Shown: in pieces, positions 1 to 32,000 of the stretch
Layout of the letters: every line of letters begins with the position of its first letter
How positions within the stretch are numbered: the stretch's first letter is position 1
From: an archaeon
Lineage (GTDB): Archaea; Iainarchaeota; Iainarchaeia; Iainarchaeales; CSSED10-239
Reading direction: 5' to 3'
Assembly: GCA_035390665.1 (NCBI GenBank)
Contig: DAOOUC010000001.1
Location: 1 to 32,000 of the forward strand
Length of the DNA: 32,000 bases
Made by a program: the position numbers and the translations under genes
The notes under the pieces: generated by a model
The model's input: only the letters and a program-made list of their open reading frames with translations
Told to the model about the DNA's origin: nothing
Databases searched by the model: none

Positions 1-47
1 AAGAAGAAGTAGATAGAAGATATAATGAATTATTGAAACTAGAGAAA

Positions 48-1226
48 TTATAATTTCTCTTTAGTCTCAATTGCTATTTCTAATTCCTCGTTTGTTGGAA
101 CAACCATTGCTATAACTTTACTGTCTTTTGTTGAAATGATTGTACTGTGTTTTATATTTGCGTCTTTATCAATTTTTAAACCAAGATAAGAGAAACTCTC
201 AAGCACTAATTCTCTTAGATATGCTGATTTTTCTCCAATGCCGCCAGTAAAAACAATTGCATCAACACCATTCATCTCAGCTATATAGCTTCCAACAATA
301 GAAACAATTCTTGTAGTTAAAATATCATTTGCAAGTTTTGCTTTTTTATCTCCTGCAATTGAAAGATTTTCTATTTGGCGGTGATCGCTACTTATCTGAC
401 TAATTCCAAATAATCCTGATTCTTTATTTATCATTTTTTTTATTTGTTCTTTGGAATATCCGTTTTCTAAAAGGAAAAGAATAATTTCAGGATCAAAGCT
501 TCCGCTTCTTGTTCCCATTGGAAGACCATCAACAGGTGTAAAACCCATAGAGGTGTCAAAACTTTTTCCTTTGTTGATTGCACAAATACTTTGTCCGTTC
601 CCTAAATGGCAAGTTATTATCTTTAAATCATTATAATCTTTCCCTAATATTTCTGCTGCACTTTTTGATACAAACTTATGACTAATTCCATGAAATCCAT
701 ATTTTCTAATCTTAAATTTTTCATATAATTCCTTTGGAAGACCATAAAGATAAATCTTTTCTGGAATTGTTTGATGAAAAGCGGTATCAAATACTGCAAA
801 TTGTCTTGCAGCAGGAAGCTTTTCTTTTAATATTTCTATACATTCAATATTAACTGGATTATGAAGAGGAGCTAGAAATGAAATTTTTTTTAAATGTAAA
901 AGCATTTGGTCTGTAATTTCTGTGGTTTTAGAATACTCTTCAGCACCGTGGACTACACGATGTCCAAGAAATCGTACATCTGATAGATTAGCTACAACCT
1001 TTTTTTCTAAAAGAACAGAAAGCATATCTTCAATTGCTTGCCGGTGTGTTTTTATTTCTGTTTCTTCTGTTGTTTTTGACCCTTGAGTTAATATTCTTAA
1101 ACAGGCTTTTCCATCTATTCTGTTAAGTCCATCATATAGCCCTTTAATTAATACTTCTCCTGTATCTGGATTAATATATTGGAATTTTAAGGAACTACTT
1201 CCTGCATTAATTACTAATATGTTCAT
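48..1226 (-). CDS. ackA: acetate kinase
   Basis: 392-aa ORF with ATG start. The N-terminus MNILVINAGSSSLKFQ and internal FHGISH, HLGNGQS and TNEELEIA segments are the classic acetate/propionate kinase (ASKHA fold) signature. GGTGA lies a few nt upstream of the ATG. Confidence 0.95.
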   Translation of the reverse strand: MNILVINAGSSSLKFQYINPDTGEVLIKGLYDGLNRIDGKACLRILTQGSKTTEETEIKTHRQAIEDMLSVLLEKKVVANLSDVRFLGHRVVHGAEEYSKTTEITDQMLLHLKKISFLAPLHNPVNIECIEILKEKLPAARQFAVFDTAFHQTIPEKIYLYGLPKELYEKFKIRKYGFHGISHKFVSKSAAEILGKDYNDLKIITCHLGNGQSICAINKGKSFDTSMGFTPVDGLPMGTRSGSFDPEIILFLLENGYSKEQIKKMINKESGLFGISQISSDHRQIENLSIAGDKKAKLANDILTTRIVSIVGSYIAEMNGVDAIVFTGGIGEKSAYLRELVLESFSYLGLKIDKDANIKHSTIISTKDSKVIAMVVPTNEELEIAIETKEKL

Positions 1227-1238
1227 ATTTATTCACCA

Positions 1239-1487
1239 TTAATATTGAAATTTATCTACTCTTTTATTTCCTATCGCTGATTTTTTTCTTTGAATGCTAG
1301 TTCTTTTATCTCTAGTTTCAAGTAATCTAGCTAATTCTTTAGCGTTCTCTACACTTAATCCTTTAAAATTTGGATTATTATTATTTTCTCTTTTTTCATT
1401 TATTATTGGCCTTTTTGACCCTCTTGTTCTATTTACTTTTGCTATTTTATTTATAGTTGATACTCTTGGCATAATTATTTTCTCCAT
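1239..1487 (-). CDS. hypothetical small basic protein
   Basis: The track ORF (1239..1523) begins at a TTG. The first ATGs are at 1485-1487 (MEKII) and 1470-1472 (MPRVST, with GGAG upstream). Lys/Arg-rich, no recognisable family. The start is uncertain. Confidence 0.4.
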   Translation of the reverse strand: MEKIIMPRVSTINKIAKVNRTRGSKRPIINEKRENNNNPNFKGLSVENAKELARLLETRDKRTSIQRKKSAIGNKRVDKFQY

Positions 1488-1559
1488 TTTCTTATTTGTA
1501 ATAAAACTAATAACCCAAAACAATTATATTTATATATACTTTTAAGATTATTTTATGTT

Positions 1560-2777
1560 ATGAAAACAGAAGAAGAAACAACAGAAAAATTAAGCTTTAT
1601 AAAGAAAATAATTATTGGTATGCAAATGCTTTTTGTAGCTTTTGGTGCCGTGGTTCTTGTACCTTTACTTGTTGGAATTGATCCGTCTATTGCTCTTTTT
1701 ACTGCTGGTTGTGGAACTTTAATTTTTCATTTTATTACCAATGGAAAAATTCCTGTTTTTTTAGGAAGTTCTTTTGTTTTTATTGCTCCAGTAATTAAAG
1801 CAACACAAATGTATGGATATCCTGGTGCTCTTGGCGGATTAATGGCTGTGGGAATAGTCTATATGATAATGTCTTTTGTTATTAAGAAAAAAGGCATCAA
1901 ATTTCTATCAAATCTTTTTCCGCCAATTGTTGTTGGGCCAGTAATCATGATTATTGGTTTGTCTCTTGCTAGTACTGGCGTAGAAATGGCAAATAACAAC
2001 TGGCCACTTGCAATCATTGCTTTAACAACTGCTATAATTGTTGTTATATTTGGTAAAGGAACAATAAAATTACTTCCGGTTATTTTTGGATTGATTGTTA
2101 GTTATATTGTTGCAATATTTTTAGGACTTGTAGATTTTACAAAACTAATAAATGCGCCTTGGTTTTCAATACCTCAATTTTCATTGCCTGTATTTAACAT
2201 AAATGCAATTTTATTTTTGATACCTGTTGCAATTGCACCAATGATTGAACATATCGGAGACATGTATGCAATATCTAAAGCAACAAATAAAGATTTTGTT
2301 AAAAAACCAGGACTTTCAAGAACAATGTTTGGTGACGGGTGTGCAACATTTTTCTCCGGTCTTGTCGGCGGAACACCAACAACAACTTATTCAGAAGTTA
2401 CTGGTGCAATTATTCTTACAAAGATTACAGATCCTGTTGTTTTAAGAATTGCAGCAATAACTGCAATCTGTTTTGCTTTCCTTGGTAAAATCAGCGGATT
2501 TCTATACACGATTCCTCAAGCAATTTTAGGCGGAATGATGCTTTTATTATTTGGAATGATTACAATTGTTGGAATAAAATCAATTACAGAAAATAAAGTA
2601 AATCTTAACCACACTAAAAATATGGTAATAATTGCAGTAATGCTAACAATCGGTGTTGGTGGAGCAATGCTATCTTTTGGTAATTTCTCTTTTGGTGGTG
2701 TATCTCTAGCAAGTGTTATTGGAATAACATTAAATCAGGTATTACCTGATAAAGAAAAAGATTTAAGAAGTGTTTAA
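1560..2777 (+). CDS. uraA: uracil/xanthine permease (NCS2/NAT family)
   Basis: 405-aa polytopic membrane protein. MLFVAFGAVVLVPLLVGIDPS, IPVFLGSSFVFIAP and the EHIGD and TTTYSEVTGAI segments match the UraA/PyrP uracil permease pattern. Confidence 0.85.
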   Translation: MKTEEETTEKLSFIKKIIIGMQMLFVAFGAVVLVPLLVGIDPSIALFTAGCGTLIFHFITNGKIPVFLGSSFVFIAPVIKATQMYGYPGALGGLMAVGIVYMIMSFVIKKKGIKFLSNLFPPIVVGPVIMIIGLSLASTGVEMANNNWPLAIIALTTAIIVVIFGKGTIKLLPVIFGLIVSYIVAIFLGLVDFTKLINAPWFSIPQFSLPVFNINAILFLIPVAIAPMIEHIGDMYAISKATNKDFVKKPGLSRTMFGDGCATFFSGLVGGTPTTTYSEVTGAIILTKITDPVVLRIAAITAICFAFLGKISGFLYTIPQAILGGMMLLLFGMITIVGIKSITENKVNLNHTKNMVIIAVMLTIGVGGAMLSFGNFSFGGVSLASVIGITLNQVLPDKEKDLRSV

Positions 2778-2778
2778 A

Positions 2779-3036
2779 TCACTTCTTCTTTGGCTTTGAT
2801 TTTGTACTTTTTACTGCAACAGCTTTCTTGTTTTTTAATTTCTCTGCCTCAAATCTATCTTTTGTAAGTAAATCGCAAAATTCTTCAAAAGTCATATATT
2901 CTTCTTTATTTTTTGTAGATTTTGATTTCACACTTACTACTTTTTTTGCCAATGGCTTTGGCTTTGCAGCAACTACTTTTTTTGTTACTACAGTTTTCTT
3001 TTTTACTACTGCTTTTTTTGTTGTTTGTTTTTTCAT
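2779..3036 (-). CDS. lysine-rich, histone-H1-like/low-complexity basic protein
   Basis: 85-aa ORF with ATG start and a G-rich SD-like stretch upstream. K/V/A-rich repeats (KKAVVKKKTVVTKKVVAAKPKPLAKK) flank a short acidic/helical core (EEYMTFEEFCDLLTKDRFEAEKL). No family assignment is possible from sequence alone. Confidence 0.55.
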   Translation of the reverse strand: MKKQTTKKAVVKKKTVVTKKVVAAKPKPLAKKVVSVKSKSTKNKEEYMTFEEFCDLLTKDRFEAEKLKNKKAVAVKSTKSKPKKK

Positions 3037-3055
3037 TTTGTTTTCCCCCTTTTAA

Positions 3056-4216
3056 TTACAAGAATATTTCTTTTTCAATCTTTTCAGGCAAATACTTTCT
3101 TGCAACAAAATCAAGTGACTTATTTGCAAGAGCCTGCTGTTCTATTCTGATTTTTTTATCAATAGCTAATTTTAATTCTGCTTGCCATTCTTTTGATTTG
3201 AACCAATCATAATTCATTAATTCCTTTGCTCTTTTTATGTCTCCGTCTTTCATTTTTTCAGTAACATTTTGTAAGCCATATGTTTCAACATCTGTAAGAG
3301 TCATACCAACATATTTAGCATCAGGAACTGCCATGTATTTTGAATGTGCGGCAAGTGCCATTGATCCACTTTTTATAACAGAATAAATATACCAACCATA
3401 TGGATCTCCATCAGTAAACACAATTACTGGAAGATCATACTCATATCTTAATCTATGAACTAAACGTCTTGCTCCTCTCGCTCCTTGACCTCCAGTTCCA
3501 ATCAATATTGCATTGTGTTGACGAGCATATCTTTCTTCAATAAGTCTGTTATACATTGCTGCAGTTTCAATTACTAAAACCATATCTGCATTAACATCTA
3601 CAATTTCAATTTCTTCAGGTTCTATTCTAGACATTATACTCCAGCCACCTCTGCCCAAAGAATTACAATTAAAAACATCATTGTCGTGCTTTAGATCTTT
3701 AAGAGTAATATCTCCATATAATGATCCTTTTGCTTCAGCGTGAAGTCCTAGTTTTTCTCTGATAGTGTTTGCTGCGTGCTCTACATCCACAATTACTTCA
3801 TCTGATTCATTCTGACCATCAAAGGTATTCTCTTTAGTATTAGCAACTGTTCTTTTTAGTTCGTAATAGATTTCTCTGATTGATGCTGTTTTCCCTTCTT
3901 TTAAATACTCATTACATTTATCATTAACAAGCATTGTTTGCATAAATTTTCTTGCAGCACCAAGATTAAGGAATGGTCTAACTGTTTTCTTATCTCCTAA
4001 CTGTATGTATTTCTTATCTTCATCAAAATAAACATTACTAAGTCCTCTAACTTTTGTTGTAAAAGTTGGGTGTCTATTTGTTTTTATTTGATCTACTATG
4101 TCTTTTGCAATTTGAAGAGTTCTTTGTTCTATATCTTTAGTTGTTTCTGTTTCATATTTATCAAGCCCTTTACGCTCGTGTTTTTTAATTAAAGTTGTTT
4201 CTTTTGTTTTTGCCAT
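3056..4216 (-). CDS. top6A: DNA topoisomerase VI subunit A (Spo11-like)
   Basis: Full-length similarity pattern to Top6A/Spo11, with a winged-helix region carrying the catalytic-Tyr context and a Toprim region (VIETAAM, FTDGDPYGWYIY). The track start at 4225 is GTG; the ATG at 4214-4216 (MAKTKE) is more likely. It lies immediately downstream of top6B. Confidence 0.95.
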   Translation of the reverse strand: MAKTKETTLIKKHERKGLDKYETETTKDIEQRTLQIAKDIVDQIKTNRHPTFTTKVRGLSNVYFDEDKKYIQLGDKKTVRPFLNLGAARKFMQTMLVNDKCNEYLKEGKTASIREIYYELKRTVANTKENTFDGQNESDEVIVDVEHAANTIREKLGLHAEAKGSLYGDITLKDLKHDNDVFNCNSLGRGGWSIMSRIEPEEIEIVDVNADMVLVIETAAMYNRLIEERYARQHNAILIGTGGQGARGARRLVHRLRYEYDLPVIVFTDGDPYGWYIYSVIKSGSMALAAHSKYMAVPDAKYVGMTLTDVETYGLQNVTEKMKDGDIKRAKELMNYDWFKSKEWQAELKLAIDKKIRIEQQALANKSLDFVARKYLPEKIEKEIFL

Positions 4217-4227
4217 AATAATCACAC

Positions 4228-5925
4228 TTATTCTTCAAATTCCTCATCTTCTGCTATAGAATCATCTTCAGCAATTTCATCATCTGCAATCTTTATTCCT
4301 TCTTCTTCCATTTTCAGTTTTTCTAAAACCATATTATTTAGATTCTTTAAAAGAAGTTCTTTATTTTTCTCTCCAGTTGTATGAACTAATGCTTCAACAA
4401 CATACGGAGCATATTTAGCAAATACTTTCTTCTTTTCTTTTTTTTCTTCTTCTCTTTTCTTTTCGATAATGTAAATTCCAACTCTTCTAGAAACATCCAT
4501 TAATGCTAATTTTATTTCATTAACAATATCAGGATCATCAGAAACTGCAGATTTACCTGCAGATGTGTAAGGTATGTGAACAGAAATAAGGTTTACAAAA
4601 ACTGTTATTGGACTTGTATCAAAATTACTTATTCCGTATCTTTTCCAATCAACAGATTCTGCAGTTTTTGTTATGGAACAGCCGCCAGCATCAAATAATA
4701 ATGGAGCCTTATTTGCATATCTTATAATTTCAGAAGATCTTACTTCTTCTGTTATTACTTCTTTGCCACTTGTCTTTTCAACAGAGATTAATCTTCCTGC
4801 TTTTCCACCATAAGCAACACCTGCTTCTATTTGGAAAGCATATCCTCCTTGATAAACTGTTGGTTTTCTTGTAACTACTGCTAAAAATTCAGGCTCAACA
4901 ATTGCTTTTAAAGATTTTTTAATTTGATCTTCTCCAATTGGTACAAGATTGTCTGTACTTGGAGCAATAAATTTAGTTTGTTTGATTGCTTTTATTAAAT
5001 CTTCTGCTTCTTCCCAAGATAATGATCTAGGATCTTTGTTTAAATCAAAGTGTACTAGTTGTTGCACATTATCAACAGAAGTTTGTCCAAATCTATCAAA
5101 GGTTGTTGTTAAAAAAGAATTAACTTTTCTTGCTTGAGCGTGTCTTGCATAAGTTAACATCTCATCTACTGTTACTCCTCTTGGGTGTGGTTTAACCGCT
5201 GTTGGAATATTTGGAAGTTTGTTAACTGTTCTTGTATATTTTGTTGCTTCTCCATTTGGATCTTGGAATTTTAAAGTTAAATGAGGATTAGCAATTGCTG
5301 TTCTTCTTAAATATTCATCAACACTTGATTGTCCTTTCTTGTATACTATGTCTTTAAACTTACATTTTACTGCTAGGCCCTTAAATTTATTTTCAAGATA
5401 ATGTTTATCAGTCACCTTTGGTGTGTTTGTTTTACTGTCAATTGAAATTTCTATAGAAACTGTTTTTCCTTTATTTGTTCCTGAAATTATTTTTGTTGGC
5501 TTTCCTGTTGTCATTTGAGATAATAGAATTATTCCACTTACACCAATTCCTTGTTGTCCTCTTGTTTGTACAAGTCTATGAAATTTTGTTCCTGCTAGAA
5601 GTTTACCCATAGCACTAGCAAGTTTATCTTCTGGTATTCCTGGGCCGTTATCAACTACAGAAATTTCATAATATTCTGTTCCAAGTTCAGAAATAGACAC
5701 CTCTAGCTCTGGAAGAATACCGGCTTCTTCACAAGCATCAAGAGAATTGGTCACAAGCTCGTGAATTATGGTAGTCATTGTCCTTTGCTTACCAGAAAGG
5801 CCTAGCATCTGTTTATTTTTCTTAAAGAAATCAGCTACTGAGTGTTCTTTAAACTCTGTAAACAACTGTTCTGCTTCTACTTCCTTTCTTGGTGTTTCTT
5901 TCTTTTCTAAAACTTTTTCAGCCAT
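4228..5925 (-). CDS. top6B: DNA topoisomerase VI subunit B (GHKL ATPase)
   Basis: 565 aa. Bergerat-fold motifs are present (ELVTNSLDA, DNGPGI, GQQGIGVS), followed by a transducer domain and an acidic C-terminal tail. It forms an operon-like pair with top6A. Confidence 0.95.
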   Translation of the reverse strand: MAEKVLEKKETPRKEVEAEQLFTEFKEHSVADFFKKNKQMLGLSGKQRTMTTIIHELVTNSLDACEEAGILPELEVSISELGTEYYEISVVDNGPGIPEDKLASAMGKLLAGTKFHRLVQTRGQQGIGVSGIILLSQMTTGKPTKIISGTNKGKTVSIEISIDSKTNTPKVTDKHYLENKFKGLAVKCKFKDIVYKKGQSSVDEYLRRTAIANPHLTLKFQDPNGEATKYTRTVNKLPNIPTAVKPHPRGVTVDEMLTYARHAQARKVNSFLTTTFDRFGQTSVDNVQQLVHFDLNKDPRSLSWEEAEDLIKAIKQTKFIAPSTDNLVPIGEDQIKKSLKAIVEPEFLAVVTRKPTVYQGGYAFQIEAGVAYGGKAGRLISVEKTSGKEVITEEVRSSEIIRYANKAPLLFDAGGCSITKTAESVDWKRYGISNFDTSPITVFVNLISVHIPYTSAGKSAVSDDPDIVNEIKLALMDVSRRVGIYIIEKKREEEKKEKKKVFAKYAPYVVEALVHTTGEKNKELLLKNLNNMVLEKLKMEEEGIKIADDEIAEDDSIAEDEEFEE

Positions 5926-6043
5926 AAATATTTCACTTTTTTAAAATTAGATTAAGATAATTAGTCTGTTATACTATATACTATATATTATATTTATAAA
6001 TATATTGTAGTGCAAAATGTTTAAAAATAGAAGTAAAAGTATT

Positions 6044-6436
6044 TTATTTTTGTTCTAGCGGTTTTGCTTTTTTATTTTTAAAATAAAGATATATATAGAT
6101 ACCTAAAAAAACAAATGGAGCACCTAAAAAGAAATAGGCAAATATGCAGGAAATACCACCACTAACGCCACAACCCATGCCGCTTAAAATAAATAACGGT
6201 ATAAATCCAAATAAGCTGAAGACAAAAGCAAATAATGGCCAAGCAGGCAATTCTGATTTCGCACTTATTTTACTAAACAGCCAATATAAAAAACCAAAAA
6301 AACAAATTGCAATTCCAAAAACTATAATTGCAGGTACTATTCCAAACGTATTCATTAGAAAAACAAAACTAAAAAAAGAAAAAAACATTACAATTATTAT
6401 GATTACCCAACCTAGTGCATCTGATTTTTCTGCCAT
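6044..6436 (-). CDS. hypothetical integral membrane protein (about 4 TM)
   Basis: 130-aa ORF with ATG start, strongly hydrophobic with four predicted helices and a Lys-rich tail. No family recognised. Confidence 0.6.
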   Translation of the reverse strand: MAEKSDALGWVIIIIVMFFSFFSFVFLMNTFGIVPAIIVFGIAICFFGFLYWLFSKISAKSELPAWPLFAFVFSLFGFIPLFILSGMGCGVSGGISCIFAYFFLGAPFVFLGIYIYLYFKNKKAKPLEQK

Positions 6437-6597
6437 AAATATTTCTCATTTTTAAAAAGATAAATCTAAATCAATTAGACATATATATACCTGATATAAT
6501 ATTTTATAAATACATCATAGTTAAAAAATAAATATTTATATATTTTTTGTTATATATATTTAATATAATGTTAGAAATAATTAACTTGTGACAAACT

Positions 6598-7002
6598 ATG
6601 AAAACAAAAAAAAACAATAAACAAAAATATAGACTAATGATTGCTTTTGGTGCATTTTTTGCAGCAGTTGCATCATTCTGTTCTTTTCATAATTTAATAT
6701 CTGATGCTGTTGCATCTGGAATAATCGGCGCGGCAACTTGTTTGTTTACGATTGGTATTGTTAGATTATATATTAGAAAAGAACCATTGATAGATGAAAT
6801 GGTAAAAACCGCAAATCAAAAAGCAATTTCTGGGGTATGGGTATTAACTTTAATTTTAACAACAATGTTATTTTGGATAAATTTAATTTTTAAAGATAAA
6901 TTATCTGTAATGCTTGTATTATCCATAATCTTATATTTTATGCTTTTTAGTGTCTTGATATTAAGATATTATTATTTGAAACATGGAATTGAAAAAACAT
7001 GA
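6598..7002 (+). CDS. DUF2178-like membrane protein
   Basis: 134 aa with four hydrophobic helices and a central [12 protein letters not shown] segment resembling the DER-containing loop of DUF2178 proteins. Its stop overlaps the start of the downstream HTH gene (ATGA), the usual arrangement for this pair. Confidence 0.55.
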
Positions 7003-7211
7003 AAACAAAACTAAAAGAATTCCGTGCAAGATTTAATATTACTCAAGAAGATCTTGCAAATAAAGTAGGAGTTAGAAGAGAAACAATTCTTTTTATTGAA
7101 AAAGGAAAATATAACCCTTCATTAAAACTTGCAAAAAAGATAGCTAATGTCTTTAATGAAAAAATAGACGATATTTTTATATTTGATAAAAAAGAATTAG
7201 AAGCAGATTAA
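6999..7211 (+). CDS. XRE-family helix-turn-helix transcriptional regulator (YozG-like)
   Basis: 70 aa. [48 protein letters not shown] is a textbook Cro/C1 (XRE) HTH. It is translationally coupled to the upstream membrane protein. Confidence 0.9.
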
Positions 7212-7778
7212 TTATTCTTTAAAATCAATATCATCAATTGCTGTTTCTTCTGTTTCTTTATAATTCTTTAAACTCTTATTGGATTTTAACATTCTAAAAA
7301 CTGTTGTGTGTTTACAACCGCCAATTATTGCTTCTACTATTTTTTGAATCTCTGCCATATCTTCTGATTTAGCAATTATTCCAACAGTCTTACCAAAAAC
7401 ACTTATGTGACAATTAAAGTGTCTTTCAATCATATTCTTGATTGACCCTTCTCTTCCAATAATTCGCCCCTTTATTTGCTCTAAGCGGCTTTCATTTTTT
7501 CCAGCCATGTCACTTAAAGTTATTACTTCAATAGTATAATCCTCTTTTAAAATATCAAAAGCAACCTCTGGAGAAAATCCTCTTGAGATTGCAGACACTA
7601 ATTTTTTAGAATTATAGACGTCATAGTAATTGTTTCCACCAACAATTATTATCTCGCCAGTATGACTATCGATATCTAGTCTTGTGTGAGTGGCTTTCTC
7701 TATTTTTCTTTTAGTTACTCCGTTTGGCCCAATAATCATTGGAATTCTTTGTAAAGTAACTTTAATTATTTCTTCCAT
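7212..7778 (-). CDS. KH-domain RNA-binding protein (Dim2/Pno1-like)
   Basis: 188 aa with two KH-like modules (IIGPNGVTKRKIE and IIGREGSIKNMIE, GXXG loops). It sits in the conserved archaeal aIF1A-RIO-KH gene neighbourhood. Confidence 0.85.
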   Translation of the reverse strand: MEEIIKVTLQRIPMIIGPNGVTKRKIEKATHTRLDIDSHTGEIIIVGGNNYYDVYNSKKLVSAISRGFSPEVAFDILKEDYTIEVITLSDMAGKNESRLEQIKGRIIGREGSIKNMIERHFNCHISVFGKTVGIIAKSEDMAEIQKIVEAIIGGCKHTTVFRMLKSNKSLKNYKETEETAIDDIDFKE

Positions 7779-7797
7779 ATCTTTTTCCTAATTAATA

Positions 7798-8013
7798 TTA
7801 ATAAAGGTTGTCACTGTAAAGTATACAATCTATTAGTGCCCAGATATACATCCCTATTGGAACAACAATTGTCCAGCATAAAAGAACAGAAAGAATTATT
7901 CCTACCCAAAATTGAGTTCTTCTTTCTTCAAGAATATATAACCAAGCAAATACTCCAAAAAATATTGCTAATAAAATTAATGTTAACGGGTGCTTTTTAT
8001 TTGCCTTTGCCAT
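7798..8013 (-). CDS. small membrane protein (2 TM)
   Basis: The track ORF starts at GTG (8025), which is part of a GGTGA SD. The ATG at 8011-8013 (MAKANKK) is the likely start. Two hydrophobic helices. It overlaps the 3' end of the RIO kinase gene by 17 nt. Confidence 0.5.
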   Translation of the reverse strand: MAKANKKHPLTLILLAIFFGVFAWLYILEERRTQFWVGIILSVLLCWTIVVPIGMYIWALIDCILYSDNLY

Positions 8014-8746
8014 CTTCTTTTTCACCTTTATATAATTCTTCTTTTTTAATTTTTAAGTCTTCTAAAAATTTCTCAGGAGTAATTTCTTTATGGAATTTTC
8101 TTTGCAAAAATTCTGTAATGTTTAGGATGTCTCTTTTAAGAAACTCTTTAGCTTTTGGATGATTATGTAAAACTGCTTGACCTACATCAATAATTGTTAT
8201 CTTTTGAGTCTCTGGGTCTATCAAAATATTAAATGGAGAAAAATCAGCATGAACAATTTTAGCACCATAAAGCATTCTTGCGTAGTTTTCAATAATTTGT
8301 GGATAAACAATATCTAGATCAAAACTTGTTTCTTTTAATTTTGGATAACTTATGTCATCTTTACCAATAAAAGACATAATTAAAATATTTTTTTCTCTTG
8401 CTATTGGTACAGGACAATTTACTCCGTTGTTAAGTGCTAATGTTAAATTTTTGTATTCTTTACTTGCCCAAACAAGAACTATATCTCTTTTATCTTTTCC
8501 AACATTTTTAAATCTGAAATCTCCTTTGATGTATTTTTCCATGTTTTTAAATTTAGATGTTTCTTTCTTATAGATTTTTGCAACCAAAGGAGTTTTACCT
8601 AAATGCCCTAAAAAAGTAATTGCTTCTTTTCCTGAAGCTATTGGAGATTCAATAGAATCAATTATGTTATTGTTTGATAATTTAAACAAAGACTCATGTG
8701 TTTGTGTATCAAAGACATAACTTTCTATTCTTTTTGTATCAATCAT
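7997..8746 (-). CDS. rio1: RIO-type serine protein kinase
   Basis: 249 aa. It has an ATP-binding loop context (IASGKEAITF), VAKIYK, the catalytic IVHADFSPFNILI and the metal-binding IIDVGQAV, all typical of RIO1/RIO2 atypical kinases. Confidence 0.9.
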   Translation of the reverse strand: MIDTKRIESYVFDTQTHESLFKLSNNNIIDSIESPIASGKEAITFLGHLGKTPLVAKIYKKETSKFKNMEKYIKGDFRFKNVGKDKRDIVLVWASKEYKNLTLALNNGVNCPVPIAREKNILIMSFIGKDDISYPKLKETSFDLDIVYPQIIENYARMLYGAKIVHADFSPFNILIDPETQKITIIDVGQAVLHNHPKAKEFLKRDILNITEFLQRKFHKEITPEKFLEDLKIKKEELYKGEKEDGKGK

Positions 8747-8759
8747 ATTCTTTCTTATT

Positions 8760-9227
8760 TTATTCTGTTGTTTCTTCGTCTGTATTTGTTTCTTCTTCTG
8801 TTATTTCTTCTTCAACCACGGCTTCTGAGAAATTTTCTGGGATTACAATTTCATCATGAGTGTAATCATAAAGTTTTGTTAATTCTCCGCGTTTCTCTAA
8901 AGACGTTTTTTGGAATCCTTGATATCTCCAGACAACATCGGCTTTACTTGGTTGGAAATCCCATAATTTTACAATAACGATATCGTTTGCTTTTAGCCAG
9001 ACGTGTTTGAAAAGCTTTCCAGGTATTCTACAAATTCTATCTTGAGCATCTTCACAAGAAACTTTAACTTGATTTGATCCCATTAATTGTATAACTTTTC
9101 CATACATTTCTAAATCCTTTCTAAAAGGAGTTCTTAATTTCCTTATAACTGTAGGATCTGATGCCTCTCTGTTTTGTTTATTAAAATAAGGCTTGTGGCC
9201 TTGATTTGTTGGTTTATTAAATGCCAT
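8760..9227 (-). CDS. eif1A: translation initiation factor aIF-1A
   Basis: 155 aa. The S1-like OB core (GKVIQLMGSNQVKVSCEDAQDRICRIPGKL..VWLKANDIVIV) matches eIF-1A. It carries an unusually long acidic C-terminal tail. Confidence 0.9.
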   Translation of the reverse strand: MAFNKPTNQGHKPYFNKQNREASDPTVIRKLRTPFRKDLEMYGKVIQLMGSNQVKVSCEDAQDRICRIPGKLFKHVWLKANDIVIVKLWDFQPSKADVVWRYQGFQKTSLEKRGELTKLYDYTHDEIVIPENFSEAVVEEEITEEETNTDEETTE

Positions 9228-9596
9228 TTATTTTTCCTCTTTTATTTTTTTTAATAAATTCTCAAAATTTTTAACCCAATTTTGAAATCTTGGGATTATA
9301 TCGTTTTTTTCTGCTCTTGATAAATTTGAACCCTCTATTTCTTTAATTTTATTTTCTAATTGCCCTTTTCTCCAGGAAACTCTGTCATATTTTTCTTTCT
9401 TAGTAAATTTTATGCCTTCTGGAAGTGCAGAAGACACAATATTTGTTAACTCGTGTGCAAAAACAAAATATTGTTTTGTTCTATAGAATGGTTCTATTTG
9501 CTTTTCTTTAGCCTTTGTTTCTGTTCTTTCAACCACTTTTGGTTTTGTCACTTTATTTTGGCGGACAATTTTTCGTGTTAGTGATCTACCAGCCAT
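9228..9596 (-). CDS. hypothetical protein
   Basis: 122-aa ORF with ATG start. Its stop directly abuts the aIF-1A start. Basic N-terminus and helical C-terminus, no recognisable family. Confidence 0.55.
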   Translation of the reverse strand: MAGRSLTRKIVRQNKVTKPKVVERTETKAKEKQIEPFYRTKQYFVFAHELTNIVSSALPEGIKFTKKEKYDRVSWRKGQLENKIKEIEGSNLSRAEKNDIIPRFQNWVKNFENLLKKIKEEK

Positions 9597-9606
9597 ATTA
9601 TCCCAT

Positions 9607-9897
9607 TTATAGTTTATATATTTGAGCGTGTGCTATTTTATCAATATAAATTATTTGCTCTTTTGTGATTAGATTATTTTTTAATAATAAGTCGCACACA
9701 TTATTTCCAAAAATATTTGCACAATCGCATTCTTCAATATTTTCAAGAATTTGCTCTTTTGTTAGATTCTCTTTACCAAAGAAACTAGAATTTATAATAA
9801 TCTCAATATCATTAAATCTTAACTTAGTATCTAGTAATTCTTTATCACAGCACGCAAAAATTTTTTTATTTTCTTGAATATGTAATTTACCTATCAT
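9607..9897 (-). CDS. DUF424 domain protein
   Basis: 96 aa. The pattern FACCDKELLD..(F)FGKE..EQILENIEECDCANIFGNN..IDKIAHAQIY matches archaeal DUF424 proteins, which commonly neighbour aIF-2beta. Confidence 0.7.
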   Translation of the reverse strand: MIGKLHIQENKKIFACCDKELLDTKLRFNDIEIIINSSFFGKENLTKEQILENIEECDCANIFGNNVCDLLLKNNLITKEQIIYIDKIAHAQIYKL

Positions 9898-9906
9898 GAT
9901 TTACCT

Positions 9907-10377
9907 TTATAATTTTGGTAGTGGGGTTACAGCACCACAAGCAGTACATTTTAATATTTTAACATTATTGTGTGTAGATATACTTGTGTCTGGTTTTTTA
10001 CATGCAGAACACAACACAAAGATGTTTATGAATTTATCAAGTATTATATTTATTTTGTGATTATCAAAAACACCATTTAAAACTAAAGACTGATCATTAA
10101 CAATTGTAGAAGAAGTGCTAATTTCCTTCATAACAAACTTATATAATAAATCTGGATCTCTATTAAGGTCTTTTGCAACTTTAACAAAATTTTTCCAAAT
10201 GGTTTGCTTTCCTTGAATAATTGATTGAGCTTTTGGTAATTCAAATCTAGTGGTTTCTTTTGTTTTAGCTGGTAATGCCATATATAGTCTATCAAGTAAT
10301 GGATTATAACTAATGTCTAGTTTTTCTAGTGTATTATTAGAAACATTTGTTTCTTGTTCTTTCTTTATTTTCGCCAT
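9907..10377 (-). CDS. eif2B: translation initiation factor aIF-2 subunit beta
   Basis: 156 aa. It has the eIF2beta/eIF5-type core (RFELPKAQSIIQGKQTIWKNF) and a C-terminal C4 zinc ribbon (CSACKKPDT...CTACGA). Confidence 0.9.
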   Translation of the reverse strand: MAKIKKEQETNVSNNTLEKLDISYNPLLDRLYMALPAKTKETTRFELPKAQSIIQGKQTIWKNFVKVAKDLNRDPDLLYKFVMKEISTSSTIVNDQSLVLNGVFDNHKINIILDKFINIFVLCSACKKPDTSISTHNNVKILKCTACGAVTPLPKL

Positions 10378-10413
10378 ATATAATATATATTAGGTATTGT
10401 TTTTAAAGCTATT

Positions 10414-11406
10414 TTAAGAAGCAAAAATTAAACTTATTAATTGCCCTACAAAATAAGAAATAATAATTACAAGAACTGCAATTAATGTGTTTTTAGTAAT
10501 TGTTTTTATTTTGTTTTCTTCTTGAATTATCGAAATTATTAGATTTACAAAGATAATCAATAGTAAGCCCCAAAATAAGTTAACAATTATTGCAGTTTTA
10601 AAAGAAAATAATAAGAAAGGAATAATAAAGGTCAAAGTAAATACAAACTTTCCTATAAAAACATTTAATGCAGAAGATATTGCGTGTTTTTGAGTTGTTC
10701 CTTTTTCTGTTTTTTTTGCAGAGTACATACTTATAGAATCAGATAAAGAATCTGCAACCGCAACACTAACAATTCCACCAATTACTGCTAATTTTGAGGA
10801 TGTTGCACTTAATAAACCAATCATAACTCCAAGAGTTGTTAATACCCCTCCAGAAATTCCAAATGCAAATCTGCCTAATTTCTCGAAAACTTTGTGGAAT
10901 AATATTGAAAAATTATTTTGTGATTTAATAAAAATATCAAGATAACTTTTGATTAATTTAGGCGATATATAGTCTTTAAATTTCTCAGAAACTTTATTTA
11001 TTAAAATAACGTCTTTTTCTTTCATTGCAGTAAACTCAATATATTTTCCAAAATTATCAATGTCATCTATGTGAATGACAATAGAATCTAAAATTGCAGT
11101 AATTCTTTTTTTATGAATGTGTGCTATTTCTTTTGATTTTTCTTCCTTCGTTATTATCTTATATTCAATTTTTTCAACTATTAAATCTTTTTTTATTTCT
11201 AAATTTTTTATACTTACTATCTTTTCTTCAATTTCTCCTTCTTTTCTTATCTTTGTATAAGAAAGAGAATTATCTCCGTTCTCTAAGAAATATCTATCCT
11301 CACAAACTACTTCGCTTATGATTTTTGCTCCAATATTAACTAGAAATTCTTTACTTATTTCTTTTTTTAACTTATAGCGTTTTAAATAAACAGTTGTTGC
11401 ATTCAT
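10414..11406 (-). CDS. fusion protein: N-terminal CYTH (CyaB-like) domain plus C-terminal VIT1/CCC1-family transporter domain
   Basis: Residues about 1-165 align by eye to class IV adenylate cyclase/CYTH proteins (VCEDRYF, KKRITAILDSIVIHIDDIDNFGKYIEF, SYLDIFI), but the ExExK motif is replaced by TVYLK. Residues about 175-330 carry the short VIT1 pattern (GGVLTTLGVMIGL...AVADSLSDSISMYSAKK plus three further TM helices). Confidence 0.6.
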   Translation of the reverse strand: MNATTVYLKRYKLKKEISKEFLVNIGAKIISEVVCEDRYFLENGDNSLSYTKIRKEGEIEEKIVSIKNLEIKKDLIVEKIEYKIITKEEKSKEIAHIHKKRITAILDSIVIHIDDIDNFGKYIEFTAMKEKDVILINKVSEKFKDYISPKLIKSYLDIFIKSQNNFSILFHKVFEKLGRFAFGISGGVLTTLGVMIGLLSATSSKLAVIGGIVSVAVADSLSDSISMYSAKKTEKGTTQKHAISSALNVFIGKFVFTLTFIIPFLLFSFKTAIIVNLFWGLLLIIFVNLIISIIQEENKIKTITKNTLIAVLVIIISYFVGQLISLIFAS

Positions 11407-11462
11407 ATATAGATATAATTAAAATCAATAGTTTTTTAATTGTTAACTTATAATATCTAATT

Positions 11463-11837
11463 ATGAATAAAAAGCACAAATTCTTTAGATCAGGGAAAGT
11501 AAGTGTTTATGTTTCTATAATTGTATTAAGTGTAATCATTGGAGGGATTATTTTTTGGTTAACAACTGCTCCAGATAACACAAGCAAATATAAAGATGAA
11601 GCAATTGCTAATTGTGTTTCTTTATGTAAAACTGAAATTGCAAAAGGAACAATATTAAATAGTGGTCCTTGCTTATCAAACAACATTGCAACCGATTGGG
11701 CTTGTGATATTGTAAGTAATCCTAGAAACAAGCTTATTGATGATTTGCCTGATAATCAATGTAAAGATTATAGAAGTGGGAAGGTTCGTCATTTTGTTGA
11801 AATAACTCCAGAATGTAATTATGTAAGATCAAATTAG
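11463..11837 (+). CDS. hypothetical membrane-anchored/secreted cysteine-rich protein
   Basis: 124 aa with an N-terminal TM/signal anchor (VYVSIIVLSVIIGGIIFWL) followed by a domain with six Cys. No family recognised. Its 3' end overlaps the convergent presenilin-like gene by 9 nt. Confidence 0.55.
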   Translation: MNKKHKFFRSGKVSVYVSIIVLSVIIGGIIFWLTTAPDNTSKYKDEAIANCVSLCKTEIAKGTILNSGPCLSNNIATDWACDIVSNPRNKLIDDLPDNQCKDYRSGKVRHFVEITPECNYVRSN

Positions 11838-12671
11838 ATATATCAAAATTACAAATATCATCAACACTACTTGAATTGGAAGAGCAGGTAGTGCTTTTAT
11901 TTTTGCTTTATATCTATCTAAGATATAAAATGTTATAAAAAGTCCAACAATTGAAGCAAGCCATACACTAGTAACTGCAAGAATTGAAAATAACATTGTT
12001 TTTGTTTTTATTAAAAGCATAAAAAGACTTGTCGAGACAACTGCAGGAATTACTATGTCTCCTCCACCAAGTTTATATTCTCTTTTCTTTGATGGAAGTA
12101 AAAATATTAAAGACACTTTCTTTGTAATTATCATATTTGCTAAAGTAACCATGTGTTTAGTATAAAACACAGCAATAATGTCATAAATTGCAAGAAGAGT
12201 TAAAAGTACAATCACGGGGATAATCCCAAGACTTAAACCCATAATTGTTGCTGCCCCAGATATTGCAACACCTAATAATAAATTATTGTACCATTTTGAA
12301 TAAATGGTTTCTTCCTTTCTTGTATATTTTACTATCAATAAAAATATTGTTGCAAGATATGAAAGAAACGGAGAAATAACTAAACTGAAAACTAAAGAAA
12401 TTCCAGAAAACAATGCAAGAGTTTCAATTATAAATAAGAAGTTTCCACTTTTAAAGAATTTTTTAAGTATTAAGATTACTATAGTAAAAAATATTATATA
12501 ACCTACAATAAAAACAGCATTCCAAACACTATTTGGATTTTTATCAATTATTGTTAATTGTAAGTTTTGAGGAATCAAGTGTATTGAGATAATTAAACTA
12601 AGAATCTGGCAAAACAAAAAAATTCCAAAAAAAGATAATATAAATGTTTTGTCTTTTAATGCGTTGTTCAT
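11829..12671 (-). CDS. presenilin/signal-peptide-peptidase family intramembrane aspartyl protease (A22)
   Basis: 280-aa polytopic protein with all three family motifs in order: YD (LLAIYDIIAVFYTKHM), GxGD (KLGGGDIVIPAV) and PAL (KALPALP). Confidence 0.9.
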   Translation of the reverse strand: MNNALKDKTFILSFFGIFLFCQILSLIISIHLIPQNLQLTIIDKNPNSVWNAVFIVGYIIFFTIVILILKKFFKSGNFLFIIETLALFSGISLVFSLVISPFLSYLATIFLLIVKYTRKEETIYSKWYNNLLLGVAISGAATIMGLSLGIIPVIVLLTLLAIYDIIAVFYTKHMVTLANMIITKKVSLIFLLPSKKREYKLGGGDIVIPAVVSTSLFMLLIKTKTMLFSILAVTSVWLASIVGLFITFYILDRYKAKIKALPALPIQVVLMIFVILIYLI

Positions 12672-12675
12672 GTTA

Positions 12676-14799
12676 TCACATAGATGTGTTGTCTATTGGT
12701 TTTAAATAACCGTTCTTTGGCTCGTATAGTTCTCCAGATTTCTTTAGTCTTGAAATTGCATCATTTAATTTGTCTTTACCTATGTTTTGTTTTTCTAAAG
12801 TTTCTGAAAGGTCTCCATAGGAAACAGGATTGCCGTTAGTGGTCATATCTCTTATAATATTTAAAACTCTTTTAATAAATTGTCTTTCGCTTGATGATGT
12901 TCCTGTTGTTATTATGTCGATATCTATCTTTCCGGTCTCTTGATCTGTTGCTGTTTGCTCTAAAGATATTTTAAAAATTCTAATTGCTCTTTGTGCGTCC
13001 TCTAATTCTATTTTACTTTTTAATCTTACTTTTGCACTGGCTTCAGAAAGTCTTATTAGACCTTCTAACTGTCTTGGGGTTGCTGAATAACTTCCGTGCC
13101 TTCTTCCAAGATCTCTTAAGTCAATATAATAGTTTAGTATTAGATTTGAGGCTTCTTTACTTAAGGTAGGTTTTATTCTTTGTCTTGCATAAGCAACATA
13201 TTTCTTGAAAAGGTTTGCATCAACTTTTGGTAAAACTGTTTCTTCCATTCTTTCAATTTCTTCTTTTGTTAATTCCATATTTGGAGTTGAAAGTTTTTGG
13301 GCAGCTTCTTGAACATCAATAATGTGTTTTCCCATTTCTATATCTAAAGTTCTGTTCAATGTGTCTTTTATTATAAAATATAAATCAAATCTAGAAAGAA
13401 GAGAAAATGGTAAATCAATTTGCTCTATTGGATTTTTTACTTTATCAAATCTATTAAACTTTGGATTAGCGGCTGCAAGAATGGAAGTGTCTGCTCTAAA
13501 CTTAGCATAGAGTCCTGCCTTAGAAACAGAAACTGTTGCTTGAGCCATTGCTTCGTGAAGGGAACTTCTATCTTCTGGTTCCATCTTATCAAATTCATCA
13601 ATCATGGCTATACCACCACTAGCAAGAACAACAGCTCCAGCTTTAAGTGTCCAGCCACCTTCTCCAAAATCGTCTTTAATTGCACTTACTGTTAAACCTG
13701 CACCAGATGCGGACTTTCCTGCAACATACATACTTTTTGGTGCAATTGTTGCTGCGTTTCTTAATAGTTCGGACTTACCTGTTGAGGGGTCACCAACTAG
13801 AAGAACATGAATGTTTCCTCTAAACTCTTGTTTGTTTACTTTCTTTTTCACACCACCAAACATTTGTAAGGTGATTGCCTCTTTAACAATTTCGTGACCA
13901 TAAATCTTTGGAGCAATTGATTGTGTTAATAATTCAAAGACATCTTCTTTTTTTGCAAGTTGTTTAATCTCTTGTTCTTCTTCAGGAGTAATGTCTAATT
14001 CTTCAAATTCTTGATCTATTTTTTCTAAATGATTTGCAATTATGAATTTGTTATAGTTTGCTTCCTTTTGTGGTTTTAATTTTACAACACCTGTAACAAT
14101 TACTTTATCTCCTGCTGAACAGGTGTTAACAAGATCATCAGAGATATAAACTTCTAAATGATTTGCTTGTTCACTTCCTTTTAGATTTTCAATTGATTCT
14201 TGAATTTCTAGTTTCTGATAATCAATAAATTTACTTTGTTCTAAATCTATATCGAAATCTCTTGATTTACAATCACATATTGCTGGTTTAGAAAGAGTTG
14301 AACTTGTCTGCTTAATAGTGTAAGTGTTCTGACATTTTTTACATACAAATAGTCCTTCGGTCATTTTCTGTAATCTTTCTGTTATTCTTCTTATCATTCC
14401 TTCAACAGAAATTAAAATCGTTAATTGATCAGAACCAACATCTCTTATTGGAACTCTAAATTCCTCTGGGAGATTAAAAAACCTTATGTGTGGTTCAAAG
14501 TTTTGATCTGTTTGTTCTAAGATACCAACATCTATTTTTTTTAATGCTGCTTTTGCTGCTTCAAAGATTAGATTTGGATTTTCTATTAATCTTTCTGAAA
14601 GATTTAAATCAAATGCTTCAAGTTTTTTAAAATCTAAATTTAGACTTCTTTTTTCAGGATAATTAGATGCTAAATATTCTATTTCTTTTTTGTAAACAAC
14701 ATTAAAGAAATCTTCAAAAACAGAAATATACTCGTCAAGTCCTGATTCGTTTACAGAACTAGAATTGTCTTCAAATCCTTCAAAATCAAACTCTGCCAT
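12676..14799 (-). CDS. mcm: MCM replicative helicase
   Basis: 707 aa. It has an N-terminal OB/zinc domain (CKKCQN...CDCKS), Walker A (VLLVGDPSTGKSELL), Walker B (IDEFDKM), an arginine-finger region (SRFDL) and a C-terminal winged helix. No intein. Confidence 0.97.
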   Translation of the reverse strand: MAEFDFEGFEDNSSSVNESGLDEYISVFEDFFNVVYKKEIEYLASNYPEKRSLNLDFKKLEAFDLNLSERLIENPNLIFEAAKAALKKIDVGILEQTDQNFEPHIRFFNLPEEFRVPIRDVGSDQLTILISVEGMIRRITERLQKMTEGLFVCKKCQNTYTIKQTSSTLSKPAICDCKSRDFDIDLEQSKFIDYQKLEIQESIENLKGSEQANHLEVYISDDLVNTCSAGDKVIVTGVVKLKPQKEANYNKFIIANHLEKIDQEFEELDITPEEEQEIKQLAKKEDVFELLTQSIAPKIYGHEIVKEAITLQMFGGVKKKVNKQEFRGNIHVLLVGDPSTGKSELLRNAATIAPKSMYVAGKSASGAGLTVSAIKDDFGEGGWTLKAGAVVLASGGIAMIDEFDKMEPEDRSSLHEAMAQATVSVSKAGLYAKFRADTSILAAANPKFNRFDKVKNPIEQIDLPFSLLSRFDLYFIIKDTLNRTLDIEMGKHIIDVQEAAQKLSTPNMELTKEEIERMEETVLPKVDANLFKKYVAYARQRIKPTLSKEASNLILNYYIDLRDLGRRHGSYSATPRQLEGLIRLSEASAKVRLKSKIELEDAQRAIRIFKISLEQTATDQETGKIDIDIITTGTSSSERQFIKRVLNIIRDMTTNGNPVSYGDLSETLEKQNIGKDKLNDAISRLKKSGELYEPKNGYLKPIDNTSM

Positions 14800-14933
14800 T
14801 TTTTATTCCTGTTTTTTTGTTTTTAGTTTATAATATATAAGAGCAAACGCATTATATTAAAATGCAGGTAAGAAAACCTTGTGAAATTGCTAAAATACTT
14901 AAGAAATATTACAGGAAGTGAAGGGGTTTTTAC

Positions 14934-15890
14934 CTATAATGGCCTTTTTCTAGACATTCTTTTATGTATTTTCTTCATCCTTTCTATTCCAGGCACAAGT
15001 ATTTTTCCTACATTGTCTCTTTTTGCATAAATTTTATCTAGATGCCCTTTTAATTCTGTTCTTAATAATTTCTTAACTGCTTCTTTATCTTTTGGAACTA
15101 AATCATTTACAGGTGTGCTCTTTTGAGCATAGTGTTTTCCTGATTTTGTAGTTATCTCGTAAAGTTCAAAAGTGTCTGGATCAATTGCTAAAGGGTTATG
15201 ACCATTATTTAAAGTTCTAATTTTATCTTTTAAATGACGAATGTCTTGCTTTGAAATATGTGGATTTTATGCAACCCCTGCAGAAGATTTCATAAACATT
15301 CTTTTTTCTTTACCATCAATAGTCACTTTTGCTGTTGTTAAGGTGTTTGCTCTTATTGCTCTTAAAAAACCAAGATAACTTTCTTTACATGATTGATTTC
15401 TAGGGGGCGATAACAAATATTCTTCTCTTATTAATCTTCCGCTCTCTAGTGTTTTTATTATTCTTTGTATTGGTGTGTGTGTTCCTTCAATTTTATATTG
15501 CTTACTTAGTTTTTTTAAATTGACTACAAATAAAGAAAGCTTATTAGCTAGTTCTAATCCGTTGTATTTTTGAGAAAGTTTATTTAATGATTTTATGATT
15601 TCTTTTCTTTCTATATAATGCATATTATTAACATAATCTAAAACTTCATTTGAAAATATCTTTCCAAAATCTAAAAATTGGCCTCTTATTTTTAGTGAAC
15701 CAAGAACTTCTTTTCTTGACATTAGGAATTCGTAAAAGTCAGAAATAAAATCTTTAGAGGTTAATGCAAGTTCATATTTTTCCTTATCAAAAAAATAAAA
15801 CTCTGCTCTATCTGCTTTTTGTTTTATAACTATATTTTCTTTTTCTTCTTCAGGAACGTTTTTTCTTGAAAAAATAAATTCTGTTTTCAT
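14934..15890 (-). pseudogene. hypothetical gene in the MCM-RPA cluster interrupted by a single in-frame TAA (15267-15269); candidate pseudogene, read-through or sequencing error
   Basis: My manual translation of the minus strand shows the 207-codon ORF (15270..15890) followed in the same frame by TAA. Then come 110 stop-free codons (NPHISKQDIRHLKDKIRTLNNGHNPLAIDPDTFELYEITTKSGKHYAQKSTPVNDLVPKDKEAVKKLLRTELKGHLDKIYAKRDNVGKILVPGIERMKKIHKRMSRKRPL) ending at TAG 14934-14936. The first 90 of these codons contain no ATG, GTG or TTG. Confidence 0.7.
15267..15890 (-). CDS. hypothetical protein (upstream segment of the interrupted gene)
   Basis: 207-aa ORF with ATG start, helical, no Walker or zinc motifs. 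It sits between RPA and MCM in the same orientation. Confidence 0.65.
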   Translation of the reverse strand: MKTEFIFSRKNVPEEEKENIVIKQKADRAEFYFFDKEKYELALTSKDFISDFYEFLMSRKEVLGSLKIRGQFLDFGKIFSNEVLDYVNNMHYIERKEIIKSLNKLSQKYNGLELANKLSLFVVNLKKLSKQYKIEGTHTPIQRIIKTLESGRLIREEYLLSPPRNQSCKESYLGFLRAIRANTLTTAKVTIDGKEKRMFMKSSAGVA

Positions 15891-15898
15891 AAACTATC

Positions 15899-17224
15899 TT
15901 ACTCTAATTCAAAAGTACTTGCCATAAACTCTAATTGATTAGAGAAATCATTCATCTTTGCTTTTCCTGTAACTATTACGTGCTTACCAAATAATTTCTT
16001 TTCTGCTTTATAATAGATTTCATCTTTTTCTTCAGGAGTTAAATCTTTTTTAAGTTCTTCTTTTTTTACTTCAAAGGCGTCTTCTAGTAATTGGTTAAAA
16101 AGACTTACTTTTATTACTCCTGTGCCGTCATCAATATTAATTGAAGAGAAGGTGTTCATTGTTGGATCTACAGGTTTATTACAAGCCTCACAAATAAATT
16201 CATTATTTATTAAGAAAACTTTTTCTTTACATTCTGGGCATTTAAATGACCTTAATGCTCCTTTGTTAATTGTTACAACTGTTCCACTTATCTTGTAGTT
16301 GTTATTATTTTCTAAATTGGATATTTTTTCCTCTTTTATATCTGTTGTTGTTAATTCTGAAAGACTTGGTATCTTTATTTTTGTTTTTGGATTTTTAGTA
16401 ATTGTTGAGTTCCAGTTGATATATAGTTCTAACTCAGAATCAAAATTTCTTTCTTTTATTGTTACATCACTTAATCTTACTAAATCGCCTTTTGAAAAAC
16501 TATTTGAAATCTCTTTAGCAAATGCATCAAAAGCAACACACCTTATGGATTTTATTCCATCACTTACTTCAAAGTTAATTACTTGCCTTTCCTTATCTTC
16601 TTTTGTAAATGTTTTTATTGGATAAATATTTATTATTCTTGCAATGGTGTCTACTGGTGATGTTGGTGGGGAATCAATTTCAGAAATCTTAACTGCGGTC
16701 TCTTTTATTTTTGGAATGTCTATTCCTTCAGGATCTTTTATTATTTGTCCGCCTTGTCTTAATGATAGTTCTGTTTTTTCATTATATTGATTTACTCCTG
16801 CATCTTTAATAAGTAACAAATCGTTTTTTTCTAAATTTAATTCTTTAACTATCTCTGCTTTATCTTGCCATAAATTTAATTTTATAAAACCTGTTTCGTC
16901 TTCTAGGTAAAGTGCTTGAATCTTGCCATCACTTCCATCTTTTGATTTGTATATTTTTACTGGAGGAATTGATTTTACTCTTGCATATAAAGAAACAGAA
17001 TCAATGCTTGCTGAAATTTCAGAAACTTTAGTTATTGCACTAGCTTGTTGTTTTAAATCCAGATCTACTCCAAATTGCTTTGAAAGAAGAATGTTTGCTC
17101 CAACATCACTTAAAAGACCTTCGTATTTAGTTTTTATTTCTTCTAATTTTGTTTGAAGCTCAGAATCAGATTTTCCTGTTTGTTTTTTAATAATATTATA
17201 AATTTGTTCACTTGTAAGTTGCAT
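15899..17224 (-). CDS. rpa: replication protein A (ssDNA-binding, multi-OB-fold with zinc ribbon)
   Basis: 441 aa with repeated OB-fold modules (e.g. ISLYARVKSIPPVKIY.., TIARIINIYPIKTF.., YKISGTVVTINKGALRSF) and a C4 zinc ribbon embedded in the last OB (CPECKEKV..CEACNKPV), as in archaeal RPA1/RPA41. Confidence 0.88.
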   Translation of the reverse strand: MQLTSEQIYNIIKKQTGKSDSELQTKLEEIKTKYEGLLSDVGANILLSKQFGVDLDLKQQASAITKVSEISASIDSVSLYARVKSIPPVKIYKSKDGSDGKIQALYLEDETGFIKLNLWQDKAEIVKELNLEKNDLLLIKDAGVNQYNEKTELSLRQGGQIIKDPEGIDIPKIKETAVKISEIDSPPTSPVDTIARIINIYPIKTFTKEDKERQVINFEVSDGIKSIRCVAFDAFAKEISNSFSKGDLVRLSDVTIKERNFDSELELYINWNSTITKNPKTKIKIPSLSELTTTDIKEEKISNLENNNNYKISGTVVTINKGALRSFKCPECKEKVFLINNEFICEACNKPVDPTMNTFSSINIDDGTGVIKVSLFNQLLEDAFEVKKEELKKDLTPEEKDEIYYKAEKKLFGKHVIVTGKAKMNDFSNQLEFMASTFELE

Positions 17225-17308
17225 TATTTTTCACCTAATATATATTTATGAAAACAATATATTAAAAAGTTACCTGGAGCGGCCACCTTTTGTAATATTT
17301 GGAATTTA

Positions 17309-17626
17309 TTATGTAATTATTTCTCTTAATAATTTCTCTAATTCTAAATATATTTCTTTTCTTTTGCTATAGCACAAATAACAAATTTTTTGCATAACTG
17401 TATGTTTTGGCAACATAAAAATGTAATTTAATTTTAGTATACTTTCTTTTATTAACCCATCTCCTTTAGTCAATCTTATTCCAGACATTTTTAAATTACT
17501 AGTTATACCAATAACAACAATATTTTCAAAATCAGAAAATAAAACAAAGGCAGGCCTTATTTTAGAATTAGAATTATCAATAAATGGAACATCTATTAAA
17601 ACTATTTCTCCTGCTTTGACCTCCAT
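17309..17626 (-). CDS. type II toxin, PemK/MazF family
   Basis: AGEIVLIDVPFIDNSNSKIRPAFVLF...IVVIGITSN matches the MazF/PemK SH3-like core. The track start (17635) is TTG; the ATG at 17624-17626 is likelier. The gene overlaps the 3' end of the upstream antitoxin-like ORF. Confidence 0.8.
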   Translation of the reverse strand: MEVKAGEIVLIDVPFIDNSNSKIRPAFVLFSDFENIVVIGITSNLKMSGIRLTKGDGLIKESILKLNYIFMLPKHTVMQKICYLCYSKRKEIYLELEKLLREIIT

Positions 17627-17838
17627 TTTTCCCAATCCTCATCTTCTTTATTATCCCATAATTCTTTCATTTTTGTTTTTTGAGCGGCAAGCACAATTTT
17701 AAGATATTCATCTTTTGCTTTTCTAGACTTTAATAGATTAGATATTACTTCATCAAAAGATTGCCTTGGGTGCAGCTTTAATTTTTTTAAATTATTTACT
17801 ACTGTTTTTGACAACTGGATTGTTGTATATTCTTGCAT
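17602..17838 (-). CDS. putative antitoxin partner of the MazF-like toxin
   Basis: Small ORF immediately upstream of and overlapping the toxin gene. The N-terminal TTIQLSKTVVNNLKKLKLHPRQSFDEVISNLL resembles archaeal antitoxin-type DNA-binding N-termini. The track start (17850) is the GTG of a GGTGA SD; ATG at 17836-17838. Confidence 0.6.
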   Translation of the reverse strand: MQEYTTIQLSKTVVNNLKKLKLHPRQSFDEVISNLLKSRKAKDEYLKIVLAAQKTKMKELWDNKEDEDWEKWRSKQEK

Positions 17839-17920
17839 ATCTATAATCACCTATAAGTAATTATAGTTGGATGCTCTTTTAAACCCTATAGTTATATTAG
17901 TGTTTTTCAAAAGGGCATAT

Positions 17921-17946
17921 TTTTCGGGGGGGTAGCTGTCCAGTGC
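17921..17946. repeat. GC-rich conserved block, copy 1 (TTTTCGGGGGGGTAGCTGTCCAGTGC)
   Basis: Exact 26-nt match to copy 3 and one mismatch to copy 2. The upstream flank GTTTTTCAAAAGGGCAT is also shared with copy 3. It lies 83 nt upstream of the minus-strand antitoxin ATG and 78 nt upstream of the plus-strand ATPase ATG. Confidence 0.9.
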
Positions 17947-18023
17947 GAGAAACCAAAACAAAGAAATATAAATATAAAGTTGTATTATATATTTACTAAA
18001 ATATATTTTAAGAATGAGAAAAC

Positions 18024-20336
18024 ATGAAGATTGGTAACTATACTGTTGGAGATTATGTTGTTGATAATGAGGGGGGAAAGAAAAAGCTTGTCTTTGATTG
18101 TAGACATTGTGTTTACAATACTTCTATATCTGATGATCCGAGATGTAGATACCACGTCATGAAGATATTAGAAACCGTTGATGCTGATGAAGTTATTTTA
18201 GCTGAAGTTTATGAAAGAGTTTATACTCAAAAACAAATTTCATACTTAAGAGAAATGGTTGATCTTTTGCTTGATTTTGAAAATAGAGCTGTTTGGATTT
18301 CATCTCATCTTGGTGTGGATGATATTGATTGTGAAGAGTGCTATCCACAAAGACATAATAATATTATTAGATTTACAAGAGATCTTTTAGCATATGATCC
18401 TATTGCCTCATATATTTCACTTTTAAGAGAAATAGAAAACACAAGAAACAGAGGAGAAGAACAATCTGATAAACCTTGTTCTAAATGTTTTAAAGCCAAT
18501 CTAAAACACCTTCTTTCTTTAAGAGAACAATATGATTCTACTGATTTTATTAAAGCATTAAAACCAATTCTTACTAAAGTAAAAGACTTTAATGACTTAA
18601 CTGACATTTATAAAACACTATTTGAAGCACAAATTAAACCTGCTTTTATTGGCTCACAATTACTTAGAAGTGATGCAGAAAAATTCGAGCTTGTTGACGA
18701 ATATCCTGTTTTAACATCTAATGTTCAGATTTTTAAACACCCTGAAAAGGTTGAATTTATTTACAATATCAATCCTCCAGAGTACACTTTGTCTCCGGAT
18801 CATTATTTTGTTTTATCTAAAACAAAAGAAACTGTTGCTAACTATCAGCCAGGTAAAGTAACTTTAACTTCTGGAAGTGGAACACGAAAATATTTCCAAA
18901 GAATATATCAGAGCACAATTTCTGATGTTGCAAGAAGATATGGAATTAGTCTTTCACCAGATGACGTTATTTCACTTTCAGAAATTGTTACAAGATATAC
19001 TATTGGTTACGGGATATTAGAGATGGTTTTATCAGATAGAAGAGTAACAGATGTTTATATTGATTCTCCAATTGGTGGTAGACCAATCTATCTTGTGCAT
19101 TCACAATATGGCCAATGTCAAACAAATATTCTTTATACAGACAAAGAAGCAGAAAGCCTTATTGGAAAGATGAGAGCAATGTCTGGCAGACCATTTGATG
19201 ATGCTCATCCAATCTTAGACTTTGATATACCCGATCTTAACACAAGAGTTGCTGCTATTGGAAGGCCTCTAGCCACTGATGGTAATGCTTTTGCTTTTAG
19301 ATTACATAAAGATACTCCTTGGACTTTGCCTCAACTTATTAATTTTAAATCACTTAGCCCACTAGCTGCAGGATTATTATCTTTTTTTATTGATAATAAC
19401 TCTACTCTTTTAGTTGCAGGTTCTCGTGGTTCTGGTAAGACTTCTTTAATGACAGCTTTAATGCTTGAAATCTTACAGAATAAAAGAATTATTGTTCAGG
19501 AAGATACCCTCGAGTTACCAATTATGTATCTTAAAGATATTGGATTTAATGCTCAAAGACTTAAAACTAAATCAGCTGTTGGTGCTGGAGAAGAATCTGT
19601 TGAAGTTGAACCTGCTGATGCCTTAAGAACTGCTCTAAGACTTGGCGATTCTGCAATCATTGTTGGTGAAGTTAGAAGTGTTGAAGCAAAAGTTCTTTAT
19701 GAAGCAATGAGAGTTGGTGCTGCGGGAAACGTTGTTATGGGGACAATACACGCAGATTCTGCTTATGCTGTTTGGGATAGAGTTGTTAACGACCTAGAGG
19801 TTCCAACAACCTCTTTTAAAGCAACTGATTTGGTTGTTGTTGCAAGACCAATAAGATTTAAAGGCTCTTTAAAAAGTTATAGAAGAGTTGTTCAGATTAC
19901 TGAAGTTAAAAAACATTGGAATCAAGACCCAGATGCAGAAGGCGGACTTCTTGATATTATGACTTATGATGCAAGTAAAGACTCATTAATACTTAATGAA
20001 GATGCACTTAAGGATTCTGATCTTTTTACAAAGATTTCTACTCTTTCAGGTTTAACTATTGAAGAAATCTGGGATAATATTAAGATGCTTGCAGGAGAAA
20101 AAGAATATCAAGTAGAACTTGCAAGAGAACTTAAATGTATTGAGCTACTTGAAGCAGAAAACACTGTTGCTGCACACAACAAGCTATTGATACTTAAAGA
20201 AGAATGGATAGAAGACCATGGAAAAGTCAATTATTCAGAGCTACTTACAGAATGGAAGAGATGGTATAAAGAAGACTTCTGCCCAAAGATTGTAAAAAGA
20301 ATAAACGAGAATAAAGAAAAGGAAAAAGAAGAATAA
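18024..20336 (+). CDS. type II/IV secretion-system ATPase (FlaI/PilB/VirB11 superfamily) with long N-terminal extension
   Basis: 770 aa. The C-terminal half has Walker A (VAGSRGSGKTSLM), an Asp box (IIVQEDTLEL), Walker B (IIVGEVRSVEA) and a His box (GTIHADSA). The N-terminal region of about 450 aa contains Cys clusters (CRHCVYN..CRYH, CEECYPQRH, CSKCF). Confidence 0.88.
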   Translation: MKIGNYTVGDYVVDNEGGKKKLVFDCRHCVYNTSISDDPRCRYHVMKILETVDADEVILAEVYERVYTQKQISYLREMVDLLLDFENRAVWISSHLGVDDIDCEECYPQRHNNIIRFTRDLLAYDPIASYISLLREIENTRNRGEEQSDKPCSKCFKANLKHLLSLREQYDSTDFIKALKPILTKVKDFNDLTDIYKTLFEAQIKPAFIGSQLLRSDAEKFELVDEYPVLTSNVQIFKHPEKVEFIYNINPPEYTLSPDHYFVLSKTKETVANYQPGKVTLTSGSGTRKYFQRIYQSTISDVARRYGISLSPDDVISLSEIVTRYTIGYGILEMVLSDRRVTDVYIDSPIGGRPIYLVHSQYGQCQTNILYTDKEAESLIGKMRAMSGRPFDDAHPILDFDIPDLNTRVAAIGRPLATDGNAFAFRLHKDTPWTLPQLINFKSLSPLAAGLLSFFIDNNSTLLVAGSRGSGKTSLMTALMLEILQNKRIIVQEDTLELPIMYLKDIGFNAQRLKTKSAVGAGEESVEVEPADALRTALRLGDSAIIVGEVRSVEAKVLYEAMRVGAAGNVVMGTIHADSAYAVWDRVVNDLEVPTTSFKATDLVVVARPIRFKGSLKSYRRVVQITEVKKHWNQDPDAEGGLLDIMTYDASKDSLILNEDALKDSDLFTKISTLSGLTIEEIWDNIKMLAGEKEYQVELARELKCIELLEAENTVAAHNKLLILKEEWIEDHGKVNYSELLTEWKRWYKEDFCPKIVKRINENKEKEKEE

Positions 20337-20340
20337 CTAA

Positions 20341-21234
20341 CTAAGCAGAATACTTTATTATTTTCTTTTTAGGACTAAGTAATTTCTTTTGCTTCTCTTC
20401 TAATTTTTTCTTTTCAGAAAAGTAGTTGTCTTTTGTAACTACTTTTTGATAGGTTTTTGATTCTAGTTCTTTTCTTGCATTCTTTGCTATTCCTCCACCA
20501 ATTATTCCTGACTCTTTGTTTTCTGTAAAACCTGTTGATTTTGTGGATTCTGCAACTTTTCTTGTTGATAATTCTGCTAGGGCTGTAAAAATAATTTCTG
20601 CATCAGTCATGTGATCTCTTAAATTGTCTTTATCTATGCCTTTTAGTTTTTTATGTTCTTTAACTGTTAAATCTGACCACTCTTGATGTATTATGTTTGT
20701 TAATATAGCATATTCCTCTGGAGTTTTAATCTCGTGGTTCTTCCAATAATTTGTTAATTTGTTTCTTATTTCTTGACCAAGCATTCTTTGTTGTATCCAT
20801 TGCTCGTCATAACCTTTTTGTAGCCAGATATTTCTGGCTCTGTTTATGGCTAATTCTGGATCGATTATTTCTTTTATTCTTTGATTACCAACTCTAGCAA
20901 GCCAAAGTTTGAATGGTTCTGCTTTCTTTGAAGGAATTGATTGTATTATTCTAAATATTCCTTCCAAGTTTGCACAATCTGTTTCATAAAATTTGCCATC
21001 AGAAGATTGTAATTTCAGTTGTACGATTTTACCGTACAACTGATTATTAGTTGTAACCACTTCGCTTCCTTCTTCTTTCAGTTTTATTTTAAGATCTGAC
21101 CAATATCTCTTTGGCTCAGAACTTTCAGTTAATGCCCTTACCACATCTACTACAGAGTACCACCAATCTTCTTGATGCCACATCCGTCTTATATTTTTAT
21201 CTTCAAAAACCTCAATTTGATTTATATCACTCAT
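20341..21234 (-). CDS. Bro-N domain protein, DinD-like (DNA-damage-inducible protein D family)
   Basis: N-terminal Bro-N pattern (IRRMWHQEDWWYSVVDVVRALTES..PKRYWSDLK) followed by DCANLEGIFRIIQSIPSKKAEPFKLWLARVG and NLRDHMTDAEIIFTALAE, as in bacterial DinD-type proteins. The track start (21246) is TTG; the ATG at 21232-21234 follows a GGTGA. Confidence 0.8.
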   Translation of the reverse strand: MSDINQIEVFEDKNIRRMWHQEDWWYSVVDVVRALTESSEPKRYWSDLKIKLKEEGSEVVTTNNQLYGKIVQLKLQSSDGKFYETDCANLEGIFRIIQSIPSKKAEPFKLWLARVGNQRIKEIIDPELAINRARNIWLQKGYDEQWIQQRMLGQEIRNKLTNYWKNHEIKTPEEYAILTNIIHQEWSDLTVKEHKKLKGIDKDNLRDHMTDAEIIFTALAELSTRKVAESTKSTGFTENKESGIIGGGIAKNARKELESKTYQKVVTKDNYFSEKKKLEEKQKKLLSPKKKIIKYSA

Positions 21235-21254
21235 CTTGATCACCAATAATATAG

Positions 21255-21425
21255 TAGCGATTATAAGAAGGGGGTATTTTCGGGAGGGTAGCTGTCCAGT
21301 GCAACCGGTTGCGGTCTCATAAAAAATCCTAATTTTTTAGGATCCTAAAAAGTCTTTGACTTTTTTTGAGGTTGGCGCCCAGCCTGGTTGTGTGTTGTTC
21401 TACTAACCCCTTTAGAAAAGTTGTT
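21255..21425. other. extended GC-rich conserved intergenic element, copy 2 (candidate structured RNA or cis-regulatory module)
   Basis: Contains the block TTTTCGGGAGGGTAGCTGTCCAGTGCA (21277-21303), a variable insert with nested inverted repeats, then TTGTGTGTTGTTCTA (21388-21402) and CCCCTTTAGAAAAG (21407-21420). The last two are shared with copy 3. It is markedly more GC-rich than its surroundings. Confidence 0.8.
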
Positions 21426-21533
21426 GCGATCCCAAAAACTACGATTTAAAGAAATGTTTGTTGTTTTCTTGAGAATTAGACATATGAAAATTTCAAATTA
21501 ACAAAATTAAAAAAATAGAAAAAAGGAAGAACT

Positions 21534-21764
21534 TTATTTCTTCTTTTTTTTACTTGATTTTTTTATTTTAGTTTTGGCTTGCTTTTTCTTTTTAGAGAAA
21601 ACAAAGATATATAGCAATGGCAATATACCTGCAGTATTAAAAATAAAAATAAACACAAACCAAATAAGGTGATTATTTTTACCTGCCTTCCATAAAGCTA
21701 TACCTTTCCAAACCATTTCCCATATTGCTAAAAGAACAAATGCAATTAGAACGAATGTATCCAT
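21534..21764 (-). CDS. DUF5652-like small membrane protein
   Basis: 76 aa with two TM helices. The WKGIALWKAGKNN...FIFNTAGILPLLYIF pattern is typical of small CPR/DPANN membrane proteins, and the tail is poly-Lys. A strong AGGAGGG SD lies upstream and oligo-T runs lie downstream. Confidence 0.6.
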   Translation of the reverse strand: MDTFVLIAFVLLAIWEMVWKGIALWKAGKNNHLIWFVFIFIFNTAGILPLLYIFVFSKKKKQAKTKIKKSSKKKKK

Positions 21765-21910
21765 AGTAGTTATCCCTCCTTAAAACAATTTAATTAAAAA
21801 CTTTTAAAAATGGAACTGTAAGCAATATTTTCAGTATATATTTAAAATATTTAAAATAAAGATAATAATCTATAATCTGTTTGGTAGAAACAAAAAGAAA
21901 GTCAATAAAA

Positions 21911-21950
21911 GATGAAAACTCTTGACTACGACACCCTGTATCATCTGCAG
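21911..21950 (-). pseudogene. degenerate relic of the S-layer gene 3' end
   Basis: GATGAAAACTCTTGACTACGACACCCTGTATCATCTGCAG aligns with 23490-27 (GATGAAAGCTCTTGTAGCTGCACCTGTATCATCTGCAG). The alignment includes a 16-nt exact core, CCTGTATCATCTGCAG (21935-21950 = 23512-23527). The relic encodes ..ADDTG.. and then goes out of frame. Confidence 0.7.
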
Positions 21951-21962
21951 AAAAATCTTAAA

Positions 21963-23159
21963 CTAATATAAAAATCCAAATAGAAACAATGGGATTTTAT
22001 TACCATCACAAGCTAAACTATCTACTACTAAATAGTCTGCTTTTTGCTTGTTTTTTTTATTTTCTCCACCAACTTCAAAGACTTTATTATTTATCATAAA
22101 ATCCGCAGATTTCTCTTTACCTGTCTTAATATAACACTCAGCATTACTTAAATATACAAAAAAATCTTCTCTAAGTGAGCCAAGATTTGGATTTTTATTT
22201 AAGGTGTGATTAAAAAAATATCTAAATGGCAAATTAAGAAATATTTTAGGATCTGTTCTTATTAGTGGATATCCTGAATTACAAGATCTTAGTTGTTTTA
22301 AAATATTTATTTTTTCTAAATCTGCAATTATAGCTACAATTGTATTTCTACTCACTCCATTTATAGATTTGGATAAATTTGAATAACTCATTTCAAATGG
22401 AGCAGATGTAGATAATAGATATAAAATGTTATATATGTCTGTTTCAACTTTCGGATTTATAGATCTTAAGTTACTGATGTCTGAATATATTATTTTTTTA
22501 AAAATATTATCTATTGATTTATAAAATTCAGAGATATCTTTACTTTTATTATATAGAAAACCACCGAATTTGCAATAATCAGTATAATAATCATAATATA
22601 TTGAATAATTATTTACTAATGTTTTTCTTTTTTTATTATCTAGTAAGTCTTCTTGCTTTATTGGTTCTATATTTTTATCATACATTATGTTAATGTATTC
22701 TCTTAGGGATGCTTGTTTTAATTCATATAATAAAACCCTTCTTGATAAGTCTGCGCCCTTTAATATATTTAGAGAAGAAGAACTTGTAAAATAAATTTTT
22801 ACTTTTTCTTCATCATAAATATTTTTTAAATGTTGTTGCCAATTTTCTTTGTAAGCTATTTCATCTATAAATATGTTTTTATATTCTTTTTTTATTAAAA
22901 ATTTTAAAATATCATAAAGGCTATATTTAGATAAATATATAGAATCTGCTGAGAAATAAATTGCATCTTTTTTTTTGTCAAATAATTGTAATAGTAATAT
23001 TGTTTTACCAATTCCTCGTAAACCAGTTATTCCTATAAAATAATCAGAATTATAATTTACTAGATCATTATAAAGATATCTAGTTTTTGGATATCCCTTA
23101 ACTACTTCTTTTTTATTTTGACTTTCTTGAAACATTTTAGAAAAGATAACTTCATTCAT
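21963..23159 (-). CDS. AAA+ ATPase (COG1373-like, AAA plus DUF4143-type C-terminal region)
   Basis: 398 aa. Walker A (GITGLRGIGKTILLLQL), Walker B (NIFIDEIAY), and a C-terminal winged-helix-like and nuclease-like region ending in a conserved-looking D/E-rich core (ADFMINNKVFEVGGENK). Confidence 0.75.
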   Translation of the reverse strand: MNEVIFSKMFQESQNKKEVVKGYPKTRYLYNDLVNYNSDYFIGITGLRGIGKTILLLQLFDKKKDAIYFSADSIYLSKYSLYDILKFLIKKEYKNIFIDEIAYKENWQQHLKNIYDEEKVKIYFTSSSSLNILKGADLSRRVLLYELKQASLREYINIMYDKNIEPIKQEDLLDNKKRKTLVNNYSIYYDYYTDYCKFGGFLYNKSKDISEFYKSIDNIFKKIIYSDISNLRSINPKVETDIYNILYLLSTSAPFEMSYSNLSKSINGVSRNTIVAIIADLEKINILKQLRSCNSGYPLIRTDPKIFLNLPFRYFFNHTLNKNPNLGSLREDFFVYLSNAECYIKTGKEKSADFMINNKVFEVGGENKKNKQKADYLVVDSLACDGNKIPLFLFGFLY

Positions 23160-23200
23160 TATTATTCACAAATATATATGAGTGAAAAGGTTTTTAAATA

Positions 23201-23325
23201 TGTCAGAGGATTGACAGAAAATGAGTTTTTTTAGTCAATCTCTTGACAATATAGATTAGCCTGTGCTTTTTAAAAGTGTCATTGAAAATGACGCTTTTTT
23301 CATTTTTTTGTCATTTAAAGTGACA
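23201..23325. promoter_or_regulatory. array of TGTCA-N6/7-TGACA inverted repeats upstream of the AAA ATPase gene
   Basis: TGTCAgaggatTGACA (23201-23216), GTCAAtctcTTGAC (23234-23247), TGTCAttgaaaaTGACg (23277-23293) and TGTCAtttaaagTGACA (23309-23325). All lie within 170 nt upstream of the ATG at 23159. Confidence 0.55.
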
Positions 23326-23432
23326 GATTTAAGTTATTTAAAATTATAATAATTTAGTCTTATAGTAAGAATAAAAATAAACTACAGACATAAAAAGAAT
23401 TAAAATTTAAACTAAAAGAAAAAAGAAAGAAA

Positions 23433-23456
23433 GTTAATAGAATTTCTTCTATTAAC
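23433..23456 (-). terminator. intrinsic terminator-like hairpin downstream of the S-layer gene
   Basis: Perfect 10-bp inverted repeat GTTAATAGAA-TTTC-TTCTATTAAC starting 19 nt past the stop codon. On the minus strand it is followed by a T-rich run (TTTCTTTCTTTTTTCTTTT). Confidence 0.7.
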
Positions 23457-23474
23457 TTATATTGTGTTTTCTAC

Positions 23475-25838
23475 TTATTGTATTGCTGTGATGAAAGCTC
23501 TTGTAGCTGCACCTGTATCATCTGCAGTGAAACCAGCAACAACTATGTTACCTGTTGTAGTATCTTTACCCATTACCCATTGACCTGCTTGTGTTAAGTA
23601 ATCGTTTGTTACACCAACAGCTAACTTGTTAGCTAAGTGACCACCGACTATGATCTTTGTACCAGCAACTGAAGCTAAATCAGACTTTACTAAGTTGATT
23701 GGATCAACATTTGCAGGAACTGTTGTTGTGTATGAACCTGTAGTTGCATCTGTTCCTTCTGTTCCTTCTGTTGTTGTTGTTCCGTTACCTACGAAAACTT
23801 TTCCATATAATTTATCTTCAGGAACTGTTGCTGTAAATGTTCCACCGTCTACTTCTAACTTAGTACCCCATGTTGTATAACCGAATCTCAAATCGTCTGT
23901 TTCTTCTTGATTTAATGTGAATCCTGTTGCTACAACTTGATCTAATCCTGCTTCGTAAGAGGAGTCGTCTGTATCAACTAATTCTCCAGTATATGCATCA
24001 ATATATGCTACTGCAGTTTGTGAAGAATCATCTATTGTTAATGAAAACATAGATTCCATATCTGTGTCTGTTACTGTTGTTGCGCCAACATTTGTTGCAC
24101 CAACATATGTATCTGCATTTGCATCATCTGTGCCTATATCGTAGTAGATTTTACTTACTGTCCATGATTGACTAGATTCTAATGTATCTGTTGCGCCGTC
24201 TTTTAAAGCAACAGCTAATTCTGTTATTGTGTCTGTATCTTCGTTTAAGAATACACCGTATGCTATCTTTTTAGTCTCGTTGTTATATAATGGGATTGTT
24301 ATATCTACGAATCCAACGAAATCATCTGCTTCTCCATCTGATGCATTTCCATCGAAATAGAATTTTTCTGTAGCTGCAGGGGTTGCTGTAGATTTCCATG
24401 ACCAACTGCTAGCTGTAGATAAGAATTTACCGTCGTCATTTTCTAATTGAACGGTGAAATATCCTGATTCCTTTGTACCGGTTTGTGTTAAATCATCGTC
24501 TGTATAGAATTCGAAGTATAAATTTTTTCCATCGATTTCTTTTGTTGTTGTATAATTGTCTCCATCTGCATAAGTGCTGTCGTCGTGTTCATAGATAAAT
24601 ATATCGTGATCATCGTCGCTTGCATCAGTATATGAAAGATATCCGTTTTCAACAATTACTTGTTTACTTGATTCATCACTTAATCCTAAGAAATTTATTT
24701 TTGCAAAGTTGTTTGGTAATGAAATTTCATCTCCAACTTTAAGTGCATCATCATCTTTATAACGTATATCTTGATCATCATTATAGAAACTGATTGTAGT
24801 TACTGTGTCTCCAGAAGAATATGACCCCTCTGCATTAAATTGAACTTTCCATAATTCGTCTCCTATTTCTGGGAAGTCTTCAACAATTTGTCCATCAGTT
24901 AAATCAATTCTTGCACTTGTTCCTGAAACAACAGTTACTCTTGAATTATATACTGTGTCTATTTCTGTATCTATGTCTAAGTAATCATCAAAGATAGTAT
25001 CTCCATCGCCATAGACTTCTGTTGCTAATGTAGTTCCATCTTTACTTATTGACATTTCAACTTCGTATTGTGTTCCTGATGATGAACTCTCTAATATTTC
25101 TTCTATTGTTACAGTATAGTCTTCAACTTCAAAAGATGCACCTACAGTATATGGTATTGTTGCTTTATTTTGTACTAAGGTCATTGTATTTGTGGTATAA
25201 TCTTCTAATGTATATTGTTTACCGAATATATTGAATTTTAAGTCGGGACTTCCGTTATCTGTAGCATTTACATCTATTCCTGGAGTAAACTCTATTCTAT
25301 ACTCTATACCTTCTTTATCAATTGCTGCGGTTAAATCTGCTATGTCTTTATCGTCATCAAATGAAACAGTGGATGTAATATCTAATTTTTCTTTGACATT
25401 TATTGTATCGTCACCAAATTCTTCATCATCTACTCTTACATCATAATCTCCAAGTAGCGTGTAGTCGCCATCATCTAATTCTAATGTTCTTGAATTGCCT
25501 AAATCAAACAAATCGTCACTTAATTTACCGTCTCCGGAAACTGTTGTTGTTCCTGTTGTTCCTTCTGTGCCTGGAATCTCGTATGTGTGTGTCTCGGTTG
25601 TGTATGCTTTAGATGCAATTGCTGCTGCAATGTTACCTGCCCAGATTGAATCTGCTGCTTGTGATTCGTTTCCAACTATTATTGTTGCTGTTGGCATTCC
25701 GTTTGTGCCGATTACGTCGCCCTTTACTACTGGACTACCGAAATCAACTTGTGCTGCTACTGCTGCACCTAAGAAACTTGCACCTACTGCAAGTGCTGCT
25801 GCGCCAGCAATAACTTTTTTTGTATTTATATTCTTCAT
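23475..25838 (-). CDS. putative S-layer/major surface (glyco)protein
   Basis: 787 aa. N-terminal signal peptide (KKVIAGAAALAVGASFLGAAVAA), then an acidic Thr/Asp/Gly-rich, Cys-free sequence with many N-x-S/T sequons. It has a strong GGAGG SD, a long upstream leader, its own terminator, and noticeably higher GC and biased codon use than its neighbours. Confidence 0.7.
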   Translation of the reverse strand: MKNINTKKVIAGAAALAVGASFLGAAVAAQVDFGSPVVKGDVIGTNGMPTATIIVGNESQAADSIWAGNIAAAIASKAYTTETHTYEIPGTEGTTGTTTVSGDGKLSDDLFDLGNSRTLELDDGDYTLLGDYDVRVDDEEFGDDTINVKEKLDITSTVSFDDDKDIADLTAAIDKEGIEYRIEFTPGIDVNATDNGSPDLKFNIFGKQYTLEDYTTNTMTLVQNKATIPYTVGASFEVEDYTVTIEEILESSSSGTQYEVEMSISKDGTTLATEVYGDGDTIFDDYLDIDTEIDTVYNSRVTVVSGTSARIDLTDGQIVEDFPEIGDELWKVQFNAEGSYSSGDTVTTISFYNDDQDIRYKDDDALKVGDEISLPNNFAKINFLGLSDESSKQVIVENGYLSYTDASDDDHDIFIYEHDDSTYADGDNYTTTKEIDGKNLYFEFYTDDDLTQTGTKESGYFTVQLENDDGKFLSTASSWSWKSTATPAATEKFYFDGNASDGEADDFVGFVDITIPLYNNETKKIAYGVFLNEDTDTITELAVALKDGATDTLESSQSWTVSKIYYDIGTDDANADTYVGATNVGATTVTDTDMESMFSLTIDDSSQTAVAYIDAYTGELVDTDDSSYEAGLDQVVATGFTLNQEETDDLRFGYTTWGTKLEVDGGTFTATVPEDKLYGKVFVGNGTTTTEGTEGTDATTGSYTTTVPANVDPINLVKSDLASVAGTKIIVGGHLANKLAVGVTNDYLTQAGQWVMGKDTTTGNIVVAGFTADDTGAATRAFITAIQ

Positions 25839-26258
25839 TTTATTTCCTCCATTGTTGATTTTCTTTTTCTAGAAAAGAAAACCGTTTTGTTTTATGAAGA
25901 TTGAATCTGCATTTATGTTTTGACCTAAAAAAATAAAACGGTACTAAACAGATTCACACTAATGTCTCGAAGTAATTACTTCAAGATATAAGACTTTATT
26001 GTGGAATAATGTTTATAAATGGTTTGTTTTTGGATTGTTAACAACTGGTGCTTATAAATGCATGCAGAGAAAGGGATTACAGGAAATATTGGTTGTTTGG
26101 TTATGTATAACTAACTACTAAAAAGCTAATTTTTAAAAAAAATTAAAAGTAAGAGACTAATATATATATAATATATTATAAAAGAGAAATAAGATTACAA
26201 AAATCCCTGTAAGACTTATATCTTTTTCTGCCCTTTCTTCTTTAGATATATCTCTAAC

Positions 26259-27215
26259 TTAATCTAATCTGTCTAATATGGTTAATGAATCTTTATCTAG
26301 TTTTGAAAATGCAACCCATCTTTTGCCAAGATCTTTAATGGATGCACCTAAATGATATATTTCTTTTTTATCAAGAATTAAAAAACGATCATGGCTTTTA
26401 GTAAAGTGCTTTAGTTTAATATTTGAATATTGATTGTTATATTTCTCCAAATCAAGTTTAAGTTTTTCTGTAATTTTATCTGTATATATTGTAATTTCTA
26501 TATTTTTTAGATTTGAAAATAGCACAAGAACTGATTCATCTATGTAGTTATCTATAAGAATTATTGATTTATTTGCATTTTTAAAAAGATTATTAATAAA
26601 TAGGTAAGCGTCAAATATTTGACCATCATAAAAAACACCTTGTGTTTTTAACACACTTTTATTTGAAATTGCATCAAATATCTTTTCTACTTTTTTATCA
26701 GTTTCTATTTGTTTGTTTTCTAAATTATCTACTCTTACAAACAAATCAGCATTTTTGTGTATTAATTGCCTCATAGAAATAAAGGCACGCATTATGTAAA
26801 TATTTATCAATATTGCCCTTTTACTTTTTAAAACTCCAGAAAGCATTGCTATGCCTTGTTCAGTAAAAACGAATGGAAGTTTACGTTTCCCGCCCCATTC
26901 TAAACTTGAAGTCACAAATTGTGACTTCAAGATTTTTGAGTTTTGGTTTGAGATTGCAAATTGTGACATCAAACGATTATCATCAATACTAGCATTTTCA
27001 GTTAATTCCATCAGAATTTCAAATTCCTTAGAAGTTAATTGAAACATAAAATCTTCAGGAAATCTATCACTGTTTCTCTTAACGGCCTGATTCAATACTT
27101 TAGTAGGGACACCATAAAGTTCTGCAAGATCGCTGTCAAGCATTACTTTTGTGTTTCTTACCGTGTGTATTTTACTAGTTAAGTTTTCTACAAGTACTAA
27201 ATTATCTGAAGTCAT
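26259..27215 (-). CDS. ORF6N domain protein (KilA-N/Bro-N superfamily DNA-binding protein)
   Basis: 318 aa. VRNTKVMLDSDLAELYGVPTKVLNQAVKRNSDRFPEDFMFQLT and WGGKRKLPFVFTEQGIAMLSGVLKS are the ORF6N signature. The C-terminal IILIDNYIDESVL..HDRFLILD..YHLGASIKDLGKRWVAFSKL matches the usual C-terminal domain of this family. Confidence 0.85.
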   Translation of the reverse strand: MTSDNLVLVENLTSKIHTVRNTKVMLDSDLAELYGVPTKVLNQAVKRNSDRFPEDFMFQLTSKEFEILMELTENASIDDNRLMSQFAISNQNSKILKSQFVTSSLEWGGKRKLPFVFTEQGIAMLSGVLKSKRAILINIYIMRAFISMRQLIHKNADLFVRVDNLENKQIETDKKVEKIFDAISNKSVLKTQGVFYDGQIFDAYLFINNLFKNANKSIILIDNYIDESVLVLFSNLKNIEITIYTDKITEKLKLDLEKYNNQYSNIKLKHFTKSHDRFLILDKKEIYHLGASIKDLGKRWVAFSKLDKDSLTILDRLD

Positions 27216-27221
27216 AAATAT

Positions 27222-27424
27222 ATATTGTTTTCAAAAAAAGGCATTGTTTTCGGGGGGGTAGCTGTCCAGTGCAATCTACTGTTTTCTGGTGGGTAATCTG
27301 CCCGATTGTGTGTTATTCTAATGGTGCTCCTTTAAAAAATTGCTTTACACAAATTTTTGGCTTCTATAAAACCAGACAGTAGAATAACCGGTTTTGCCAG
27401 AGATCGGTTGGTAGAGTGCCCGGT
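27222..27424. other. extended GC-rich conserved intergenic element, copy 3 (candidate structured RNA or cis-regulatory module)
   Basis: Contains the block TTTTCGGGGGGGTAGCTGTCCAGTGCA (27246-27272), TTGTGTGTTATTCTA (27305-27319) and CTCCTTTAAAAAAT (27326-27339). It also has two related 20-mers (27287-27306 and 27405-24, 15/20 identical) and an 11-bp long-range complement (27275-27289 with 27370-27381). Confidence 0.8.
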
Positions 27425-28705
27425 TTATTTTTGAGATAATAGCCACTGATATAATGGAATATAATATATTGTATTTTTGCCAAGCTTTTCTTCTTTAGAT
27501 AGATCTTTAGTAATTATTGTGCCTTTATCTATATTTAATGAAGCCATAGCTTCTAGAAGACCATTTATTTCTCTATCTTTTGTAGAGTCATTAAAATCAA
27601 AACAAACTTGTATTGCTTCTACTTTGTTATTAGTTACGGCAATAAAATCACATTCGCTTTTACCTTTAAAATAGTAAACTTCTTTATTTTTTCTTTTTAG
27701 CTCAATAAAAACAAGATTTTCAAAATTCCAGCCATCGTTAGTGCCTGGTCTTTTAAGTAAACAATTAGAAAGACCTGTATCTATTACATAACATTTTTTA
27801 GGATTACTGTTTTGTTTTCTTTTTGAATTTGAATATATTGGTACAAAGAAAAAATACATTGTGTTATCTATATAATCTGAAAACAAATAAAGTGTGTCTT
27901 TACTTATTGCTCTATTTTGAGACTTTAAATAATTATAATAGCTATTTACTGAAAAACCCCTTGAGTTGTTATTTACTAAATACAAAAGTAAATCTTTAAC
28001 TATGTCTATTTGCTTTATGTTATATCTTTCTATAATGTCTCTAAAAATTAGAACATTAAAATAATTTTGTAGAACTTCGCACCTTATTTGTGAATCTATT
28101 GCTATTACTTCTGGAAAGCCCCCATTTGTTAGATAGTTTTCTAATTCTCTAACTAAGACATGCCTTTTAGAAGAATATATAGTTGTATTATCAACCTTAA
28201 TTCCCTTAAACTCTAAATATTCTATAAAACTAAAAGGATAAACATAAATATCATAGGTTCTACCTCTTAATTCTGTTGATATTTCTTTACTTAATAATTT
28301 TGCTGAAGAGCCAGTAATAAATATTTTACATCTCTCTTTGTCGTAAATTCTTCGTATAAATTTTTGCCAACCATCTACACTTTGAATTTCATCAAAGAAA
28401 AAATAAATTTCCTCACCTTTATTTTGAGGATATAACTCAAAGTAATAATCTAAAATCTTTTGAAAATCAGTTATATTAAAATCCGAAAGTCTTTCATCTT
28501 CAAAATTTAAATATATTATTTTATCTTTTGAGATATCTTTTAAATCATATATTATCTGATATAGCATACTTGTTTTACCTGATCTTCTTGGGCCAATTAT
28601 TGTAATTATCTTATTTATATCTGGTATTTTATAATATCTAGGCAATAATTTTTTTTCAGGACACCCTTCTAATAATATTACTTTAAATAATTCTTTGTCT
28701 AACAT
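27425..28705 (-). CDS. AAA+ ATPase (AAA_14 plus DUF4143 type, COG1373)
   Basis: Walker A (IIGPRRSGKTSMLYQ), Walker B (YFFFDEIQSV) and sensor region (IFITGSSAKLL), with a C-terminal DUF4143-like/restriction-endonuclease-like end (ECDFIAV...EAIQVC). The track start (28711) is GTG; the ATG at 28703-28705 is likelier. Confidence 0.85.
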   Translation of the reverse strand: MLDKELFKVILLEGCPEKKLLPRYYKIPDINKIITIIGPRRSGKTSMLYQIIYDLKDISKDKIIYLNFEDERLSDFNITDFQKILDYYFELYPQNKGEEIYFFFDEIQSVDGWQKFIRRIYDKERCKIFITGSSAKLLSKEISTELRGRTYDIYVYPFSFIEYLEFKGIKVDNTTIYSSKRHVLVRELENYLTNGGFPEVIAIDSQIRCEVLQNYFNVLIFRDIIERYNIKQIDIVKDLLLYLVNNNSRGFSVNSYYNYLKSQNRAISKDTLYLFSDYIDNTMYFFFVPIYSNSKRKQNSNPKKCYVIDTGLSNCLLKRPGTNDGWNFENLVFIELKRKNKEVYYFKGKSECDFIAVTNNKVEAIQVCFDFNDSTKDREINGLLEAMASLNIDKGTIITKDLSKEEKLGKNTIYYIPLYQWLLSQK

Positions 28706-28744
28706 AAACACACACCATAATATATTTAGTTACAAACACATTAA

Positions 28745-28802
28745 AAAGGTTTCCTTCTAAAAAGGAAAGATTTTACTAAAGGTTTCCTTCTAAAAAGGAA
28801 AG
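28745..28802. repeat. two 25-nt direct repeats, each a hairpin/palindrome (AAAGGTTTCCTTCTAAAAAGGAAAG)
   Basis: Exact copies at 28745-28769 and 28778-28802, 33 nt apart start to start. Each contains TTTCCTT-ctaaa-AAGGAAA. They lie between the stop of 28822..29490 and the AAA ATPase start. Confidence 0.85.
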
Positions 28803-28821
28803 GATTGAAAAAACATAAGAA

Positions 28822-29490
28822 TTATCTTCTTAGTTTAGATAATTCTGCATTTTCTCTTTTTAGATCATATATCATCTGAGCATAACCATGAGTCATTTCT
28901 GTTATTATGTGACTTGTTTGTTGAAGATCAGAAATTGTAACTGTGTATTTATCTGGTTTTAAGATTTCAACAGAAGTTGCCCCATAAAAGTAAATTAATC
29001 TAAATAAAGAACTTATATTTGGGCAACTAAGCTCTGCAGAAATAAAAGTAGAAAAAAGATCTTCATGAAGTATAATTTCAGCAATATCTAAAGAATATAT
29101 AGTATAAACTTCATCAGTTTTTAATGCAGAACTAATTTGCTCCATTGCTTTTCTTAAATCTCCTTTATCATTAGCTTTAGATTCAATTAAAATTGCAACC
29201 TTTATTTGGTTCTTATCAGTTTCTGCAATTTTCTTTTTTTCAGATAAACTTTCTTGAACTTCTTTAGATAAAGAGTACTTTATTGGGTATCCTTCCTTAG
29301 TTATTAACTTTAAAAACAACATATTTTTTAGAACCTTAATAAGTTCGTCATATTTTGCGCCAGGAATTGCAGACAATAACTCATCTTCGGTTTTAGAACC
29401 GTTTTTAAGTTCTTTGCCAACAAGGGTTTGTAACTCTTGTATTGCAACTCTTTCCTTTAATTGAGAGGATTCATAATCTAATTCAGTCAT
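28822..29490 (-). CDS. hypothetical protein, possible N-terminal winged-helix domain
   Basis: 222-aa ORF with ATG start. The N-terminal 80 aa have a wHTH-like helix/strand pattern (ELLSAIPGAKYDELIKVLKNMLFLKLITKEGYPIKYSL). The rest is unassigned. Confidence 0.5.
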   Translation of the reverse strand: MTELDYESSQLKERVAIQELQTLVGKELKNGSKTEDELLSAIPGAKYDELIKVLKNMLFLKLITKEGYPIKYSLSKEVQESLSEKKKIAETDKNQIKVAILIESKANDKGDLRKAMEQISSALKTDEVYTIYSLDIAEIILHEDLFSTFISAELSCPNISSLFRLIYFYGATSVEILKPDKYTVTISDLQQTSHIITEMTHGYAQMIYDLKRENAELSKLRR

Positions 29491-29561
29491 ATATTTTCAC
29501 ATTTAATATATAATTTATTAGAGATTAAGTATTTAAAAGGTTTATAATCTAGAAATAATAG

Positions 29562-29795
29562 ATGAACTACTTATATTTACTTACTGGAATTATACTAATA
29601 ATTGTTGCAATAATTATATTTGGATTATTAAAAAACATCTTACTAAATAGTATTCTAGGAGCACTTGGGTTTTTAGTTTGCTATTTTATATTTGGAATAA
29701 AACTTCCTTTATTACCAACAATAATAGTATCTTCCATTTTTGGACTAGCGGGCCTTGGAGCAATGCTTGTCTTAAGATTTTTTGGAATTTCTTAA
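29562..29795 (+). CDS. small membrane protein, BofA-like
   Basis: 77 aa with two to three TM helices. LLNSILGALGFLV...GIKLPLLPTIIVSSIFGLAGLGAML resembles the pro-sigmaK processing inhibitor BofA family pattern. Weak assignment. Confidence 0.4.
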   Translation: MNYLYLLTGIILIIVAIIIFGLLKNILLNSILGALGFLVCYFIFGIKLPLLPTIIVSSIFGLAGLGAMLVLRFFGIS

Positions 29796-29798
29796 AAA

Positions 29799-30065
29799 TC
29801 AAAAATAACCCTTATACCATTTTTCATATTGTGTATGATTTCCTACAAAAACAACTGTTCTTGTTTTTGTGATTTTATTTTCAAAAAATGCAATTCTGTA
29901 TTGCCCAACTTCTAAAATAAAAAAATTTACTTTATTAAAATGTCTAGCACAGATATCAAATTGTAATTTATTTATTTTTTTAAAAATGTGTTCTTGGATT
30001 GTTTGATCTAAATCATTAAAATAAATATCCCAATTATTATCAAAATTTATAGTCCATGTGCCCAT
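29799..30065 (-). CDS. type II toxin, RelE/ParE superfamily
   Basis: 88 aa. LDQTIQEHIFKKINKL ... ILEVGQYRIAFFENKITKTRTVVFVGNHTQYEKWY fits the RelE/ParE core (helix, then the G.YR[IL] beta-sheet, then the [IV]..[IV]G.H tail). Confidence 0.65.
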   Translation of the reverse strand: MGTWTINFDNNWDIYFNDLDQTIQEHIFKKINKLQFDICARHFNKVNFFILEVGQYRIAFFENKITKTRTVVFVGNHTQYEKWYKGYF

Positions 30066-30132
30066 AAAAATAGGAATAAATTAAAATATATAATAAAATG
30101 TAATTACAACTATTTTGGATAAATGAAAAAAA

Positions 30133-30408
30133 TTACTTCTTTTTTAACAAATGCTCGTGCTTTTTCATAACTTCTTCATAAGTTATGTATTTCTGATTAT
30201 TTGCTTTCATTTCTTTTTCTTTTTTCTTAAATGCAGCGATTAATTTTGGATCATTTATTTCTTTTATAGTATCTACTAGTTGATATTTATCATTCAATGT
30301 TAGAATGCTAATCTTTAAAGCATCAGTTTTGGATCTAGCAATACCTACTTCTACTGCTTTTTGTAATACTAATTCTGGAAACCCTTTAATTTCTACTGTT
30401 GTTCTCAT
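30133..30408 (-). CDS. putative antitoxin of the RelE-like toxin
   Basis: 91-aa ORF 67 nt upstream of the toxin on the same strand. It has an N-terminal beta-strand plus helices (MRTTVEIKGFPELVLQKAVEVGIARSKTDALKISIL) and a Lys-rich tail. The assignment rests on position and size only. Confidence 0.45.
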   Translation of the reverse strand: MRTTVEIKGFPELVLQKAVEVGIARSKTDALKISILTLNDKYQLVDTIKEINDPKLIAAFKKKEKEMKANNQKYITYEEVMKKHEHLLKKK

Positions 30409-30458
30409 GCATCAATTCACTATGTATTTAATGCACAGAAATATTTAAAAAATAATAG

Positions 30459-31322
30459 TTAAATGTTCCCTAAATAAACATTTTCTAAACCTTTGTCTTT
30501 TGCTATTTTTTCTGCAAGCTTTAAGGTTTCTATTTTGGTTGGAGTGATGTGTTTTAGACGATAATGTGGAAAAGATCTAGAAAAATGTAGAGGGATTTTT
30601 GGAGAAACAGAAACAATAAAGTCAACAACCTCTTCTATTTCTTCTTTTGAAGTATTATAATTTTCAATCAAAAGATTTGTTATCTCTATGTGAATGTTGT
30701 GGTTGTGTAGCTCTTTAATGTTTTCTTTAATGTGCTTTGTTTGTATGCCTGGAATTAAAGTATCATAAAATTTTTGTGCCCCTTTTAAATCAACATTAAT
30801 GGCATCTAAATATGGAAGAATATCTTTTAAATACTCTTTTGAAAAATAAGCATTACTTACAAAGATATTTTTTATACCTAACTTCTTTGTTTTTTTCATA
30901 ATATCTAATGCATAGTCTCCAAACACAGTTGGTTCTGTGTAAGTGTAAGAGATTGATGGACAATTATTTTCAAGAGCCATATTAATTATATCATCAGAAG
31001 TAAATTCCTTTAATTTAGATAAATCAATATTCTTGCTGTTTGAGATTGTGTGATTTTGACAAAATGCGCAATCAAAATTACAACCTGGTGTTCCAAAAGA
31101 AAGAGTTCTTGTTTTTGGTAAAAAATGATAAAGTGGCTTTTTTTCTATAGGATCAATATTAATAGAAATTGGCTTATTATAAACTAAAGAAAAAAGTTTT
31201 CCATCAATATTTTTTCTAACCTTACAAAAACCAGTTTCGTTTTCTCTAATAACACAAAAACGACAACATAGATTACACAAAACCTTATTATCATCAAGAG
31301 ATTTAAAATATTTTGATAACAT
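30459..31322 (-). CDS. amrS: AmmeMemoRadiSam-system radical SAM enzyme (PflA-like activase family)
   Basis: 287 aa. N-terminal Cys cluster (CNLCCRFCVIRENETGFCKVRKN), canonical CxxxCxxC (GCNFDCAFCQNH) and ISYTYTEPTVF, as in AmrS-type radical SAM proteins. Confidence 0.85.
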   Translation of the reverse strand: MLSKYFKSLDDNKVLCNLCCRFCVIRENETGFCKVRKNIDGKLFSLVYNKPISINIDPIEKKPLYHFLPKTRTLSFGTPGCNFDCAFCQNHTISNSKNIDLSKLKEFTSDDIINMALENNCPSISYTYTEPTVFGDYALDIMKKTKKLGIKNIFVSNAYFSKEYLKDILPYLDAINVDLKGAQKFYDTLIPGIQTKHIKENIKELHNHNIHIEITNLLIENYNTSKEEIEEVVDFIVSVSPKIPLHFSRSFPHYRLKHITPTKIETLKLAEKIAKDKGLENVYLGNI

Positions 31323-31354
31323 AAAAAAAAGAAAAAATAAGATTAATTAAAATC

Positions 31355-32000
31355 TTATCTTGGTCTTAGGAAGAAAAAATAACCTACTGCTCCAATAACA
31401 ACTAAAATTCCACCAATTATTGTTACTACTCCGCCTGGGCTACTTGCAAAACCTGCAAAACCTGTTAAGCCACTTGGACTTGGAGTTTCAGCAATTGGAG
31501 TTTCTTCTAATTGAGTAGTTTCAATAGGGGTTTCAACAACAGGGGTTAATGTTTCTCCATTACCTGCATTTGTATTTTCTGGAACAGGTTGTGGTTGTTC
31601 AACTACTGGTTCTGAAACTACTGGAGTCTCTTGAACAGGAGCTTCTGCTGGTTCAACAACCTCGGTAACTGGAGTTGGTCTAATTCTTCTTCCACCGCCT
31701 CCACCTGTTGTTGCAGGAGCAATTACATTAACTGTTCTTGTAACTTCTATTGCGCCATTACCTGCTCTGTCTTTAACATTATATGTTATTGTATATGTTC
31801 CTACTGTTGTTGTATCTACTGGATTAACTGTTATTACAACGTCTGTGATATCTCCGTCTACATCGTCTGTGGCGGTTACACCTGCGTCTGTGTATGTTTC
31901 TCCTAAAGTTACATTAACTGTTGCATCGCCTAATAATGTTATTACTGGTGCAACTTCATCTACTGGTGGTACTGGTGGTTCTATCATTTTTGGAAAGACT
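31355..32000 (-). CDS. cell-surface protein, partial (DUF5011 Ig-like domain, Pro/Thr/Glu linker, C-terminal TM anchor)
   Basis: PVITLLGDATVNVTLGETYTDAGVTATDDVDGDITD..VGTYTITYNVKDRAGNGAIEVTRTVNV is the DUF5011 pattern. It is followed by a PT/E-rich spacer and GGVVTIIGGILVVIGAVGYFFFLRPR (TM helix plus basic tail). The reading frame stays open upstream of the listed Met to the window edge, so the gene probably continues beyond 32000. Confidence 0.75.
   Translation of the reverse strand, partial: VFPKMIEPPVPPVDEVAPVITLLGDATVNVTLGETYTDAGVTATDDVDGDITDVVITVNPVDTTTVGTYTITYNVKDRAGNGAIEVTRTVNVIAPATTGGGGGRRIRPTPVTEVVEPAEAPVQETPVVSEPVVEQPQPVPENTNAGNGETLTPVVETPIETTQLEETPIAETPSPSGLTGFAGFASSPGGVVTIIGGILVVIGAVGYFFFLRPR

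Follow-up and report, generated by a model that had tools for sequence, protein, structure and literature searches.

In the bacterial LexA/SOS system, SOS boxes precede recA, ssb, polB, uvrA, dinD, toxin-antitoxin genes and prophage antirepressors. Bacterial damage regulons that work with activators and without LexA include the PafBC RecA-NDp promoters of mycobacteria, DriD of Caulobacter and the DdrO/IrrE RDRM system of Deinococcus. In archaea, upstream activating sites can abut the BRE and TATA box, as for Ptr2 and GvpE, and ORBs are long, asymmetric sites bound by a monomer via a winged-helix domain (dyad) and an ISM motif (G-track). To our knowledge, the Sulfolobales network is the only archaeal transcriptional response to DNA damage that is well described, and we know of no SOS-like DNA-repair regulon in the tiny uncultured DPANN archaea considered here.

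As described in three reports, the Sulfolobales network comprises Orc1-2 with the DDRE motif ANTTTC, TFB3, and Sta1 at a radA paralogue (PMC9738581, PMC6101594, PMC2175319). Targets reported for it are, among others, the ups pili, the ced DNA-import system and genes of cell division (PMC9738581). Two sources document TFB paralogues that have regulons of their own (PMC6101594; bioRxiv 10.64898/2026.09.06.749720). The ORB consensus is GTTCCAGTGGAAAC-AAA----GGGGG (PMC1868953), and Pyrococcus ORB sequences were used for comparison (PMC1904270). The element described below lies directly ahead of the promoters of radA, a polymerase-like gene, radC, a dinD-like gene and genes related to these, and an SOS-like regulon for DNA repair in DPANN archaea is thereby suggested.

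Three copies of the element and their neighbouring genes

The window, which is the whole 32,000-nt stretch of DNA that was analysed, is AT-rich, as an earlier note on it stated, with a mean GC content of approximately 29%. The plus-strand 26-mer TTTTCGGGGGGGTAGCTGTCCAGTGC is found at 17921-17946 (exact), 21277-21302 (with one G>A change) and 27247-27272 (exact). The earlier note had described the same pattern of identity and placed the first two copies correctly, while its coordinates for the third (27246-27271) were one base off. No further match to the 26-mer was found in the window with up to 3 mismatches allowed, and an nhmmer profile built from 25 sites identified no additional copy there. 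The looser core GCAYYGGNCA matches only the same three places in the window, against 0.21 expected. The claim that the repeat is not due to chance holds, with three same-strand copies against 0 matches in 100 dinucleotide-preserving shuffles of the window. An assembly artefact is also excluded, since the same block is present in independent NCBI, JGI, ENA and Logan assemblies. Copies 1 and 3 share the longer flank that had been reported for them (59 nt at 78% identity), and the spacing from the 26-mer to the ATG is 83, 43 and 32 nt for copies 1, 2 and 3 respectively, in agreement with the 30-85 nt given before.

On the minus strand, the block reads as GCACTGGACAGCTACCCYCCCG, the window-clade form of the element and the start of a conserved module of approximately 56 nt. 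The broader core of the element is YYGGNCANNTAC, followed by a C-rich run. Module positions 22-30 carry the A-rich GAAAATAM where relatives have a true TATA box, and in the window clade this is a poor TATA box. A C-rich and T/A-rich spacer follows position 30, and positions 45-56 form an AT-rich block, ATATATTATT. Spacing alone would place the transcription start near module position 55-60. The module is followed either at once by the ATG (leaderless) or by a GGTGAT Shine-Dalgarno sequence and then the ATG. The three copies (W1-W3) and the adjacent genes are as follows:

17925..17946, minus strand: W1 22-nt core GCACTGGACAGCTACCCCCCCG (module positions 1-22), proposed transcription-factor binding site
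17891..17924, minus strand: W1 module remainder (positions 23-56), with AAAAATAT at the putative TATA position, GCCC, TTTTGAAAAAC and AT-rich ACTAATATAAC before the putative transcription start (alignment of 20-25 sites, geometry taken from relatives)
17846-17851, minus strand: Shine-Dalgarno GGTGAT downstream of W1
17602-17838, minus strand: VapB/CopG-like antitoxin (ATG 17838), downstream of W1
17309-17635, minus strand: PemK/MazF toxin, downstream of W1
15899-17224, minus strand: RPA (replication factor A) with its own TATA-like promoter, downstream of W1
15267-15890, minus strand: 207-aa protein with no assigned function, downstream of W1 (W1 gene block, 15267..17851)
18024..20336, plus strand: type II/IV secretion (FlaI/VirB11-like) ATPase, divergent from W1, ATG 78 nt from the motif edge
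21281..21302, minus strand: W2 22-nt core GCACTGGACAGCTACCCTCCCG (26-mer search and site alignment)
21247..21280, minus strand: W2 module remainder, with AAAATACC (putative TATA position), CCCTTCTTATAATCGC and the AT-rich block TACTATATTATT
20341..21234, minus strand: Bro-N domain protein of the DinD-like family (ATG 21234; Pfam PF02498, E = 1.6e-9)
27251..27272, minus strand: W3 22-nt core GCACTGGACAGCTACCCCCCCG (26-mer search and site alignment)
27217..27250, minus strand: W3 module remainder, with AAAACAAT, GCC, TTTTTTTGAAAAC and AATATATATT
26259..27215, minus strand: ORF6N domain protein (ATG 27215; Pfam PF10543, E = 7.6e-34)

The gene families at ATGs 17838, 21234 and 27215 are those named from the sequence before. 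Conservation at W1 has a sharp edge at 17946. The gene order downstream of W1 recurs at locus L032 of a relative, along with the divergent ATPase and with a second, degenerate motif copy before RPA. The ATPase is possibly co-regulated via W1, and the membership of RPA in the regulon is uncertain since it has its own promoter. The Bro-N gene is proposed to be under the control of W2, with a GGTGAT Shine-Dalgarno sequence at 21239-21244 after the module. Its product shares approximately 60% identity with proteins annotated by JGI as DNA-damage-inducible protein D, and an NCBIfam search with this protein gave no match. The ORF6N gene is proposed to be controlled by W3, where a single T (27216) separates the AT-rich block from the ATG and no Shine-Dalgarno sequence lies between the two, so the mRNA would be leaderless or nearly so. 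The same module is found at the orthologous ORF6N sites L014 and L001, and in L001 uvrA directly follows the ORF6N gene.

Distribution and conservation among relatives

A 22-mer scan of public genomes and metagenomes identified 26 distinct true sites on AT-rich archaeal contigs, and close relatives of RadA on the scanned contigs are labelled Diapherotrites/Iainarchaeum. A same-strand gene start lies 56-117 nt downstream of the motif start at all 24 sites with readable downstream sequence (24/24 in the same orientation, p approximately 6e-8 if orientation were random). The downstream genes encode RadA (4 sites), an unannotated PolB-fold protein (3), Bro-N/DinD-like proteins (5), ORF6N proteins (3, including the one followed by uvrA), YhcG/PD-(D/E)xK nucleases (3), a KilA-N protein (1), RadC (1), VapB-like/MazF with RPA next (2) and small proteins without known function (2). 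In L033, uvrC is divergent from the site. A single contig of 293 kb has five exact copies of the motif plus a degenerate one. Describing the served genes as accessory was only half right, since the regulon includes core repair genes.

A canonical TATA box is present 4-5 nt upstream of the motif at approximately 10 of the 26 sites; if used toward the gene, it would place the motif between TATA box and start, with the module remainder as 5' UTR. A good TATA box follows the motif within approximately 6-15 nt in L047 (9 nt), L037, L039, L043, L045 and L040. The ATG of L047 lies 28 nt after the start of this box, which is a leaderless spacing, so the motif at these loci lies upstream of the transcription start.

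Among orthologous promoters, module positions 1-33 are 88-100% identical, compared with 38-73% for the 60 nt upstream of the module, 50-97% for the leader remainder and 65-99% for the first 150 nt of coding sequence; purifying selection on the module is supported by these alignments. The scan pattern included positions 1-16 and 20-22, so invariance at these positions of the scanned sites is partly by construction, but several of positions 23-33, which lay outside the pattern, are nonetheless at least 90% conserved. A further 12 loci, fetched by protein identity rather than by motif (radA, PolB-like and Bro-N), are free of this ascertainment bias. The core YYGGNCANNTAC with at most one mismatch, in the right orientation and no more than 200 nt upstream, was found at 10 of these 12, against a background of 0.16 per kb per strand (approximately 0.03 expected per locus). 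Ahead of radA, the PolB-like gene and Bro-N, such diverged versions stand immediately next to the BRE/TATA box. The radA of L039 and the PolB-like gene of L045 share the variant CTCGGCCAGCTACCC, and the two loci appear to come from one distant genome through the shared occurrence of protein P0051/P0140 on one 671-kb contig. A shared variant would be expected if factor and sites evolve together. Site number also varies, as is typical of protein-binding sites, with two tandem CCACTGGACA sites in L037 and L041 and extra degenerate copies in L033. The motif is absent from the bacterial Bro-N homologues examined (44-52% identity), so the element would belong to the lineage and not to the gene.

Proposed regulon and alternative readings

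The copies are probably a lineage-specific cis-regulatory DNA element that abuts the core promoter, is bound by a candidate factor and defines a small repair/recombination regulon. An operator or promoter module was one of three readings offered in the earlier note, and it is strongly supported by the module also preceding radA, PolB-like, radC, YhcG and KilA-N genes in relatives, in a constant orientation and at a set distance. The binding site would directly abut the BRE/TATA position of the downstream minus-strand gene, and the proposal is that all copies are recognised by a single sequence-specific factor, which would co-regulate approximately 5-8 promoters per genome. These would serve recombination and repair through radA, the PolB-fold gene, radC, the DinD-like Bro-N gene, ORF6N (with uvrA in one genome), KilA-N, YhcG and VapB-like/MazF beside RPA. 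From gene content alone, DNA damage would be the most likely trigger, and the link to damage once drawn from dinD fits this list. LexA itself is not implicated, since the organisms are archaeal and the site lacks the palindromic form of a LexA box. The gene set (recombinase, RadC, single-strand binding protein, adjacent pilus-type ATPase) would also suit a competence-like or cell-cycle programme. The weak TATA box of the window clade would favour activation, and the conservation that runs unbroken over the BRE/TATA position would favour repression by occlusion. For a simple operator, the non-palindromic 22-bp site is of unusual length and conservation.

The module could also be a special class of core promoter without a separate regulator, in which an alternative TFB or TBP paralogue reads an extended C-rich BRE and upstream contacts. 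With a transcription start near position 56, the run CCCYCCCG would fall on the BRE; conservation is unbroken from the motif into the TATA position, and TFB3 or TFB2 defining gene sets in Sulfolobales is a precedent. The piece ACCCyyCC(G)AAAA is the most widely kept in distant relatives, including the GC-rich L040. This is unlikely, however, given that BRE contacts cover approximately 6-7 bp rather than 22, that L047 retains GCACTGGACAACTAC without the C-run, and that the second copy in L037 and L041 is the upstream half alone, 28 nt further up, and behaves as a separable binding site. Equally unlikely is that the site resembles an ORB and is recognised by an Orc1/Cdc6 paralogue that is not an initiator but the master regulator of the response to DNA damage; in Sulfolobales that role belongs to Orc1-2, which regulates DNA-damage genes (PMC9738581). 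The plus strand reads GGGGGGG-TAGCTG-TCCAGTGC-aa, the L037 sites are CCACTGGACA, and TCCAGTG(.)AA, with a G-run nearby, matches 9/11 positions of the ORB dyad TTCCAGTGGAA in a comparison picked post hoc. Relative to the dyad, however, the G-run is found on the other side and with its strand polarity reversed, at a distance of 6 nt instead of 7-10, and the broader consensus YYGGNCANNTAC retains only the CTGG of the dyad. The sites are dispersed before genes and not arranged as inverted-repeat clusters around an AT-rich unwinding element beside cdc6, and neither the window nor the annotated loci showed an orc1/cdc6 gene. It is rather more doubtful that the block is a conserved mRNA 5' end (5'-UTR leader) acting post-transcriptionally as an RNA-binding-protein site or a processing/stability signal, with the GCAC boundary as transcription start. 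The conservation edge is sharp exactly at position 1, W1 has a TATA-like run 25-32 nt upstream of it, and the TATA box 4-5 nt upstream at about ten sites would put positions from approximately 20 onward in the transcript. Against this, the TATA-like sequences upstream of the window copies lie at a non-constant distance, and a proper TATA box stands downstream of the motif in L047, L037, L039, L043 and L045; the L047 motif cannot be co-transcribed with its gene, since that box is at leaderless spacing to the ATG. Neither strand has a consensus structure (-0.7 and -4.8 kcal/mol) or any compensatory pair (0), and folding is ordinary on the minus strand (z-score -1.96, with 6/200 shuffles folding at least as well) and on the plus strand (z-score -0.78). 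The idea of a small-RNA end, or of an RNA gene, is not supported, given this lack of structure and covariation, relatives' TATA boxes between motif and gene, and the absence of any Rfam or tRNA match.

Recombination sites or mobile cassette ends (att- or attC-like), or a mobile promoter spreading with selfish genes (Bro-N, ORF6N, KilA-N, toxin-antitoxin), are very unlikely. Units of module plus gene do differ in place between related genomes: the window has Bro-N after the ATPase and L032 does not, the toxin-antitoxin module of L032 has a copy on each flank, and W3 has, compared with L014, an AAA_14 gene inserted upstream. Many served genes are of kinds typical of mobile DNA, and horizontal transfer of the Bro-N family is clear. 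However, the window contains no integrase, transposase or tRNA, the copies do not form inverted or flanking pairs around individual genes, and in several species the element is kept at orthologous positions before the core genes radA and PolB-like, whereas its flanks have diverged. Within a genome the diverged variants change together, the element is missing from the bacterial homologues of the mobile Bro-N gene, and the sole viral-contig match is a GC-rich false positive. The att scars proposed earlier are not supported, given the lack of an integrase, the conservation at orthologous positions and the core genes between copies, namely the pilus/archaellum-type ATPase (syntenic with RPA in another genome) and an S-layer protein. 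It is extremely improbable that a nuclease-dead, RNA-guided repressor (TldR- or Cas-type) has the 22-mer as its DNA target, even with a block that is long, non-palindromic, near-invariant and sharply bounded. All true 22-mer matches are in promoter context with extended flanking similarity and none resembles a guide-RNA locus, distant relatives retain only a short degenerate core, unlike the evolution of a guide-target pair, and no TnpB or Cas gene was seen.

Comparison with known regulons

The proposed regulon resembles LexA/SOS in that one short site is common to recombinase, family-B-like polymerase, DinD-like, antirepressor-type (Bro-N/KilA-N/ORF6N) and toxin-antitoxin promoters, with uvrA/uvrC and the single-strand-binding protein linked by operon or adjacency. 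Both regulons are small, with sites that overlap the core promoter or adjoin it. Unlike LexA/SOS, the proposed regulon has an archaeal host and TATA/BRE promoters, its site is asymmetric as opposed to the palindrome CTGT-N8-ACAG, and no LexA is implicated. An asymmetric promoter motif is shared with the Sulfolobales damage response, which also has a dedicated regulator, but motif, lineage (DPANN, not Crenarchaeota) and gene set differ, and here the core radA and the polymerase-like gene carry the site. The length and asymmetry of the site, its short dyad-like core (TCCAGTG) and the nearby G-run recall ORB/mini-ORB elements, from which it differs in inverted G-run polarity and spacing, in its dispersal among promoters rather than clustering at an origin beside cdc6, and in distant variants that keep CTGG only. 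With PafBC, DriD and DdrO it shares a lineage-specific motif beside core promoter elements; theirs replace LexA control of recA and repair genes, at bacterial sigma-70 promoters and with other motifs. Their activator logic would suit the weak TATA box seen here. The position immediately upstream of BRE/TATA, the fixed phasing and the weak TATA box are likewise features of the Ptr2 and GvpE sites, whose sequence and regulon are unrelated.

The repeated block and its conservation in related genomes

The GC-rich 26-mer is found three times on the plus strand of the window, which has a GC content of approximately 29%. The copies are direct repeats spaced 3.4 and 6.0 kb apart, each preceding a gene. 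Sequence searching confirmed the three-copy repeat described in the earlier note, in which the third copy had been placed one base low, and likewise the three minus-strand genes named there, which encode a VapB/CopG-like antitoxin with a PemK/MazF toxin, a Bro-N protein and an ORF6N protein. The positions are as follows.

17921-17946, plus strand: exact 26-mer (W1), before the minus-strand antitoxin-toxin pair (ATG 17838)
21277-21302, plus strand: 26-mer with one G>A change (W2), before the minus-strand Bro-N gene at 20341-21234 (ATG 21234)
27247-27272, plus strand: exact 26-mer (W3), before the minus-strand ORF6N gene (ATG 27215)

Matches to the 26-mer were found in 0 of 100 shuffles and none are expected by chance. 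The 22-nt core of the repeat, read on the minus strand, is referred to as the motif; a fuzzy search, an nhmmer profile and a loose core identified no further copies of it in the window. The toxin scores just over the curated cut-off for PemK (E = 3e-5), whereas the antitoxin falls slightly short of the cut-offs of its two matches, VAPB_antitox and DUF7557, and has a source name of CopG family and not MazE.

The window is ordinary archaeal chromosome and encodes acetate kinase, topoisomerase VI A and B, RIO kinase, aIF1A, aIF2-beta, MCM, RPA, an S-layer protein and a FlaI/VirB11-type ATPase. Pfam scans place a secretion/archaellum-type ATPase, the S-layer protein, AAA_14 ATPases and a DUF5652 protein between the copies. 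Directly upstream of W3 is an AAA_14/DUF4143 ATPase gene (27425-28711) that is absent from the very close relative L014 (compared at L014:1850-1953), in which a 222-aa gene starts ~100 nt past the motif. This difference is due to a recent insertion or deletion. Other related AAA_14 genes are present at window 21963-23159 and in L032, a locus on a 293-kb contig. The 222-aa protein (window 28822-29490) has no family match, is a neighbour of the W3 site in L014 as well as in the window, and appears by eye to be winged-helix-like in its N-terminal part.

The regions upstream of W2 and W3 have a second short block in common with L014 (window 21371-21400 and 27300-27330; minus strand TAGAAyAACACACAAyC...GGGC), which sits in unusually GC-rich, hairpin-bearing intergenic stretches (21303-21440 and 27273-27424). 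At the place of this block, the related loci L001, L017 and L033 contain another GC-rich block, GGCGCGAGC...GAAACCGGCTC. The GC-rich blocks upstream of W2 and W3 have no Rfam match. Elsewhere in the window, positions 6598-7211 encode a 134-aa ORF without a family match that overlaps by 4 nt with a 70-aa XRE-type HTH protein (PF01381, E = 5.8e-16), an arrangement suggestive of either a toxin-antitoxin system or a pair of small regulators. The region beside it (5930-6600) is ~25% GC and contains many AT palindromes.

Related loci were collected with two pattern scans. Applied to one genome per species, the pattern CGGGRGGGTAGCTGTCCAGTGC identified 8 loci in 5 uncultured-archaeon MAGs, and CGGNNNGGTAGCTGTCCAGTGC, applied to metagenomes, identified 26 more, of which L009, L015, L021 and L034 were discarded as GC-rich bacterial coding sequence; the one match in a scan of viral contigs was a GC-rich false positive. 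Removal of duplicates gave 26 distinct sites. Depositors gave the names Diapherotrites or Iainarchaeum to close relatives of RadA from the motif-bearing genomes, and on the basis of these names the lineage is assigned to DPANN.

Conservation stops sharply right after ...CAGTGC on the plus strand and reaches ~56 nt on the other side. This module is numbered on the minus strand from GCAC at the motif start (position 1).

Parts of the module (minus strand)
Positions 1-22: GCACTGGACAGCTACCCYCCCG
Positions 23-33: AAAA, then YRMCCCY
After position 33: T-rich then A-rich stretch, often TTTTGAAAAAC
Positions 45-56: AT-rich block ATATATTATT

By raw occurrence, many sites also have a pyrimidine-rich flank (cTTTc) before the motif. 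Three arrangements are observed downstream. The ATG directly follows the module at offset 56-58 in the ORF6N, YhcG and RadC genes and the gene of a 95-aa protein, or follows a GGTGAT-type Shine-Dalgarno sequence at offset 66-74 in the Bro-N and KilA-N genes and the ORF6N gene of L001, or is separated from the module by 45-60 nt of extra gene-specific leader in radA, the PolB-like gene and the antitoxin gene.

Because the search patterns fixed positions 1-16 and 20-22, the invariance of these positions among the scanned loci proves little, but three lines of evidence are free of this bias. Several of positions 23-33, which are outside the search pattern, are still at least 90% conserved. At orthologous promoters, identity is 88-100% over positions 1-33, 38-73% in the 60 nt upstream of the motif, 50-97% in the remaining leader and 65-99% in the first 150 nt of coding sequence. 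A further 12 loci were fetched by protein identity alone, comprising nine radA (73-88%), two PolB-like (46% and 65%) and one Bro-N (60%). The sequence YYGGNCANNTAC was present with at most one mismatch, in the right orientation and no more than 200 nt upstream, at 10 of these 12 protein-anchored loci, compared with a background of 0.16 per kb per strand, or ~0.03 expected per locus. Forms of the site are listed below.

Site forms in more distant loci
L037: two tandem sites, CCACTGGACAGC and CCACTGGACAAGAACCCCC
L043: CTGGCCTACTGGCCACCACCCC
L046: GCATCGGTCATTTACTCTTCCGAAAATAACCC
L047:2949-2963 (labelled Candidatus Woesearchaeota): GCACTGGACAACTAC, upstream of a Bro-N gene

Since the Woesearchaeota homologue carries the motif, the exact-match scans under-sample variants and the range of the motif is wider than they show. 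The same variant, CTCGGCCAGCTACCC, is found upstream of radA (L039) and of the PolB-like gene (L045), two loci that appear to derive from one distant genome because both proteins occur on one 671-kb contig. Such joint change of sites within a genome would be the behaviour of a transcription factor and its operators. The motif was not found at three bacterial plasmid Bro-N homologues (44-52% identity), and the idea that it travels with the Bro-N gene was rejected. On this evidence the element is a property of the host lineage and not of the mobile gene.

Genes downstream of the motif

The earlier note had made its regulon proposal depend on a positional bias towards gene starts, and this bias is present among the sites collected. 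A same-strand gene start lies 56-117 nt downstream at all 24 of the 24 sites with readable downstream sequence (p ~6e-8 if orientation were random).

Motif sites by downstream gene
RadA: 4 sites
486-aa protein without a Pfam or NCBIfam match (PolB-like): 3 sites
Bro-N: 5 sites
ORF6N: 3 sites
YhcG/DUF1016 PD-(D/E)xK nuclease: 3 sites
KilA-N: 1 site
RadC: 1 site
VapB-like/MazF: 2 sites
Small unknown proteins: 2 sites

Repair and recombination genes make up members of this set, namely RadA (Pfam Rad51, E = 9.5e-93), RadC (NCBIfam, E = 1.1e-22), the PolB-fold protein (Foldseek, E = 2e-6) and the YhcG nuclease. In L001, uvrA has the same orientation as the motif-preceded ORF6N gene and lies 90 nt beyond it, at offset 1122 from the motif, and in L033 (7537-9108) uvrC is divergent from the Bro-N promoter carrying the motif, with two more degenerate motif copies in the 183-nt gap. 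The 293-kb contig contains five exact copies, which precede radA, the PolB-like gene, Bro-N, YhcG and a toxin-antitoxin module.

At the last of these (L032:4362-5046), two motif copies flank the vapB-like/mazF pair. The second copy (GCACTGGACACCTACC...), which is the sixth on the contig, is degenerate and is located between mazF and RPA, 264 nt upstream of RPA. This locus is syntenic with window 15.9-20.3 kb, whereas window 17225-17946 is without the second copy and ~190 nt around it. Given this synteny and the degenerate copy before RPA, the ancestor of W1 was probably a site serving RPA, and the comparison suggests insertion of the toxin-antitoxin module behind an older motif-RPA promoter, with duplication of that promoter. 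RPA has its own TATA-like promoter, and its membership in the regulon is therefore uncertain.

The Bro-N domain of the protein encoded at window 20341-21234 was confirmed, and no NCBIfam family matched this protein. Homologues with ~60% identity over ~90% of its length are found in Rickettsia, Parcubacteria, Comamonadaceae, Deltaproteobacteria and Woesearchaeota; the JGI name for many of them is DNA-damage-inducible protein D, and other names are Bro-N or prophage antirepressor. From these identities the family, which is very widespread in bacteria and archaea, is evidently exceptionally conserved and horizontally transferred. Because NCBIfam gives no match, the label DinD-like is only plausible. 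A 17-19-bp palindrome, GTYGACAATTTGTCRAC, occurs in arrays upstream of motif-bearing Bro-N promoters in three other genomes (L005:6280-6440; L022, 220 nt upstream of the motif; L020:900-960), and has no significant occurrence in the window. These arrays look like operators of a second, dimeric regulator.

The PolB-like family of ~485-486 aa is lineage-restricted (35 clusters) and has no Pfam or NCBIfam match. The motif precedes its gene at 5 of 5 loci examined (L003:4589-6049, L004, L010, L045:10001-11452 and L046:212-1669), none of which is in the window. A PDB sequence search with the protein gave nothing useful and a fold search was required. The best Foldseek matches of its AlphaFold model (pLDDT 87) are all archaeal and eukaryotic family-B DNA polymerases (E = 2e-6, TM ~0.45), and the family is a putative miniature PolB-like protein. 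A DFSNxxP stretch resembles polymerase motif A by eye only.

Proposed promoter geometry and alternative explanations

In the more distant relatives, an A-rich BRE-like stretch and then a good TATA box come immediately after the motif.

Sequences of this region in the more distant relatives
L037: CCAAAAGAG-ATATATAT
L039: CCAAAAAAC-ATATATTC
L043: CCGAAAGTA-ATATCTAT
L045: TTGAAAAAG-AATATACC
L040: CCCGATG-TTTAAAAG
L047: GCATAAGC-TATTTAAA

The Woesearchaeota locus (L047) has a proper TATA box with the ATG 28 nt past its start, which is leaderless spacing and is similar to that of the apparently leaderless window genes (~30 nt by eye); the motif there is therefore upstream of the transcription start. 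At the distant radA promoter (L039), the TATA box (29-36) and an AT-rich block (47-58) lie almost where their counterparts do in the window-type module, and from these coordinates and the fixed ATG and Shine-Dalgarno positions the transcription start would be near position 55-60. The predicted binding site would then lie at about -56 to -35 and abut the BRE/TATA.

The TATA position of the window clade is occupied by GAAAATAM followed by a C-run, a weak TATA box. A weak TATA box would suit an activator that recruits TBP/TFB, and unbroken conservation across the BRE/TATA position would equally suit an occluding repressor. Two other candidates for the TATA box, AATATATTATT (positions 45-55) and TTTTGAAAAAC, were rejected on spacing, as the ATG or Shine-Dalgarno sequence is too near (only 1-15 nt further for the former). 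A bacterial -35/-10 reading was also rejected since the spacing is wrong and the host is archaeal.

At approximately 10 of 26 sites, and at 0 of the 3 window copies, a canonical TATA box lies 4-5 nt before position 1, as in tttataaacttt then GCAC. It varies in sequence (TTTATAAA, TTTAAATA, TTTTTAAA or TTTAAAAA) at a fixed position, and the sites that have it within the 12 nt upstream of position 1 are L006, L010, L020, L024, L025, L003, L004, L007, L023 and L032. In L020 there is no divergent gene for this box to serve. A second promoter at these sites may place the motif between the TATA box and the start.

The earlier note had also considered that the block might be the conserved end of a small RNA or an att-like scar bounding tandem cassettes, and both proposals were judged incorrect. 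For the RNA, the whole window gave 0 Rfam matches at the gathering threshold, and at E <= 10 the region 17000-28000 gave five chance-level matches only, none at the repeats; in the related loci only one ordinary tRNA was found, away from the motif. RNAalifold predicted 2 pairs for the sense strand (-0.7 kcal/mol) and 5 for the antisense strand (-4.8 kcal/mol), with 0 pairs showing compensatory change, so there is neither consensus structure nor covariation. Single-sequence folding of the W3 intergenic region was ordinary (z -1.96 on the minus strand, -0.78 on the plus strand). A split-tRNA half or an SRP/RNase P fragment is unsupported by Rfam or sequence, and a G-quadruplex was rejected as there are only three G-runs. 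Copies acting as att sites or cassette ends would agree with the presence/absence variation of module-plus-gene units and neighbouring AAA_14 genes, which is real; this variation is, however, attributed to mobile genes having acquired the promoter module of their host. Pfam scans of 37 proteins from the main open reading frames of the window identified no integrase, transposase or resolvase, ARAGORN identified no tRNA or tmRNA, core genes lie between the copies, and the element is kept at orthologous positions before core genes. An integron attC is opposed by the lack of an inverted-repeat partner and by the location of the block at the 5' side of genes with promoter-like sequence.

Other explanations accept the block as a regulatory sequence and differ in what reads it. 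It is possible that the module is a special core-promoter class read by an alternative TFB, but the upstream half alone is duplicated in L037 and L041 and the C-run is lost in L047, which point to a separable binding site. A target of an RNA-guided repressor is opposed by the lack of any guide-like copy and by the decay of the motif in relatives, which is unlike a guide-target pair. An attractive lead, though a long shot, is that the motif is an ORB-like site for an Orc1/Cdc6-type regulator. The ORB consensus is GTTCCAGTGGAAAC-AAA----GGGGG (PMC1868953; ORB sequences also in PMC1904270), and Orc1-2 controls the damage response in Sulfolobales (PMC9738581). The TCCAGTG(.)AA stretch with its G-run resembles this consensus, with a likeness to the dyad TTCCAGTGGAA; 9 of 11 dyad positions match in window-type sites with the AA flank, and L037 has CCACTGGA. 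However, the broad consensus of the motif keeps only CTGG of the dyad, and on the G-rich strand the G-run comes 6 nt before the dyad, on its 5' side, while the ORB G-string is 3' of the dyad. Nor are the sites origin-like, as ORBs are clustered, often inverted, round an AT-rich unwinding element beside orc1/cdc6; no cdc6 gene is present in the window. There is only a slim chance that the motif is an asymmetric site derived from an ORB, and that a non-initiator protein of the Orc1/Cdc6 type, or some other dedicated factor, reads it and acts as master switch of a true SOS-like regulon in DPANN comprising radA, the PolB-like gene, radC, the dinD-like gene, uvrA and toxin-antitoxin genes. If this were so, Orc1-based control of the damage response, so far known from Sulfolobales alone, would be an ancient and widespread archaeal trait, and reduced DPANN genomes would have kept an inducible repair programme.

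A candidate repair regulon and known systems

The reading of the earlier note that holds in substance is that of a shared operator or promoter module, which agrees with the orientation, distance, gene set and conservation of the sites. The block is likely a cis-regulatory promoter element common to a set of repair and recombination genes, and the chances that DNA damage is the trigger are about even. For now the result is carried by comparative evidence from uncultured organisms.

This would provide a sequence-defined, testable regulon in an uncultured DPANN lineage without a known SOS system and an entry to its repair-gene regulation, with the 22-bp motif as bait for finding the regulator. 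It also gives functional context to the unannotated PolB-fold family and the widespread archaeal Bro-N/ORF6N/KilA-N genes, and would exemplify how genes acquired horizontally (DinD-like, toxin-antitoxin) enter a host regulon once they have gained a host promoter module. Should the trigger prove to be something else, such as the cell cycle or DNA uptake, the regulon would nonetheless be the first of its kind defined in DPANN archaea, as far as the literature searches show.

To our knowledge, archaea are without LexA, and the regulation of radA and other repair genes is largely obscure in archaea outside Sulfolobales. Searches for a DPANN/Diapherotrites DNA-damage regulon or a radA promoter motif found nothing relevant in the literature. 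In the sources consulted, the well-characterised archaeal damage networks are only those of Sulfolobales, with Orc1-2 and the DDRE motif, TFB3 and Sta1 (PMC9738581, PMC6101594, PMC2175319). These networks have other motifs and largely other targets than the regulon described here. The Sulfolobales DDRE is the hexanucleotide ANTTTC, which is located in promoters. The LexA SOS box is palindromic, of the CTGT-N8-ACAG or CGAAC-N4-GTTCG type, and was rejected as an identity for the motif, which is asymmetric with CTG-GA-CAG (3+3 bp) as its sole dyad; no LexA-like gene is encoded in the window. As a transcription-factor regulon element, the block is of a general kind already known, and what is novel is the motif and the lineage. 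The closest functional parallel is the bacterial SOS regulon, which includes recA, ssb, polB, uvrA, dinD, toxin-antitoxin genes and antirepressors; the list of genes carrying the motif is strikingly parallel to it, although the hosts are archaeal and their motif is no LexA box.

Follow-up and report, generated by a model that had tools for sequence, protein, structure and literature searches.

A new, strongly conserved putative promoter-operator module marking DNA-repair and mobile-element-type genes of archaea

Three copies of a 27-nt block, TTTTCGGGRGGGTAGCTGTCCAGTGCRA, are found on the + strand of the archaeal DNA stretch of 32,000 nucleotides analysed here (the window), at 17921-17948, 21277-21304 and 27247-27274 (copies 1, 2 and 3), against zero matches expected from dinucleotide shuffles, in agreement with the recurrence reported in an earlier note. 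The question raised by this locus is whether copies 2 and 3 are parts of a longer structured RNA, as that note had proposed, or whether the block owes its conservation to another function. At a GC content of 29%, the window carries genes for archaeal replication proteins (MCM, Topo VI A and B, an RPA-like protein and a RIO kinase); one homologue of a neighbouring protein is labelled Candidatus Woesearchaeota, and the source is probably an uncultivated archaeon of the DPANN type. Further segments common to copies 2 and 3 are indeed present, namely TTGTGTGTTRTTCTA at 21388-21402 and 27306-27320 and CCYCTTTARAAAA at 21407-21419 and 27327-27339, although the coordinates first given for copy 3 were off by one, and the spacers between them and the block, 83 nt long in copy 2 and 31 nt long in copy 3, agree with the description. 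Both hairpins described for copy 2, ATCCTAA-TTTT-TTAGGAT (21326-21343) and AGTC-TTT-GACT (21351-21361), and the stack of GGUCUCAUAAAAAA with UUUUUUUGAGGUU appear in its MFE fold, the z-scores against shuffles being -3.09 on the + strand and -2.04 on the - strand for copy 2, and -1.87 and -1.24, respectively, for copy 3. A search of 384 kb of related sequence showed the two exact segments (15-mer and 13-mer) together only in copy 2, copy 3 and one further locus (L026), whose right part is of the copy-2 type, while a close relative of copy 3 (L023) carries diverged forms of both. The likeness between copies 2 and 3 is true homology extending beyond the block, as had been claimed; it is seen in only two lineages and does not characterize the family.

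The family itself was collected by an exact-pattern scan of species genomes, which returned nine archaeal matches in five MAGs, and by a degenerate scan of metagenome contigs, which added 38 more related loci; after de-duplication it consists of ~45 distinct copies on ~30 archaeal contigs (MAGs and metagenome). A scan of viral contigs with a 17-mer produced two chance matches in GC-rich coding DNA, and L003 and L013 are chance matches as well. According to the logo and information profile built from 37 copies at <90% mutual identity, conservation, counted from the first G of GGGNGGG, spans about -39 to +23, is strongest between -17 and +23 and drops to approximately zero information beyond +24, and the consensus of the resulting module of ~60 bp reads AATAATATA-N13-AAARGGGGYATTTTC-GGGNGGGTAGNTGTCCAGTGC-RAA. 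The wider family is devoid of any conservation right of the block, which removes the right-hand segments from the conserved element. Since the copies came from exact pattern scans, the near-100% identity of the 21-nt core, partly fixed by the search patterns, is biased upward. Positions -17 to -5 are free of this constraint and positions -17 to -1 mostly so, and over the latter interval orthologous RadA, Bro-N, ORF6N and 486-aa-gene loci are 67-85% identical, compared with 39-52% in the adjacent coding DNA and 25-35% in the right flank. Four loci found via protein rather than DNA pattern (L052, L053, L054 and L065) keep the block with few changes, TGTCC being invariant. Two isolated positions of the asymmetric block, +3 and +10, are free (N) and show no relation to each other across copies; free and non-covarying positions within a fixed asymmetric motif fit protein contacts better than base pairing. 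The palindrome GGGTAGCTGTCC was rejected as a candidate, all of C, A, G and T being present at its central base. A literature search, covering both the motif and a possible radA promoter element of DPANN archaea, brought up nothing relevant.

In the window, the module of copy 2 occupies 21243-21305 (- strand), i.e. -39 to +23 from the first G of GGGAGGG at 21282 (logo of 37 copies; nhmmer E = 1e-15), and is composed of AT-rich AATAATATA (21245-21253), AAGAAGGGGGTATTTTC (21265-21281) and the block core GGGAGGGTAGCTGTCCAGTGC (21282-21302), a layout repeated in the ~45 copies. It would act on the minus-strand gene at its left, which encodes a DinD-like Bro-N protein (20341-21234, ATG at 21234; Pfam Bro-N, 1.6e-9), starts 47 nt from the block and has the Shine-Dalgarno sequence GGTGATC, the reverse complement of 21238-21244. 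Some homologues of this protein are annotated as "DNA-damage-inducible protein D". The protein is ~60% identical to homologues from Rickettsia, Patescibacteria and Proteobacteria, and such identity to bacterial sequences points to cross-domain transfer of the gene. The module of copy 3 (27213-27275, - strand, first G of the G-run at 27252) precedes an ORF6N-domain gene (26259-27215, - strand; Pfam ORF6N, 7.6e-34), which begins 36 nt from the block, its start codon (ATG at 27215) adjoining the AT-rich end of the module. The module of copy 1 (17887-17949, - strand) has no extension; it is flanked on one side by the divergent VapB-like/MazF operon (ATG at 17838), on the other by a gene for a T2SSE-type ATPase (ATG at 18024).

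What the earlier note regarded as one longer element proved to be an assembly of parts that come and go between relatives. The extension of copy 2, designated X (21305-21451, 147 nt), is GC-rich and lineage-specific and contains a weak second block-like segment GGTTGGCGCCCAGCC, TTGTGTGTTGTTCTA (21388-21402), the TATA-like CCCCTTTAGAAAA (21407-21419) and GATTTAAAG (21443-21451). It is present in L061 and L026 and absent from L052 and L055-L059, where Bro-N orthologues with 90-91% protein identity are preceded by the block followed directly by TATA-like AGTGTATAT and then by AAATGTTTGTTG, which equals the window sequence from 21452 onward. The contig of L026 carries the two forms side by side, a Bro-N gene with the bare block and a YhcG gene with the block and an X-type right part, so that the arrangement in the window is explained by recombination between two blocks. 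The "variable middle" of the earlier note corresponds to a 53-nt AT-rich insert in X (21317-21369) with two hairpins and the inverted ends CTCATAAAAAA and TTTTTTTGAG; it is lacking in L026, which in this part is otherwise 89% identical, and its hairpin ATCCTAATTTTTTAGGAT was found only in the window and in L061 among all fetched DNA. A 55-nt stretch around this insert was considered as a repeated mobile unit and discarded, the hairpin being unique to this lineage. The extension of copy 3 (27275-27339) comprises GTTTTCTGGTGGGTAATCTGCCCGATTGTG (27281-27310), which repeats the block directly in degenerate form, as well as TTGTGTGTTATTCTA (27306-27320) and the TATA-like CTCCTTTAAAAAA (27327-27339), up to which, as far as 27339, likeness to the near-identical L023 continues. 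Missing from L023 is the adjoining 1.4 kb of the window (27340-28771), which carries an AAA_14/DUF4143 ATPase gene; the flanks are 98.7% identical. Other loci possess differing GC-rich extensions, all starting directly after CAGTGC; CCGGTTKCGS is located at +24 in seven of seven and GCTCGCGCGCAAT is recurrent. To judge from these sequences, the extension of copies 2 and 3 is most likely an optional, GC-rich, lineage-specific add-on and not a conserved structured RNA; it may be built partly of degenerate extra copies of the block together with a displaced TATA box, and such extensions would be gained, lost and shuffled through recombination between blocks.

The right junction of the ATPase region (28746-28797) has a tandem duplicate of the hairpin AAGGTTTCCTTCTAAAAAGGAAAG, and the GC-rich segment 27383-27430, just 3' of the ATPase gene, contains three CCGGTT(T) motifs, the same motif that opens several extensions. 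Arrays of a short hairpin repeat, NNNN-ACAAATTGT-NNNN followed by AACTC, occur in intergenic positions to the right of several blocks (L009 at ~6190-6410, L026 at 7270-7350, L029, L032 and L038), and their arms covary (GGTGAC/GTCACC, GTCGAC, GTACAC/GTGTAC and GTACCC/GGGGAC).

The proposed folding on the + strand was preserved in part. The helix H2, GUGCAAYC/GRUUGUGU, is kept in copies 2 and 3 and in L026 and L023 with one compensatory C-G to U-A swap, and it includes three G-U pairs workable on the + strand only, in line with the strand preference that had been claimed. In an RNAalifold alignment of the same four sequences the inner hairpin adds one further both-sides change, which makes two in all, from two lineages only. 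The outer helix, UUUUC.GGRGGG/CCYUUU.GAAAA, did not survive: a C-A mismatch is seen in copy 3 and in L023, two more of the six pairs are mismatched in L023, and RNAalifold dropped the helix. Eight related extensions gave fold z-scores of only -0.4 to -1.9. Hairpins anchored on GUGC of the block are significant in five of 41 copies (L004, L025, L034, L038 and L042, with z from -2.6 to -3.8 on the + strand and weaker values on the - strand), and a general hairpin after the block is absent in ~30 of the 41 (z near 0). The structured-RNA interpretation is only marginally supported, and the element as a whole is probably no conserved structured RNA. A local + strand hairpin may exist in the extension, H2 and the inner hairpin being kept, though the G-U bias would also be expected of C-to-T decay in unselected block-derived sequence of an AT-rich genome. 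Searches for known RNA classes were negative in all scopes covered: no Rfam 15 covariance match at gathering threshold over the whole window, only chance-level matches elsewhere at E <= 10 over 17000-28000, no match at E <= 1 for the elements of eight related loci, and no tRNA or tmRNA in the window by ARAGORN. Inspection also dismissed the block as a tRNA 5' half (no T-loop, no D-loop GG), as a G-quadruplex (three G-tracts only) and as a coding sequence (no consistent frame or start, with a stop two codons upstream in copy 3).

These data bear directly on the possibility that the locus produces a small or antisense RNA from the + strand, driven by the AT-rich box at -38 to -26 and starting from GGGNGGG, with the block as its 5' end and the extensions as optional structured 3' parts, and acting in cis on the neighbour by promoter occlusion or antisense pairing. 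In all copies a constant ~24 nt separate the AT-rich box from the C|G junction, folding is better on the + than on the - strand, H2 and the inner hairpin are maintained with their both-sides changes and G-U pairs, and among the copies with GUGC-anchored hairpins one (L025) ends in CGCGG-CUUAU-CCGCG followed by U6. Against this, the bulk of the family has neither such a helix nor any conservation after +23, the extensions behave as indels between orthologues, fold z-scores are weak and Rfam is silent, the AT-rich box is a poor TATA match (5-12% of copies at 7/8 or better), a second TATA box lies in many loci only ~25 nt past the proposed start, and + strand G-U pairs may equally arise when a C-rich copy, inverted or direct, decays neutrally from C to T in a genome with 29% GC. 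We consider such a transcript unlikely, if still worth attention.

The constant companion of the block is a gene on the opposite strand. In 41 of 43 evaluable copies a minus-strand start codon is found 35-96 nt left of the block, always in the same orientation; on its right, the block has a divergent gene about as often as the 3' end of another minus-strand gene. The gene families behind the module recur across MAGs, each with its own distance from block to ATG: RadA (six loci, 80-82 nt), a 486-aa protein without detectable homologues (five loci, 79-87 nt), a 49-aa protein with unassigned function (four loci, 46 nt), KilA-N (two loci, one truncated, 45 nt), RadC (one locus, 37 nt) and, at several loci each, DinD-like Bro-N (47-53 nt), ORF6N (36-47 nt), the YhcG/DUF1016 nuclease (35-36 nt) and a VapB-like antitoxin with MazF (87-96 nt). 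Taken together, these genes resemble a DNA-damage or mobile-gene response. Behind some modules, winged-helix-like proteins of 94-99 aa are encoded. The 486-aa protein is conserved, has a Cys-rich segment and is always encoded behind the module, left of the block (L007, L008, L015, L024 and L050); it has no match in Pfam, NCBIfam or PDB sequences, and a suspected likeness of its N-terminus to PolB found no confirmation. Genes of the 36-nt class belonging to unrelated families (ORF6N and YhcG) mostly begin with ATGACTTC (Met-Thr-Ser), adjoining the module, as observed at 27213-27220 of the window and in L011, L023, L026, L036 and L045, which gives the impression that the start codon moves along with the module.

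Signals of transcription and translation surround the block. A peak of TATA-like 8-mers is located at +25 to +29 (45% of copies on the + strand, 36% on the - strand, background ~10%), and such boxes are equally frequent in the absence (10/18) and in the presence (7/14) of a following + strand gene; among copies free of extension such a box is present at these positions in 17 of 32. The C|G junction is invariant in the 37-copy logo. A TATA-like box ~24 nt upstream of a pyrimidine-purine start, combined with a gene in fixed orientation, corresponds to the layout of an archaeal core promoter. In the class with 45-53 nt between block and ATG, Shine-Dalgarno sequences (GGTGAT, GGAGG) stand 5-9 nt before ATG at a constant distance from the block, implying that the mRNAs are leadered and start right of about -39. 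The earlier note had also offered a minus-strand small RNA driven by the TATA-like CAAYTTTTYTAAAGG, and this box is a plausible minus-strand promoter indeed, but the arrangement is better read as promoter and leader of the downstream mRNA, since a gene start with a Shine-Dalgarno sequence always follows the block.

The best explanation, which we favour by only a little over its negation, is that the 27-nt block is a protein-binding operator placed between the TATA box and the start of minus-strand transcription and marks a regulon of damage or mobile-gene character. In the scheme that we infer for transcription start, protein binding and sign of regulation, the ~60 bp would form a cis-acting DNA module serving as promoter and leader region of the minus-strand gene at its left, with the TATA box directly right of the block (+25 to +32), the block itself filling the interval from TATA box to start, and transcription predicted to begin near the invariant C|G junction. 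The conserved 5' leader bearing the Shine-Dalgarno sequence would then read GAAAAYRCCCCUUUU...AAUAUAUUAUU-GGUGAU. A putative sequence-specific protein bound to the long asymmetric block would control recruitment of RNA polymerase, and the co-regulated set would include RadA, RadC, DinD-like Bro-N, ORF6N, KilA-N, the YhcG nuclease, VapB-MazF and the 486-aa and 49-aa proteins. Several features are at odds with an operator. The 40-bp near-invariant non-palindromic motif is long for a typical one; the AT-rich segment (-38 to -26) has a spacing of ~24 nt to the C|G junction as well, which makes a + strand start geometrically as possible; none of the six extension-bearing copies, copies 2 and 3 included, has a TATA box adjoining the block, so that the block would sit deep inside a long leader there; and the long-distance class (RadA, VapB and the 486-aa gene) has a further TATA-like box between module and ATG, with a peak at -60.

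Another candidate is an element acting within the 5' leader of the minus-strand mRNAs, where the C-rich GCACUGGACANCUACCCNCCCGAAAA might be bound by a protein or by a G-rich RNA and thereby control translation or stability. Fixed orientation, nearby start codons and the Shine-Dalgarno sequence at a constant distance from the block are all consistent with it, and in copies 2 and 3 the TATA-like box 50-130 nt upstream on the minus strand implies that the block would be transcribed. However, little structure is predicted for the minus strand (z = -1.2 for copy 3), the helices turn there into C-A mismatches, and where the TATA box adjoins the block (+25 to +32) it predicts a start at the end of the block and leaves the block outside the mRNA. 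We rate this element as improbable because such a box predicts that the block is mostly untranscribed.

The traffic of module-bearing genes between relatives raises another alternative, in which the block is the end of a mobile unit or an attachment site, i.e. a recombination site or a portable promoter cassette travelling with accessory genes. Genes with the module appear as indels between close relatives: Bro-N with copy 2 is missing from L037, L047 and L049; the YhcG unit of L026 is absent from the window; L045 has 1.86 kb with two module-plus-gene units inserted at ~7212 of the window, flanked by AATTA on both sides; L014 has the module with a 99-aa winged-helix-like gene at the same junction; and unrelated genes share identical first codons ATGACTTC beside the module. 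Six MAG lineages nevertheless keep the module at the same site before the core gene radA, with flanks diverged to background, no terminal inverted repeats and no integrase or transposase accompany the copies, orientation is tied to the downstream gene, unlike that of MITEs, and ordinary homologous recombination between repeated blocks is sufficient to explain the indels. When compared with MITEs or transposon ends, most copies were found to have no inverted partner module, orientation followed the gene in 41 of 43, and a possible target-site duplication (AATTA) was seen only at the 1.86-kb insertion of L045. Inspection for the features of integron attC sites revealed no GTTRRRY/RYYYAAC pair; genes carry the module at their 5' end, and the window contains no integrase. 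A mobile end or attachment site thus earns little credence from us. The junction at ~7212, between ORFs 6999-7211 (+) and 7212-7778 (-), is an insertion hot spot, the flanks of L045 being 97.8% identical there.

Returning to the promoter-operator reading, its closest functional analogue appears to be the regulon of DDRE and Orc1-2 in Sulfolobales. In Saccharolobus islandicus, DDRE (the DNA-damage-response element, which contains 5'-ANTTTC-3') is bound by Orc1-2 at ~23-55 bp from the start codon, and its consensus of 20 bp is AATAGTTTCRGWDTACTCWS with the core AGTTTCRG (PMC6061795). As with the module described here, this is a promoter-proximal motif common to DNA-damage and DNA-transaction genes of an archaeon. 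The module's ATTTTCGG resembles the core AGTTTCRG, ATTTTC occupying -6 to -1 with 59-100% conservation per position at ~30-90 nt from ATG, but such a hexamer is common in AT-rich DNA and the likeness disregards strand; the remainder of the 20-bp consensus is unmatched, and the module is ~40-60 bp long with a G-run and TGTCCAGTGC. In bacteria, the LexA regulon relies on SOS boxes, palindromes of 16-20 bp bound by a dimer, and we know of no LexA in archaea. One operator shared by a recombinase gene (recA there, radA here), dinD-type and prophage or mobile genes is what both systems have in common, whereas our block is long and asymmetric and damage induction is here only a predicted trait. Archaeal repressors such as MDR1, Phr, TrmB and NrpR use operators between the TATA box and the start and block recruitment of RNA polymerase, their sites usually being short dyads; the block resembles them in its position, which covers the predicted start and directly follows a TATA-like box, and differs in that the start is a prediction and the TATA box is displaced in extension-bearing copies.

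Origin recognition boxes offer another parallel. The mini-ORB, e.g. TTCCAGTGGAACT of Pyrococcus with its G-string, has the invariant cores TTCC and GAA (PMC1904270, PMC1868953). The module's GTCCAGTGCAAA matches it at ~9-10 of 13 positions with a G-run nearby, and ORBs are likewise long, polar sites of a monomeric initiator, but the cores TTCC and GAA read here GTCC and CRA. The G-run of ORBs is on the other side than in the module. ORBs cluster around an AT-rich unwinding element beside orc1/cdc6, while the module copies are dispersed: those of the window are 3.4 and 6.0 kb apart and others are single, each before a different gene, and no orc1/cdc6 gene was seen beside the copies. The bacterial radC RNA motif of Rfam similarly precedes radC, integrase, KilA-type antirepressor and other DNA-related genes, but as a structured RNA in the 5' UTR, encoded on the same strand as the gene; the block shows no conserved pairing and no Rfam match by cmscan. 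Combining these analogies, one may speculate, with low expectation of being right, that DPANN-type archaea possess a lineage-wide SOS-like damage regulon (RadA, RadC, DinD-like, YhcG and mobile-element genes) whose operator is the module, recognized by a polar monomeric binder of the ORB type, for instance a non-initiator Orc1/Cdc6 paralogue as in Sulfolobales with a wholly different and much longer site, and that the face-to-face geometry of TATA boxes would make a short + strand transcript and the mRNA mutually exclusive.

To our knowledge, a DNA-damage regulon of archaea has been described for Sulfolobales only, and we are aware of nothing on gene regulation in uncultivated small-genome archaea of this kind. 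One long motif joining radA, radC, dinD-like, nuclease and antirepressor-type genes across MAG lineages provides a testable handle on a regulon; it also flags accessory genes gained and lost between close relatives and is relevant to genome annotation and to the way in which transferred genes acquire expression signals. Should it be just a strong shared promoter, it would still be a useful feature for annotation, if otherwise ordinary. The feature is in any case new and strongly conserved, and in the promoter-operator mechanism that we infer it marks genes of DNA-repair and mobile-element type. One variant deserves mention: at ~620-660 of L062, upstream of a Bro-N gene, the 5' half of the block with TTTTCGGGGGGGTA is kept while in the 3' half TGTCCAGTGC is swapped for a perfect palindrome, AGCTTGGCCAAGCT, a replacement that suggests a bipartite site with a swappable half.
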